Origin: Candidatus Tenderia sp.
Lineage (GTDB): Bacteria > Pseudomonadota > Gammaproteobacteria > Tenderiales > Tenderiaceae
DNA length: 64,000 nucleotides
NCBI GenBank assembly: GCA_031416075.1
Contig: JANOSY010000017.1
Coordinates: 32,001 to 96,000 of the forward strand
Reading direction: 5' to 3'
Below the pieces are notes generated by a model. That model worked only from the letters and a program-made list of their open reading frames with translations, had not been told where the DNA came from and did not search any database. A program made the position numbers and the translations under genes. This document shows, in pieces, positions 1 through 64,000 of this stretch. The stretch's first letter is position 1; every line of letters starts with the position of its first letter.

Positions 1-286
1 ATTTATCCCCCATTAATGCATTTATCACCTTACGCAGCGCCACTGCATATAAGTCCAATAAAAACATTCATCAAGGACGCACGCTTTATGCCAAATATGT
101 CAGAAATATTTATTCTATTTTTTTCAGATAGATACCTAATCCCATATTTTTACAGTTTATTCTCCATGTAAAAGCAGCCGACATAAACATTAACAATCAT
201 CATGTAATTTAAAAACATGGCGAGTACGAAATGCTTGGTAAAAAAGGGGGTAATAAAAACCCCCCACAACCCCCGCAAGACAGTGG

Positions 287-715
287 TCACCCAGATAGAT
301 ATGCGCGCACCAATTGCCATCGACCATTCAACGATTCAAAAACAAGCTCACCCACCCTAAAACCGCCACCCTCCTTAACCATCTGCCCCTCAAGGGCAGC
401 GGTTTTTATAACAAGCTCGCGCTGAGTGTAGGTTATCAACTGATCACCTTCGTAACTCGCAAGTGGCTGATTTAATACATCCTTCATTACCGTCTCAAAT
501 TGCTCGCCATTCACCTCCTGAACCGGAACGCCATCAACAGCACCGTGCAGGGCCAGAGGCAATTTTGAAAGATTCTGCAATGCCACGAAGTCAGACGCCA
601 TCACCGCCGCCCTGAACTCATGCCAAAACTGTTGCGGCGTATTTTGTGGTTCTTTGGCAGAACAGGCCATAATAAAAAACAGTAAAACAACGATTAAAAA
701 ACGGCTTTTAAAAAC
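287..715 (-). CDS. Putative lipoprotein; start codon uncertain (track ATG at 670 lies inside the apparent signal peptide)
   Basis: The frame stays open upstream of 670 as VFKSRFLIVVLLFFIMAC (basic N-region, hydrophobic core, lipobox-like Cys). A GAGGGG RBS-like site lies 6 nt before the GTT at 713-715. Confidence 0.55.
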   Translation of the reverse strand, partial: VFKSRFLIVVLLFFIMACSAKEPQNTPQQFWHEFRAAVMASDFVALQNLSKLPLALHGAVDGVPVQEVNGEQFETVMKDVLNQPLASYEGDQLITYTQRELVIKTAALEGQMVKEGGGFRVGELVFESLNGRWQLVRAYLSG

Positions 716-1277
716 GTATCACCCCTCAACTTTTTGCGTGGCCGATCTCAATCCACCCAGCCATCCAAAAAAACAGGCCCACCACACAACTGTTGACGCA
801 TCGGCACATCCAGGCAGCATCACTCAGGCCATCGATAACCGCGCAGGCTCCACGATGTTTTAGGGAAAAAAGTCACTGCACCTTATCCCCCTGATTGCCA
901 CCCAGCAACAGGTAATGTGTGGCCGTCTCCTGAACTAAAAATTCAACATGATTGCCGGAGGCTGAGCACCATGACTACCCATCTTCAACCTATTGTTCAT
1001 TTAAGTAGACTCCACAAGGAATAGGGGCAGAGACATTCAAAAAGATCGTACACATTCAGTCTATATGCGCCGCTTCGTATTGCAAGCAAGGGGTAATATT
1101 CACACTTCACCACCAGCGACATCACCCACACAGGTAATGTTTTAACTGTCTGGTGGGAATAGCATCGGTACGTGCATACGTCACCATCAAGGGGGCGATT
1201 TCCGATTGACACCCAGCAGGCTTCAAAGTAGCCTCCTGAATCTATCTTTAAATCTCTCAAGAATGGAATCACGAAAG

Positions 1278-1748
1278 ATGACAATCACACGCAAGGAGTT
1301 AGGCGGGTTCAGCAGTGTCGCCTGTTTGAAATCGATGATTACCGGCATCGAAGATGCACTCGGAGAAAAGGCAACCGCCATCGCCCTGATCTCGGCCGGA
1401 CGTGCGCGTGGACGCCAGCTGGCAACACGGCTGAACTTAACCGCCGCCAACTATGATCTGGAGACCCTGACACAGAAGGTAGCCGAGGCCCTTGGCAAAG
1501 ATGGCACACGCCTGCTACTGCTGCACAAAGTGGTCTGTGAAGGTGATCTGTTTAAAGTCTACACCTCAGAGACCGTCTGCTCTGCCGGAGAGCCAGAAGG
1601 CTCTCCTCGACGCTGCACATTTACCCTCGGTGCAGTGCAAGGCGTGCTTGAGACCGTGACTGGCCGACGCTTGCGCGGCATTCAGATAGAGTCCGTCCTA
1701 CGCGGCGGCGAGTTTGATGTGTTTGAGTATGGCCCGGTACTGCGGTAG
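1278..1748 (+). CDS. V4R-domain (hydrocarbon-binding-like) protein
   Basis: ETVCSAGE...CTFTLGAVQG...ESVLRGG motifs resemble standalone V4R proteins; ATG 1278 chosen as start. Confidence 0.7.
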   Translation: MTITRKELGGFSSVACLKSMITGIEDALGEKATAIALISAGRARGRQLATRLNLTAANYDLETLTQKVAEALGKDGTRLLLLHKVVCEGDLFKVYTSETVCSAGEPEGSPRRCTFTLGAVQGVLETVTGRRLRGIQIESVLRGGEFDVFEYGPVLR

Positions 1749-1859
1749 CCCATCGGCTGAATTCATAATCAGAGTCATGAGTTAATTACCTCTGTTTGGA
1801 TTGCCCACGAGACGCGCTTATTCTGGTCACGTGGGAGCAAATACCGTGCCTAACCTACA

Positions 1860-2450
1860 TCACATCCGCGCCATCTGCCGATCCTGCAGCCGCGCCATCA
1901 CCACCACTGCCATCATCGCCCCCAGCAACGCCATGCCCATATCCGACTGGGTATCCCACACATACCCCTGGGTGCCAAGAAAGGCTTCGGCTGAGCCGCC
2001 TGAAGCAACCGCTACCCACCACTCGATCAGCTCATAAAAAGCGCTGAAGGCGAGGCTGAAACAGACGACAAAAAAATTACTCCAGTGTCGGCCATTCACC
2101 ACACCATGACGAATAATTATCTCGCGGGCGACAAGTGCGGGCACAAAACCTTGGGCGAAGTGGCCAAGCTTGTCGAAGTTGTTGCGGTCGGAGTGCAGCA
2201 ACGCTTTGATCCAGTCAAAGAGAGGTACTTCGGCGTAGGTATAGTGGCCACCGACCATAAGGATGATGCAGTGGACCAGGATCAACCAGTAGACCAGTGG
2301 TGTGAACTGAAACTGTTTACGAGTAGCAAACAGCAACACCACCGCCAGCAGCGCTGGCATCACCTCCAGCCACCAAGTGAAATAGTCCTTGGGGCCGATG
2401 GCTGACCAGACCAAAACAACACCATAAATAGCCAGCCATAACGGCGTCAT
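1860..2450 (-). CDS. DUF2238 (YjdF-like) inner membrane protein
   Basis: TWWLE, GGHYTYAEVP, RNNFDKLGHFAQGF, YELIEW and FLGTQGYVWDTQSDM motifs; ATGA overlap with the tcdA stop. Confidence 0.85.
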   Translation of the reverse strand: MTPLWLAIYGVVLVWSAIGPKDYFTWWLEVMPALLAVVLLFATRKQFQFTPLVYWLILVHCIILMVGGHYTYAEVPLFDWIKALLHSDRNNFDKLGHFAQGFVPALVAREIIIRHGVVNGRHWSNFFVVCFSLAFSAFYELIEWWVAVASGGSAEAFLGTQGYVWDTQSDMGMALLGAMMAVVVMARLQDRQMARM

Positions 2451-3238
2451 GATACAAGGCGCTTCTTCAATGTTTTGTTGATGGCACGCGAGGCGGCCAT
2501 GAAACCAAAACTGGCGGTGACAAAGGTGGCGGAGCCGTAACCAAAACGGCAATCGAGGGAGACACCGTGAATGCCGGGTTTTTCGTGGCTGACCGTCCCA
2601 TCTTCCTTGGGGTAGACCTGCTGCTGGCTGGAGAAGACACACTCAACGCCGAAGTTGCGTTTGGCGTTACGGGTGAAGTTAAAGTCACTGCGCAGCCGTG
2701 AACGCACCTTGGCGGCAAGTGGGTCATTAAAGGTCTTGCTCAGATCAGCCACCTGAATCAGGGTCGGGTCGGTCAAGCCGCCCGCGCCGCCCGTGGCGAT
2801 GATCGGCACCTTGTTACGTTTACACCAGGCGATCATGGTCGATTTGAACTGGATGCTGTCGAGGGCATCGATGACATAGTCATAACCGCCCTCCAGATGG
2901 CCCACCATATTCTCCATATTGAGGTATTGGTGGATGGCATTCACCTGACAATCGGGATTGATCTGCCGCACCCGCTCTGCCATGACCGCTACTTTGGGTT
3001 GGTCAAAGGTGCTGGTGAGGGTATGGAGCTGACGGTTGCTGTTGCCAACATCCACCGTATCACCATCTATAAAAGTCAGTTTACCAACCCCGGTTCGCGC
3101 CAGCGCCTCTACCGCCCAGGAGCCAACACCCCCCACCCCAGCCACAAAGATATGCATCTCCCGCACAATCTGCTGGGCTGCCGAACCATAAAGGCGCTGT
3201 ATGCCACCAAAGCGCACATCGTAATCTGTCGAACTCAT
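2447..3238 (-). CDS. tcdA: tRNA cyclic N6-threonylcarbamoyladenosine dehydratase (ThiF family)
   Basis: RFGGIQRLYG, GVGGVGSWAVEALARTG, NSNRQLH, DPLAAKVR and CVFS motifs. Confidence 0.92.
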   Translation of the reverse strand: MSSTDYDVRFGGIQRLYGSAAQQIVREMHIFVAGVGGVGSWAVEALARTGVGKLTFIDGDTVDVGNSNRQLHTLTSTFDQPKVAVMAERVRQINPDCQVNAIHQYLNMENMVGHLEGGYDYVIDALDSIQFKSTMIAWCKRNKVPIIATGGAGGLTDPTLIQVADLSKTFNDPLAAKVRSRLRSDFNFTRNAKRNFGVECVFSSQQQVYPKEDGTVSHEKPGIHGVSLDCRFGYGSATFVTASFGFMAASRAINKTLKKRLVS

Positions 3239-3453
3239 TGAAAAAACCCATCATAAAGTCACTATAAAATGCCGATGATGTTAGCACGGCCCCTTTTACC
3301 AACCCGATCTTTGGTCTAAGTCTAAAAAAATAGGAGACAAACTCAAAATAATCGTTATTATTCGCTCTGACCGCCCTGGAGCAGAGCAGCACAAAAAGCC
3401 CTGCACTACTTACTGTGCACGACCAACCAACCTTACAGTGAGGACCGATACGC

Positions 3454-3843
3454 ATGACCCAAGAAGAACTCTGGTACGGCTTTCTTGAAGCCGGCGACAG
3501 AAGCAGCCCCGTTGCCCGTGACCCAAAACTGACAACCGGCAATGCCGACACCACCTATATATACAACCTTCAGCGCAACGCAATTATCGAGTATAAACGT
3601 GCCATTGCCGAACCCAAGCTGCGTCCACTCAAGGCCAATGAGGCAGAGGCCCTGAAGGAGCTAACCGCCGCCTTTGCCATCGCTTTGAAAGATTTTACCC
3701 CACGTCGTTCTCGCCCGGTTGCCGATGCAGTGCCCATTACCGTGATTGGTAAGAAAAAGGGCAAAGCGGTTGTGGATGAAGATGATTCCAACGATGATAC
3801 CGACGACTTTGACGATAACGTCGCCGACAGCGATGACGATTAA
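3454..3843 (+). CDS. Hypothetical protein with acidic C-terminal tail
   Basis: 129-aa ORF with a GAGG RBS, filling the gap between tcdA and thiC and followed by a terminator. Confidence 0.7.
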   Translation: MTQEELWYGFLEAGDRSSPVARDPKLTTGNADTTYIYNLQRNAIIEYKRAIAEPKLRPLKANEAEALKELTAAFAIALKDFTPRRSRPVADAVPITVIGKKKGKAVVDEDDSNDDTDDFDDNVADSDDD

Positions 3844-3870
3844 CTAGCCCCCCTGCTCAAACAACCGTCC

Positions 3871-3906
3871 AAACAGAAAAGCCCGCGTTAGCGGGCTTTT
3901 CTGTTT
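3871..3906. terminator. Bidirectional intrinsic terminator
   Basis: aaacagaaaagcccgc-gtta-gcgggcttttctgttt, a perfect inverted repeat between convergent genes. Confidence 0.9.
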
Positions 3907-3920
3907 CTACTACACAGAGA

Positions 3921-5987
<2,067 letters not shown>

Positions 5988-6147
5988 CACAAGGTATCTC
6001 AGCAAACCCTTTTTTGCAAGTTTGCCAAGACTGCCACGCCGTTTTATTGGCCATCGGCCAACACCGCGGCTTGCCTCAAAACGGCAAAGCGCTTAATCTC
6101 CACGGTTCTGCAAATGATAACCGCGTGGTATGGGGAGAGAATTGAGA

Positions 6148-6804
6148 ATGCTGAACATCGAACAGGCCCGCTTCAACATGATTGAGCAACAGATCCGTCC
6201 TTGGGATGTACTGGACCCCAAAATACTCAATCTGATGACCGACATCCCCCGCGAGGCCTTTGTTCCTGCCGGATATGAAGGGCTGGCCTATGCCGATACC
6301 GAAATCCCACTCGGCCAGGGCGAGGTGATGCTCTCCCCCAAGGTGGTGGGGCGCATGTTGCAAGCCGCCAATATTGATCCACTCGACATCGCCCTGGAAG
6401 TAGGCACCGGCAGCGGCTACCTAACCGCCCTGCTGGCTCACGGCTGCCGCCAGGTGTTCAGTGTTGATATCAACGGCAAGATCAGCGCCCAGGCACAAAA
6501 AAACCTGACCGCCCAAGGGATTAACAACGTCACCCTGGAGGTCGGCGACGCCGCGCAGGGGTGGGACAAGTCCAAACCTTACGATGTCATCATCATTACA
6601 GGCTCCCTCACCACACTGCCAGACGCATTCCAAAAAAGTCTGAATCGGGGTGGTCGTCTGGTCGCCATTGTTGGTGTAGCGCCGGTCATGGAAGCCATTC
6701 TGGTGACACGTACCAGTGACAACGAATGGAGCCGTGAGTCACTGTTTGAGACCAGCATTCCTGCTCTGATCAATGCCACACAACGACAACGGTTTACTTT
6801 TTAG
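6148..6804 (+). CDS. Protein-L-isoaspartate O-methyltransferase (Pcm-like)
   Basis: ARFNMIEQQIRPW, PREAFVP and LEVGTGSGY SAM-binding motif; alternative start at 6130. Confidence 0.9.
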   Translation: MLNIEQARFNMIEQQIRPWDVLDPKILNLMTDIPREAFVPAGYEGLAYADTEIPLGQGEVMLSPKVVGRMLQAANIDPLDIALEVGTGSGYLTALLAHGCRQVFSVDINGKISAQAQKNLTAQGINNVTLEVGDAAQGWDKSKPYDVIIITGSLTTLPDAFQKSLNRGGRLVAIVGVAPVMEAILVTRTSDNEWSRESLFETSIPALINATQRQRFTF

Positions 6805-6858
6805 GGCTAAACACATAAATTAGAAAATACTTATATTAACTCTACCAGGAAGGTTCAT

Positions 6859-7179
6859 GTGCGCCAACTCACCCCCGCCCAACTGATACAGCATCTGCAA
6901 ACAGCCACTGTTAAACCGGTATTACTGGATGTGCGCGAACCCTCAGAGTTTGCATTTTGCGCCATCGAAGGGGCCATCAACATGCCTCTCGCCCACATCC
7001 CGGATTCAGCCAATAAACTGGATCCGGAACAGGAGTATGTATTGATCTGCCACCATGGTGTACGCAGCCAGCGCGCCGGGGCCTTTCTGGCAGCGCAGGG
7101 CTTTGAAAAGCTGATCAATCTCGTCGGTGGTATTGAAGCGTGGGCCTGTGACATCGCCCCGGACATGCCACGTTATTAA
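6859..7179 (+). CDS. Rhodanese-like domain protein
   Basis: LLDVRE, CHHGVRS and NLVGGIEAW motifs. Confidence 0.9.
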   Translation: MRQLTPAQLIQHLQTATVKPVLLDVREPSEFAFCAIEGAINMPLAHIPDSANKLDPEQEYVLICHHGVRSQRAGAFLAAQGFEKLINLVGGIEAWACDIAPDMPRY

Positions 7180-7201
7180 ACCCGACACAGGACTGGATGT
7201 C

Positions 7202-8536
7202 ATGAAAACGTTATCTCGCCTGATCACTGCGTTGCTGCTGCCTGCGGCACTGACCGCCTATTCACCTGCTGGCCAGAGTGAAGATCTTGTTCAGATCTAC
7301 CAGCTCGCCCTCGATAGCGACCCGCTGCTGGGGGCGCAACAGTCCGCCGTTGAGGGCAGCAGCTATCAGCGCCGCCAGAGCTACGCCGCCTATCGCCCCA
7401 ACATCAGCTTTGGCATCAACTACAACGACACCCGACAAAACTCCACTGCCAGCGCCACCAGTTTTCTCAGAGAGAATGACAATACCACCCTGACCTATAA
7501 CCTGACCCTGCGTCAGGCGCTCTACCGTAAAGATCTGCTCAGCGGCATTGATCAGGCCCGTGCCAGTGAGCGTAAGACCAACGCCGAGCTGCAAAGCGGC
7601 TATCAAACACTGATAGTACGTGTATCTGAAGCCTACTTTAACGTATTGGCAGCCCAGGATAGTTTTGAATTTGCACAAGCGGAAAAAAACGCTATTGAAC
7701 GTCAGCTGCAGCAGAGCAAGCAACGTTTTGAGGTCGGACTGATTGCCATCACCGATGTCCATGAGGCCCAGGCGGCCTTTGATCTGGCCGTTGCCAGCGA
7801 AATCAGCGCCCAGAATCTGGTGGCCGTTAACCGCCAGGCGCTGCGTCAACTGACGGGCCAGCTGCCGCAAAAGCTGCAACCGCTGGGTGTCAACATCACC
7901 CTCGCTGAGCCTGATCCCGCCAGTGAAGAACAGTGGCTGGAGAACGCCCTGTTGCACAACCGCGATATTCTAGCGGCCCAGGCAACACTTGAGGTCGCCA
8001 ATGAATCGGTCAATATCAGCCGCGCTGGCCACCAGCCAACACTCGACTTTGTGGCCAGTCAGAGCCGTTCTGAATATGACGGCAGCTACGGCGATAATAC
8101 CAGCGATACCACAGCCTTTGGTCTGGCCTTTAACCTGCCACTCTACGCCGGGGGAGGCACCTCAGCGGCGGTCAGTGCCAGCCGCGCCCAGCTGAATCAG
8201 GCCCGCCATGGCCTGGAGCAGCAGCGTCGTACGGTCCAACGCGATACCAGCGAGGCCTATCTTGGTGTTCAGGCCAGTATCAGCCGGGTCAAGGCGTTAC
8301 AGCAGGCAGTCACCTCATCCGAGAGTGCGCTCAAGGCGACAGAAGCGGGTTACGGCGTTGGCACCCGCACAACTGTCGATGTGCTGAATTCACGCCGCGA
8401 GCTGTACCGCGCCCAGCGTGACCTGTCCCGCTCCCGTTATGACTACATCCTTGCCAGCCTGCGGCTGCAACGGGCCACGGGGATGCTGGATGCGGAGGAT
8501 CTGCAGCAGATCAATGGCTGGTTGGTTGCCAAGTAG
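7202..8536 (+). CDS. tolC: TolC family outer membrane channel
   Basis: Signal peptide; RFEVGLIAITDVHEA, GYGVGTRTTVDVL and RYDYIL motifs; conserved pcm-rhodanese-tolC order. Confidence 0.9.
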   Translation: MKTLSRLITALLLPAALTAYSPAGQSEDLVQIYQLALDSDPLLGAQQSAVEGSSYQRRQSYAAYRPNISFGINYNDTRQNSTASATSFLRENDNTTLTYNLTLRQALYRKDLLSGIDQARASERKTNAELQSGYQTLIVRVSEAYFNVLAAQDSFEFAQAEKNAIERQLQQSKQRFEVGLIAITDVHEAQAAFDLAVASEISAQNLVAVNRQALRQLTGQLPQKLQPLGVNITLAEPDPASEEQWLENALLHNRDILAAQATLEVANESVNISRAGHQPTLDFVASQSRSEYDGSYGDNTSDTTAFGLAFNLPLYAGGGTSAAVSASRAQLNQARHGLEQQRRTVQRDTSEAYLGVQASISRVKALQQAVTSSESALKATEAGYGVGTRTTVDVLNSRRELYRAQRDLSRSRYDYILASLRLQRATGMLDAEDLQQINGWLVAK

Positions 8537-8558
8537 TGTGCCCAAAACGCTTCGCGGG

Positions 8559-8643
8559 GCAGGCTCTGTGCACCGCGCACCAGCCGCTCTTCGAGAACCT
8601 CTGTAAATCATCCATGACCAATGGTGCGCAGTGCGCACCCTAC
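8559..8643. repeat. REP-like inverted pair (GTAG class)
   Basis: ggtgcgcagtgcgcaccctac at 8623-8643, with a degenerate inverted partner gtgcaccgcgcacc near 8568-8581; intergenic. Confidence 0.5.
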
Positions 8644-8661
8644 ATCTGAATCCTGTATCCA

Positions 8662-9603
8662 TTGAGCAATAACACCCCCTCTTTCAACGCAGCCGATTAC
8701 CTTACACCGCGCTACTGGCCACTCTGGCTCTGGTTCGGCCTGCTGCGACTGAGCTGCTATCTCCCCTATCGTGCCATCCTCACGCTTGGCAAGACCGTCG
8801 GCTGGCTGATCTACCACCTTGTGCCACGCCGTCGTCACATCGCCGAGATCAATATCAAACGCTGTTTTCCCACGCTGTCAAACAGCGAACAGCAGTGTCT
8901 GGTGCGGGAGAGTTTTTACGCCTCGGGCATCTCAATTTTTGAGATCGCCTGGAGTTGGTGGGGGCCGCGCCATAAACTGGAACCGCTCTGTCACATCGAC
9001 GGCCTTGAACATCTACACACAGCACAACAGCGTGACGCGGGAGTGCTGCTTTTCAGCGCCCATTTCACCTGTCTGGAGATTGGCGGTCGTTTGCTGGCAC
9101 TGCATGCACCGTTTCATGTGATGTACAAACCGCACCGTAACCCACTGTTTGAGGCGGTAATGCGGCGTGGCCGTGAAGCTCAGTTTGCAAGCGCCATCAA
9201 CCGCAATGAGATTCGCCAACTCATCAAAACCTTAAAACAGGGCCATACCTGCTGGTACGCACTGGATCAGGACTTTGGCCAGAACAATGCCGTCTTTGCC
9301 CCCTTTTTTGGTAACCCCGCCGCCACCCTTACCGCTACCTCACGCATCGCCAAGATGACCGGCTGTGGCGTCATCCCCTTTTTCTGCCGTCGTCGCGAAG
9401 ATGGCAGCGGTTACCAGCTGACCCTGCTACCGGCACTTGAGCAGTTCCCCTCCGGGGATGATCTGGCCGATACCACCCTGACCAATAGCTTGATAGAGGC
9501 GGAGATTCGCAAAGCGCCAGCACAATATCTGTGGATGCACCGCCGCTTTAAGAGCCAGCCCGACGACAAAGATGGCCACGACGGCAGACTCTATGAGCGT
9601 TAA
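8662..9603 (+). CDS. lpxL: Lipid A lauroyl/palmitoleoyl acyltransferase
   Basis: HFTCLE acyltransferase motif, DQDFG, APFFG and QYLWMHRRFK. Confidence 0.88.
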   Translation: MSNNTPSFNAADYLTPRYWPLWLWFGLLRLSCYLPYRAILTLGKTVGWLIYHLVPRRRHIAEINIKRCFPTLSNSEQQCLVRESFYASGISIFEIAWSWWGPRHKLEPLCHIDGLEHLHTAQQRDAGVLLFSAHFTCLEIGGRLLALHAPFHVMYKPHRNPLFEAVMRRGREAQFASAINRNEIRQLIKTLKQGHTCWYALDQDFGQNNAVFAPFFGNPAATLTATSRIAKMTGCGVIPFFCRRREDGSGYQLTLLPALEQFPSGDDLADTTLTNSLIEAEIRKAPAQYLWMHRRFKSQPDDKDGHDGRLYER

Positions 9604-10840
9604 ACCAACCTCACCGCCGTGGCAGTATCGGCTGCTGTTTACCCTGCTCGCACCGTTGCTGTTGCTACATACACTCTGGCAGGCGTGGCAAAGTCGAACC
9701 CTCCGTTTGGCACAGCAACGGTTTGGTATCGGATTACCACAACGCCACGACCGACCGGTCTGGATACACATGGCCTCGGTGGGCGAAGTCAACGCTGCGG
9801 TGCCGCTGATTGAAGAGCTGCAGCAGCGCCACCCGGCACTGCCAATCGTTGTCACCACAGTAACGGCCACTGGCGCGGCCATGGCAAAGAAAAAACTGCC
9901 GGGCATTGAACACTGCTATCTGCCACTCGACTTCGCCTATAGCAGCCGCGCCATCATCCGCACCATTGCCCCCCGCTGCCTAATCATTATGGAGACAGAG
10001 CTATGGCCACAGCTCTATTACCAGTGTGGTCGACGGCAGATACCACTACTGGTCGCCAATGGTCGCCTCTCCCCGCGCACACTCAACCGTCCGCCATGGG
10101 TGCACACCGTTTACCGCCGGGCACTCACCAACGTCACACAGGTTCTGGCCCGTTCAGAAAAAGATGCCCGCCACTTTGTGGCACTGGGGAGCGATTCGCA
10201 ACAGGTAACGGTGATTGGAAACATCAAGTTTGCCACCCCCCATGCCACTGTCACGGAACCCATTACACTACCGCGCCCCTACGTCGTTGCCGCCTCCACC
10301 CACCACGATGAGGAGTTTCAGATCAGCCAGGCCTGGCTGGCCTCGCCACTGAGTGACCACTATCTGTTAGTGATCGTACCGCGCCACCCGGCACGCAAAA
10401 GTGCCATCCTGAAGCAGCTATCCCCCCTTAATGCCGCGGTTGCCATACGCAGCAGTGGTGAGATCGTCACAGACACGACCCAAATCTACCTCGCCGATAC
10501 CTTTGGTGAGCTGCAACAGTTCATCGCAGGGGCGGCGCTGGTCTGCATGGGTGGCTCCCTTATCCCCCGCGGCGGTCAAAATCTGATCGAGGTAGCGCAT
10601 CAAGGCAAAGTGGCGCTGTGTGGACCGCACATGGATAACTTCGCGGATGAGTGCGAGCTGCTACTGAAACACCAAGTGGCCTTTCAGGTGAACAGCCGCC
10701 ACGAACTGATAGAAAAAATTGCAGAACTGCTGAGACAACCGGAGACACTACAGGCACTGGGCCAGCAGGCAAGAGCACTGGTGAACAGACAGGCCGATAT
10801 GGCTGCACGTTATGCCGATGCGCTGAAATCCTACCTCTGA
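9593..10840 (+). CDS. waaA: Kdo transferase
   Basis: WIHMASVGE, ETELWP, NGRLS, GNIKF, PRHP, DTFGEL and GGQNLIE motifs. Confidence 0.93.
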   Translation: MSVKPTSPPWQYRLLFTLLAPLLLLHTLWQAWQSRTLRLAQQRFGIGLPQRHDRPVWIHMASVGEVNAAVPLIEELQQRHPALPIVVTTVTATGAAMAKKKLPGIEHCYLPLDFAYSSRAIIRTIAPRCLIIMETELWPQLYYQCGRRQIPLLVANGRLSPRTLNRPPWVHTVYRRALTNVTQVLARSEKDARHFVALGSDSQQVTVIGNIKFATPHATVTEPITLPRPYVVAASTHHDEEFQISQAWLASPLSDHYLLVIVPRHPARKSAILKQLSPLNAAVAIRSSGEIVTDTTQIYLADTFGELQQFIAGAALVCMGGSLIPRGGQNLIEVAHQGKVALCGPHMDNFADECELLLKHQVAFQVNSRHELIEKIAELLRQPETLQALGQQARALVNRQADMAARYADALKSYL

Positions 10841-11569
10841 TCAGCCGCCATGCCCCAGCAACAACTGGTGCCAGCACGACTCATCAAACCAGAACTGAGG
10901 ACAGCTCTTTTGAAACTTGAGCAGCGAACGCCGCAACCGCTCCAGATTCTCATCCTGCCAGCTGGAGGCCGGGGTACGCTGTTCGCCCTTATCAAAATCG
11001 ATCAGAAAAACCTTGCCCGACGTATCGATTAAAATATTCCGGGCATTCAGGTCGGCATGGTAAAAACCAGCGCGATGGAAACGTTTGATGGTCGCCCCCA
11101 CATCACGCCACTGCTGTTCAGGAAGCGACAGGGCCATTAACAGATCAGCAAAGGGTTCCACCTGGGGCAAACGCTGCGTGACCAGGTCCGCCGTATAAAA
11201 CAGCCCACACCGCACCACCCGTGCAGCCACCGGGCGCGGCACCGGCAATCCCTGCTGATACATCTCGCCCAGCAAAAACCACTCCCGCCAGGGACGTGTC
11301 TGCGCCAGACCCGACCAGCGGTAGTTATCATCACTCAATCTGGCCATCAAACCACCCCGGCGGTAGTGGCGCAACACATACTCGCCACCGCCAAAGGCAA
11401 AAACTGTGGCCGCCCCCCGCCCTTCAGCGGTCATCAACAGCGCCCCTTCCCTGCCCCAACGGTCAGCATCAAAAAAACCATCACCCGGCAGCGGCACCAC
11501 CGCCGCATCATAAAGAAAGTAGCTGTTGGCAAGGCGCGCCTGCTGCGCTTGAAGGGCTATTTTACACAT
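10841..11569 (-). CDS. kdkA: Kdo kinase
   Basis: GRG, LRHYRRGG, HADLNARNIL, IDFDKG and NLERLRRSL motifs. Confidence 0.92.
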   Translation of the reverse strand: MCKIALQAQQARLANSYFLYDAAVVPLPGDGFFDADRWGREGALLMTAEGRGAATVFAFGGGEYVLRHYRRGGLMARLSDDNYRWSGLAQTRPWREWFLLGEMYQQGLPVPRPVAARVVRCGLFYTADLVTQRLPQVEPFADLLMALSLPEQQWRDVGATIKRFHRAGFYHADLNARNILIDTSGKVFLIDFDKGEQRTPASSWQDENLERLRRSLLKFQKSCPQFWFDESCWHQLLLGHGG

Positions 11570-11796
11570 CGATTACACACACAATACTCCAGGATGGCAC
11601 GGACCATGACCTCCAAAAGAACCCAACAACCACATGATTTAAAAAGATTTCACAAAAAACCGTTCGTGCAGAAAACAGATACTCCCGGCAATTATAACTA
11701 GACACTCAGGGGAAAGGTTCATATCATTCCAGCCGCTATCCATCGATAGCACCGCCCTGCCATAACAACAGTTAAAACCTACCGGAACAGCGCTCA

Positions 11797-12591
11797 GTGA
11801 AAAATATTTTTGTACTTTTTGTTAGCCGCATCATAAAGGTATTTGCAAACATTACAAAATTGCTCTGTTATGTATTCCACTTTTTATTTCCAAACAGACG
11901 CTTCACCATTCCCGCACAGTCGGCACCACTATACAAAACAGACAGCAACCCCCGCATCTCAAAAACACTCTGGCAAACCAATTTCACCAACCGTGCCACC
12001 CTACCCGTCTACCTGAACTACCTGTTTAACAGGTTACTCTCACCCACCTTTGAGTACCGTTTTATGATCACGGCAGACAGGGCTGATTTCATCAAAAAGA
12101 ACTACTCCGCCGATATTTTTGACAGCTACTCCAAACTGCAGATTGGTGCCGCACAGGCCGATTTATGGCGTCTGCTAGTGCTGCAAAAACAGGGCGGTGT
12201 CTATATGGATATCGATGCCCATCTGGTCTGGCCCATCAACCGTATCATTAAGCCCGATTACAACGAACTCTACATCACCACAAAAAATGGTGAGATCAGC
12301 AACTACTTTATCGCCAGCCAAAAAGATAACCCTCATTTGGAGGCAATGATCAACCTTGTCCTCAAAAACATTCAGGAAAACAGCATTAAAAATATTTACG
12401 ATCTCACCGGCCCCGGTGTGTTCAACCAGATTCTGGATAAAAATGCAGTACATACCTCCCTCTATCGCCACACCTGCAATCAAGGCAACTTCACCAACGA
12501 ATATTTTCAATATATCGACAAGCCCGAAGGCAAATGGACCAAGGCCCAAAAAACCATCGACGTTATAAAAAAGGGCAACCCCTCCAGCTAA
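11797..12591 (+). CDS. Glycosyltransferase family 32 (OCH1-like, DxD)
   Basis: WQT, AAQADLWR, GGVYMDID and TGPG motifs. Confidence 0.85.
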   Translation: MKNIFVLFVSRIIKVFANITKLLCYVFHFLFPNRRFTIPAQSAPLYKTDSNPRISKTLWQTNFTNRATLPVYLNYLFNRLLSPTFEYRFMITADRADFIKKNYSADIFDSYSKLQIGAAQADLWRLLVLQKQGGVYMDIDAHLVWPINRIIKPDYNELYITTKNGEISNYFIASQKDNPHLEAMINLVLKNIQENSIKNIYDLTGPGVFNQILDKNAVHTSLYRHTCNQGNFTNEYFQYIDKPEGKWTKAQKTIDVIKKGNPSS

Positions 12592-12616
12592 GCAGGACCA
12601 TCACACACCAGCCACC

Positions 12617-13678
12617 ATGACACTACCCCTAACCACACCACCACACACACTCTGCCTGCTACGACTATCCGCCCTCGGTGATATCAGCCACACCCTGCCT
12701 ATCGTTCGTACCCTGCAACAGGCGTGGCCACAGACAAAAATCACCTGGATCATTGGTAAACTTGAACATCAATTGGTGAGTGACATTCCTGATATTGAAT
12801 TTATCATTTTCGATAAAAAGGAGGGGATGGGTGCCTACAAAAAACTACATCAAAAGATGCGTGGCCGCCACTTCGATGTACTGCTACACATGCAGATGTC
12901 AATCCGCGCCAGCATCGCCAGCCTGCTCATTCCCGCCAACATCAAATTGGGCTTTGATAAAGGGCGTGGCAAAGATATGCAGTGGCTCTTTACCAACCAC
13001 AAAATTGCAGCAAAACCACAACAACATGTCATCGACAGTTTTTTTGGTTTCACTGAAGCACTGGGAATTAAAGAGCACCTATTACAGTGGAACATCCCCA
13101 TTCCCGCAGAGGCCCACACATTTGCAATACAACAGTTGGCCAGCAACAAAAAGATATTGGTCATCAGCCCCTGCTCAAGCATGAGTTACCGCAACTGGAG
13201 CGTTGAAGGATATGCCAGCGTTGCCAACTACGCCACGGAACAACATCACATGCAAGTGGTGCTCTGCGGTGGCCCAAGCGCACTGGAGCACGAGTATGGC
13301 GAAAAAATCAGTCAGCATTGCAACCACACACCCCTCAACCTGATTGGCAAAACCAGCATCAAACAGCTGTTAGCCATCCTGTCACACGCAGACATCATCA
13401 TCGCCCCCGACTCTGGCCCGGCCCACCTTGGCACCGCCGTAGGCACACCCGTTATTGGACTCTACGCCTGCACCAACCCCGATCGGGCGCGCCCCTATCT
13501 GGATGCTGATCTGGTAGTGAATCGATATACCGATGCCATCAATGCAAAGTATGGCGCACAGACCCATACCATCCCGTGGGGAACACGTGTACGTGATGCA
13601 GGCACCATGGAAAGAATTTCTCACGACGATGTAATTAACAAACTGGAGCATGCTCTTAATTCTATTGATATTTTATAA
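12617..13678 (+). CDS. GT9 heptosyltransferase (OpsX-like heptosyltransferase I)
   Basis: RLSALGD and PDSGPAHL motifs; located near kdkA. Confidence 0.85.
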   Translation: MTLPLTTPPHTLCLLRLSALGDISHTLPIVRTLQQAWPQTKITWIIGKLEHQLVSDIPDIEFIIFDKKEGMGAYKKLHQKMRGRHFDVLLHMQMSIRASIASLLIPANIKLGFDKGRGKDMQWLFTNHKIAAKPQQHVIDSFFGFTEALGIKEHLLQWNIPIPAEAHTFAIQQLASNKKILVISPCSSMSYRNWSVEGYASVANYATEQHHMQVVLCGGPSALEHEYGEKISQHCNHTPLNLIGKTSIKQLLAILSHADIIIAPDSGPAHLGTAVGTPVIGLYACTNPDRARPYLDADLVVNRYTDAINAKYGAQTHTIPWGTRVRDAGTMERISHDDVINKLEHALNSIDIL

Positions 13679-14666
13679 CCATAGAATTAACACACCAACA
13701 AAACACAATAACGCCAAGAGACTCCCCACCTATTTTTAGCAACAAAATGAAAAATCAGCATAATTTTAATTTTTCAAAAAAACTATCAAATACACCATCC
13801 ATCTTTAACATACATAGCAATCACTAGGTTCACACCTGCCTCGCATCTCCCACCTATATTGGCTAGGTATAATACTAAAAACACAATAACTCCCCCTCAT
13901 ATTGCTTCACACTAATCAATGATCTACACTTCAAAAATCTAAATGACAAGTCACCTTGCCGTTTGGATAATGGAATATTAACTCCTATATTCAACACATG
14001 GATTTTCAACACCAATAAGGAAAATAATGATGGATTTTAATCGCGCTCTAGGTGTATCACTAACGATCATCTCTCTCACGTTTGTACCTCCAGTTATGGC
14101 TATTGGAAACGGCACATTCGCGCCAGCCCCTCAAGACGGAAATAGCAACACATTTGGGCTCGGGCATACATGGCCCGGAACGTTAACAAATACTTATATT
14201 GCTGATTTCAATGGGGATGGAAAAAGTGATATCTTGCGCCAAGAAAAGGGGGAATGGGAGAACGACGCACTCAACATGATCCAAGTATACCTCGGTCAGG
14301 GAAACGGTACCTTTTCAGTCGCCCCACAAGATGGAAATAGCAACACCATCGGACTAGGCCATCCATGGAAAGATAGTTTAACCAATATTTATATTGGTGA
14401 TTTCAATGGAGATGGCAAAAGCGATATCTTGCGTCAAGAAAAGGGGGTGTGGGAAAACGATGCTCGAAACATGATTCAAGTGTACCTCGGCCAAGGAAAT
14501 GGGACTTTTATAGCAGCCCCTCAGGACGGAAACAGCAATACAGTAGGGCTAGGTGTCCCCTGGAACGGTAGTTTGACAGATGTTTATGTCGGTGATTTTA
14601 ATGGTGATGGAAAGAGTGATCTCATACGTCAAGAAAAGGGTAGGTGGGCTAGTGAAAATGCATTAA

Positions 14667-15958
14667 CAGGCTGTTGAAAAACTACCGCGCCATCATTGGC
14701 CCCTGTAAACTACCGACACCGATAATCTCCAACCCAAGATCCAAAAATGCGCGGCGCAGATATCACTCAAGAATCCCTGTTCACCACGGTTCACCTAGAA
14801 ACTTTTGTTCCCAAGAACCACCCACTGCGACCAATTCGCACCTTATTCAACGAAGCCCTGAAACGGATCAGCTGGCTACTTGATAGCGCCTATTCAGAAT
14901 ATGGTCGCGAATCGATTCCGCCGGAGCGGTTACTGAGAGCCCAGATGCTTCAAGTGCTTTTCACTATTCGCAGTGAACGTCAGCTGGTCGAACAGGTCAG
15001 CTACAACCTGCTATACCGCTGGTTTGTTGGTCTGAGTATTGACGACAAGGTATGGAACCACTCCACCTTCAGCCAGAACCGTGACCGTTTATTGGAGCAC
15101 AACGTCATCCCCGCGCTCTTCGAAGAGGTTGTCGAGCTGGCAAAAAAACGCAACCTGATCAGCGAAGAGCATTTCAGTGTCGATGGCACACTGATTCAAG
15201 CGTGGGCCTCACAGAAAAGTTTTTGCCCCAAAGACGAGGATAATGATCCAGAGGATAAAGGGCGCAACGCTGAGCGCGATTTTCACGGAGAGAGGCGTCT
15301 CAACGAGACGCATGAATCACGTACCGATCCAGAAGCCAGGAATTACAAAAAGTCCAAAGGCAGTGAAGCCAAGATGGCCTATCTGGGGCACACCGTCATG
15401 GAAAACCGCAACGGACTGATCGTCAAAGCCGACGCCAGCCTGGCCACTGGCACGGCTGAGCGTGACACCGCCGCAAAGCAACTCAAGAGCCTTCCAGGAA
15501 AGCATCGCAAAACTGTCGGTGCCGATAAAAACTACGACACAAAAGGTTTCGTGGCCGCGTGCCGCGAAGCAAATGTCACACCGCATGTTGCCCAGAACAT
15601 CAAACGCAACGGGGGTTCTGCGATTGATGGGCGTACCCGCGGCCACGAAGGCTACGAAGTCAGTCAGCGAATTCGCAAACGCATTGAAGAGGGGTTTGGC
15701 TGGGGCAAGACAATTGGTTTGATCAGGCAGGTCAAGGTGCGCGGTCTTGCCCGAGTGAATGCCATTTTCAACATGACATTCATCGGCTGGAATTTAACGC
15801 GGATGCGCAATTTACAGGAGCAGTCCGTCCAGATGGCATGAAATGCCTGAGAGTGGACGAAAACCTTGGGAATTTTTCGCTAAATATCGTTATTTTTGGC
15901 TGTTTTTAGAAAAATCACCGGCATGTGGAGGTTGCGGAGTTTGATTTTCAACGGCCTG
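14667..15958 (+). mobile_element. IS5-family insertion sequence, 1292 bp
   Basis: Terminal inverted repeats CAGGCTGTTGAAAA / TTTTCAACGGCCTG (13/14 match); TTAA duplication at 14663-14666 and 15959-15962. Confidence 0.92.
14747..15841 (+). CDS. IS5-family DDE transposase
   Basis: HPLRPIR, GRESIPPE, RSERQL, FSVDGTLI, GADKNYD and RKRIEEGFGW motifs. Confidence 0.93.
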   Translation: MRGADITQESLFTTVHLETFVPKNHPLRPIRTLFNEALKRISWLLDSAYSEYGRESIPPERLLRAQMLQVLFTIRSERQLVEQVSYNLLYRWFVGLSIDDKVWNHSTFSQNRDRLLEHNVIPALFEEVVELAKKRNLISEEHFSVDGTLIQAWASQKSFCPKDEDNDPEDKGRNAERDFHGERRLNETHESRTDPEARNYKKSKGSEAKMAYLGHTVMENRNGLIVKADASLATGTAERDTAAKQLKSLPGKHRKTVGADKNYDTKGFVAACREANVTPHVAQNIKRNGGSAIDGRTRGHEGYEVSQRIRKRIEEGFGWGKTIGLIRQVKVRGLARVNAIFNMTFIGWNLTRMRNLQEQSVQMA

Positions 15959-16815
15959 TTAAACAACATTCAGGTTTTTCTAGGGCAAGCGAATGGCACT
16001 TTTGTGGCCGCATCAAGAGATGGAAATAATAACACCCTAGGATTAGGGCACGCCTGGAATGGCGATCTGACAAAAGTTTACGTCGGCGACTTCAACGGTG
16101 ATGGAAGGAGCGATATTCTCCGGCAAGAAAAGGGAATATGGGCCAGCGAGAACAATCTCAATACAATTCAAGTTTTTCTCGGCCAAACAAATGGAACATT
16201 TCTGGCGTCACAAAGAGATGGAAATAGCAATACAGTAGGACTAGGGCATGCTTGGAATGGTGATTTAACAAATGCTTTCATCGGGGACTTCAACGGTGAT
16301 GGTAAAAATGATATTTTACGCCAAGAAAAAGGAATTTGGGAATATGATGATATCAATATGATTCAGGTATTCCTTGGCCAGGGAAATGGGACGTTTATAG
16401 CCTCACCACAAGACAGTAACAACAACACCCTAGGTTTAGGTACTCCTTGGAAAGCAAATTACACCAACATTAGGGTCGGAGATTTCAATGGTGATGGTAG
16501 AAGTGATATTCTACGTCAAGAGCAAGGGGAATGGGCAAGTGCGGATATGCTCAATACCATTCAAGTATTTCTCGGCCAAAGCAATGGTACATTCTCCATA
16601 GCTCCTCGCGACACAAACGGCAATGCAGTAGGGCTAGGCCATCCTTGGGACGGCCTTCTAGCTATTGCGAAGACTGGGGATTTTAATGGTGATGGCCTGC
16701 AGGACATACTACGCCAGGAAACTGGCGCGTGGGCAAAAGATGCCTTCATGATGATTCAGGTATATCTGAGCCGATAAATTTCTTTTTAAAGCTTTTTATC
16801 CCCTACGTCCAAATT

Positions 16816-16846
16816 AATAGCCGCCTTGTTTAACAGGGCGGTTATT
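16816..16846. terminator. Probable terminator hairpin between convergent genes
   Basis: aatagccgccttgtt-t-aacagggcggttatt inverted repeat. Confidence 0.6.
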
Positions 16847-16850
16847 CAAA

Positions 16851-17510
16851 TTAAATACGCGAGGCATAATAATGATAACTATGCCACTTTGCCTTTAACG
16901 TCTCCGCAATTCCCAACGCCGGTGGGCTGCCTTTATAAAACACCGTATCAGTATTATTCCAGATCCATACTGAATAACCATTTTCAACCATCCAGTCGGC
17001 AATAGCACCCAACCTGGGATTACAGTAGTCACGGCTCTGTGTCTCCAGCGCAATCACTTTTGGTCGGCTACGCATTCGTGACAGTACTGAGTACTCACCC
17101 CCTTCCACATCCACCGTTACCAGATCGTAATCAGCTGTATCAACATCAGCAAAATCGACACATTTAACCGTGATAATCTGAGCTGTCGATTTATCATACC
17201 CATCATGATTAATCGCCGGCGAGGCAGTTTGGGCTGCATTAAAGGTGGATGGCCCGGCCATACAGAGATCCAGAGTACCGTTGTAATCAGACACAGCCAC
17301 CCGGTGCAATACAGTACGTTTGTACACCGCAACATCCAGCGCTATATTGTCGCAAAATTCTGGCACCGCCTCATACAGATCACACTGCACCCCCTCCTCC
17401 ACAAAGCCGCGAATGGCTGAGGCCTCAAATGAGAGCACCCCCACCTCAGCGGCTCTGTTAATCACCACACCGGCTTTTTTAATGGCCCAATAGAGCTTAT
17501 CTTTACGCAT
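16851..17510 (-). CDS. FkbM family methyltransferase
   Basis: AEVG...YEAVP, AVSD and DVEGGE motifs. Confidence 0.75.
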   Translation of the reverse strand: MRKDKLYWAIKKAGVVINRAAEVGVLSFEASAIRGFVEEGVQCDLYEAVPEFCDNIALDVAVYKRTVLHRVAVSDYNGTLDLCMAGPSTFNAAQTASPAINHDGYDKSTAQIITVKCVDFADVDTADYDLVTVDVEGGEYSVLSRMRSRPKVIALETQSRDYCNPRLGAIADWMVENGYSVWIWNNTDTVFYKGSPPALGIAETLKAKWHSYHYYASRI

Positions 17511-17705
17511 TCCATCTCCTAAACCTAACTATCAAAGGATAAATACCCCCTCACCACTCAAGCCACAAAGCTCCGTCTCGCCATTGCCCCATTAAAAACA
17601 ACAGAACAGTCAACGAACAAAACTCATCCAATCAACTATTTTTACCGGGCCTGCCAAAAACGGTACAATGCGCCATCCATAAAAAACGTTACCACAAAGC
17701 CATCC

Positions 17706-18461
17706 ATGACACCTTCAGCACCATCACTTGACGTTGCACTTGGCACCTACAACGAACCAGAGTTTACCGCCGCCACCCTGGAGGGGTACGCCAATCAGAC
17801 AGACATGAACTTTACACTACTGGTTGCCGATGATGGCTCAAAAGATGATATTCGTCAGCTGGTGGAGCAGTATAAGGATAGAATAAAGATCAAATATTTC
17901 TACCAGGAAGATATCGGCTTCCGCAAAGCAAAAATCTTAAATACCGCTGTTTCACACAGCACAGCGGACTATCTTGTCTTCTCTGATAACGACTGCATCC
18001 CTTCAAAGTACTTTATCGAAGACCACAAAAAAGCGGCCACCCCCGGTTTTTTTGTCTCGGGCAGGCGCATCGACTGTCAAAACAGGGCGCTGAATCAGCT
18101 CTTTTTCAATCTGGATAATTATAGCGACTTACCATTTGACCACGCAGGCTGGCTAATCAAAAATGCGATCTTAAAAAACGTTAAATATGCAGAAATCGCC
18201 ATTCGCATACCTTACTGGTTACATCAGCTCTGGAGCAAAAAACCCAAACCGCTACTGGGTGCCAACATGGCCATGTGGCGCGCAGATTTTATACAGGCCG
18301 GGCAGTTTGATGAAAACTTCACTACCTACGGCGGAGAAGATCCTGACCTCGAACGTAGACTTCTTGCCCACACTCCTGCCAGGTTAAAAACAGTGCGTGG
18401 CAGGGCCTATGTTTTTCACTTCTACCATAAATCACGCTCACAAACCCCCTCCGCGGCTTAA
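17706..18461 (+). CDS. Glycosyltransferase family 2
   Basis: TYN, ADDGS, FRKAKILN, FSDNDC and GGEDPD motifs. Confidence 0.88.
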   Translation: MTPSAPSLDVALGTYNEPEFTAATLEGYANQTDMNFTLLVADDGSKDDIRQLVEQYKDRIKIKYFYQEDIGFRKAKILNTAVSHSTADYLVFSDNDCIPSKYFIEDHKKAATPGFFVSGRRIDCQNRALNQLFFNLDNYSDLPFDHAGWLIKNAILKNVKYAEIAIRIPYWLHQLWSKKPKPLLGANMAMWRADFIQAGQFDENFTTYGGEDPDLERRLLAHTPARLKTVRGRAYVFHFYHKSRSQTPSAA

Positions 18462-18476
18462 CAGTAAGCCCCCTAT

Positions 18477-19613
18477 ATGACGGCTGATGCTTTGAAAAAA
18501 AACATCCTGATTGTCTGCACCTCTCCCTCACTCGGCGGGCTTGAGTTGTATGCTGAGCGTGAATGGCGAAACTTAACCCAGCACTCTGAACATAACTGCC
18601 ACTTTGCACTGTCGGCCAGTGGCAAACTTATGCAACGATTGAAACAGCAATACGACATAAAACAGTTACCGATTCATGCCAATAAATTTCTCCCACTGCT
18701 CGCCGCCGTTAAAATGGCCCGCTATATTGACCGGCACAACATTAATGTCATTCATATGCACTGGGGCAACGATCTGCACCTCTGTGCACTGGCCAAAATT
18801 CTCTCAAAAACAAAACCGGCGCTCATTTACAGCCGCCACATGCGGATTACCCGTCCTAAAAAAGATCTCTTTCACCGATTTTTTTATCGTCAAGTTAACA
18901 CTGTGTTAGCAGTCAGCCGCTGTGTATTAAATGATGCCCATCTTTTTCTGCCCCTTAATAAATCACAAACCCAACTACTACACCCAGGTGTTGCCGCGCC
19001 AACAACCGTGACCAACAACTGCCCTGCCCATCTGCCGGAATATCAGCCGGAGAGTGGTTTTTACATTGGCATGTTTGGCCGCATTGAACATGGCAAAGGT
19101 CAGCATCTGTTGATTGATGCCGTTGCCTCACTGCTGCATGATGGCACTCATGTGACTGCGTATATTGTTGGCCACCCAATGGATAACGCCTATTTTTCAT
19201 CCTTAAAAAAGAGGGTCCTGGAAGAAAACCTGAGCGACAATATAGTGTTCATGGATTTTGTAGACAACCCTGGCCAAATACTCCCCTGCTTTGATCTGAT
19301 CACACTGTTAACTTACTGCGAGACGTTTGGTCTGATTCTCGCCGAGGCCATGCGCGCCAATGTCTGCGTGATTGGCACCAATGCGGGCGGGGTACCTGAT
19401 ATCATAGACGATGAAAAAAATGGCCTGCTAATTGAAGCAGGGGACGCCAACATGCTGGCCCTTGCCATCAAAAGGCTGCATGATAATCCTGAATTAAAAA
19501 ACAGACTGGCACATGCTGGAAAAACAAAAGCAGATCTCTATTTCAATGAAGAGATCCATTTTTCTAAACTACGTGACATTATTGCATATCCATCACTAGG
19601 CAATAAAAAATAA
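18477..19613 (+). CDS. Glycosyltransferase family 4
   Basis: GGLE, GRIEHGKGQ and ETFGLILAEAM motifs. Confidence 0.88.
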   Translation: MTADALKKNILIVCTSPSLGGLELYAEREWRNLTQHSEHNCHFALSASGKLMQRLKQQYDIKQLPIHANKFLPLLAAVKMARYIDRHNINVIHMHWGNDLHLCALAKILSKTKPALIYSRHMRITRPKKDLFHRFFYRQVNTVLAVSRCVLNDAHLFLPLNKSQTQLLHPGVAAPTTVTNNCPAHLPEYQPESGFYIGMFGRIEHGKGQHLLIDAVASLLHDGTHVTAYIVGHPMDNAYFSSLKKRVLEENLSDNIVFMDFVDNPGQILPCFDLITLLTYCETFGLILAEAMRANVCVIGTNAGGVPDIIDDEKNGLLIEAGDANMLALAIKRLHDNPELKNRLAHAGKTKADLYFNEEIHFSKLRDIIAYPSLGNKK

Positions 19614-19627
19614 CCGGCATCAACACA

Positions 19628-20662
19628 ATGCAAAGCAACAATAAAAGAATACTGATCGTCCGCAACGACAAGCTCGGTGACTTTATGCTTGCCTGGCCCG
19701 CCTTTGCCACGCTTAAACAGAACATGCCTGATTGTGAAATCCATGCATTGGTCAGCCACTACACTGCTGACATGGCAAAACTCTGCCCTAACATTGACAG
19801 CGTCATCATTGACCCAGGCAAGCAGACATCACTCAGCGATAAGTTAAGTTTTACTGCTGCATTAAAGAAACAGCACTACAACGCGGTCATCACGCTCTTT
19901 TCGACCACACATATTGGCTGGATGGTGATGTGTGCAGGAATAGCCTATCGTCTTGCACCGGCCACAAAATTTGCACAGCTATTTTATAATCAGCGGCTCA
20001 AGCAGCGCCGTTCACTCTCTGAACAGCCAGAGTATGCCTACAATCAGGCGCTGGTTATGCATTATCTATCCGCGTTAGGCATTCAGCCTGCCACAACACC
20101 ACAACCACCGTTTTTAAAGTTTGACAACTCAATTCTTAACAAGCTAAAACAACAGTTCTGCCATCAACACAGCATTCAAACTGATCATAAATTAATATTC
20201 ATTCATCCCGGCAGTGGCGGCTCCGCCAATAATTTAAGCCTGGAGCAGTATGCAGATATAGCAAGGTCGTTACGATCCAGAGACCGGCATACCATCGTCA
20301 TTAGTGCTGGCCCCAGCGAAATCGACTATGCAGAGACCTTGGGCAAACTACTGGGGGATATACCCCATACCGTCTATGCATCAACGCAGGGATTAGAACA
20401 GTTCAGTCAACACATTGCGATCGCTGATCTATTTATTAGCGGTTCTACCGGGCCACTGCATATTGCCGGTGCACTTAACTGTAATACTGCGGCCTTTTAT
20501 CCACGTCGCCGCTCTGCTACAGCACTGCGCTGGCAGACAACCAACGAGGCCCATAAACGACTCTGGTTTTCTCCACCAGAGGGTGCTGAACAAGAGGCGA
20601 TGTCGACCATTGATACGTCTGATGCCGCACAACAGATCAGCGAAAAGTTTTTATTGGTCTAA
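19628..20662 (+). CDS. Glycosyltransferase family 9
   Basis: RNDKLGDFML, HPGSGGSA and STGPLHIA motifs. Confidence 0.88.
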   Translation: MQSNNKRILIVRNDKLGDFMLAWPAFATLKQNMPDCEIHALVSHYTADMAKLCPNIDSVIIDPGKQTSLSDKLSFTAALKKQHYNAVITLFSTTHIGWMVMCAGIAYRLAPATKFAQLFYNQRLKQRRSLSEQPEYAYNQALVMHYLSALGIQPATTPQPPFLKFDNSILNKLKQQFCHQHSIQTDHKLIFIHPGSGGSANNLSLEQYADIARSLRSRDRHTIVISAGPSEIDYAETLGKLLGDIPHTVYASTQGLEQFSQHIAIADLFISGSTGPLHIAGALNCNTAAFYPRRRSATALRWQTTNEAHKRLWFSPPEGAEQEAMSTIDTSDAAQQISEKFLLV

Positions 20663-21427
20663 ATGGTTTGGCTGTCGCCGCACCCAGAGATCTGCATATT
20701 TAACAAACGTTGAGTGAGCAGACAATATGGCCAACAGCAGTCCCTGTTGGCCATCGAGAAAACCGGCCCGCAATAGGTACATCCGCACAAAACAACCTAA
20801 CCCATGCAAGCCCCCTTGCAGCAGGGAAGCCCTTTTACCACGCAGCTCGCGCTGCAACGCCCATTCACTGGCGTAGTGGGCTGACTTGACCAGATAATGT
20901 TCGAGGTCTCGATAGGTGTAGTGCAACATGTCACCACGCAATTTTCTAAGTTTCAGACTGTCTGGGTATTCCAGTTTTTCATGGACCCGTGCGGCGTTAT
21001 AAGCGGCCTTTTGCCGTGGATACAAACGCACCACGTAATCGGGGTACCAACCACTGTGGCGAATAAACCGACCAAAGCAGTATGACAGTCTGGGCAAGGC
21101 GTACACACCATTCATATTGACTGGATCATCAACAACGGCTTTGATCTCAGCAATCAACGCGGGCGTTAATATCTCATCAGCATCCACCATCAATACCCAG
21201 TCACCGGTTGCGTAACTCTGTGCACGCTGTCGCTGCACACCAAAACCAGCCCACTCGGTAGCGGTATATACCTTGTCTGTATAAACGCGTGCAACATCAA
21301 CGGTATTGTCGCGACTGCCACTATCAAGCACCACAATCTCATCAGCCCACACAAGCCCCTGCAAACATGCGGCTAGATTATTGGCCTCATTTTTAACGAT
21401 GAGTACTGCTGAGACTTTAACGTTCAT
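20651..21427 (-). CDS. GT2 LPS core beta-1,4-glucosyltransferase (WaaE/LgtF-like)
   Basis: VKNE, DSGS, WAGFGVQRQRAQ, DADE, VHE and GFLDG motifs. Confidence 0.88.
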   Translation of the reverse strand: MNVKVSAVLIVKNEANNLAACLQGLVWADEIVVLDSGSRDNTVDVARVYTDKVYTATEWAGFGVQRQRAQSYATGDWVLMVDADEILTPALIAEIKAVVDDPVNMNGVYALPRLSYCFGRFIRHSGWYPDYVVRLYPRQKAAYNAARVHEKLEYPDSLKLRKLRGDMLHYTYRDLEHYLVKSAHYASEWALQRELRGKRASLLQGGLHGLGCFVRMYLLRAGFLDGQQGLLLAILSAHSTFVKYADLWVRRQPNHLDQ

Positions 21428-22664
21428 ACAACCCTTTCTGCCTGTTTGTGGACACCATCAATAGCGCCAGCAGAACTACATAGACAGAGGATATTGATGA
21501 CCTGCCAGCCCAGTTCTGCCCGATGCCAAACACCGCAAATGTCAACACTAACAGGACCCCAGCAACAGGGGCAAAGAGATGCATATCATCCCGGCGAGAC
21601 ACGTACGCGGCTGTAAAAAACCGCAGCGGCAGAACGATCAGCGCCAGTAACATAGTGATGAGCCCCAGAAGACCGGTGGTTGCAAGAAACTCAAAATAGA
21701 TACTGTGCGCTTCACCGTACGCGGTGATCAACGTGGTTTCACCCGCCGCCATAATCTGCTTCATGTCTGTGAAGTAATCGCCCAGCCCGCTACCAATCAT
21801 CGGATTTTTCTGCCAGATGTCATAGGATATCTCCCACATTAATAGCCGCTCGCCTACCGCCGTATTGCCATCACCACCGCTGGCAAACTGCACCAGATTA
21901 CGCCCCGCCTCGGCCATTCGATCATGAACGATGGTGCTATTGGTAGCGACAAACAGCCCACCAGCAAGCATCAATGCCGCCAGAAAAAAGCGTTTTAACC
22001 GCTCACGTCGAGTATTCGATATATATAAAAAGTGGGCCAACACTACCAATGCGGCAACGGGAAAGGCTAACCAGCTGCCACGTGTCAGGGACATAACACT
22101 GGCATACAACGCACCCGCCACGCTGATTAAGGCCAATAACAATAACCAGCGTTGCCTCCGGCAGATAATCGCTATTGCCAGGGAAAAAACAGCAATCAGT
22201 ATAGTGAAGTTACCAAACAGAATTGCGTTGTAGGCACCATCTGCCCGTCCGTTCTCTATATCCACAATGGATGACCAGAGCACAACAGGCCCGGCAACAA
22301 CCACACCCCATTGCAGGTACTTCAGCGCATCCAGTTTAAGTTGGCGCAACAGCAGATAAATCGGCACGATGCCTACAAACCTCAGCAGTCGTTCAAGCCT
22401 GCTGATGGACTTACCCATGTCATCACTATTCACCAGGCTCAGTGTTGCCGCTGCAAAAAAAATCAATCCGGCATACAAGACGTGGCGCTCATCAGCTTGC
22501 AGATTTTTCCACTCTGGCCAGCCCCATACCAGCCCCATCAGAAACAACAGACTGAAGATGGTGCTTGCGGAGTGTTCGACCGTTGCCATGGTCACTGGCA
22601 GCAAAAAGATCAGCCCTGCTATAAACAGATTAACCGCTCTGTTATCCATCGTACGTTGCATCAA
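21417..22664 (-). CDS. waaL: O-antigen ligase family protein
   Basis: Multi-TM protein with SLTRGSW, ERLLMW, P-IGSG and AHS..FE motifs, within the LPS cluster. Confidence 0.8.
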   Translation of the reverse strand: MMQRTMDNRAVNLFIAGLIFLLPVTMATVEHSASTIFSLLFLMGLVWGWPEWKNLQADERHVLYAGLIFFAAATLSLVNSDDMGKSISRLERLLRFVGIVPIYLLLRQLKLDALKYLQWGVVVAGPVVLWSSIVDIENGRADGAYNAILFGNFTILIAVFSLAIAIICRRQRWLLLLALISVAGALYASVMSLTRGSWLAFPVAALVVLAHFLYISNTRRERLKRFFLAALMLAGGLFVATNSTIVHDRMAEAGRNLVQFASGGDGNTAVGERLLMWEISYDIWQKNPMIGSGLGDYFTDMKQIMAAGETTLITAYGEAHSIYFEFLATTGLLGLITMLLALIVLPLRFFTAAYVSRRDDMHLFAPVAGVLLVLTFAVFGIGQNWAGRSSISSVYVVLLALLMVSTNRQKGLYER

Positions 22665-23665
22665 AACGGTCCTGCTTTTTCCAATACGTAACTCACATCA
22701 ATCTCTCTCAAACAGCGATAGTGGCCCAGTGGGCATTCACGTTTGAAACAGGGGCTGCACTCCAGATTCAGATAGAGCACTGTGGCCTTATCAGTCAGTG
22801 GCGGTGTATAGCTGGGTGATGATGAGCCGTAGATGGCAACAATCTTACGTCCGGTAGCGGCGGCAATATGCATCAGGCCCGAGTCATTACTCACCACAAG
22901 ATCGGTCAGCGCAATCAGATCAACAACGTCTCCCAGCTGCGTGCGTCCTGCCAGATTAACCACGCCATCACCGGCACTGCCTGCAATCTCATCACACAGC
23001 GGCTGATCTTTGGCCGAGCCAAAAAGCCATACCTGTTTCCCCTGCGTGACCAGTTGCTGCGCCAATGCCGCAAAATAGTCGGGCGGCCAACGTTTGGCAG
23101 GACCATATTCAGCAGCGGGCATAAAACCTACCACCGGCTGTTCCAACGACAGACCCAATGTTTGCAGTAGCCGTTGCTGGTTATCCACATCAATGGTCAA
23201 TGATGGATAGCTGATTTCAGGCGGTAGTACAGCCTCACGTTCAAGCCCCAGCGCTACATAACGCTGCACTGTTTGTGTCAGCACCGTTTTATCCAGCTGC
23301 CGCATATCATTGATCAATCCATAACGCAGCTCGCCTGTATAACCGGTGCGTCTGGGGATATGGGCAAAAAAAGGGGTCAGTGCAGATTTAAAAGAGCGCG
23401 GTGTAATAATCGCCTGATCATACCCTTCCGCACGCAGCTGTTTACCAAGACGGTAGCGCTGTTTCAAACCCAACGTACCGTGGCCTAACGGCATCTCGAT
23501 GTGACGCCGCACCTCAGCCATACGTTGAATAATGGGACCAGACCAAGCTGGGGCCAAGACATCAATCACGACACCGGGATAACGTTGCTGCAAGGCTTGG
23601 TAGAGGCTCTGCGCCATCACCATATCCCCGACCCATGACGGGCCTGCCACCAGGATTTTTTGCAT
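22661..23665 (-). CDS. waaF: ADP-heptose:LPS heptosyltransferase II
   Basis: GPSWVGDMVMAQ, EYGPAKRWP, NDSGLMH and CSPCFKRECPLGH motifs. Confidence 0.94.
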   Translation of the reverse strand: MQKILVAGPSWVGDMVMAQSLYQALQQRYPGVVIDVLAPAWSGPIIQRMAEVRRHIEMPLGHGTLGLKQRYRLGKQLRAEGYDQAIITPRSFKSALTPFFAHIPRRTGYTGELRYGLINDMRQLDKTVLTQTVQRYVALGLEREAVLPPEISYPSLTIDVDNQQRLLQTLGLSLEQPVVGFMPAAEYGPAKRWPPDYFAALAQQLVTQGKQVWLFGSAKDQPLCDEIAGSAGDGVVNLAGRTQLGDVVDLIALTDLVVSNDSGLMHIAAATGRKIVAIYGSSSPSYTPPLTDKATVLYLNLECSPCFKRECPLGHYRCLREIDVSYVLEKAGPF

Positions 23666-23693
23666 TAGCACAGCCCCCGCCACTGCGCTCTTT

Positions 23694-24659
23694 TCAATCC
23701 TTGCCCCGGTTAAGCCACTGCATATAGTCGCTGACACCCTCTTCCACCGTTTTAAAGGGGGCGCTGTAACCGCTGCTACGCAGCGCGCTGATATCCGCCT
23801 CGGTGAAACTCTGGTAACACCCCTTCAGATGGTCCGGAAACGGGATGTATTCCAACGTGCCCTTGGCGTGATATTGAAGCACCGCATTGGCCACATCGTT
23901 AAAGCTCTGACTACGCCCGGTACCGAGATTAAAGATGCCGGACTTGCCACTGTTCTGCCAGAACCAGAGGTTCACCGCCACCACATCAGCGATGTAGATA
24001 AAGTCACGACGCTGTTCACCGTCACCATAACCATCACATCCGGCAAAGAGCCGGACCTTGCCAGTATCTTTCACCTGATTATTCAGATGAAAGGCAACAC
24101 TGGCCATGCTGCCTTTATGCTGCTCACGCGGACCATACACATTAAAATAACGAAATCCCACCACCTGGCTTTTGGCCCCTGATGGATGAAAGCTCAGCTG
24201 GCGACGCACATATTGATCAAACTGAAACTTGGAGTAGCCATACACATTAAGCGGCTCCTCATACTCCAGTGACTCTTTAAAGATGGGGCCATCGCCATAC
24301 ACAGAGGCGGATGAGGCGTAGAGATATTGAATCCCCCGCTCCAGGCAGTAGTGCAGCAGCGCCTTGGAGTAGTCGTAATTGACCTGCATCATGTAACGGC
24401 CATCCCACTCGGTGGTGGAAGAACAGGCCCCTTGATGGAACATCGCCTCAACTGGCTCGGCAAACTCATCACCGCTGAGGATCATCTCCAGAAACTCATC
24501 TTTATCCATGTAGTCAGCGATGTCACAATCGGCAAGGTTTTTGAACTTAGGGCCATCCTCAAGATCATCCACCACCAGGATGTCGTTACGCCCAAGTGCG
24601 TTTAAACCCTTCACAATATTGCTACCGATAAATCCGGCACCGCCTGTCACTATGATCAT
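23694..24659 (-). CDS. hldD: ADP-L-glycero-D-manno-heptose 6-epimerase
   Basis: [35 protein letters not shown] and YQSFTEAD motifs. Confidence 0.95.
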
Positions 24660-24678
24660 CGCTCTACCCTTTTAACCG

Positions 24679-26106
24679 TCAACTGCCACGAATCAGATTA
24701 ATAATACGTGTTGTGGAAACACCATCAACAAAGCCCAGCACTACCACCTCACCGCCCGCCTCTGTGACACACTGACCGCCCGCAATCTGGTCGGGGCGAT
24801 AGTCACCCCCCTTCACCAGCACATCGGGTTTGATGTGGCAGATCAGCCGCTCGGGGGTATCTTCACCAAAAGGCACCACCCAATCCACACTACCCAAAGC
24901 GGCCAGCACGATCATGCGCTGTGCCAAACTGTTCACCGGGCGCTCTTCACCCTTGAGCCGTTTAACCGAGGCATCATCATTCACCGCCACGATCAGGCGA
25001 TCACCGAGTTTGCGCGCCTGCTCCAGATAGGTGACATGGCCAGCATGCAGAATATCGAAACAGCCATTGGTCATCACCACCCGCTCGCCATGGGCCTGGG
25101 CATCACGCACCAACATCTCCAGGCGTGTTTCGGTCATAACACCGCCTTCGGTCTGGTCATGGCCGCGCAGGGCGCGGCGCAGTTCAGACACCGTGGCCGT
25201 GGCGGTACCGAGTTTGCCCACCACCACACCTGCGGCCAGATTGGCCAGCGCCGTCGCCTCAGCCATCTCAACCCCCGCTGCAAGCGCCGTGGCTAGCGTG
25301 GCGATCACCGTATCACCGGCACCGGTCACGTCGTACACCTCCTGTGCCTTGGTGGGCAGATGCAGTGCCGGCTGCCCCTGACGCAACAGGGTCATCCCCT
25401 TTTCACTGCGGGTTACCAGCAGCGCATCGAGCTGCAATCCTGCAAGCAACGCCTCGCCCTTCGCCACCAGCTCTTCATCATTTTTGCAGTGGCCCACCAC
25501 CGCCTCAAACTCGCTCATATTGGGTGTGATCAGCGTGGCCCCGCGATAGATGGAGTAGTCACTGCCCTTGGGGTCGACCAATACCGGCTTACCCGCTGCC
25601 CGTGCAGCTGCAATCAGCCCCTGCACGCCACTCAGTGTGCCTTTGCCATAATCCGACAGGACCACCGCATCACACCCCGTCAGCATCTCGCTATAACGCT
25701 GTTGCATTGCCGTGGTATCCAGGGCGTGAAAGCCATCTTCAAAGTCGAGGCGGATCAACTGCTGATGACGGCTGATGACACGCAGCTTGGTCACCGTTGG
25801 CATACCTGGTGCTGTCTCAAAGTGACAATGGACCCCGGCCCCCTCAAGACGTCGGACAAGTGCCCCGGCCGCCTCATCCGCCCCCACCAACCCCATCAGG
25901 GTGGAGCTGCCACCCAGTGAGACGATATTCAGCGCCACGTTACCGGCACCGCCGGGACGCTCCTCAGACTCGCCCACATGGACCACTGGCACCGGGGCCT
26001 CTGGCGAAATACGCGAAGTGCTACCGTACCAGTAGCGGTCCAACATCAGGTCGCCCACCACGAGGACACGCGCCTGTTCAAAATTGGGTATATGGATCTT
26101 CATCAC
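24679..26106 (-). CDS. hldE: Bifunctional heptose 7-phosphate kinase / heptose 1-phosphate adenylyltransferase
   Basis: [30 protein letters not shown] and KGGDY motifs. Confidence 0.95.
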
Positions 26107-26274
26107 CAGCCTAGCGCACCAAAAGCTCTACAGAGTCAAAAAACGGGTTAGATCGAAAACTGCGGAATGATACCACGACTCATTTCATCACCCCAGCCAA
26201 CCCGTCACTTCGTTATCACCGCCCAGCCAGTTACAATGCCCCCTAACTCTATAAATAACAGTGTGACCAAGCTG

Positions 26275-28029
26275 ATGGATTCCGACAACAAACGCCTCTA
26301 TGCCCGACTACTCCAGCACATCCGCCCCTACTGGAAGGCATTTGCACTCTCCATCCTTGCCACCGTCATCATCGGCGTCACCGAACCGGCCATCCCCGGC
26401 ATTCTTGGCCCCATGCTGGATGGTAGCTTTGTGGATAAAAGCAGTGATGCCGCACTCTACTACTCACTCATGCTGGTGGGGCTGTTCATCGTACGTGGCA
26501 TCGCCCAGTACATCAGCACCGTTGCCATGAGTTGGGTCGGCCACAAAGTGATTATGGACCTGCGGATAGCGATGTTTGAAAAGCTGACCCATGTACCCAA
26601 TCAGTTTTACGACCACCACGCCTACGGCAGCCTGCTCTCCAAATTCAGCTTTGATGTCACCCAGGTCTACGAGGCCACCACCAACGCACTGATCATCATC
26701 GTCCGCGACACCGTCACCATCATCGGGCTGCTCGCCTTTATGCTCTATACCGACTGGAAACTCGCGCTCTTCTTCTTCACCATCCTTCCCGCAATCGCCA
26801 TCATTGTCAAAGTGATCGCCAAACGGTTACGCCGCATCAACCTTACCCTGCAACAGCAGGTGGGTGAGATGAACACCGTTGTTGAAGAGGCACTCCAGGG
26901 GCACAAGGAGGTCAAGCTCTTTGGCGGCCACCCCTACGAACACGCCCGTCTGAAAGAGACTGTCAATATGGTACGACGCTTCTTCATGAAGGCCATTGTT
27001 ACCTCGGCCTCCAGCGTCCCCGTCGTACAACTGCTGTCGATCACCGCGCTGGCCTTCATCGTTAACCTTGCCGCCGCCCAGGAACCCTCCATGTCAGTGG
27101 GGACTTTTGTCGCCTTTTTTGGTGCCATGGGACTCATGCTCTCCCCCATCAAACGGCTCACCAGTGTCAACGACCCGCTACAACGTGGTCTGGCTGCCGC
27201 ACAAAGTGTCTTTGCCCTGATCGATGAAGCGGCCGAACCAGACCAGGGCAGCCAACCACTGCCCCGTGCCCAGGGGCGCATCGAGCTGCGCCAGCTCAGC
27301 TTCCGCTACCCCAATGCCGAACAGGACGCCCTGCACAACATTAATCTCACCATCACCCCCGGCGAGACCATCGCCCTGGTGGGGCAATCAGGCAGCGGCA
27401 AAACAACCCTGGCCAACTTGATCCCACGGTTTTACCAACCCAGTTCAGGCCAGTTATTGATCGACAACCTGGATACCCAGACAATCAAACTCGACGCACT
27501 ACGCAACAACCTCAGCCTGGTCAGCCAGCAGGTAGTGCTCTTCAACGACACCATCGCCGCCAACATCGCCTACGGTGGCAAACGCAACGCCAGCGAAGCC
27601 GAAATCATCGCCGCCGCCACAAAGGCCCACGCCATGGAGTTCATCAACGATCTACCACAAGGGCTACAAACACCCTGCGGTCAAAATGGAGTGCGACTCT
27701 CTGGTGGCCAGCGCCAGCGCATCGCCATCGCCCGTGCGTTATTAAAAGACGCGCCCATCTTAATCCTTGATGAAGCAACCTCTGCACTCGACACCGAATC
27801 AGAACAGAAAGTACAACAGGCACTCGAAGAGCTGATGCAAGGACGCACCACCCTCACCATCGCCCATCGCCTCTCCACCATCAAACAGGCCAACCGTATT
27901 GTTGTTATGGACCACGGTCAGATTGTTGAGATCGGCAACCACCATGAACTGCTCGCCAAAGGCGGCCGTTATGCCGACCTCTATCAAATCCAATTTGCCG
28001 GACAAGAACAGAGCCCAGCCGACAAATAA
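26275..28029 (+). CDS. msbA: Lipid A export ABC transporter
   Basis: TM domain followed by GQSGSGKTT, LSGGQRQR and ILDEATSALD; LPS context. Start chosen at MDSDNKRLYARLL. Confidence 0.9.
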   Translation: MDSDNKRLYARLLQHIRPYWKAFALSILATVIIGVTEPAIPGILGPMLDGSFVDKSSDAALYYSLMLVGLFIVRGIAQYISTVAMSWVGHKVIMDLRIAMFEKLTHVPNQFYDHHAYGSLLSKFSFDVTQVYEATTNALIIIVRDTVTIIGLLAFMLYTDWKLALFFFTILPAIAIIVKVIAKRLRRINLTLQQQVGEMNTVVEEALQGHKEVKLFGGHPYEHARLKETVNMVRRFFMKAIVTSASSVPVVQLLSITALAFIVNLAAAQEPSMSVGTFVAFFGAMGLMLSPIKRLTSVNDPLQRGLAAAQSVFALIDEAAEPDQGSQPLPRAQGRIELRQLSFRYPNAEQDALHNINLTITPGETIALVGQSGSGKTTLANLIPRFYQPSSGQLLIDNLDTQTIKLDALRNNLSLVSQQVVLFNDTIAANIAYGGKRNASEAEIIAAATKAHAMEFINDLPQGLQTPCGQNGVRLSGGQRQRIAIARALLKDAPILILDEATSALDTESEQKVQQALEELMQGRTTLTIAHRLSTIKQANRIVVMDHGQIVEIGNHHELLAKGGRYADLYQIQFAGQEQSPADK

Positions 28030-28046
28030 AGAGCCATCAACCAGTC

Positions 28047-28072
28047 CCGTTCGCCCTGAACCCATCAAAGGG
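28047..28072. repeat. Degenerate REP-like copy
   Basis: ccgttcgccctgaacccatcaaaggg resembles 28516-28540. Confidence 0.45.
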
Positions 28073-28224
28073 CGGGCATCACCACTCCTGACACTTAATC
28101 ACGCACTGCCAACAGCTCAACCACACAGCAACAGACAAAAAAACATCAACACACCATCCAATCACAAAAAACCCTTAACACTCCAATCGATTTAATCGGT
28201 TTAAACCTGCAATACAACTACATG

Positions 28225-28254
28225 TTTACAATTACATAACATTCACTCCATAAT
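28225..28254 (+). promoter_or_regulatory. Candidate sigma70 promoter in an ORF-free gap
   Basis: TTTACA-18 nt-CATAAT. Confidence 0.35.
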
Positions 28255-28515
28255 GGCCCCGAAGTTTTGCAAGGACGATACGTTGATCACGGAACGATCA
28301 CCTAATTAAATCGTACTACCCAATCAACACAACAACTCTCTTCATTGCACATTCAGACCTGCGTCCAACTACAACAAAAGTTATCACAACAGGATTTATA
28401 TCCTTGAGCATGACTGTTGACATCCCCTTCAAATCATCAACAGACAGCAAAGAGAGGACTACTAATTCAGGATAGGCCATCTGTCCTTATGTAATTAGGG
28501 AGCCTCTGAATAAGT

Positions 28516-28606
28516 CCGTTCGCCCTGAGCCTGTCGAAGGTTGCTGACGTAACGTCAAATCATTCAACACCCTCCATCCATGGTTCGACAAGCTCACAAC
28601 AAACGG
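28516..28606. repeat. REP-like inverted pair
   Basis: ccgttcgccctgagcctgtcgaagg ... ttcgacaagctcacaacaaacgg; the two arms are partially complementary. Confidence 0.6.
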
Positions 28607-28822
28607 GTTGATCTACCTCTTTACCCTCCGCTTCACACCAAGATAAAACAACGTGAAGATTGATTCATCACCGGAGAAGACGTCGCGACTCTTCACTATT
28701 TTTTGTGTCGCGTCGCTCAACGACTCGATCGCATTAATGGTGTAAATCACTCAGCGAATCTCGAACGCTCATTAACCACCCATCCACTACTTGTGAAGCC
28801 GTAAATGTTACGCCTGCTTTAA

Positions 28823-30499
28823 TCATCGCCCTTCCCGTCCCGATTCACACGCGGAAAAGATATCCAGCTTAGGGTCATATAGCGTTGTTGAGACTCCCAT
28901 TAATCCCAGCACTGTATGAAACAGGTTGTCATGACTATATTCACCGGCTTTTTTCTGTGACAAGCAGCTATCATCCAACCCCTTTGCCCGTTCAAACTCG
29001 GGTGACAACCACGCAATCATCGGCACATGGGTCTGCTGACTGGGGGCCATAAAATACGGGACTCCATGTAGATACAGATTATTTTCACCCAGTGACTCAC
29101 CATGATCAGAGAGATACAACATTGCACCGTTATAATCCTCTGCCTGTTTTTTAAGAAACCCAATCACCTCTGCCAAAAAGTGATCTGTATAAAGGATGGT
29201 GTTGTCGTAAGCATTTACAATCTCCTGCTGACTACAATTTTGTAACTCACTGGTGGTACATACCGGTGTGAATTGATTAAACGCCTTCGGATAGCGTTTG
29301 TAATAAGCGGGCCCGTGGCTCCCTTTCTGGTGCAGCACAATCAGACCATCACCTTTCAATCCCGCTACATACTCTTCCAGCTTATGCAGCAGTATTTCGT
29401 CAAAACACTCCTCTTTATTGCAGTAGGGTTCAACATGCAGTACCGACATATCCTCGCTACCAATACGATCACACGCCCCTTTGCAGCCCGAGTTGTTATC
29501 GCGCCATAATATTGAAACGTCGCTATGTGCCATAACATCCAGCAGCCCCTCTTGATGTTTTGCTTTCTCATCACTGTAGTGGTCACGGCCAAGATTAGAA
29601 AACATACAAGGAAGCGAGACCGCTGTGGCCGTTCCACATGAGGAGACATTACTAAAATTAATAATTTTTTCCTGACTCAGACGTGGATTGGTATTACGAT
29701 TGTAACCATTTAGCGAAAAATTTTCGGCCCGTGCAGTTTCGCCTACCACCAGTATTATCAGATTCTTTTTACCGTTATTAACAACATCAGGCAATTCTTT
29801 AGCATCTTCTCCCATCGCCTTCACCACCACCGGACCAGCACTGGCAGTGCCGGCCAGATAACGGCTAAAGGAGTACAGGTAGTTGCTTGGGGTAATTAAG
29901 TGGCGTATCTCACGATTGTTGCGTGCTACGGAGGCATATTCATCATAAAACGCGTAAATCGAAACAGCTGCGATCACCAGACTTAAAGAGAAGTACATCC
30001 CCTTATGAAGTACGTCTTTTAAAAAGGGTTTGTATTCAATGTTAAAACGCCAGACCAATAACGCCGGCAGCACACCCCAGAGAATAAAATGAAGCAATAA
30101 CTTGCTATTTAAGAGTTCGAAAGATTCAGCAGGATCAGTCTCCATCACATTCTGAACCATGGTGCTATCGATCATCACGCCATATTGGTTCATAAAATGA
30201 CTGACCAACGCGCTGCTGAGCAGCAGGAAAATCACTAATGGCTTAAAGAGATGTCGAAAGCCAAACAGAATAACCGTGGCATTAAAAAGCGCCAGCAGTG
30301 CCACAAAAAAAGATATTAGAAAGAGCGCTTTGGACCAAACATTAGCATCATGATCAACCTGAAGCAGCGTCCGCCAGAGCGGATCGTTGCAAAATAGCAG
30401 CAACCAGACCACCAGCAGTAACGATAGCTGGTTCACCCCAATGGCGGGTCGAAACCCGCCCCACCAAGCCGTTAGCCGACTTGCCCAGCCACTTTCCAT
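28823..30499 (-). CDS. eptA: Lipid A phosphoethanolamine transferase
   Basis: 5-TM N-terminus; VVGETARA, SCGTATAVSLPCMFS, HQKGSHGP, YDNTILYTD and SDHGESLGE motifs. Confidence 0.93.
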   Translation of the reverse strand: MESGWASRLTAWWGGFRPAIGVNQLSLLLVVWLLLFCNDPLWRTLLQVDHDANVWSKALFLISFFVALLALFNATVILFGFRHLFKPLVIFLLLSSALVSHFMNQYGVMIDSTMVQNVMETDPAESFELLNSKLLLHFILWGVLPALLVWRFNIEYKPFLKDVLHKGMYFSLSLVIAAVSIYAFYDEYASVARNNREIRHLITPSNYLYSFSRYLAGTASAGPVVVKAMGEDAKELPDVVNNGKKNLIILVVGETARAENFSLNGYNRNTNPRLSQEKIINFSNVSSCGTATAVSLPCMFSNLGRDHYSDEKAKHQEGLLDVMAHSDVSILWRDNNSGCKGACDRIGSEDMSVLHVEPYCNKEECFDEILLHKLEEYVAGLKGDGLIVLHQKGSHGPAYYKRYPKAFNQFTPVCTTSELQNCSQQEIVNAYDNTILYTDHFLAEVIGFLKKQAEDYNGAMLYLSDHGESLGENNLYLHGVPYFMAPSQQTHVPMIAWLSPEFERAKGLDDSCLSQKKAGEYSHDNLFHTVLGLMGVSTTLYDPKLDIFSACESGREGR

Positions 30500-30555
30500 C
30501 GTTGCACCTTTCAACCAAATAACCTATTAATACAGCGCTATAACATCACCGACAC

Positions 30556-30572
30556 CTTAATCCCCCCTTAAA
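30556..30572 (-). promoter_or_regulatory. PmrA/BasR-like box upstream of eptA
   Basis: Minus strand TTTAAG-N5-ATTAAG versus consensus YTTAAK-N5-YTTAAK; an extended -10-like TGTTATAGC lies downstream. Confidence 0.55.
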
Positions 30573-30609
30573 TAGCGCAAACGACAGCCAAATAGGTACA
30601 ATCGCATCC

Positions 30610-31908
30610 ATGCGCCTGTTTTTAAAAATTACCATACTGTTATTCGGCGGCCTGACTCTGTTACTGGCCACGCTGCTGGCCCTCATCAGTGACGATGAGC
30701 GGCTAGCCACCCCCGCCACACCGGTTACCCCGGAGGTGGCTCAGGAGGTCAAGCTGATTGCCAAACAGATGCAGCTGGCGCTGTATGCCAGCCAGATACA
30801 CACCATGACCTTTTCCGAACAGCAGATCCATTCGCTGCTCGCCGTAGCGGCACGGGCACTGCCGCGCATGAGTGGTGATACCCGAATCACAAAAGAGGGC
30901 AGCGCCCTGCGCTTGACCCTGCACACCCCTGAAAACCCCTTTGGTGATTACATCAACGTAGAACTCACCCTGCCCGCGACCAGCAACGGATGGGCCATCG
31001 ATCAACTCACTATCGGCGATCTGACATTGTCAGGCGGCACTGCCCAATCACTCATCGAAAGTTTTGCCAATATCGCTTTTGGCAACGACGAAGGCAGCAA
31101 ACTGCTGGCCAATATCAAACAGATACGCAGCCACGACAAGCTATTGATCGTCACCTATCAGACCACGCCTCATCTCGACGAAAAACTGATTACCGCCCTC
31201 AACCGCCTGCAGCCCTGGCGTGATGAAAGCAGCGACAGCTCCGTAGCCGCCATACGCAGCCACTATATGCGGCTCTGCAAAAGCCGTTACAAAACCTCTG
31301 TAATCACACTGGGCCAGCCCCTGAGTGCCAGCCTCAAATACGCTGCCAGCCGCAGTGGCTCAGACAGAGAAGCCGTGATCGAAAACCGCGCCGCACTGCT
31401 GGCGCTGGCAATATATTTTGGCAACTACCGCTTTAACACCCTGGTCAACGCAGTACCTAACGCGACTATTCAACAGTGCCAGCACTACCGCTCAGCCGTC
31501 AGTCTGGCAGAGCGCCAGGATCTGGCACTGCACTTCATCTACTCCATGGCCATTAAAATCATCGCCGATAGTCCAATGAGTTTTGCCGTGGGAGAACTTA
31601 AAGAGATGATGGATTCGCTGCAAGGAGGATCTGGATTTAGCTTTGCCGACCTGGCCGCCGATGAAAGTGGCATCCGTTTTGCCGACCTTGCCACTGATCC
31701 AAAACGTGCGCGCATATTACAGGCCGCTGCCACACAGTTGAAACAGGAAGAGCACTTTTTTCCTCCCATCAACCTGCTGCCGGAAGGGATTTCACAGCAA
31801 CTGTTTGAGCAAGAGTATGGTGGCACAGAAGGCGACTACTACAAGGCGCAGCTAACCCAGATAAAAACCCGCATCAACGCGCTGCCCCTCTACCAGCCAC
31901 TGCCATAA
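30610..31908 (+). CDS. Hypothetical protein with N-terminal membrane anchor
   Basis: 432-aa ORF with conserved-looking DLALHF, GELKE..D and GGSGFSFADLAAD segments. Confidence 0.75.
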   Translation: MRLFLKITILLFGGLTLLLATLLALISDDERLATPATPVTPEVAQEVKLIAKQMQLALYASQIHTMTFSEQQIHSLLAVAARALPRMSGDTRITKEGSALRLTLHTPENPFGDYINVELTLPATSNGWAIDQLTIGDLTLSGGTAQSLIESFANIAFGNDEGSKLLANIKQIRSHDKLLIVTYQTTPHLDEKLITALNRLQPWRDESSDSSVAAIRSHYMRLCKSRYKTSVITLGQPLSASLKYAASRSGSDREAVIENRAALLALAIYFGNYRFNTLVNAVPNATIQQCQHYRSAVSLAERQDLALHFIYSMAIKIIADSPMSFAVGELKEMMDSLQGGSGFSFADLAADESGIRFADLATDPKRARILQAAATQLKQEEHFFPPINLLPEGISQQLFEQEYGGTEGDYYKAQLTQIKTRINALPLYQPLP

Positions 31909-32681
31909 CGTAGCCAATACCAAACCCGCCCAACCCACTCATGCAACGCCACATAACTATCCTGCACAGCAAAAGCACTGGGCAACCACTGCATGAAGAG
32001 TGGCATTTCACTCCGCCCCTTTACCGACAGTTTTGTAGGTGCCGCCACCACCGTTAAACCACTCTTTTCAAAAATCATCACCGCACGTGGCATATGGTAG
32101 GCATGTGTCACCAACAACACCGTATCAATCCCCCGCGCCTTTAGCTGCTGTTCTGTAAACAGCGCGTTCTCCGCCGTAGTATGGCTGCGATCTTCCAGCC
32201 ACACCTGTTTCACACCAAAATCATCTCGCAGACTGGCCGCCATCACCTCAGCCAGGCTGTCGCCACCGCTATCCAGCACATGACCACCACTGACCAGCAG
32301 TGGCAAACCAGTCAGCCGATGAAGATAGGCACCGTAACGAATCCGCTCCAGCGTTGCATCACCCACCGTATCGCGCCCATATTCCGGCCCCTGTTGATAA
32401 CGGTTGGCCGATAACACCACAATGGCTTGAGCGTGTGCATGTTTAACCTGTTCCACCACCCGTTCAGGGGGCAGCGCCGAGTAGGTTTGCAACGGCTGCG
32501 ACAGTATGCCCGCAACATAAGGGGTGCTCACCAGATAACCCGATATCAATCCTGACCACAACAGCAATCGCGCCAGTCTGGGACGGGTACGCAGCAATAT
32601 CAGACCCAACAGCAAAAACAACAAAAAAAGTCCGGGAGGAAATATCAGTCCCTTCAACGTATACGTAATCAACAGCTCCAT
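31890..32681 (-). CDS. YdcF/DUF218 family membrane protein
   Basis: AIVVL, LVSGG, EDRSHTTAENA, LVTHAYHMPRA and HEWVG motifs. Confidence 0.88.
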   Translation of the reverse strand: MELLITYTLKGLIFPPGLFLLFLLLGLILLRTRPRLARLLLWSGLISGYLVSTPYVAGILSQPLQTYSALPPERVVEQVKHAHAQAIVVLSANRYQQGPEYGRDTVGDATLERIRYGAYLHRLTGLPLLVSGGHVLDSGGDSLAEVMAASLRDDFGVKQVWLEDRSHTTAENALFTEQQLKARGIDTVLLVTHAYHMPRAVMIFEKSGLTVVAAPTKLSVKGRSEMPLFMQWLPSAFAVQDSYVALHEWVGRVWYWLRYGSGW

Positions 32682-32806
32682 GACACACCTAAAATATATT
32701 ACACAAATAGTTAACAAATCCCCCCACACCATCACTTGCACAGACTCCAGAAAGAGACTCAAATGACCGATAGTCATAGTCTAAATGGTGTAGGAACATC
32801 TTAAAC

Positions 32807-35800
32807 GTGCGGCAGCCATCAGAAAAAGGGATAACACTCTACCAATCAATAGTGGATCTATTGCCACACGGTGTCATCTGCCAGGACCAGAATGGCAACA
32901 TTCTCACCATTAATGCCCAAGCCGAACATCTGCTGGGACTCACCAGAGAACAACTCAGCCACCACCCCCACACCATACACTGGGGCAATCTGCTCTGCGA
33001 CAACCAGCAACAGCCCTACAATACCCACAACCACCCGGCTCTGCTGGCATTAAAAAAGAATCGCCCCGTCCACCACGAGAGCTGTGTCATCAAGAGTCAA
33101 CGCTGGCTCAGCATTGACTCTATACCCATCAATACAGATGGCTCCCCTGCTGTGCTCAGCACGTTGACCGACATCACCGAACTCAAACAGCGTGAGGAGC
33201 AGGCCCAGAGCAGCCTGTTTAAACTCTCCGCCATTGAACGCATCAACCACATCAGCCTCGATGCTGAAACCGTCGAGGAGATGCTGGAGCAAGCATTAAA
33301 AGAGTTACTCGCCACCTTCAATTGCGACCGCGCCGCACTGCTCTATCCCTGCAACCCGGATGCCGACAGCTTCAGCGTTCCCTATGAACAGACCCGACCT
33401 GAATGGCCCGGTGCAAAAGCCCAGTCGCGCAGCGTCCCCATGGGCAGCCACACCTCCGAGCTGCTATTGATATCACTCAACAGCCCCCAGCCACTCTGTT
33501 TTGGCGGCCAGAACGAGCTGCCCGTCCCCAACGAAATCAAACACCATTTTCACGTCCTCAGCCAGATGGTCATGACACTGCATCCTAAGTTTGGCGACCC
33601 TTGGGCACTGATTATCCATCACTGCACGGAGGAACACCTCTTCAATGACGAAGAGCGATGGCTTTTTAATGAGATCGGGAGCCGCATCACCAATACACTC
33701 TCTAATCTGATAGACCTACGCAACCTGCGTGAAAATGAAGAGCGTTACCGCTCCCTCGTCGAAAACGCACCCGATGCGCTCTTTGTACTTGATGCGACCA
33801 ATCATCAACTGGTTGATGTCAATAAAAACAGCTGTACTATGTTTGGTATGCGCCGTAGCGAACTACTCGAAATAGAGACCTACCGCCTCAACCCTATCAA
33901 CCAGCCCAACGGCCTAAATTCAGCCAAACAGTTTCAACACTTCATTGACCAGACACTCGCAGGGCAACAACCCGTTTTTGAGTGGGTATTTATCAATACC
34001 GACAACAGACGGCTGGAGTGTGAAGTTCGGCTAATCCAGATCCCCAATAACAAAGAGCTATTGGTACGCGGCAGCATCATCGACATCAGCGAACGCAAAC
34101 GCAAAGAGGCGCACATGCGGCAACTTTCGCGGGCGCTGCAACAGACCGCTGACGCCATTACTATCACTGACAAGTATGGTGTCATTGAATATGTAAACCC
34201 ATCTTTTGAGGCCATCACCGGTTACTCCAGCGCCGAAGTGGTTGGTCAAACACCACAAATCCTCAGCTCCCAAAAACATCCTCCTGAGTTTTACCAGAAA
34301 CTCTGGCGCACCATCAGCGCCGGTGAAACCTTCAGCGACACCATTACCAACAAAAAGAAAGATGGCACCCTCTTTGACGAAGAGAAGACCATCACGCCGC
34401 TCAAAGACGACAACGGCAACATCACCCACTTCATCGCCACCGGTCGCGACATCACCGAACGCATTAATACCCAGGAGCGCCTGCTGCACCTGGCCCATCA
34501 TGACCTGCTGACAGACCTGCCCAACCGGGGCAGCTTCAACGAGCGGTTACAGATGGAGGTCAAACACGCCCACCGCAAGGAGCGACGCGTCGCCGTTCTG
34601 TTTATCGATCTGGACCGTTTTAAGATCATCAACGACACCCTCGGCCATGATGTCGGCGACCAGGTCTTGCAAACCGCCGCCGTGCGCCTGGTCAACGGCC
34701 TGCGCGCCAGCGACACTGTTGCCCGCCTGGGGGGAGACGAGTTTGCCATTCTGCTGCCCGAAATCGCCAGCACCGATGAAGTCACCATGATCACTGAAAA
34801 ATTGCTGCTTGAGCTTGCCAAGCCACTCTACATCAACGAACGGGAGCTGTTTATCTCCGCCAGCATCGGCATCAGCCTCTATCCTGATGACAGCGTCGAT
34901 CCACGCATCCTTGTCAAACACGCCGACATGGCGATGTATCGCGCTAAAAGCATGGGACGCAATACCTATCGCTTTTTCTCGGCAGAGCTCAGCAACCGGG
35001 CCGACGAACGCCTCACCCTGGAAAGCAATCTGCGCCGGGCGTTGGAACGTGAAGAGTTCTGCCTCCATTACCAACCGCAGATATCATTCAATACCGGCAG
35101 GATTACCGGGGTTGAAGCCCTGCTCCGCTGGCAACAACCCGGACAGGGCCTCACCCCCCCAGACCAATTTATCCCCATCCTGGAAGAGACCGGACTCATC
35201 ATCGAAGTAGGCGAATGGGTGGCGCGTAACGCCTGCCAACAGCTGCGCCACTGGCATGACGCTGGCTACCCAATCCGCATGGCCATCAACGTCTCCAGCC
35301 GCCAGTTCAATGACAAACGGCTCGAAGAGCGCGTCCAGAAGGCCATTCAACAGAGTGGCGTGCCCGCCACCGCCATTGAACTGGAGATCACCGAGAGCCT
35401 GTTAATGCAGAACCCCAGCAGAACTGAACAGACCCTTAAAAATTTTGCCCAGATGGGAATCAACCTCGCCATCGACGACTTTGGCGTGGGCTACTCCTCA
35501 CTCAGCTACCTGCGCCGCTTCCCACTCAATACACTCAAGATCGACCGCGCCTTTGTCAACGACATCACCGCCGACCCTGATGATGCCGCCATCATCACCA
35601 CCATTATCGCCATGGCCAAGGCATTAAAGCTGGCCACTGTCGCGGAGGGGGTAGAGACCCAGGCACAACTCGACTTCCTCAGGGCGCTACACTGCGACAC
35701 CGTGCAAGGGTACCTCTTCTCAAAACCGGTGCTGCCCGCCGAAATCGACACATTGCTGACGCAATACAACGGAATCACTGAACCACAAAAAGAGAAAGGG

Positions 35801-35875
35801 CGCGCCGGAGTCTCTCCAGCGCGCCCTGCAACGAACAATCTACCCGGTATTATTGGGTTATCGGATCAAGCGTAA
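32807..35875 (+). CDS. PAS/GAF sensor diguanylate cyclase-phosphodiesterase (GGDEF+EAL)
   Basis: Several PAS/PAC segments; HDLLTDLPNR, RLGGDEF, GVEALLRW and IDDFGVGYSSL motifs. Confidence 0.93.
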   Translation: MRQPSEKGITLYQSIVDLLPHGVICQDQNGNILTINAQAEHLLGLTREQLSHHPHTIHWGNLLCDNQQQPYNTHNHPALLALKKNRPVHHESCVIKSQRWLSIDSIPINTDGSPAVLSTLTDITELKQREEQAQSSLFKLSAIERINHISLDAETVEEMLEQALKELLATFNCDRAALLYPCNPDADSFSVPYEQTRPEWPGAKAQSRSVPMGSHTSELLLISLNSPQPLCFGGQNELPVPNEIKHHFHVLSQMVMTLHPKFGDPWALIIHHCTEEHLFNDEERWLFNEIGSRITNTLSNLIDLRNLRENEERYRSLVENAPDALFVLDATNHQLVDVNKNSCTMFGMRRSELLEIETYRLNPINQPNGLNSAKQFQHFIDQTLAGQQPVFEWVFINTDNRRLECEVRLIQIPNNKELLVRGSIIDISERKRKEAHMRQLSRALQQTADAITITDKYGVIEYVNPSFEAITGYSSAEVVGQTPQILSSQKHPPEFYQKLWRTISAGETFSDTITNKKKDGTLFDEEKTITPLKDDNGNITHFIATGRDITERINTQERLLHLAHHDLLTDLPNRGSFNERLQMEVKHAHRKERRVAVLFIDLDRFKIINDTLGHDVGDQVLQTAAVRLVNGLRASDTVARLGGDEFAILLPEIASTDEVTMITEKLLLELAKPLYINERELFISASIGISLYPDDSVDPRILVKHADMAMYRAKSMGRNTYRFFSAELSNRADERLTLESNLRRALEREEFCLHYQPQISFNTGRITGVEALLRWQQPGQGLTPPDQFIPILEETGLIIEVGEWVARNACQQLRHWHDAGYPIRMAINVSSRQFNDKRLEERVQKAIQQSGVPATAIELEITESLLMQNPSRTEQTLKNFAQMGINLAIDDFGVGYSSLSYLRRFPLNTLKIDRAFVNDITADPDDAAIITTIIAMAKALKLATVAEGVETQAQLDFLRALHCDTVQGYLFSKPVLPAEIDTLLTQYNGITEPQKEKGRAGVSPARPATNNLPGIIGLSDQA
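35787..35827 (-). terminator. Intrinsic terminator of yiaD, lying inside the 3' end of the EAL gene
   Basis: agggcgcgc...gcgcgccct stem, followed on the minus strand by TTTCTCTTTTT. Confidence 0.65.
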
Positions 35876-36524
35876 TCTCAACACGACGGTTACGCGCCTT
35901 GCCTTCAGCGGTATCATTGCTCGCCACTGGCTGCGACTCACCATGCCCCACCGCTGCCAGACGCTCAGTCGCCACACCATTATTATTCAGGTAGGTTGCC
36001 ACCGTTTGGGCACGCTGCTGTGACAGTCTCATATTGTAATCATCCGCACCGCTGCTATCGGTATGGCCTGCCACCGTTACCAGCGTTGACTTATATTCTT
36101 TAAGTACCAGATTCACAGAATCCAGCACACTAAAGAAGTTAGGCTTCAGCGCTGGGCTGTTAACATCAAACGTAATTGCACTCGGCATGTTCAGGATAAT
36201 ATTGTCACCGTTACGGGTCACACTCACCCCGGTGCTCTCCAACTTTTCGCGCAGCTTGGCCTCCTGGGTATCCATGTAATACCCCACACCACCACCGGCA
36301 ATAGCACCCACACCAGCACCTTTCAGGGCGCGCTTCTTGCGTGACTCTTTATCACCCGTTGCCGCCCCCAGAATCGCCCCCACTGCACCACCGATCACCG
36401 CACCAGAGGTCGCCTTAGCGGTCTGCTTTTCACCCGTATAAGGATTAATTGTCGAACAACCAGAAACACCCAGCGCCACAACAGCCACGCCCACCACCAA
36501 CCAACGACCTTTTTGCATATTCAT
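35850..36524 (-). CDS. OmpA-family lipoprotein (YiaD-like)
   Basis: Lipobox VSGC, glycine zipper, GHTDS, LSQQRA and NRRVEI motifs. Confidence 0.92.
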   Translation of the reverse strand: MNMQKGRWLVVGVAVVALGVSGCSTINPYTGEKQTAKATSGAVIGGAVGAILGAATGDKESRKKRALKGAGVGAIAGGGVGYYMDTQEAKLREKLESTGVSVTRNGDNIILNMPSAITFDVNSPALKPNFFSVLDSVNLVLKEYKSTLVTVAGHTDSSGADDYNMRLSQQRAQTVATYLNNNGVATERLAAVGHGESQPVASNDTAEGKARNRRVEITLDPITQ

Positions 36525-36688
36525 AAATAACCTGCTCCATACCTGTTGAAAATTTGGCCTATCTTACCCAATCAGCGCCCCCGCCACCAGAAAAGTACGA
36601 TCTTTTACAAAATCCCCCCCCAGATCAGCCATCAACACAATCCCAGTTACCGCTATAATGCCCCCCCATCCCAACCACGCCGTTGACC

Positions 36689-37846
36689 ATGCACAACTTC
36701 ACCGCCCTGCCACCCCTGAGCCTCTACATCCACATCCCATGGTGTGTGCGTAAATGCCCCTACTGCGACTTCAACTCCCACGAGCAGAAACAGGCACTGC
36801 CGGAAAAGCAGTACGTCGCCGCCCTGTTGGCCGACCTGGAGCAGGAGCTACCCAACATCTGGGGCCGTCCGGTACAGACCATCTTCATCGGCGGCGGCAC
36901 CCCCAGCCTCTTCTCCGCCGAAGCGCTGGATGAACTACTGTGCGGCATCCGCGCCCGGCTGCAGCTGCCACCCGGTGCCGAAATCACCCTGGAGGCCAAC
37001 CCTGGCACCGTCGAAGCAGGCAAGTTTCACGAGTTCCGGGCGCTGGGCATCAACCGCCTCTCCATCGGTGTACAGAGCTTCAATGATGATCTGCTAGAAA
37101 AAATTGGCCGCATCCACGGTCGCCGCGAAGCGATTCGCGCCGCCGAAGAGGCCCACGACGCCGATTTTGACAACTTCAACCTCGACCTGATGTTTGGCCT
37201 GCCACAACAGACCCTGGCCCAAGCCCTGGAGGATGTGCGCACCGCCTTTGCCTTGGAACCGACCCACCTCTCCCACTACCAGCTCACCCTCGAACCCAAC
37301 ACAATGTTCCACCACAACCCGCCGGCACTGCCCGACGACGAACTGCGCTGGGATATGCAGGAGCGCTGTCAGGATATAATTGCCGAACACGGATATGGCC
37401 ACTATGAGGTCTCCGCCTACGCCAAACAGGGCAAGCAGTGCCAGCACAACCTCAACTACTGGCGCTTTGGTGACTACCTTGGCATTGGTGCCGGTGCCCA
37501 CGGCAAAATCAGCGACGCCCAGTATCAAACCATCACCCGCCACAACAAACAGCGCAACCCCAACGACTACCTGCGCACCGCCCACAGCGCCGAGCGCGAC
37601 CAGGGACGCCACCGACTGACACGGGTCGACGTCGGCTTTGAGTTCATGCTCAACGCCCTGCGTCTAACCGAAGGGTTTGAATCACACCTCTTTCAAGACC
37701 ATACTGGCCTACCCATCAACATTGTCGAAAAACCGCTGCAACGCGCCGAAGAGCTGGAGCTGATTGAATGGAGCGCTACCCACATCCGCCCCACCGAACG
37801 CGGTCGCAACTATCTCAACGACCTGCTGCAACTGTTTCTACCGTAA
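36689..37846 (+). CDS. hemW: Radical SAM heme chaperone HemW
   Basis: YIHIPWCVRKCPYCDFNSH, GGGTPS, EANP, HYEVS and HNLNYW motifs. Confidence 0.92.
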   Translation: MHNFTALPPLSLYIHIPWCVRKCPYCDFNSHEQKQALPEKQYVAALLADLEQELPNIWGRPVQTIFIGGGTPSLFSAEALDELLCGIRARLQLPPGAEITLEANPGTVEAGKFHEFRALGINRLSIGVQSFNDDLLEKIGRIHGRREAIRAAEEAHDADFDNFNLDLMFGLPQQTLAQALEDVRTAFALEPTHLSHYQLTLEPNTMFHHNPPALPDDELRWDMQERCQDIIAEHGYGHYEVSAYAKQGKQCQHNLNYWRFGDYLGIGAGAHGKISDAQYQTITRHNKQRNPNDYLRTAHSAERDQGRHRLTRVDVGFEFMLNALRLTEGFESHLFQDHTGLPINIVEKPLQRAEELELIEWSATHIRPTERGRNYLNDLLQLFLP

Positions 37847-37889
37847 CGCTGGCTGCCGTTTTGCGGATAAACCCTGATAAACTCCTTAA

Positions 37890-38840
<951 letters not shown>

Positions 38841-38868
38841 TACGGCAGATGTAATCTACCGGGGGGCG

Positions 38869-39540
38869 TTAGCTCCTTCGGTAACGCTGATGCAACTCCA
38901 TCACCTTCTTCACATAGTTACGGGTTTCGGTATAAGGGGGGATGCCACCGTGGCGGATCACCGCATTTTCGCCGGCGTTATAGGCCGCCAGCGCCAAAGG
39001 CAATTCGTGGTTAAACATCACCAGCAGATCGCGCATGTAGCGTGAACCGCCCCAGATATTCTGTTCTGGATCAAAAATATCACGCACACCATAACGGGCT
39101 GCCGTCTCCGGCATCAACTGCATCAGACCACGCGCCCCCTTTGGCGAGGTGGCATGCACCCGGAAGGCCGACTCAGTCTGAATAATGGCACGTACCAGCG
39201 CCTTGTCGAGGTTAAAGGCCAGCGCTGCCTCCGCCATAATCTCCTTCAACTCCTCACTGGTAGGGGGCTCATCCAGCAGAGTGGTATTGATCGTGCCACG
39301 GGCAGTCTTGATATAGGGAGAACCGGGATTCTGGGGCGATACCTTGGCAGCTGTGCTAGCACGGCCACCAACACTGCTATCACGAAAGACCTTGTCGATC
39401 TTATAACGGCTGTGGGGTTTGATATTGGTGGCCGTTGTCACACCATTTTCATCACGATAGACGTAGATATCCGCCAGCACCGATGGTGCAGCCACCACCA
39501 TCGCTACCAGTACCCCCGCCATTTTAATCATTAGTTTCAT
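38869..39540 (-). CDS. Lytic transglycosylase (SLT domain) with N-terminal DUF4124-like region
   Basis: Signal peptide; TES, SPKGARGLMQLMP, AAYNAG and ETRNYV motifs. Confidence 0.9.
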   Translation of the reverse strand: MKLMIKMAGVLVAMVVAAPSVLADIYVYRDENGVTTATNIKPHSRYKIDKVFRDSSVGGRASTAAKVSPQNPGSPYIKTARGTINTTLLDEPPTSEELKEIMAEAALAFNLDKALVRAIIQTESAFRVHATSPKGARGLMQLMPETAARYGVRDIFDPEQNIWGGSRYMRDLLVMFNHELPLALAAYNAGENAVIRHGGIPPYTETRNYVKKVMELHQRYRRS

Positions 39541-39706
39541 CTATATATAACCAATCCGTTCCCAAGTATGCCTCTGCCTTCATCCGCGGCAGAGCGCCAT
39601 TCTAGCCCGGATTATTGTAGACGCACAGGGGCAACCCCGTGCTTACGACTGTATCGGCACCGCCAAAGGGTTGCGCGAGCCTGTTCACAAAGCCATAAAC
39701 CACCCA

Positions 39707-40537
39707 CTACCCCGGCTGGCAGACACCCTGGCAGGCCACATTAAACCAGCGCAACACCGGCTCATCGATCCGCACCGCCGTCAGCTGTCCACCCCAAAGG
39801 CAACCACTATCCAGCGATATGGCCCCCTCCATCACCCCCACCCCCAGCGTTGACCAATGGCCAAAGATGATCGGCAGCGCCGCTGTCTTGCGCCCCGGCA
39901 CGGCAAACCACGGCAGATAGCCGGGCTGCTGTGAGCCAACCTCCCCTTTATCCTTGAGATTCATCACCCCCTCGGCGGTGCAGTAACGCATCCGGGTTAA
40001 GGCGTTGGTGATAAAGCGCAGCCGGTTGATGCCGGAGAGTTCGGGCGACCAGCAGTTAGGTTCATTGCCATACATGTGCAGCAGGAACTCATGGTAGCCA
40101 GGGCCACGCAGCACCGCCTCCAGCTCGCGGGCGCACCCCTGTGCCGTGGCCAGATCCCACTGCGGCGGCAACCCAGCGTGCACCATGGTGTAACCCAGCG
40201 TGGCATCGTGGTGCAACAGCGGTTGATGGCGCAACCAGGCGATCAGCTCCTCGCCATCCGGGGCGTCGAGGATCGGTTGCAGCGTATCCTTAGCCAGTTT
40301 TTTGCCACAGCCAGCGGCCACCGCCAGCAGATGCAGGTCATGATTGCCCAACACCGTCACGGCGCAGTTATTCATGTTACTGATCAACCGCAACACCTCC
40401 AGCGACTGGGGGCCACGGTTGACCAGATCACCACAGAACCAGAGTCTGTCACTGCCTTCGCTGAAGCCGATGTGGTCCAGCAACCGCATCAGCTCGTCAT
40501 AACACCCCTGTAGATCACCGATGGCATAGACCGCCAT
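39707..40537 (-). CDS. apaH: Symmetrical Ap4A hydrolase
   Basis: YAIGDLQGC, GDLVNRGP, LGNHDLH, FGHW and DSGCLWGG motifs. Confidence 0.94.
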   Translation of the reverse strand: MAVYAIGDLQGCYDELMRLLDHIGFSEGSDRLWFCGDLVNRGPQSLEVLRLISNMNNCAVTVLGNHDLHLLAVAAGCGKKLAKDTLQPILDAPDGEELIAWLRHQPLLHHDATLGYTMVHAGLPPQWDLATAQGCARELEAVLRGPGYHEFLLHMYGNEPNCWSPELSGINRLRFITNALTRMRYCTAEGVMNLKDKGEVGSQQPGYLPWFAVPGRKTAALPIIFGHWSTLGVGVMEGAISLDSGCLWGGQLTAVRIDEPVLRWFNVACQGVCQPG

Positions 40538-40568
40538 AACATTGTTGCTCCCACTATATATAAGAATG

Positions 40569-40639
40569 CCGCGCCATGGCATCGGTCGCCTTCACCAGCG
40601 CCGCCGTGGTATTTGGCTCGCTGGCGCAGTGGCCAGCAT
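40569..40639 (-). repeat. Displaced copy of the pip 3' end (direct repeat of 42778-42848)
   Basis: 68/71 nt identical; translates AGHCASEPNTTAALVKATDAMAR, continuing HSYI* just before the apaH RBS. Confidence 0.9.
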
Positions 40640-40935
40640 ACCCAGCGCCACCTGCCCAGCCAACCATAACATCCCAAAAACAGAACCGCCCCTTCCGGGA
40701 TGGCTTGGTTGCAATAATTGAAGACTCGGCGGGGTGATCCCTTAATGAATCCTGAGGATGGTGTTGTTGTCGTTATCCACTGTGAATGACTTGGTTATTC
40801 GTCGATGCCCAAACATCTACCTTTCTGCACGGCACAACTCGCTCATCACTTAAAATCCCACAAGCGGAACGAATCTATGGAGGCCGCCTCCTACTCGCCA
40901 AGTTTTTACGATCACCTCAGTGGGAAGATTAGCCA

Positions 40936-41448
40936 TCACTTGGTTGCAATCTCTTTGAGACCGGTTTCATCAAGCGTGAATTGGATGGTCGTCTCACGCG
41001 ACGGGCAGCAAAGAGGGTCTGCGTCTGCATACTCATGATTAGCAAGGGTGATGACACCGTTTTTAACCCCGCGAAGCTCAACAAACCTGCGCCCCTTTTC
41101 TCCCGCTTCGACAAATGCAACAACACGGTACGATTGCGGCATTCGTTTACCAACTTTGCCTTCGTTTTTGGCAAAAACGGTGAGTATTTGAGTGTTTGTA
41201 TTACCGCCCCCCCAACCTCCCATGTAGAACAGCACGACCGCACCGGCTTTTGCTTTTTTCCACGGTGAGGAGGTAAATTCCGCGATCGTGATATTTTCGG
41301 GATAGAAGACTGCATGTCCGTCGGTCAGACTCATCGATAGCTGCGTGACTGCAATCTTGAGTTCTTTTGGCAATCCCTCCGCTGCACCCCCAACTTGGAA
41401 CGCCGAGGTAATAAGCATGAAAGCCGCCACGGCAAAGCGTTTGTTCAT
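40936..41448 (-). CDS. Exported protein with DPLCCPS motif; putative immunity protein
   Basis: Signal peptide MNKRFAVAAFMLITSAFQVGGA; directly downstream of the lysozyme-like gene. Confidence 0.6.
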   Translation of the reverse strand: MNKRFAVAAFMLITSAFQVGGAAEGLPKELKIAVTQLSMSLTDGHAVFYPENITIAEFTSSPWKKAKAGAVVLFYMGGWGGGNTNTQILTVFAKNEGKVGKRMPQSYRVVAFVEAGEKGRRFVELRGVKNGVITLANHEYADADPLCCPSRETTIQFTLDETGLKEIATK

Positions 41449-41572
41449 GACGGCAACACCACGGGCAAAAACCGAAATAGCCACTATCTTTCCTCCAGCT
41501 TCTCGTTGCCATCTAGCTTATTTTGATCCACGCCGCCTATCCTCAACATTACATTAATGGATATAGCTTTCA

Positions 41573-42061
41573 TCACTTACCCCCCATTACCTTATTCCAT
41601 TTTTCTACATACTTCTGCCACGTCCCTAAACCGCCCGCCGTATTGTAAAAGTCTTTCCAATAGCGGGCCATCGCCACAACCTCGCCCGCCGTAGGCAAAG
41701 GCCACTTAACACGGGCATAGTGTGCCCGCGCCATCGCACAGGCATATTTATCATTTTTTTCCAGCTCAACAAGCTTGTCCGCATCAGGGGATGTCATAAG
41801 TGAGCTGATTGCCCGCGCCAGATCAGGCTTATATTTCAAAAAATTATTCCATATATCATCATGCGTTGCGGGTTCCATTTGAAAAAAACTCCGTGCTGGC
41901 CCACGAGGAAACTGCCTTCTGTGCACCAAGTCGCTTTCCACGATAGCCGTGCCCAGTAGCAACTCCCCGGCTGCGGGAGTCCATAGTTCGATACTCCGCA
42001 ATGCCGGGCGAATGGTATTTTCAAGAAATATAATAGCGTCATGCTTTGTTGTCATAATCAT
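41573..42061 (-). CDS. Lysozyme-like (phage endolysin-type) protein; putative peptidoglycan-targeting effector
   Basis: LLLGTAIVES (candidate catalytic Glu), GPARSFFQMEPAT and YWKDFYNT motifs; no signal peptide. Confidence 0.65.
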   Translation of the reverse strand: MIMTTKHDAIIFLENTIRPALRSIELWTPAAGELLLGTAIVESDLVHRRQFPRGPARSFFQMEPATHDDIWNNFLKYKPDLARAISSLMTSPDADKLVELEKNDKYACAMARAHYARVKWPLPTAGEVVAMARYWKDFYNTAGGLGTWQKYVEKWNKVMGGK

Positions 42062-42132
42062 TCCTTGCAGAAGGTTGGCAGAGTGTGTAGCTCAAAATAC
42101 GCCGCTGCACACCAACAGGAGCGGCATACGAT

Positions 42133-42615
42133 TTATAGTGGTTTGGCAACCGCTAGGTCATACCCTACCCGTTGTGGATTGGAGGCTTTATTCTTCGCAT
42201 CAAAGTCACTGTAACTGATCATAACTTTTGAAAAACTGAGTGCAATATTCTCCACTGGCTCCCCTTCAGCACCGGCAGAGAGAATAAAACCACTGACCAG
42301 ACAATTCTCAAGCGTATAACTCATATATTCCTGCACCTTGCCTGCGCCGGTACGCACAAACTTGATCACGACGGTCTTGCCCGCTGCACCACTAACCGAC
42401 TCCTTGAACAACGAAGTAGTCGAGATATCTGTACGCTTGGTAACTTTCACTGCAGTAATGGTTGGGCGCGTCGCTTCACGGTTGGCCAGATTGCCCGCTT
42501 CCATGCTAACGTTACGCTTAATCTCAAAGCCCGCCATACTAAGTGCAATATGCCCTGCATAGCCGTCTGCCGTAACGTTCCCGTGAATTCCGTCGTACTT
42601 CATATATATAGACAT
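42133..42615 (-). CDS. hcp: Type VI secretion tube protein Hcp
   Basis: IYMKYDGIHG, TKRTD.ST..LF, YTLENCLVS, E.IALSFSKV and GYDL motifs; 160 aa. Confidence 0.9.
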   Translation of the reverse strand: MSIYMKYDGIHGNVTADGYAGHIALSMAGFEIKRNVSMEAGNLANREATRPTITAVKVTKRTDISTTSLFKESVSGAAGKTVVIKFVRTGAGKVQEYMSYTLENCLVSGFILSAGAEGEPVENIALSFSKVMISYSDFDAKNKASNPQRVGYDLAVAKPL

Positions 42616-42768
42616 GTTTCACCCTTTCACTTTAGCTTTATGCAAAATAAAACATCCAATTAAGATAAAATTTCAAAACAGAAGCAGCCACTGCTCGCGC
42701 CAATTAGTGTATGTCGGTCTGATTGTTACCCAAATCACAACAACGAGACAATATACATATTCAAAATA

Positions 42769-43716
42769 TTAAAAACACCGCGCCATCGCATCGGTCGCCT
42801 TCACCAGCGCTGCCGTGGTATTTGGCTCGCTGGCGGAGTGGCCAGCATCGGCAATAACGTGCAGCTCTGAGTTTGGCCAGCGCTGCTGCAGCTGCCAGGC
42901 GTTTTCAATCGGGCAGACCACGTCGTAACGACCGTGCACGATGATGCCGGGGATGTCGCGCAGTTTGTCGGCGTTGTTGAGTATCTGGTTGTCGCTCAGG
43001 AAGGTGTTGTTCATGAAGTAGTGGCACTCAATGCGTGCCAGACTCAGGGCGGTGAACGGGTCACTGAAGTGGTCCGTCACAGTTTTTGATGGCAGCAGCG
43101 TGGCGCAGCGCCCCTCCCAAATCGACCACGCCTTGGCCGCCGCCATGCGCTCCACTTCGTTGTCGCTGGTGAGCCGTTTGTAGAAAGCCGGCACCAACAT
43201 GTTGCGCTCTGCTTCGGGAATTGGTTTGAGGTAATCCTGCCAATAGTCGGGGAAGAGGCGGCTTGCCCCCTCCTGGTAGAACCAGTGGATCTCCTGCGGC
43301 CGGCAGAGAAAGATGCCGCGCAAGATCAACCCGAGCACCCGTTCGGGATGGGTCTCGGCATAGACCAGCCCCAGCGTTGAGCCCCACGAACCGCCAAATA
43401 CCACCCACTTGTCGATACTGAGTTTTGTACGGATCAACTCCATATCACTCACCAGCGCCTGGGTAGTATTGCCACTCAACTCGGCATGAGGCGATGAACG
43501 GCCACAACCGCGCTGATCAAAGAGCACGATACGATAACGTTCAGGATCAAAAAAACTGCGGTGATAAGGCTCGCAACCGGAACCGGGGCCGCCATGGAGA
43601 AAGACTACGGGTATGCCCTTGGGGTTGCCACACTCCTCTACATAGAGGCGATGCGGTGCATCAACATCAAAATGGTGGGTAACGTAGGGATTGATTGGGG
43701 GATAGAGAGCGGGCAT
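42769..43716 (-). CDS. pip: Prolyl aminopeptidase
   Basis: HGGPG, DQRGCGRS, GGSWGSTL, GRYD and AGHS motifs. Confidence 0.94.
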   Translation of the reverse strand: MPALYPPINPYVTHHFDVDAPHRLYVEECGNPKGIPVVFLHGGPGSGCEPYHRSFFDPERYRIVLFDQRGCGRSSPHAELSGNTTQALVSDMELIRTKLSIDKWVVFGGSWGSTLGLVYAETHPERVLGLILRGIFLCRPQEIHWFYQEGASRLFPDYWQDYLKPIPEAERNMLVPAFYKRLTSDNEVERMAAAKAWSIWEGRCATLLPSKTVTDHFSDPFTALSLARIECHYFMNNTFLSDNQILNNADKLRDIPGIIVHGRYDVVCPIENAWQLQQRWPNSELHVIADAGHSASEPNTTAALVKATDAMARCF

Positions 43717-43755
43717 CGAGTCGGTCCTTCGTGGATTTATCGAGTCCAATATACA

Positions 43756-43785
43756 ACCCCTCCCCCGCGATTGGGAGAGGGGCGT
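43756..43785. terminator. Hairpin between typA and pip
   Basis: acccctcccc...gggagagggg imperfect stem. Confidence 0.35.
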
Positions 43786-43793
43786 TACTGCAG

Positions 43794-45611
43794 TTACGCG
43801 CCGGCGCGTGTAGGACGCTTGCGGCCCGCTTCGGTGAGCTGCTTTTTACGCAGACGGATGTGATTAGGGGTGACCTCAACCAGTTCGTCCTCATCGATGA
43901 ACTCCAACGCCTGCTCCAGGGTGTGGCGAGTCGGCGGTGTCAACACCTGTGCTTCATCAGTCCCTGAGGCACGCATGTTGGTGAGCTGCTTGCCCTTGAG
44001 CGGGTTAACCACCAAGTCGTTATCACGCGAGTGCAGACCGATGATCATGCCTTCATAGACCTCATCACCATGGCCGAGGAAGAGACGACCACGATCTTGC
44101 AGAGCGAAGAGCGAAAAGGTCAGTGCCTTGCCCGCACCGTTGGAGATCAATACGCCGTTACCACGGGTACCATAGGAACCCTTCTTCATCGGGCCGTAAT
44201 GATCAAAGACGCTATACAGCAATCCAGTACCCTGGGTAGCGGTCAGGAACTCTGTACGGAAGCCGATCAGGCCACGTGAAGGCATGATGTAGTCAAGACG
44301 CACACGTCCCTTGCCGTCAGGCATCATGTTCTTGAGATCGCCACCGCGTATGCCAAGCTTCTCCATTACGCTGCCCTGGTTGACCTCTTCTACGTCAACG
44401 GTCAACTGCTCGTACGGCTCCTGCTTTTCGCCATCCACTTCGCGGAAGATAACTTCCGGACGGGAGACACCCAGCTCGAACCCTTCACGACGCATGTTTT
44501 CGATCAGTACTGACAGATGCAGCTCACCACGACCGGAGACGCGGAATTTGTCTGGATCAACGGTATCTTCAACACGCAGGGCAACGTTGTGGATCAGCTC
44601 TTTATCAAGACGTTCGCGAATCTGGCGTGAGGTGACGTACTTGCCATCCTTACCGGCAAACGGTGAGTTGTTGACTTGGAAGGTCATGCTCACAGTCGGC
44701 TGGTCAACACTCAATGGCACCAGCGCTTCAACAGCGCCTGGATCACACAGGGTATCGGAGATGCGCAGCCCTTCAACACCCGTGAAGGCGACGATGTCAC
44801 CGGCACGGGCATCGGCCACTTCAATACGCTCCAGACCGAGGAAACCGAAAATCTGAAGGATACGGGCGTTGCGACGTTTACCGGCAGCATCTACTACTAC
44901 AACATTGGTATTGGTCTTGACACGACCACGGCTGATACGGCCGATCCCGATTACACCCACATAGTTGTTGTAGTCGAGCTGCGATACCTGCAACTGGAAG
45001 GGACCTTCAATATCCACCTGGGGTGGATGAACCTTATCAACGATGGTCTGCAACAGCGGTGTCATGTCGCCGCTGCGCACGGTTGGCTCCAGACCGGCAA
45101 AGCCGTTCAGGCCAGAGGCGTAAACCACCGGGAAGTCGAGCTGCTCATCGGTGGCGCCAAGGCGGTCGAAGAGTTCAAAGGTCTGATCCAAGGCCCAATC
45201 GGCACGGGCGCTGTCACGGTCAACCTTGTTGATGACCACAATCGGCTTCAGGCCACGGGCCAGCGCCTTCTGGGTCACAAAACGGGTCTGCGGCATCGGG
45301 CCGTCAACGGCATCCACCAGCAGCAGCACCGAATCAACCATAGAGAGTACACGTTCCACTTCGCCGCCAAAGTCGGCGTGGCCGGGGGTATCCACGATGT
45401 TGATGTGATACTCGCCCCAGTTGATGGCGGTGTTTTTAGCCAGGATAGTAATACCGCGTTCGCGCTCCTGGTCGTTGGAGTCCATGGCGCGCTCAGCCAA
45501 CTGCACCCGCTCGCCGAGGGTGTTGGACTGCTTGAGCAATTGGTCAACCAAAGTAGTCTTACCATGGTCAACGTGAGCAATGATGGCGATATTACGGAGA
45601 TTCTCGATCAC
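43794..45611 (-). CDS. typA: Translational GTPase TypA/BipA
   Basis: [31 protein letters not shown] and GRGELHL motifs; GTG start. Confidence 0.96.
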
Positions 45612-45709
45612 GACGGGAGGCCTCAAAAATGGAAGTGCAGAATTTAAAGACGGCGGATTATATCCCAAATCGAGTAAAAAAGCCGCAACAACCGCAACGG
45701 CTCAAGTTT

Positions 45710-45919
45710 CTATTCGTCTCGTCGCTGCTGGTAGCTGTCGTAGGCTTCACGCTCAGGGCAGTGTTGCCCCGGTGTTTTTTGGCACTCCAGCTGCTGCCTG
45801 GTTTGCAAAGATTCATAGGTCAATCGTCTGCCCCCCTCACTGCACCCCTGCATCAGGCACAACATCACCACACCTATTAGTGTGTAAACCACCCGCTTAA
45901 CCCCGCCTGCTGTCATCAA
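45710..45919 (-). CDS. Small putative lipoprotein
   Basis: Hydrophobic stretch, MQGC lipobox and two further Cys; start uncertain. Confidence 0.55.
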   Translation of the reverse strand: MMTAGGVKRVVYTLIGVVMLCLMQGCSEGGRRLTYESLQTRQQLECQKTPGQHCPEREAYDSYQQRRDE

Positions 45920-45998
45920 AGCTTAATCCTCCTGACCCCAAACCGTAAGATTCCCGCCTCAAGATAGCACCTCCAAACAGAGCAACAAGGAGAACAAC

Positions 45999-46193
45999 AT
46001 GGAATTTTACATTAAAGAGTGGACCGACAAGAGCGCCTCACTGATCACCCGTGATGGCTACCGCCTCTGGACCTTTGCCAGCGTTGACTCGGCCCTGACC
46101 GCCTGCCGCGACTGGTACCGTGTCTCTGAAGAGCGTGTTATCCCCAGCTTTGATGAAGGCGCCAGCAACCAGACCCTGGCCTGCTCTGTCTGA
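45999..46193 (+). CDS. Small hypothetical protein
   Basis: AAGGAG RBS; 64-aa ORF in an intergenic gap. Confidence 0.6.
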   Translation: MEFYIKEWTDKSASLITRDGYRLWTFASVDSALTACRDWYRVSEERVIPSFDEGASNQTLACSV

Positions 46194-46222
46194 GCACCCT
46201 CCCACATAGGCACAGAATGGAG

Positions 46223-47467
46223 CTACGGCGCCAACTGGGCCAGCCGTTGCTCAAAGTGACTCCGCAGCTGGTGGTAATTATCCATATCAGGAAACGCACG
46301 GCATAACGCCGCCGCAATCCGCAGCCCCTCGTCGTAGGCGTTGCGCGCCGCCTGCCACTGCCCCAGCGCCTCGGCCACGCCGCCCACTTTGTCGAGCGAG
46401 ACCGAGAGGTCGCGCAGCGCCTCGGGGGTCTCGCCCACGGCGGCCCGCACATCACGACTGATCTGGAGGCCCTCCTCATAGGCCTGAGCCGCCGCCTCCC
46501 ACCGCCCCAGCGCCTCGGCCACACGGCCCACGTTGTTGAGGGAGATGGAGAGGTCGCGCAGCGCCTCAGGGGTCTCGCCCACCGCGGCCCGCACATCACG
46601 TCTGATCTGGAGACTCTCCTCATAGACCTGAGCCGCCGCCTGCCACCGCCCCAGCGCCTGGGCCACACGGCCCACATTGTCGAGGGAGATGGAGAGGTCG
46701 CGCAGCGCCTCGGGGGTCTCGCCCACGGCGGCCCGCAGGGCGCGGGCGATGGACAAGCTGGCCTCTGCAATCTGCCCCGCCTTGGCATAACGCCCCCGGC
46801 GCAGACAGGCGGCGAGGGCCGCATCCCCCGCCAGCAGCACACCACGTTCCATCCCCCCTTTGGCAGAGGCCCGCTCCCACTCGGCAAGCTGGCTCTGTTC
46901 ATATTCGGTGAACGGAAACTCAGCCATCGCTGCCAGATCTGCGGGCGGTTCCTGCTCTGGGACAGTGGTGGCAGTGGTTGCCAATAACTCCGCTGAGCTA
47001 TCCAGACTAAGGTCGCGGATCGCCCAGAGATCGGGCACCAGCGCCTTGACCTGTTCCCGCTCGCTGGCGGGCAGTATCAAAATCAGGGGACGACTGAGGG
47101 TACGGCGCAGCTTTTCACGCTGTTCGTTGAGGCGCGCCAGAAAATTCAATCGCGCCGCCTGCCACTCATCACCGCTGTAAAGGCTGAGGTCGAGCCAGTG
47201 GGGGGCATCGGCATAAGAGTCGGGGCTCAACAACCGGGGCAGCACCTCGCTGGCCAGGGCGGCGGGGGCTTGAACTTCAAGAGAGCGCAACTGGGTAACC
47301 CTCATGCGGTAGATCTCCGCCAGCCGTCCACGAAAGATCTCCGTCACCCGTGGATCGGCATTGAAGATGAAGACAAGGGCGAAGTGGTCGGACCACTGGA
47401 GATGTTGCTTGAATCTCCGCCAGAGCTGCTCGCCGTCGTGGTTAAGAGCTGGTATTGCTGGCTGCAT
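46223..47467 (-). CDS. Protein with a degenerate NTPase-like N-terminus and C-terminal TPR-like repeats
   Basis: LNEQRE...PLILILP...PDLWAIR segment; three 48-aa repeats RDLSISLDNVGRVA.ALG.W.AA..YEE.L.I. Confidence 0.8.
   Translation of the reverse strand: MQPAIPALNHDGEQLWRRFKQHLQWSDHFALVFIFNADPRVTEIFRGRLAEIYRMRVTQLRSLEVQAPAALASEVLPRLLSPDSYADAPHWLDLSLYSGDEWQAARLNFLARLNEQREKLRRTLSRPLILILPASEREQVKALVPDLWAIRDLSLDSSAELLATTATTVPEQEPPADLAAMAEFPFTEYEQSQLAEWERASAKGGMERGVLLAGDAALAACLRRGRYAKAGQIAEASLSIARALRAAVGETPEALRDLSISLDNVGRVAQALGRWQAAAQVYEESLQIRRDVRAAVGETPEALRDLSISLNNVGRVAEALGRWEAAAQAYEEGLQISRDVRAAVGETPEALRDLSVSLDKVGGVAEALGQWQAARNAYDEGLRIAAALCRAFPDMDNYHQLRSHFEQRLAQLAP
46330..46770 (-). repeat. Three 144-bp tandem coding repeats
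   Basis: gagaggtcgcgcagcgcctc recurs at 46404, 46548 and 46692. Confidence 0.9.
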
Positions 47468-48788
47468 CGTCGACCGGGGTGGCTGGTATTGGTGGATATT
47501 GGCCGATCTCTTGCTCCAGCAATGGGTGGATGTCGTACCAGGGTTTGCCGTTGAGATAGTTCATGATGAGATTGGAGTCGAGAAAACGGGCCAGACGCGG
47601 CAGCTCGGCTACACTCTCCAGGGCTGTGTCCTTACAACGATGTATCTCCGCCAGCCAGCGGCCATCGTCCTTTGCTATGGGCAGCAGGCCACGCCGAATT
47701 TCGGACTCGGCATTTTCCAGCGTGACGTCTGTCACCAGGCGGTCAGCAGCGAGCATACAGGTGACCAGACACTCCCGGATGAGCCGGAAGAAATCCCTGA
47801 CATCACCGCCGGACGCTGCCGCCAGCCGGTCCAGCTGCTCTTTGGAAAAGACCTGCCCCCACCCGGCATAACGCCTGGCGATAATCTCGCGCATGATTTG
47901 CAGCCCCTGCTCATCCGGGAGACCATCGGCACAGCGCACATGGATGTTGGGCCAGGAGGTAACCGTATCACCGCCCATATTTCGCGCTGTGTTGGGCATC
48001 AGCGGAGTTAGGAATGGGGGGATGGTATAGACCAGATGGAGCAGATCAAAACGGAGGTTGGGTGCATGGCCGGAGAATAGGTTGACGATGCTGTTGTGCA
48101 CATCTGACGCTTCGGTGCCTACCCCGCGAATCTGTTCCATCGAGTCGACCAGTAAAACCACCTTTTTGTCGGGATCCCCGGCGCGCTTGCGTATCGCTTC
48201 AACCAGTTTAACCACATAGGCCCGCGCATCTTTTACGAGGGTGGTGACATGCCCTTTCAATGCATCCTGAAGCTGCTGTTTGAATGTCGGCTCGGTCTTG
48301 AGCTGGAGCGCCAAAGAGACGGGATCGGTGCCAACATTCAAACCATCAAGTTTTACCTCGGAGTTGAGAAACTGGACCAGCTGTTGCCAGTACTCGGCAA
48401 CAATCCCCCCAAACCCCTCATTTTCCCCTTCCGCCACCAGTGCCACCATGAGGGAGAGGATAAAATCACTGATATCCAGTGGTTTGGTCATGAGCACATA
48501 TTGAGTCATGTCCACCAGCACCACATGACAACCATCCTGTTCCAGCAACCCCTTCAACCGCTTGAGCTGTGTGCTCTTGCCATTGCCGCGAAAACCGGTC
48601 AGCAGGTTCACACTCTGCGACTCCGCCAGTTTGATGCTTATCTGCAACCGTCCGATGGGGTCTTTTTCCGGACACGTCTCGAAGATGGGTACGTAGTAAG
48701 AATCGTCAGGCTCCAGCGGCAGCGCGCCTGCCCCATTCAGGGTTTTATAAAACTTTTCCAGTTAACTGGCAGCGTGTTGTTGTTTCAT
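47442..48788 (-). pseudogene. P-loop ATPase (STAND/AAA-like) with in-frame TAA at codon 9
   Basis: Walker A GFRGNGKST, Walker B VLLVDSMEQ and ASGGDVRDF. The frame from ATG 48788 reads MKQQHAAS*LEKFYKTL... Confidence 0.75.
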
Positions 48789-48908
48789 GGCATTGTCGAC
48801 TTGCACCTATGAGAATGTGGATAACATTAAACAAGAGTAGGGATATATAAGTAAAAAACAGATCGTACGCCAGTTATTTCACACTGGCGACCAATGCTGA
48901 GCAATCCA

Positions 48909-49925
48909 TCACTTCACCGCCTGCAATGAGGCGAGCGGCCAGCGCGCCCGCGCCTGAATAACCAATCCCTCACTCTGCCCCGCCATCAGCCGGGCACACC
49001 CCGCATAGGCGATCATGGCACCGTTATCGGTACAAAATTCGGCACGTGGATAGTAAAGCTTGGTGCCACGCTCCGCCGCCAACTCCCCCAATCGCTGGCG
49101 CAGACGCCGATTAGCGCTAACGCCGCCGGCCAATACCAACCGTTTCAAACCGGTCTGCTCCAAAGCACGACGGCACTTGATGGCCATGGTCTCCGCCACC
49201 GCCACTTCGAAGGCGAGGGCGATGTCGGCCTTGCTCTGATCATCCCCTGCTGATCCCGCCAAGGTATTTACCGCAAAGGTCTTAAGACCGCTAAAACTGA
49301 ATTCCAGCCCTGGCCGGTTGGTCATTGGGCGGGGAAAGCGGAATCGCCCCGGTGTGCCCTGCTCGGCGATTTTGGCGATGGCCGGGCCGCCCGGATACCC
49401 CAAACCCAACAGCTTGGCGGTCTTGTCGAAGGCCTCACCGGCGGCATCGTCGAGCGTCTCACCCAGTAACTGATACTGGCCGATGCCATCAACCCGCACC
49501 AACATGGTGTGACCACCCGAGGCCAACAGGGCCACAAAGGGGAACTCAGGGATATCCTCTTCCAGCATGGGTGCCAGCAGGTGCCCCTCCATGTGGTGCA
49601 CGGCGACGGCGGGGATATCGAGCGCCCAGGCCAGGCTGCGACCAATGCCCGCCCCCACCAGTAGCGCACCGATCAGACCGGGGCCGGAGGTGTAGGCGAT
49701 GCCATCAAGGTCGGCCAGGGTCAGCCCCGAGTCAGCCAGCAGCTGTTTGATCAGCGGCACGGTCTTACGCACATGGTCGCGGGAGGCCAGCTCCGGCACG
49801 ACGCCGCCATACTCGAGATGCAACTCGATCTGACTGTAGAGGGTATGTGCCTCCAGGCCGCGCTTACTGTCGTAAATGGCGACGCCGGTCTCGTCACATG
49901 AACTCTCGATTCCCAATACACGCAT
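48909..49925 (-). CDS. tsaD: tRNA N6-adenosine threonylcarbamoyltransferase
   Basis: [33 protein letters not shown] and CTDNGAMIA motifs. Confidence 0.96.
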
Positions 49926-50073
49926 GGCTCTGCCTTCAATGATTTTGGCCATTTTATCAGCGCCGCCCCCTTTTATCCCGCCAATTGATTGCGGGCGCTA
50001 AACTATGGCGATTAGGGATCGTTAAGCTATACTGCGCGGCTATTGCCTGAAAAACGGGATTTAAAACAAGATC

Positions 50074-51462
50074 ATGATCCGAGTCAGCGGTTTAACCAAA
50101 ATTTTCGCCACCGGCACCAAGGCCATCGATGATCTTTCGCTGGAGGTAAAACAGGGCGAGATTCTTGCCTTGCTCGGCCCCAACGGGGCGGGTAAAACCA
50201 CCACCATTCGGGTGTTATCGACCCTGAGCGGGTTTGACGAGGGCAGTGTCACGGTGGCGGGGCACGATGTTGATGTTGACCCGGAGGCAGTGCGCTGCGC
50301 CATTGGCTTGGTAGCACAACAGACCGGGGTTGATTACTTTCTGACCGGCCGCGAAAACCTGATAACTCAGGGTCACCTCTACCGCATGGGCAAGGCCGAG
50401 ATCGAAAAACGGATTGAGGAGCTGGCCAGCTATTTTGGCCTGACTGACGCCCTTGACCGGTTGGTGACCACCTACTCTGGCGGTATGCGCCGCAAACTCG
50501 ATATCGCCACGGCGCTGATCCACAACCCCACGCTCCTGTTTCTCGATGAGCCGACCCTGGGGCTGGATATCAAGAGCCGCCAGAGCCTCTGGCAGTACAT
50601 CAACAAACTCAACCGTGAGCAGGGGCTGACCATTCTGCTCACCACCCACTATCTGGAAGAGGCGGACCATCTCAGCCATCGGGTCGCCATCATCAGCCAG
50701 GGCAAGATCCAGGTGATCGATACCCCTCAGGCACTTAAAAACAGCATTCATGGGGATGCCGTGATGCTCACCTTTGCGGATCAGGGGCCCAACGTCGGTG
50801 ATTTCACCTTCGCCATGCACGAAGACCCCACGGTCCAGAATGTGGTGTGGCAGAACGACAATCTCTATGTCTATGTGGACAACGGTGGCGAAGCGGTGCC
50901 CCGTTTTGTGCGATTGGCCGAAGAGAAGGGACTGACCATCAAGTCACTGTCACTCGCCCACCCAACCCTGGATGACGTCTTCCTCAAATATACCGGCACC
51001 ACTCTGGAAGAGACCAAGGAGGAAGAGGGTGAGGAGTGGTGGCACCAGTGGGCCGGCAAAGGTGGCGGCGGCGGTGGCAAATGGCAGAAAAACTGGGAGA
51101 AGTGGCAGGGTCAGCTCGAAGAGAGTGGCTCTGATGAGGATAAGGCCGGTTGGCAGGCGCAGATGCAGAAGTGGCAAGGCGATGATGCAACCGCTGCGGT
51201 ACCTACAGCTACAATCACTCCCGTCGCCACATCAGTGACTCCAACACCGGCACAGCCAGAGGCAGCCCCAGCCAAACCGGGCGACTGGCAACAGTGGCAA
51301 CAGCAAGCCAATGCCAGCGGCACCCCTGTCGAAACACCTGAACACTATCGCGAAGAGGCGCTGAAACGGCGCGGCAACTGGCAGGCCGACGGCAAAGGCA
51401 TCCCTGAGCAGGGCGACTGGCTGGGCGGTCAGAACGCTGACAAAACCGATAACAATAAGTAG
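50074..51462 (+). CDS. DrrA-like ABC exporter ATP-binding protein with a ~150-aa W/Q/G-rich C-terminal extension
   Basis: GPNGAGKTT, YSGGMRRKL, FLDEPT and PTLDDVFLKYTG, followed by a low-complexity tail. Confidence 0.9.
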   Translation: MIRVSGLTKIFATGTKAIDDLSLEVKQGEILALLGPNGAGKTTTIRVLSTLSGFDEGSVTVAGHDVDVDPEAVRCAIGLVAQQTGVDYFLTGRENLITQGHLYRMGKAEIEKRIEELASYFGLTDALDRLVTTYSGGMRRKLDIATALIHNPTLLFLDEPTLGLDIKSRQSLWQYINKLNREQGLTILLTTHYLEEADHLSHRVAIISQGKIQVIDTPQALKNSIHGDAVMLTFADQGPNVGDFTFAMHEDPTVQNVVWQNDNLYVYVDNGGEAVPRFVRLAEEKGLTIKSLSLAHPTLDDVFLKYTGTTLEETKEEEGEEWWHQWAGKGGGGGGKWQKNWEKWQGQLEESGSDEDKAGWQAQMQKWQGDDATAAVPTATITPVATSVTPTPAQPEAAPAKPGDWQQWQQQANASGTPVETPEHYREEALKRRGNWQADGKGIPEQGDWLGGQNADKTDNNK

Positions 51463-51516
51463 CGCCTGGCCCCATGCCACCGCACCCCTCACACCGCATA
51501 ATCGAGAGAGAAAACT

Positions 51517-52284
51517 GTGTTAGCTGATACCTGGTACCTGTTTCTTAAATACACCAAGATCACCATGCGTATGCCGCTCTGGACGCTTTTTACGCTGATC
51601 CAACCCCTGTTATGGCTGCTGATCTTCACCCAGCTGTTCAAAAACTTTGTGCAGGCACCGGCACCCGGCTCTGGCGGCGGCAGCTACATCGACTTTTTTG
51701 TGCCAGGGGTATTGATCATGACGGCGCTGTTTGGCTCCTCCTGGTCAGGGGTCAGTCTACTGCGTGAGATCACCGCGGGCACCGTTGACAAGATGTTGGT
51801 CTCCCCCGTCTCGCGTGTTGCGATTGTCCTGAGCCGCGTCATGCACTCAGCAGTACAGGTGGTGATTCAGACGCTGATCATTCTGCTGGTGGCCTGGGCC
51901 ATCGGCGCCAATCTCAACCTTGGACCGGTCAATCTGTTTCTGGGAATGTTGAGCATATTCCTGCTTGGTGTGGGCCTTGCTGCACTCTCTAACGGCTTTG
52001 CCATCACCCTGCAACGTGAAGAGCCGCTGGTGATGATCGGCAACCTGATGACCCTGCCGCTGATGTTCCTCTCCACCGCCATGGTGCCCAAGCCCTTTAT
52101 GCCCGGCTGGATCGAGACCATATCACTCATCAATCCAATCACTTATGCGGTGGAGTCAGTGCGCGCCGTGATGATTGGCACCCCGGATTATCAGGCCTAC
52201 GGCTTTGGTCTGCTGATCATGGCCGTATTTGCCGGAGTATCCCTATCCTGGGCAGTCAGCGCCTTTAACGGATTGCGTGACTAA
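51517..52284 (+). CDS. ABC-2 type permease (DrrB-like)
   Basis: IQPLLWLLIF, YIDFFVPG and NPITYAVE motifs; about 6 TM segments. Confidence 0.9.
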   Translation: MLADTWYLFLKYTKITMRMPLWTLFTLIQPLLWLLIFTQLFKNFVQAPAPGSGGGSYIDFFVPGVLIMTALFGSSWSGVSLLREITAGTVDKMLVSPVSRVAIVLSRVMHSAVQVVIQTLIILLVAWAIGANLNLGPVNLFLGMLSIFLLGVGLAALSNGFAITLQREEPLVMIGNLMTLPLMFLSTAMVPKPFMPGWIETISLINPITYAVESVRAVMIGTPDYQAYGFGLLIMAVFAGVSLSWAVSAFNGLRD

Positions 52285-52347
52285 TACAGACTCGATGATG
52301 AGGGGCCGGAAGCACCTGCCCCCTCCCTATCACCAGAACAGTCCGTA

Positions 52348-55068
52348 CTAAAAGCTGTAACGAGCACTAAGGTTGATGCTGTTGCGGGTATAGCTGCCCA
52401 ACGAGCTGCTTTGAATCCCTTCAATAATCTGCAGCTGGTTGTAGACAAACCCCAGCGGTAGGCTGGAGCGCTGGATGGAGTAGTCATAACTACCCGAGAA
52501 GGTCAGCGCGCTGTCGTAACGGTAACTGACCCCCACGGCCGTCCCCAAACTCAGGTTGACACGTTTTTTCTGGAAGTTGGCATAAGAGTCAGGGTTGGTA
52601 TAGAGATAGAGGTTAATGTTGCCACTCAAATACCCAGACCATTTATCAGCCAACCGTTTATCTATCCGGCCATTCACTGCATGGCTGACATATGCATAGT
52701 CATTGCCCTGCCGCTTAAGATTTTGGTTAATCGCCAGGGTATAACCGTAGCTCAATGGCAGGCCATGCTCACCCAGGGTATTGGCGCTTATACCAAGGGT
52801 ATAGGTATTGGCATCAAAAAACGGGTTCTGCTGTGAACCAAAACCACGGTAACTGAAATTGGTCTGATAACCCGTGCCATCCCCCTGCCAGCCCACGCTG
52901 CCAAACAGGGTATCCGTGGTAGTACCACTCTGATTAGGCCTTAATACACTCGACTGACTGGCACGGTTAACCCCCAGACTCCACTGCTGCTCACGCCACT
53001 TAAACGCCAGGTTTGGCGTCATCGACAGGGTGAAAAAGTCGTATTGGCCTGCGTGGTAAACGGTGTAGTCAGGATTTACCCGGAGAGAAAACTGTAACCC
53101 CTTTTTAATCTTGTAGTTATAGGTGATGTTAGCCGATGTCTGAGTCCGGTATTCAAACAGTTTATTGGTGTAACCCACATTGGCGTTATCATCCACGCCT
53201 ACCGCGTAGGCAATCTGGTAACTCAGGCCATTGATGGTACGCTCCACCTGCTTAAGCCGTTCAGCGGCGGCGGTCAGGAGCCGTTGATCCTCGCTATTGC
53301 TCAGCAATACCTTGCGATACTCAACGATGGCCAGCGCCTCTTCCTCTTCCTGCTCTAACAACAGGCCAATATTAAAACGCGCGGCCATGTAGGTTGGCTC
53401 AATCTCAAGCAGTTTGTAGTAGTACTCTTTGGCGATTTTTGTATTCCCTTGGCGTGAAGAGACCAAGGCCAGATTCCAAAACACCTCACGGTCACCACCA
53501 AACTGGCTCTCAACACTGGAAAAGGCACTCATCGACTCCTCCAGCCGCCCCTCTCTGGAGTGGTGCTTACCCAACGCCATCAACACCCGTTTTTGGATCT
53601 CGGCCACCTTTGCATCATCATCAAACATTGTTGCCAATGCCCGCTGGTAATAGTCAACGGCCTGGGCCAGATCATTTTCACGTTCCGCAATCTCTCCTAG
53701 CAGAACATAGGCAACCCCTTGGCGTGCATCACTTTCGACCACTTTCAGATACTGCTCTTTAGCCTCAGCCAATTTGCCCTGTGTTTGCAAAATACTGCCC
53801 AAGCCAAGCCGCGCCTGTGCATCGCCCGGATCCTGCTCCAGCCTTGCCATCAACGCACGTTTATCCGCCAGCAGCTTACGTACACTCTGCAACCGCCCGC
53901 CAATCTGCGGGTCAAGACGACCGTAAACATCATTCACCATCTCAGACATCTGGCCATCATTATCATTGGCCAGCACATACTCAAGCTCAGCCACCGCCTC
54001 AATAATCCGTTTGGAATCAAGATGCAGCAGCCCCAGGCGAAAGTGGGCTTCAAGATTATCAGGATCTACCTTGAGTACCCGCTCAAACGCATTAGTGGCA
54101 ATATCAAGCCTGCCCGCCACCTGGCTGAGACGGGCAATATTCCCATTCACCACGATATTCATCGGATCAAGCGCCTGCACCTCCAGGAAGGTCTGAAGTG
54201 CCTGTTCATTTTTACCCTCCTGCAACTGCCGGACACCACGAATCAAACCAAGCTTGATGTTCACCTGCCGCACTAGATCATCTTTAGCCCCCTTTTGCAG
54301 GACCAACAGAAAATTGCTCTCCGCCAAATCAATATTTCGCATCGCCTCATACACATTCGCCAGATAGAAATAGGCCAACGGATTGTCAGGCGCCAGCAAA
54401 ACAATGTTTTTATAGCTCTGCTCAGCCTGTTCAAGCAGACCCGCACGGACAAAGGTGGCACCAATGACATGCAATAAAGAGGCGTCAGTTGGATATTTGC
54501 CCTGCAAGGCGCTGCCCAGCTCCAATACAGCATCCTGATCGCGCTGTTTTTCAGCACGACTCAACAGCAATAGCCCTAACGATCTATCCGCACGCGCCGC
54601 CGCCAGTGAATCCGGCGGCTCACCGGCATGTTCCAAAACATATTGATACTGAACAATGGCATCATCATCACGGCCAATCTCTTCCAGCGCTTTGGCATAC
54701 GCAAGCCGTGGCATCGGGGCGTTTGGCTCAAGCGCCACCGCCTTCTGTATATATTCCATCCCATCGATATAATTTTTATTCTGAAAACTAATAATGGCCA
54801 GGCGATAAAGCGCTTCCACCTGATTTGGACTAATACGCAACAACTCAATAAACGCCTGGGCGGCATCATCCTGACGGTTTTCAAGAAATGCCTTACGTCC
54901 CGCTTCAAGCAACTGTGACGCTGGCCCCGTCTGCTGGGGTTCAGAAAAACTCTCGCCAAAATCAGCCATCTGGGCCAACACACAGGGCGCAGAGAAGAGC
55001 ACCACAGCACCCAGCAAACATCTTAATGGCCGTGGCGCGGTAAATTTAAGTAACAGCGGACGCCACAT
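52348..55068 (-). CDS. Exported TPR-repeat protein with C-terminal outer-membrane beta-barrel
   Basis: Signal peptide, about 560 aa of TPR helices, then amphipathic beta strands ending in SARYSF. Confidence 0.8.
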   Translation of the reverse strand: MWRPLLLKFTAPRPLRCLLGAVVLFSAPCVLAQMADFGESFSEPQQTGPASQLLEAGRKAFLENRQDDAAQAFIELLRISPNQVEALYRLAIISFQNKNYIDGMEYIQKAVALEPNAPMPRLAYAKALEEIGRDDDAIVQYQYVLEHAGEPPDSLAAARADRSLGLLLLSRAEKQRDQDAVLELGSALQGKYPTDASLLHVIGATFVRAGLLEQAEQSYKNIVLLAPDNPLAYFYLANVYEAMRNIDLAESNFLLVLQKGAKDDLVRQVNIKLGLIRGVRQLQEGKNEQALQTFLEVQALDPMNIVVNGNIARLSQVAGRLDIATNAFERVLKVDPDNLEAHFRLGLLHLDSKRIIEAVAELEYVLANDNDGQMSEMVNDVYGRLDPQIGGRLQSVRKLLADKRALMARLEQDPGDAQARLGLGSILQTQGKLAEAKEQYLKVVESDARQGVAYVLLGEIAERENDLAQAVDYYQRALATMFDDDAKVAEIQKRVLMALGKHHSREGRLEESMSAFSSVESQFGGDREVFWNLALVSSRQGNTKIAKEYYYKLLEIEPTYMAARFNIGLLLEQEEEEALAIVEYRKVLLSNSEDQRLLTAAAERLKQVERTINGLSYQIAYAVGVDDNANVGYTNKLFEYRTQTSANITYNYKIKKGLQFSLRVNPDYTVYHAGQYDFFTLSMTPNLAFKWREQQWSLGVNRASQSSVLRPNQSGTTTDTLFGSVGWQGDGTGYQTNFSYRGFGSQQNPFFDANTYTLGISANTLGEHGLPLSYGYTLAINQNLKRQGNDYAYVSHAVNGRIDKRLADKWSGYLSGNINLYLYTNPDSYANFQKKRVNLSLGTAVGVSYRYDSALTFSGSYDYSIQRSSLPLGFVYNQLQIIEGIQSSSLGSYTRNSINLSARYSF

Positions 55069-55973
55069 CAGAAATAGACATTCATCTTAAATAGCAATTT
55101 CCAGCCATCAAAATTAAGGCGAATGGTCGAATAATCCTCAATCGAGTCAAAATCATGCCGTAAATATTGAAGGTCACCCGAACCCGCACTGACCCGTTGA
55201 GGCAACCAAAATGTCAGGTTATCCGTCGGCAAGAAGTTGGTTGTTGACGCTCCATCACGTAACGTAGGGCGCTTAAGCCCGATCACGTACGACGCATCCA
55301 CCCCAACAGAGAGCCAATCGTCAAAAAAATAGTTCATGCCAAAACCGGGTTGCAGCATTAACAACCCCGTCGATTGCGATTGTAGGATTGTGGTTTTTTT
55401 CACCCCCGCCGCCTTTCCTGCCGTAAAGAGAAAGACCATATCCTCGCGGAAATCGATATCAAACACCTCATTTAACGTTAACCGGTAATAGAGTCTGAAC
55501 TTGTTATCCACATCCACAATGTTCCGCTTCAGGCCAAAATAGAACTCATTGTATGAGAGCTTGGCCACCCGCTCATTAACAACATCGGCCGGGTCTCCCT
55601 GAACATAAAAACCACCCGAAGCAACCGCACGCGATGTCGCCTCCCAGTTCCCCCCCCCAAATACCACTGCATACTCATCATTCAGCGTCCACTGAAACTC
55701 CAGCCCGCCATTTGTACCCAACTCCAGTGGTGGCAACGGGTTTTGAAAATTCAAAGGGACCTGAATATTGTTCCCCGAACCGGCAAACAGAGAAGCAAAG
55801 CCGCCAATGGACGACTTAAACTCCGCATCGTTTAAATCCTCCAAAGCAGGCCGATGTACCCCTAAATAGAACCCCACACCCAACCCTTTTTCAGGGGCCG
55901 CCATAACCTGTGAGCCAAACAGGCACACCGCCAACAGCAACAAAAGCTTTGTTAGCCCGCGCATTGGCAACAC
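55068..55973 (-). CDS. Putative outer-membrane beta-barrel protein
   Basis: Signal peptide, alternating aromatic strands, ends FKMNVYF; TGATG coupling to the downstream gene. Confidence 0.7.
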   Translation of the reverse strand: MLPMRGLTKLLLLLAVCLFGSQVMAAPEKGLGVGFYLGVHRPALEDLNDAEFKSSIGGFASLFAGSGNNIQVPLNFQNPLPPLELGTNGGLEFQWTLNDEYAVVFGGGNWEATSRAVASGGFYVQGDPADVVNERVAKLSYNEFYFGLKRNIVDVDNKFRLYYRLTLNEVFDIDFREDMVFLFTAGKAAGVKKTTILQSQSTGLLMLQPGFGMNYFFDDWLSVGVDASYVIGLKRPTLRDGASTTNFLPTDNLTFWLPQRVSAGSGDLQYLRHDFDSIEDYSTIRLNFDGWKLLFKMNVYF

Positions 55974-58424
55974 CTATACTGACTTTGAGGATTCATTGCT
56001 ACGCAGAAACAGCGGCAGTATCAGCAGCGCCGCAATACAACTGACAACCATATAGAGCACCACAAATACGCCCAATTTGACATGCGGAGGGAACTGTGAC
56101 AAAAACAGGACGGAAAACCCCGCCACTACCACCACCGCATTAAAGACAATCGTACGCCCGACACTTCGGAGCGTTTCAGAAACTGCCATTTCGTGGGACA
56201 ACCCTGCCTTGCGCTCTGCCGTATAACTAAAAACATAATGGATGGCGTAATCAACCCCTACCCCTACCGCAATACCCGCCGCCAGTACGCTGGAAACATC
56301 CACCGGAATACCTAACCAACCCGCTCCGCCACCCACTAGCAGGCTGGCAATCAGCACGGGCAGCACCACCGCAGCCCCCACATAAAACGAACGAAACCAA
56401 AGTACCGCCAGTATAAAAATGGCCACCTTCGAAAACAGCAACGACCAGATCTGGCTATCGATCAACATCTGCGCCCAGATATAGGAGTTATTGGCTGACC
56501 CTGCAAAATTCACCTGAACACTCTTGTCGGTAAAGTTCTGAGCAACATATTCATTAATATTATGAATGATGTTTTTTAAATGGAGCGTCTGGTCAGTCTT
56601 GATGGAGACCGTGATATTGGCATGCTGATAGTTAAAGTCCACCACCTCATCCAGAAGCTCCGGCTGTCCAGAGACCGAGTAGAGATAGAGCCCTTCAGCA
56701 ATCTCGGCCTGACTCTTCGGCAAGGTGTAGTAGGCCTCATCCATGGAGTGGAGCGTCTTGTTCAGGCTTTTAAGATAGTCCACCACAGAGACTGTATCAC
56801 CCACATACTCAAGGCTCTCGGCGTATTGCTGCAATCCGTCCATCTTCGCCAGCAACTCTGGTGACTTAAGGCCGTCAGGCGCAGCAGTCTCCACCACAAT
56901 ATTCAGAAACTGTGAGCCATCAAAACGCTCGTTCACCAGGGCCGTTGACTGGGCAACTTCACTATCTGCCCTAAAATCACTCAACCAGCTGGAGTTAACC
57001 TCAAGCTTCAACACCCCCGCACTTATCACCAGCACCACCACTGCCACCGCCGCCGATGACAGCTTGCGGTTGCCCATTAAAAACTGCCCCAGCTTCACCA
57101 GCACGACCGTCATCACATCCTGCTCTGCACGTACCCGCATCGAACGTTTGCGGGAGTGATAACCAGGCACCGCTGGTTTCATGATAGTAAGCATGGCAAC
57201 TGCCATTGTCATCGTCAGCAACCAACAGAAGGCAATGCCCAGGACCGTAAACAGACCAAAGATTTTAAAGGGAGGCATTTCAGCCATTAACAGAGAGAGA
57301 AAACCAACTGCTGTGGTCACAGACGTTGTTACTAACGGTGGCCCCAGCTTTGCCATCACCTCCGAAATAATCTCGCCGCCACTACGGTATGGATTTTCCA
57401 GCACCTTATTATAATAGTGGCTCAACAGATGTACCGAATCACCAATCCCCACCGCCACCAGGATCACTGGCAACATGGTTGAAATGGTATACAGCGGCAC
57501 ATCCAACAACACCATCGCGCCCAGCGTCCAGATAATCGCCCCTGCCATCACCAGCAGCGGAATCAGAATGCCACGCCCGGTCTTGAAGATCAGAAACAGC
57601 GCCACCGCCATTACCGCAATCAGCAGAGGCACCATCATCTTCATATCGGACATGGCGCTAAGCCCCGATGTCACTTCAATAACAGGACGTCCCGCCAGAT
57701 AGATCACATCACCATTATCAAGAACAGCCGCCTCAATCTCACCACTCTGCTGCTGCCACTCCTGATCACCTTTCCCCCACTCACCATCCTGCTGCCAGTC
57801 ACCACTGGTCTCGCCACTCCACCAGCTATTCCCTGTTGTACCACCACCTTCAGCCGCAATAACGCCTTTTATCTGCCAAAACGTCTGATAACGGTTGGTG
57901 GCTCCCTCTTTAAGCTTGGCGCGAATCATCGCCGCACTGCCATCCGCCGAGACTATATTGCCCACCAGGATGTCGGCATGCTGCTCAACTTTATCTTTAA
58001 GCTTTTTAATCTCATCATCGGTGGCCGTGCCGCCCTCCATCAGGCGCACAGCCCCCATGCTTTCATCATTCCCTTCAAATACAGTCGCTGTTGACAGTGA
58101 GGCCACATCCAGAACACGGCTGGCAATTACCCCAGGCAGCTCAGCCACCTTCTCACTGATCCTGGCAATACGCTCCAGCGTCTCTTTGTTATAAACACCC
58201 TTGTCATCATTTTTAACAATGATCACAATTGCATCTTTAGCCCCAAACAGATGCTCAATCTTCTCATCATATTGAATAGCCGGATGCCCTTTGGGCATAT
58301 AGACACGGGCATCAGTCTCCCAACGCAGCTGGCCAAGCTGCATCAACATAAACACGGTTATGGCCGCAATTATTGCAAGAATAATCTTCGGATACCTGAC
58401 CACAAAACCGTATAACAACTTCAT
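55974..58424 (-). CDS. MMPL/RND family transporter with a W/G/Q-rich insertion
   Basis: Two repeats of (1 TM + periplasmic domain + 5 TM); VGIGDSVH, TSVTTAVGFLSL and GVGVDYAIH motifs. Confidence 0.9.
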   Translation of the reverse strand: MKLLYGFVVRYPKIILAIIAAITVFMLMQLGQLRWETDARVYMPKGHPAIQYDEKIEHLFGAKDAIVIIVKNDDKGVYNKETLERIARISEKVAELPGVIASRVLDVASLSTATVFEGNDESMGAVRLMEGGTATDDEIKKLKDKVEQHADILVGNIVSADGSAAMIRAKLKEGATNRYQTFWQIKGVIAAEGGGTTGNSWWSGETSGDWQQDGEWGKGDQEWQQQSGEIEAAVLDNGDVIYLAGRPVIEVTSGLSAMSDMKMMVPLLIAVMAVALFLIFKTGRGILIPLLVMAGAIIWTLGAMVLLDVPLYTISTMLPVILVAVGIGDSVHLLSHYYNKVLENPYRSGGEIISEVMAKLGPPLVTTSVTTAVGFLSLLMAEMPPFKIFGLFTVLGIAFCWLLTMTMAVAMLTIMKPAVPGYHSRKRSMRVRAEQDVMTVVLVKLGQFLMGNRKLSSAAVAVVVLVISAGVLKLEVNSSWLSDFRADSEVAQSTALVNERFDGSQFLNIVVETAAPDGLKSPELLAKMDGLQQYAESLEYVGDTVSVVDYLKSLNKTLHSMDEAYYTLPKSQAEIAEGLYLYSVSGQPELLDEVVDFNYQHANITVSIKTDQTLHLKNIIHNINEYVAQNFTDKSVQVNFAGSANNSYIWAQMLIDSQIWSLLFSKVAIFILAVLWFRSFYVGAAVVLPVLIASLLVGGGAGWLGIPVDVSSVLAAGIAVGVGVDYAIHYVFSYTAERKAGLSHEMAVSETLRSVGRTIVFNAVVVVAGFSVLFLSQFPPHVKLGVFVVLYMVVSCIAALLILPLFLRSNESSKSV

Positions 58425-58437
58425 CTATGCCATTCCC

Positions 58438-59943
58438 CTAGAAAGAGTATTTAAACTCAAAAAATACCCTGTCGTTATCATGAAAATTCCCAACAAACTG
58501 GGCCTGCTGAATCGCCGGATTAAACTGGCCCTGCTCATTAATATTGGATGTTCCGAAGTCAGACTTTGGCCCTTCAAAAATATCCATGCCCACCGCCACC
58601 TGAAAGCGATTTGTCACATGAAAGGTCACCTTTGGCTTTAAAAAACTCTCATTCATGGTCTGCAAATAGATCCACAACGCCTGCACAGTCATCGAGTACG
58701 CAGGAAACTCCCTTCGTACAAACATATTGAACGATGTGTCCACCTGCTTCTGAATAATTGATTTCTCATAATCCAGAATGATCCACTGCATGCCCCCCAG
58801 CGCCACATCCCAGCCGAGCAAATTGACATCAACCCCGCCTCCCCAACGGATATGATTCTTCTGAACCTCACCATTAGAGTCCACATACCCATCACCATCA
58901 GCATCGGCGACATTGCTCAACCCAAAAAACTTATCCCTAACGTAGGCCAGCTCACCCTTAAGAATATACCCCCCCATCTGCCGCACTGCCGTCGCACCAA
59001 AAATGGAGAGCCTGGAATATGTTGGATAAAAGATCGGTGTTTCACCGCCAATTTTGACACTTCTGAATACCACAGGAAAATCATCCCACGTATAAAAATA
59101 GCTGAGGGATAACTCAGTGTCCGCAACATCTGCAGACCACCTCATGCCCACCTCAGAATTTTCCAGCCTCCAGGACTCAGGCCGTCTGGTACCAGGCACC
59201 TCTTGTAACAACTCCCACTCTGAACCCGGCGGTGCCGGTTTATGAAATTGCAAATCAGGGATCCAGACAAACTGCAGATCACCCCTCTTTGTATAATAAT
59301 CCAGCTTGGCGCTCCATAATGAAATACGATAATCCAACAGATCAGGCAGAATCAGCTCCCTAAAATCCATCGGGTTCATCTCATCAACAATACGAACCCC
59401 CTCCAGTACACCCCACACAATATACTGTTTGCCCAAGCGCATATCCCAACTATCGGCCGCCACATCCAGATAAAGCTCACGAATCGCAGCGACAGGACTG
59501 TCTTTTTCTTGGGGAAGGTTTTCAACAAAGGCAAGCGGCTCTTCTGAGTTGCGCTCCAACCTCGCAGAGATCGTCTCATAGTTAAACAGGTCGTAGGCAT
59601 GATCATAATATGCCCAACCCGTAAAATTAAACTTAACATTGTCTGTCAGAGGGTATTTACTGTTTAAATAGGCAATATTACGAAGCTTCGTGATCGCACG
59701 TGGCTCACGAATTCGATAGGCAATTTCATTTTTGAGGTAACCCGTCAGCTCTAACGCCGACCAGAGGGTTTCAGAAGTGGCATCTGTTTCCACCTCAACA
59801 GTCTCGGCAACATCAGGCTCGACACTGTTTGCAAACACGGAACCAAAATCAGATGGCGGCGGAGCCTGCTGCGCCAACACAGAACAGAAGGGCATTGGAC
59901 CGAAAAAAACAATGACTAACAACCACAGTTTGTGCACACCCAA
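58438..59943 (-). CDS. DUF1302-like outer-membrane beta-barrel protein
   Basis: RELYLD, RLGKQYIVWG, NPMD and C-terminal NDRVFFEFKYSF motifs. Confidence 0.75.
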   Translation of the reverse strand: MGVHKLWLLVIVFFGPMPFCSVLAQQAPPPSDFGSVFANSVEPDVAETVEVETDATSETLWSALELTGYLKNEIAYRIREPRAITKLRNIAYLNSKYPLTDNVKFNFTGWAYYDHAYDLFNYETISARLERNSEEPLAFVENLPQEKDSPVAAIRELYLDVAADSWDMRLGKQYIVWGVLEGVRIVDEMNPMDFRELILPDLLDYRISLWSAKLDYYTKRGDLQFVWIPDLQFHKPAPPGSEWELLQEVPGTRRPESWRLENSEVGMRWSADVADTELSLSYFYTWDDFPVVFRSVKIGGETPIFYPTYSRLSIFGATAVRQMGGYILKGELAYVRDKFFGLSNVADADGDGYVDSNGEVQKNHIRWGGGVDVNLLGWDVALGGMQWIILDYEKSIIQKQVDTSFNMFVRREFPAYSMTVQALWIYLQTMNESFLKPKVTFHVTNRFQVAVGMDIFEGPKSDFGTSNINEQGQFNPAIQQAQFVGNFHDNDRVFFEFKYSF

Positions 59944-59963
59944 TCACCACGTCCCTGTCTTGA

Positions 59964-60401
59964 TCAAATAGCGGCTTTACACACATGACATAGCATGACA
60001 GGTCGGGCAGCTCCAAACCCCAAAGTAACCTCTTCGCCAGCCAGCAAGTCTACACCACAACCCATACACAGCGCCGGTTTATTTAACACCACACACCCCC
60101 ATCCCAGCACCGAATCAAAACGATCCACGGAGCGCATCCCGGCTGACTCACCTGTCGACAACACGGGCTGCGGCAACACCTCGCTTTCCCCCTCCTTAAA
60201 CGACTCCTCAAGAATATTACGAATCAAAATCGAAATAGGAATCCCCAACACTTCAGCGCGCTGCATAATACGATCACGCAGCTCTTTGGGCACCCTAGCC
60301 CCCAAGTATCCCTCTTTACGTTTCATTGCCATCGCAACGACCTCATCACGCCTGGCCATTGCCTCATTCCGCATTGATTTTGTCACCGCAACCATCCTCA
60401 A
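59964..60401 (-). CDS. Ribbon-helix-helix DNA-binding protein with C-terminal CxxC...CxxC zinc finger (start may be downstream)
   Basis: YLGARVPKELRDRI..RAEVLGIPISILIRNILE; CMGC and CHVC. Confidence 0.7.
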   Translation of the reverse strand: MRMVAVTKSMRNEAMARRDEVVAMAMKRKEGYLGARVPKELRDRIMQRAEVLGIPISILIRNILEESFKEGESEVLPQPVLSTGESAGMRSVDRFDSVLGWGCVVLNKPALCMGCGVDLLAGEEVTLGFGAARPVMLCHVCKAAI

Positions 60402-60412
60402 TCGTTCACAAT

Positions 60413-60450
60413 GTCATACACACGTTATACATCAAAGTGAGGCGCGTCAA
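60413..60450 (-). promoter_or_regulatory. Candidate sigma70 promoter overlapped by a direct repeat
   Basis: TTGACG-17 nt-TAACGT; TGTATAAC and TGTATGAC repeated with an 11-bp period. Confidence 0.45.
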
Positions 60451-60468
60451 ACAATGCTTTCATAAAAC

Positions 60469-60497
60469 AAAACGCCAGCCTGAAATCTGGCTGGCGT
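60469..60497 (-). terminator. Intrinsic terminator
   Basis: acgccagcc...ggctggcgt stem with a T-run on the minus strand. Confidence 0.75.
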
Positions 60498-60524
60498 CAT
60501 AACAAAACGGACCACAACAATCCC

Positions 60525-61334
60525 CTACGGCCCCTTCTTCAGCTCACGCTCAGAAAACTGCCTATCCTCCAAACCAACACCAAACTTAACACCCGTCACT
60601 TCAAACACTGACTTATGCTTAGTCTGATAATTCTCCACCTCAACCCGATCCCAGGCCCATGCACCACCCACCTGCTGCCACGACAACACCTGAGTCTTCA
60701 GCAAACTCCCCTGCGGATCGTAATACTCCATCTTAGCCTTATAGCAACTATTCCAGTCAGGCGCTTTGGCATACCAGGAAATTTTCTTGCTATATTGTGG
60801 CCGCGCCTCCTTAGGAGTGCTTTCAACCACATGATATTTCACCCCGCCAGTCTCCTCAACACGCAACAATGTGTGCACATCCGCCGCCAGAACGCGCTCC
60901 TCAATGTCACCATAAGTAAGATCAGAACCCAAAAAGCTGTCCCCTGGATCCCGCACTGAAACCCTGCGAATCTTCCTCAACTGTGGCAAATACAACCATT
61001 GATCCGCCAATTTCCCAGAACTGGCAGTATATCCCCAGCGCATAAAACCGGTCCCTTTCGCGTCAGGAGGGAATTCCGTATACAAAACCATCTTATCTAA
61101 AACGCCTTCTTTGCCGTGGTAGTTTTTCCACAAACGTGCATAGATATTCTTACGTTCATTCTCATCTTTATCAATAAGAGCGATAGACAAACGTGACAAC
61201 TGATCCTCACCCGGGTTTTTATATTCACAGTTTTTCACAACATCGCCACCAAGCAAATCAGCAGCCAGAGCCACCCCAGTCAATGGAAACATCAAAACCG
61301 TCACAAACACAGAATGCATCCACCCAAAGTTCAT
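60525..61334 (-). CDS. LolA-like outer membrane lipoprotein-sorting protein
   Basis: PPDAKGTGF, DQWLYLPQLRKIRRV, SFLGSDLTYGD and FSEREL motifs; GGAGG RBS. Confidence 0.85.
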   Translation of the reverse strand: MNFGWMHSVFVTVLMFPLTGVALAADLLGGDVVKNCEYKNPGEDQLSRLSIALIDKDENERKNIYARLWKNYHGKEGVLDKMVLYTEFPPDAKGTGFMRWGYTASSGKLADQWLYLPQLRKIRRVSVRDPGDSFLGSDLTYGDIEERVLAADVHTLLRVEETGGVKYHVVESTPKEARPQYSKKISWYAKAPDWNSCYKAKMEYYDPQGSLLKTQVLSWQQVGGAWAWDRVEVENYQTKHKSVFEVTGVKFGVGLEDRQFSERELKKGP

Positions 61335-61405
61335 ACAACACCTCCACATCACCTTTGTGTAAAACCATCACCCAATGCAACAACCCACCAGCAAACATAC
61401 AACAC

Positions 61406-61435
61406 AAAAAAAGAGGGGCTTGCGCCCCTCCTTTC
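61406..61435 (-). terminator. Intrinsic terminator
   Basis: gaggggc-ttgc-gcccctc stem followed by a T-run on the minus strand. Confidence 0.8.
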
Positions 61436-61461
61436 AAATCACAACATCTAACAATAAAATA

Positions 61462-62418
61462 CTATGGCCAAGGCTGGAACGGGTCGCTGATAGCCCCCGT
61501 CGTTGCACGAGCACCCCAAACGTTGGTATCCCACGCAATAGCCGCCATGTTAGTCAAGCTAAAGGTAGAGATAAAGTCATTGGCAGCAGTGGTTTTATTG
61601 TCATATGAAGTAAAGCCAAACGTCTGGCCAACGATAGTGCTCAAGTCCTGACCAATCCACACGGCCTGGACTCTATCACCCTTAGTACCACCATTACCCT
61701 TGACTGTGTCATTAGTCCACGTCATCACCAAGTTGGCTGGCGAAGCCGGAAGAGTCACAGTAGATTTACCAGCCACCGGATTAGAAACAATACGTGCATA
61801 ATCTCCAGACAGATCAACCAGCACAAAATCCTGCTTGTCCGTACCTTGTATAGGCACATAAGCAGTAATCTTCATCCCAGAAGCTGTAACGTCTGCGCCG
61901 TTATTCGTTGAGGCATCACCTTCTTGACGGAAAATAAAATCCGTTTGGAAATTATCAAACGTATCCTTCAAGCCTTGTGTCAACTTCAAACTATCTCCCG
62001 CCCAACCTGAGCTCAAGGTTGTGGACGCTTTAAAAGTAGTGGTTGCACTTACCTGAGAAATACGTTGCTTATCGGCTATACCAGTCACATTACCTGTACG
62101 AACAAAGCTCTCATCAGCAAAAACCAGAGCGTCGAGGGCCGTGGCATTTGCAGCAGTTGCGTTATTTTCCGTAATGATTGTCTGGAAGTACTGCTGTCCT
62201 GTACTGGTTTCAGTAACCATACGCTGATAGAAACCAAGATCGGTCATCGCCGTACCACAGCTAAAACCAGCCAAGGCACCAGCGCCGCACGCCGCACCAG
62301 CTATCGTACCGTTATTTACGGTCCATGAATCAAAGGCGGGCGCTGCCGCCAGCACAGAGCCGGAAAGTACCAGTGCTACAGCACCGGCCGAACTCGCAGC
62401 TTTATAAGGTTTACTCAT
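61462..62418 (-). CDS. Secreted protein of unknown function (A/T/G/S-rich, beta-rich)
   Basis: AGGAGG RBS, signal peptide ending VLA, one Cys pair, C-terminus DPFQPWP, own terminator. Confidence 0.85.
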   Translation of the reverse strand: MSKPYKAASSAGAVALVLSGSVLAAAPAFDSWTVNNGTIAGAACGAGALAGFSCGTAMTDLGFYQRMVTETSTGQQYFQTIITENNATAANATALDALVFADESFVRTGNVTGIADKQRISQVSATTTFKASTTLSSGWAGDSLKLTQGLKDTFDNFQTDFIFRQEGDASTNNGADVTASGMKITAYVPIQGTDKQDFVLVDLSGDYARIVSNPVAGKSTVTLPASPANLVMTWTNDTVKGNGGTKGDRVQAVWIGQDLSTIVGQTFGFTSYDNKTTAANDFISTFSLTNMAAIAWDTNVWGARATTGAISDPFQPWP

Positions 62419-62697
62419 TTTGAAGCCTCCTGATCTTTTTTTAAACATTTGCAGAGACACATCCATCTCTCCCAGCAAAAATCACCCTACTTACTCCACA
62501 ATAATACGTATATCACCTATTCAGTACCCGCGTCAATCGCGGTAAAATCACAAACAGTACAAAAACACCCTTCCTCAATGAATGACAGCTACAAAATGCC
62601 ACTCTCAATCCCTTACAGATACTCAGGCCACATCACAAAACATTTCCTTCTGTACGGATATCGGCCATTGAACAGTCGCACTTTAGTACTTTACACT

Positions 62698-63330
62698 CTA
62701 AACCCAATGTCTTTTGTGAAAATTCATCAACACCAAGTTATTCTGCGTTGCCCCGTAATCAACCATAGCAATTGATGCCGGGTCAATACATAGCTGCCTA
62801 TAGGAGGAGATGGGCATGCCAAGTGCCTCAGATAGCAGAACCCTAATCGGCCCAACATGTGCAACCACAACAACCGTCTCACCACGATGTCGCGCAGCCG
62901 CTTCACGAACAAACGGCACAACCCTGTCAGCAAGATCGTAAACCGACTCCCCACTCATCGGTTTAAAAGCAGCTTGATCACTTTTCCACTCTTGATACTC
63001 CACGGCAAAATCACGCTCTATCTCGTGGAAATACAACCCTTCCCACACACCAAAGCGGCGCTCACAGAGCGACCCATCATAAACCACGGCAGAACCAGCG
63101 CTTCCTGACAACAAGATATCAGCCGTCATTTTTGTACGCAAAGAAGGGCTTACATAGAACGTTGCCGGACCCAGTCCACGCAAACATTCCTCTGCCTGCC
63201 ACGCCTGGGACATCCCCCTCTCATTAAGCGGCGGATCCTCAACCTCATCACAATAGATCTTATCCGTTGGAAAATCAGTCTCTCCATGACGAACAAATAC
63301 AACCCTGGTGCTGCGCTCTTTCTCTCTCAC
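62698..63330 (-). CDS. Histidine phosphatase family protein (CobC/GpmB-like)
   Basis: VRHGET, SPSLR, ERRFGVWEG, GES and VAHVGPI motifs. Confidence 0.88.
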   Translation of the reverse strand: MREKERSTRVVFVRHGETDFPTDKIYCDEVEDPPLNERGMSQAWQAEECLRGLGPATFYVSPSLRTKMTADILLSGSAGSAVVYDGSLCERRFGVWEGLYFHEIERDFAVEYQEWKSDQAAFKPMSGESVYDLADRVVPFVREAAARHRGETVVVVAHVGPIRVLLSEALGMPISSYRQLCIDPASIAMVDYGATQNNLVLMNFHKRHWV

Positions 63331-63375
63331 ACAGCCTCTCCACGTAAAGCAGCCGTCATCAGCAATACTCTGCCA

Positions 63376-63858
63376 TCATTCCGCCGTTTTAGCTGGGGCA
63401 CTACCCGCCGCCACCTCAGCCTTTGGGTCGCGCGAATTATGCTCCACCCAGCGTTTGTCACCTGCAGGAGTAGTTTCACACTTCCAGAAAGGTGCCCGCT
63501 CTTTCAGGTAGTTAATGATAAACCGGCACGCATCAAACGCATTAGCACGATGGGCAGACCATACAGCAACAAGGACAATGGCGTCGTTTGGATATATGTC
63601 ACCATGACGGTGCACCACCAAGCTATCCACAATATCCCACCGTTGGGCGGCCTCTTCGCAAACTTGCTCGATATGCTTCTCTGTCATGCCCGGATAATAG
63701 TCTAACCGCATGGCAGCAACATCTTGACCATCATTAAAGTCTCTCATAGTCCCGACAAATGTCACAACACCACCATGCTTCCCTCGTGGCAGGCTATTTT
63801 GGTAATCAGCCACCATCTGGCCCGGCTCAAAAGGAGACTCCTGAACGACAACTTTCAT
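63376..63858 (-). CDS. moaE: Molybdopterin synthase catalytic subunit
   Basis: FVGTMRD, YPGMTEK, HRHG, SAHR and LKERAPFWKCE motifs. Confidence 0.93.
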   Translation of the reverse strand: MKVVVQESPFEPGQMVADYQNSLPRGKHGGVVTFVGTMRDFNDGQDVAAMRLDYYPGMTEKHIEQVCEEAAQRWDIVDSLVVHRHGDIYPNDAIVLVAVWSAHRANAFDACRFIINYLKERAPFWKCETTPAGDKRWVEHNSRDPKAEVAAGSAPAKTAE

Positions 63859-63865
63859 AACCACT

Positions 63866-64000
63866 TCACCCCCCTGTCACCGGCGGGAAAAATGCAAGCT
63901 CATCGCCATCTTTAAGCACCGCCGCCGCGTCCGTATATGACATGTTTACCGCAATCAAGGTGCTTGGGGGCATTGGCTTGCCTTCTGACACCATAGTCCA
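63866..64000 (-). CDS. moaD: Molybdopterin synthase sulfur carrier subunit (partial; 5' end outside the window)
   Basis: Translates ...IAVNMSY...LKDGDELAFFPPVTGG*; directly upstream of moaE. Confidence 0.9.
   Translation of the reverse strand, partial: WTMVSEGKPMPPSTLIAVNMSYTDAAAVLKDGDELAFFPPVTGG

Follow-up and report, generated by a model that had tools for sequence, protein, structure and literature searches.

What is moved, and in which direction, by a locus that encodes an MMPL pump, a LolA-like carrier, three outer-membrane barrels and an ABC exporter side by side? A preliminary description of this DNA proposed an undescribed machine dedicated to export across the envelope. Our answer, at a probability of about 0.45, is that the cluster may be a housekeeping trans-envelope exporter of an amphiphilic or hydrophobic envelope constituent, i.e., a lipid or glycolipid-like molecule. 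Trans-envelope export stays the best reading, but the locus is less novel than was proposed, since its core is that of the AmeABCD-type cassettes (PMC6394551; bioRxiv 10.1101/072470).

Layout of the locus

An ORF check of the window (the whole stretch of DNA analysed, 64 kb) located nine genes:

61462-62418, minus strand: secreted protein sec318, 318 aa from ATG
60525-61352, minus strand: LolA-like carrier, 275 aa, PF17131
59964-60401, minus strand: RHH/zinc-ribbon protein, 145 aa, first gene of a five-gene operon
58438-59943, minus strand: DUF1302-like outer-membrane barrel, 501 aa, PF06980
55974-58424, minus strand: MMPL/HAE3-type RND inner-membrane pump, 816 aa, PF03176
55068-55973, minus strand: barrel301, small outer-membrane beta-barrel, 301 aa, no Pfam or NCBIfam model
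52348-55068, minus strand: TPR-porin (TPR-barrel), 906 aa, TPR families and a C-terminal barrel
50074-51462, plus strand: DrrA-type ABC ATPase, 462 aa, TIGR01188
51517-52284, plus strand: ABC-2 (DrrB-type) permease, 255 aa, PF01061

Recomputed coordinates and gaps bear out the earlier picture of seven co-directional, partly tightly coupled genes that converge on a DrrAB-like pair. The gaps are 109 nt between sec318 and the LolA-like gene, 123 nt from there to the RHH gene, 20 nt to the DUF1302 gene and 13 nt to the MMPL gene, which the barrel301 gene abuts (0 nt); the barrel301 gene in turn overlaps the TPR-barrel start by 1 nt (TGATG). The stop codons of the TPR-barrel and the convergent ABC permease are separated by 63 nt. 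Terminator-like hairpins follow the sec318 gene (61435-61408) and the LolA-like gene (60498-60471). They suggest that the locus forms three transcription units and not one, but this is only suggestive because 16 terminator-like sites were found against 11.9 expected by shuffling.

The first product of the five-gene operon is presumed to be its regulator. Its ribbon-helix-helix matches are weak and below the cut-offs (CopG_antitoxin 0.0026, 18.9 bits against 28; Arc 0.067, 13.5 against 20.4). The RHH block and four cysteines (C-terminal CxxC...CxxC) are kept in nine of nine orthologues, and the gene lies upstream of the DUF1302 gene in 10 of 12 class-level operons.

A variant of a known cassette

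Is there any known system to which the locus belongs? The LolA-like protein matches PF17131 (1.9e-44, 151.9 bits) and, over residues 72-149 only, DUF1329 (PF07044; 7.1e-08, 32.6 bits against a cut-off of 23.1); with a signal peptide and no lipobox cysteine, it is predicted to be a soluble periplasmic carrier. The DUF1302-like barrel has a signal peptide and ends in ..FKYSF, and its PF06980 match (2e-13, 50.6 bits against 23.2) is confined to its N-terminal part, covering profile positions 91-210 of 541 only. The MMPL protein matches PF03176 above the cut-off (1.1e-26) and carries a sterol-sensing domain; its best NCBIfam match is TIGR00921 (HAE3; 4.3e-74, 249.9 bits, under the cut-off of 351.9). 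The Asp residues of TM4 (GIGDSVH) and TM10 (GVGVDYAIH) are kept in all nine orthologues, while the Tyr adjoining the TM10 Asp is kept in eight and is Phe in one. The proton-relay residues are intact. The hopanoid transporter HpnN was considered and rejected (TIGR03480, 98.2 bits against 751.85; NF052374, 28.2 against 1100). A search of the 99.98% complete genome for squalene-hopene cyclase (SQHop_cyclase_C) gave no match. A match to a known hopanoid operon, which the preliminary description had named as a refutation of its reading, is therefore not what the locus shows.

By its families, the cluster is a variant of the DUF1302/LolA-superfamily/HAE3-RND cassette of AmeABCD type. Both encode side by side a DUF1302 barrel of the outer membrane, a LolA-superfamily protein of the periplasm and an RND pump of the MMPL kind, here probably HAE3, and movement of hydrophobic molecules or an envelope component is proposed. 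AmeABCD of Castellaniella defragrans was proposed to serve monoterpene tolerance, and its deletion leaves the cells less able to tolerate and export hydrophobic compounds (PMC6394551). In several bacteria the homologous genes are cofit (bioRxiv 10.1101/072470), and cofit DUF1302/DUF1329/BNR/RND (COG1033) cassettes are reported from Shewanella, Kangiella and Pseudomonas (bioRxiv 10.1101/072470; 10.1101/2020.07.04.188060; PMC10866462). There are differences as well. The LolA-like protein has 275 aa (PF17131), against a 451-aa DUF1329 protein (AmeB) in AmeABCD, and the DUF1302 profile is matched in part only. The Ycf48-like/BNR beta-propeller (COG4447), a criterion of the AmeABCD type, has no match among the locus genes; sec318 is of similar size and all-beta, but matches no family. 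The cluster has in addition the RHH/zinc-ribbon gene, barrel301, the TPR-porin, a linked Trp-tailed ABC-2 exporter and the sec318 family.

Could the cluster then serve efflux or uptake of exogenous hydrophobic compounds, in the style of AmeABCD and of DUF1302/DUF1329 in P. putida, and not envelope biogenesis? The core families are the same, and phenotypes of the relatives have been described (PMC6394551; 10.1101/2020.07.04.188060; PMC10866462). Thalassolituus oleivorans likewise links a pump, a carrier and a barrel of these kinds: TOL_3187, in which an MMPL and a LolA-like domain are fused, has a porin-like gene downstream, is induced on C28 alkane and has none of the extra parts of the cluster (PMC6304351). 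The genomic setting points elsewhere. Catabolic genes are absent from the vicinity; each of the seven high-quality genomes of the order has one conserved copy of the cluster, set among housekeeping genes; and the genome also has two simpler LolA-like cassettes to which such roles could fall. We consider this explanation quite improbable.

The ABC exporter and the Trp-rich segments

Why should an ABC exporter be counted with the cassette? The ATPase matches ABC_tran and DrrA1-3_C (PF13732) and scores 325.9 bits with TIGR01188 (drrA; cut-off 312.45). The permease matches ABC2_membrane (PF01061; 2.2e-30, 106.2 bits), while its DrrB score (TIGR01247, 123.2 bits) is below the cut-off of 223.05. With a DrrA-subfamily ATPase and an ABC-2 permease, the pair classifies as a DrrAB-type ABC-2 exporter. 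The permease gene adjoins the TPR-barrel gene in 12 loci; the pair is convergent and adjacent in eight of the stretches that keep the operon and in five of five further genomes.

A second tie is a sequence signature. From about residue 315 the ATPase has a C-terminal Trp-rich tail, whose motif EEWW.QWAGKGGGG.KW.K.W is kept in 5/5 and 8/8 orthologues. The MMPL protein has a Trp/Gly/Gln-rich insert in its first large loop (about residues 191-235), kept in 9/9 and 12/12. The W/Q-rich inserts said earlier to be common to both proteins are real and recur in orthologues of the ATPase (8/8) and of the pump (12/12). A polar 40-aa window with at least four Trp occurs in only three of the genome's 6400 ORFs, and the top two such segments genome-wide are those of this ATPase and this pump. 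Note that the segments are low-complexity and on opposite sides of the membrane, one in the cytoplasmic ABC tail and one in the periplasmic MMPL loop, which counts against the model; a role common to both is conjecture.

There are precedents for the combination of parts. The mycobacterial lipoprotein LppX has a LolA-like fold. One lipid, PDIM, is exported jointly by an MMPL pump (MmpL7), the DrrABC exporter and LppX (PMC11539658). The cluster has parts of the same three kinds. PDIM export is found in another phylum with another envelope, outer-membrane barrels are absent from it, and its genes adjoin those for synthesis of the lipid; the likeness is an analogy of parts, not orthology. For the aryl-polyene lipid of E. 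coli, ApeL/ApeM/ApeN include a LolA-like chaperone and an RND-family transporter that are proposed to put this specialised lipid into the outer membrane. Unlike our genes, those of Ape are embedded in a biosynthetic cluster, and they have a LolB-like protein in place of barrels, no ABC-2 pair and no TPR-porin (PMC8253772).

Conservation and co-occurrence

Do the parts travel together? In other families, 15 stretches of DNA from 13 genomes were compared; 12 of them keep the DUF1302-MMPL-barrel301 operon, and the TPR-barrel comes next after barrel301 wherever the DNA of these stretches continues. Lack of co-occurrence, the other finding that would have refuted the preliminary description, is thus not what is seen. 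Barrel301 is found in 7/7 high-quality genomes of the order and in 23 of 400 sampled genomes of the class. The sec318 family is present in 22 of the 400, all of them barrel301-positive, and the Trp-rich ABC tail in 24, including all 23 with barrel301. This sharing of the same 22-23 class genomes by barrel301, sec318 and the Trp-rich tail is new here, as are the Trp-rich ABC/MMPL segments and the detachable but persistent adjacency of sec318 and the LolA-like gene. The last is seen in three genomes (G067, G084, G116), where the two genes stay adjacent away from the operon. In G067 the Trp-rich tail and barrel301 are both present and unlinked. Two less complete genomes deviate: one of 90% completeness has barrel301 and no sec318 match, and another of 91% has no close MMPL or LolA orthologue (33% and 38% identity).

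The flanking housekeeping genes (TsaD, MoaE and a histidine phosphatase) also keep their order, so common ancestry could account for much of the synteny and of the phyletic co-occurrence; the ten positive families may form one clade, whose members are kin and not independent. If so, there might be no integrated machine at all, only three or four independent units (sec318 with the LolA-like gene, the RND/barrel operon, the ABC pair) that are neighbours through inherited gene order. The terminator-like sites between units and the separation seen in the three genomes above fit such a scenario. But co-occurrence persists when the genes are unlinked, translational coupling joins the last four genes of the operon, and the MMPL protein and the ABC ATPase have in common a Trp-rich feature otherwise nearly unique in the genome. 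Mere neighbourhood is a quite improbable explanation.

The outer-membrane barrels

What would three barrels do for an exporter of envelope material? All three have an aromatic beta-signal-like motif at the C-terminus, ..MNVYF in barrel301. The window's copy of barrel301 matches no Pfam or NCBIfam model; six of 19 family members match OMP_b-brl weakly, and its Atlas features are similar to those of OMP_b-brl clusters. The TPR-porin has about 580 aa of periplasmic TPR repeats and a C-terminal beta-barrel of about 300 aa, for which AF2 gives a barrel (residues 600-906, pLDDT 83.2). The best VIA match of this barrel is that of PgaA (4y25_A; Z 17.0, rmsd 3.7 over 238 residues), followed by CymA (16.4), MtrB (16.2), BcsC (14.6) and AlgE (13.3); Foldseek TM-scores to generic porins are 0.46-0.58.

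These matches raise the possibility that a polysaccharide or glycoconjugate is exported. The ABC-2 pair would then be a counterpart of Wzm/Wzt or KpsMT and the TPR-porin one of PgaA/BcsC, the Trp-rich segments would bind sugar chains, and MMPL/LolA/DUF1302 would be a neighbouring lipid module. A long periplasmic TPR arm before a C-terminal barrel is indeed common to our TPR-porin, PgaA, BcsC and AlgK/AlgE, the permease has a weak KpsM match (1.5e-4), and Trp-rich segments would suit carbohydrate stacking. The PgaA match, however, is tied within about 1 Z with several unrelated porins. Membership of the PgaA/BcsC sequence family was rejected (TIGR03939, 41.6 bits against 366.65; BcsC, 40.1 against 858; TPR part only), no partner synthase or glycosyltransferase lies in or beside the locus, and translational coupling ties the TPR-porin to the MMPL operon. 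Polymer export has accordingly little probability.

The secreted protein

Is sec318 the cargo? The protein has a signal peptide, no lipobox, a beta-rich sequence and conserved Cys44 and Cys54. An alternative start (TTG at 62478) would give 338 aa; the ATG start is favoured because 17 homologues begin at the MSK.. methionine. There is no match to Pfam or NCBIfam models, and none of 103 family members matches Pfam. The only PDB sequence relative, a DnaJ-like chain (E = 0.15, profile positions 3-46), was taken as a chance match. AF2 gave no fold (pLDDT 49.8), and an internal repeat was sought in this all-beta protein and not found. The family profile collects 437 representatives at E<=0.001, some with two or three tandem domains. 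It is an unnamed, multi-copy family (1-6 matches per genome), conserved in the N-terminal region including the signal peptide and in several interior motifs, and indel-rich in the middle. Its closest linkage is to the LolA-like gene, upstream of which it lies in 16 of 17 loci holding both, and not to the TPR-barrel.

In a protein-export scenario, sec318-family proteins would be delivered to the surface by barrel301 and the TPR-porin, in an architecture like Slam or PgaA, with the LolA-like protein as periplasmic chaperone and MMPL/DUF1302 as supply of a lipid partner or a separate module. Slam/type XI secretion proteins are likewise built of TPRs and, after them, a barrel of about 300 aa, with a candidate secreted cargo encoded close by (PMC8406197; PMC5449769), and TPR_Slam scores 33.7 bits on the TPR-porin, just under the cut-off of 35.2. 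The adjacency of sec318 and the LolA-like gene away from the operon, the confinement of the family to barrel301-positive genomes among the 400 sampled, its multi-copy nature and pattern of conservation, and the terminator-like hairpin of its own would all fit. The barrel301/TPR-porin pair also occurs without an adjoining MMPL gene (L049, L050, L041), and in L049 a sec318-like gene is divergent beside such a second pair. The Slam barrel itself was rejected: DUF560 (SlipAM, PF04575) has no match in residues 608-906 of the TPR-porin even at E<=10, and the only, weak match in the genome is elsewhere (C18; 20.6 bits, below the cut-off). The TPR arm is also far longer than in Slam, and the candidate cargo is not a lipoprotein. 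Further, most sec318 copies are far from any barrel gene, the protein has no obtained fold, and the 90% complete genome has barrel301 without sec318. Taken as a whole, protein export is unlikely, though it deserves some weight.

A possible route across the envelope

How might an exporter of a lipid or glycolipid-like constituent work? The DrrAB-type exporter would use ATP to carry the substrate through the inner membrane or out of it, and the proton-driven MMPL/HAE3 pump would extract it at the periplasmic side. The soluble LolA-like protein and the neighbour-encoded sec318 would shield it across the periplasm, and the DUF1302-type barrel, with the coupled barrel301 and TPR-porin, would insert it into or pass it through the outer membrane. 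The Trp-rich segments may be capture sites for the same substrate at two membrane faces, and the RHH/zinc-ribbon protein would regulate the five-gene operon. Gene content, conservation, co-occurrence, the fold of the barrel and the proton-relay residues are observed; direction, order of hand-off, class of substrate and the role of the Trp-rich segments are what we infer here. That the locus sits among housekeeping genes, in chemolithoautotroph-like genomes, favours envelope biogenesis over catabolism. Counted against the model are the HAE3 and DrrB scores below curated cut-offs, the possible shared descent of the neighbourhood, the barrel301/TPR-porin pairs that lack an MMPL neighbour, the 91% complete genome with no close MMPL or LolA orthologue and, as to direction, the finding that growth of P. 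putida on Tween 20 depends on its homologues (PMC10866462).

A bolder version would see one integrated nine-protein machine of undescribed kind that builds a lipid-protein surface coat. The Trp-tailed ABC-2 exporter and the MMPL pump, with matching capture segments, would pass on the same lipid-linked molecule, the LolA-like protein and an obligate sec318 partner would ferry it, and a three-barrel complex would display it, specifically in Tenderia-like mineral- or electrode-oxidising bacteria and their relatives. This is a long shot. The sheath, S-layer or fibre once suggested as the surface structure finds no particular support.

Why does an exporter of this kind matter? DUF1302/LolA-like/RND cassettes are widespread and have phenotypes in several bacteria, still without mechanism or substrate. 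The present variant adds two undescribed families of outer-membrane barrels and one of secreted proteins, and ties an ABC exporter to the cluster by a sequence signature that can be mutated. The Trp-rich segments, the sec318/LolA-like pair and the barrel pair give testable handles on surface transport of hydrophobic material other than LPS and lipoproteins in Gram-negative cells, and the order is known to draw electrons from electrodes and minerals, a way of life in which the outer surface is important.

As to the substrate, family searches turned up no gene for the synthesis of a lipid or glycan within the window's locus or next to it, which also counts against the model. The earlier remark that lipid catabolic and biosynthetic enzymes are lacking nearby holds for the locus in the window, but not for its relatives, in which an O-methyltransferase is present inside the locus.

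Gene content and transcription units

All nine open reading frames of the preliminary description were found where it had placed them in the window (C17:32001-96000), and its account of their spacing (a 13 nt gap, abutting genes and a TGATG overlap) was borne out. Seven genes lie on the minus strand, and the ABC pair on the plus strand converges on them.

Genes of the trans-envelope locus, with coordinates in the window
61462-62418, minus: sec318, secreted 318-aa protein; no Pfam or NCBIfam match
60525-61352, minus: LolA-like protein (LolA_like, 1.9e-44)
59964-60401, minus: RHH/zinc-ribbon protein
58438-59943, minus: DUF1302-like barrel (DUF1302, 2e-13, profile covered in part)
55974-58424, minus: MMPL/HAE3 pump (MMPL, 1.1e-26; HAE3 TIGR00921, 4.3e-74, below its cut-off)
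55068-55973, minus: barrel301, small outer-membrane barrel of 301 aa; no family match
52348-55068, minus: TPR-barrel, 906 aa
51517-52284, plus: ABC-2 permease (ABC2_membrane, 2.2e-30)
50074-51462, plus: DrrA-type ATPase (drrA, above cut-off)

Since terminator-like hairpins directly follow the sec318 and LolA-like genes, the likely transcription units are sec318, the LolA-like gene, and a five-gene operon running from the RHH gene to the TPR-barrel gene. This division is only suggestive, because the region shows no excess of such sites over shuffled sequence. A shared operator was sought upstream of the sec318, LolA-like, RHH and ABC genes, and only T-rich 10-mers and two terminator palindromes were common to them. 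Codon bias was discarded as a proxy for expression, as Nc tracks GC3 in this genome and is uninformative on expression. The minus-strand locus (window 52000-63000) has a G+C of 0.46-0.53 and a GC3 of 0.45-0.58, lower than the upstream flank and the ABC genes (GC3 0.69-0.71); it nonetheless keeps its place across families.

Relation to known export systems

What might such a locus move? LppX of mycobacterial PDIM export has a LolA-like fold. In combining an MMPL protein, a DrrAB-type exporter and LppX, the PDIM system (PMC11539658) parallels the locus, and aryl-polyene lipid export parallels it in its LolA-like and RND components (PMC8253772). The core of the locus is a cassette of the type of AmeABCD, the DUF1302/LolA-superfamily/HAE3-RND system of Castellaniella defragrans. 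Because of this core and of the two lipid-export parallels, we favour the reading that the locus would export an amphiphilic envelope constituent, with a probability of roughly 0.45. Deletion of an AmeABCD-type cassette is reported to lower monoterpene tolerance and dye export (PMC6394551), and homologues needed by P. putida on Tween 20 have been modelled by co-folding as barrel/carrier and carrier/propeller/pump complexes (10.1101/2020.07.04.188060; PMC10866462). Homologues of the cassette are cofit and have been proposed as exporters of a cell-wall component (bioRxiv 10.1101/072470). That the present cluster handles exogenous hydrophobic compounds seems to us improbable.

The hopanoid transporter HpnN was rejected as an identity, the locus scoring far below the HpnN model cut-offs; squalene-hopene cyclase, sought in the whole genome (3.49 Mb, 99.98% complete), was not found. 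The same genome holds two simpler LolA-like cassettes (C18:4257-9158 and C73:6503-11471) that do not have the extra parts of the locus. One consists of an MMPL protein (815 aa), a LolA-like protein and a 552-aa protein, and the other of an ABC ATPase, a 790-aa permease, a LolA-like protein and a DUF1302-like protein of 387 aa. Our literature search found no published account of an AmeABCD-type cassette with the extra barrels of the locus. The present analysis adds three things: the link between ATPase and MMPL protein through Trp-rich segments, the joint phyletic pattern of barrel301, sec318 and the ATPase tail, and a sec318/LolA-like pair that can detach from the operon.

Outer-membrane barrels

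AF2 predicts a closed beta-barrel for the last 306 residues of the TPR protein (pLDDT 83.2, pTM 0.73). For this model Foldseek returned generic porins (TM 0.46-0.58), while VIA-align ranked the barrel of PgaA, 4y25_A, at the top (Z 17.0, rmsd 3.7 over 238 residues), tied with CymA (16.4) and MtrB (16.2), with BcsC at 14.6 and AlgE at 13.3. Export of a polymer by the cluster is given a low probability. A Slam-type barrel was also considered and dismissed, the PF04575 model giving no match. Language-model features of barrel301 resemble OMP_b-brl clusters, and 6 of 19 members of its family weakly match PF13505; its profile had 0 matches in the PDB, and hhalign gave a probability of 2.4% for a relation to the TPR-porin barrel. 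Each of the three barrels has ..YSF or ..VYF at its C-terminus, and sec318 has ..FQPWP.

The barrel301/TPR-porin pair also occurs without an adjacent MMPL gene, at three loci (L041, L049 and L050); at L049 a sec318-like gene stands divergently beside the pair. At L041 (G400:C49:17200-37100) a barrel301-like and a DUF1302-like gene have two TPR proteins of great length as neighbours, the shorter of 1222 aa, and no MMPL gene is present.

Conservation of gene order

Are these genes a joint machine, or mere neighbours? When contigs were scanned with the sec318 alignment, 16 loci were obtained. Eight have the arrangement sec318-LolA-RHH-DUF1302-MMPL, together with any further genes inside the fetched DNA; three, on truncated contigs, start with the same arrangement; and five hold sec318 relatives in different contexts. 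Within the taxonomic order to which the window belongs, the barrel301 profile matched 12 of 17 genomes, including all 7 of high quality. Among 400 scored genomes sampled evenly from the class, 23 matched, from 10 families. From 13 of these positive genomes 15 stretches were fetched for gene order: DUF1302-MMPL-barrel301 is present in 12, with the RHH gene upstream in 10 of those 12, the convergent ABC pair is present in 8 of the stretches, and the TPR-barrel gene comes next after barrel301 wherever the fetched DNA continues. The ATPase gene is also adjacent in 5/5 genomes behind the loci found earlier. Part of this conservation is explained by inherited gene order, because the flanking genes for TsaD, MoaE and a histidine phosphatase keep the same order in most genomes compared. 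The possibility that the genes form no joint machine is assigned a low probability.

Trp-rich segments and phyletic pattern

The preliminary description had noticed inserts shared by the MMPL protein and the ATPase. The genome was scanned for 40-aa windows containing 4 or more Trp and 26 or more polar residues. Of its 6400 six-frame ORFs (100 aa or longer) only three passed, the top two being the ATPase (7 Trp) and the MMPL protein (5 Trp) of the locus. Polar Trp-rich windows are present in orthologues from other families without exception (8/8 for the ATPase, 12/12 for MMPL), and the motif EEWW.QWAGKGGGG.KW.K.W of the ATPase tail is conserved. Two ATPases (L026 and L027, 511 and 640 aa, from G004 and G005) carry several tandem Trp-rich copies in their tails, with a unit of about 26 residues, W.AEE.A.WQ..QW..EEM..WQ.Q. 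The ATPase tail is cytoplasmic. In the MMPL protein, TM1 (about residues 14-32) and TM2 (from about 262) enclose the first large loop, which carries the insert and would be periplasmic by standard RND topology. The Asp residues of TM4 and TM10 are kept in 9/9 MMPL orthologues, and the Tyr beside the latter in 8/9.

In the class sample the sec318 profile matched 22 of the 400 genomes, all of them barrel301-positive, and only G390 (90% complete) had barrel301 without a sec318 match. Searched with 61 aa of the Trp-rich tail of the ATPase, 24 of the 400 matched, namely all 23 barrel301-positive genomes and one borderline case (E = 9.9e-4). Since the positive families may belong to a single clade, these counts are not independent. 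The tail-bearing ATPase of G067 lies on a different contig, and it is absent from the 6.7 kb fetched beyond the TPR-barrel gene.

The sec318 family and its LolA-like partner

Profile search gave 437 representatives of the sec318 family, at 1-6 matches per genome; in some of them the domain occurs two or three times in tandem. The signal peptide and a Cys pair are conserved, and none of 103 members had a Pfam match. A profile search of the PDB found no meaningful solved relative, and an AF2 model from an 18-sequence alignment stayed at a pLDDT of 49.8, too low to give a fold. An Atlas feature search returned only unnamed clusters (0.90-0.91), while hhalign related sec318 neither to the LolA-like family (probability 0.9%) nor, as an internal repeat, to itself. 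Ca. Tenderia electrophaga has a 40%-identical homologue of sec318, Tel_02725; the main texts of PMC5371394 and 10.1101/2022.05.06.490989 do not mention locus tags near Tel_02725, MMPL, LolA or DUF1302.

Sec318 had been proposed as a candidate cargo. Its gene is just upstream of the LolA-like gene, on the same strand and within 2.8 kb, in 16 of 17 loci holding both. The pair is on a different contig from the operon in three genomes (G067, G084 and G116), is split by about 6 kb in G252, and has sec318 at a distance of about 4.6 kb in G053. That the cluster exports sec318-family proteins is in our estimate rather unlikely, though it ranks next after export of an envelope constituent. An O-methyltransferase of 336-337 aa, with dimerisation and Methyltransf_2 domains (PF08100 and PF00891), lies between the two genes at five loci in four genomes (L011, L012, L014, L047 and L048).

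In G053, the ORFs between the LolA-like gene and the distant sec318 (L038, 16000-19900) resemble transposase fragments by eye. A 40%-identical homologue of the O-methyltransferase is encoded elsewhere in the window's genome (C16:14029-15012), where a contig end cuts off its context. The genome also has a cluster of secreted proteins (C20:19525-25210) with a common AEF.LNF motif just past the signal peptide; the cluster adjoins a region that the sec318 profile matches weakly and includes a Gly/Trp-rich 320-aa protein, the third match of the Trp scan.

The genes that surround the locus in the window are either housekeeping genes or unrelated to it. An Hcp gene at 42133-42615 (minus strand; T6SS_HCP, 1.6e-30) is apparently an orphan, as no other type VI family was matched among the neighbours scanned. 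An overlapping pair at 46223-48647 (minus strand) codes for a 401-aa AAA-like ATPase and a 414-aa TPR protein, and the G+C of this region, 0.60-0.66, is above that of its surroundings.
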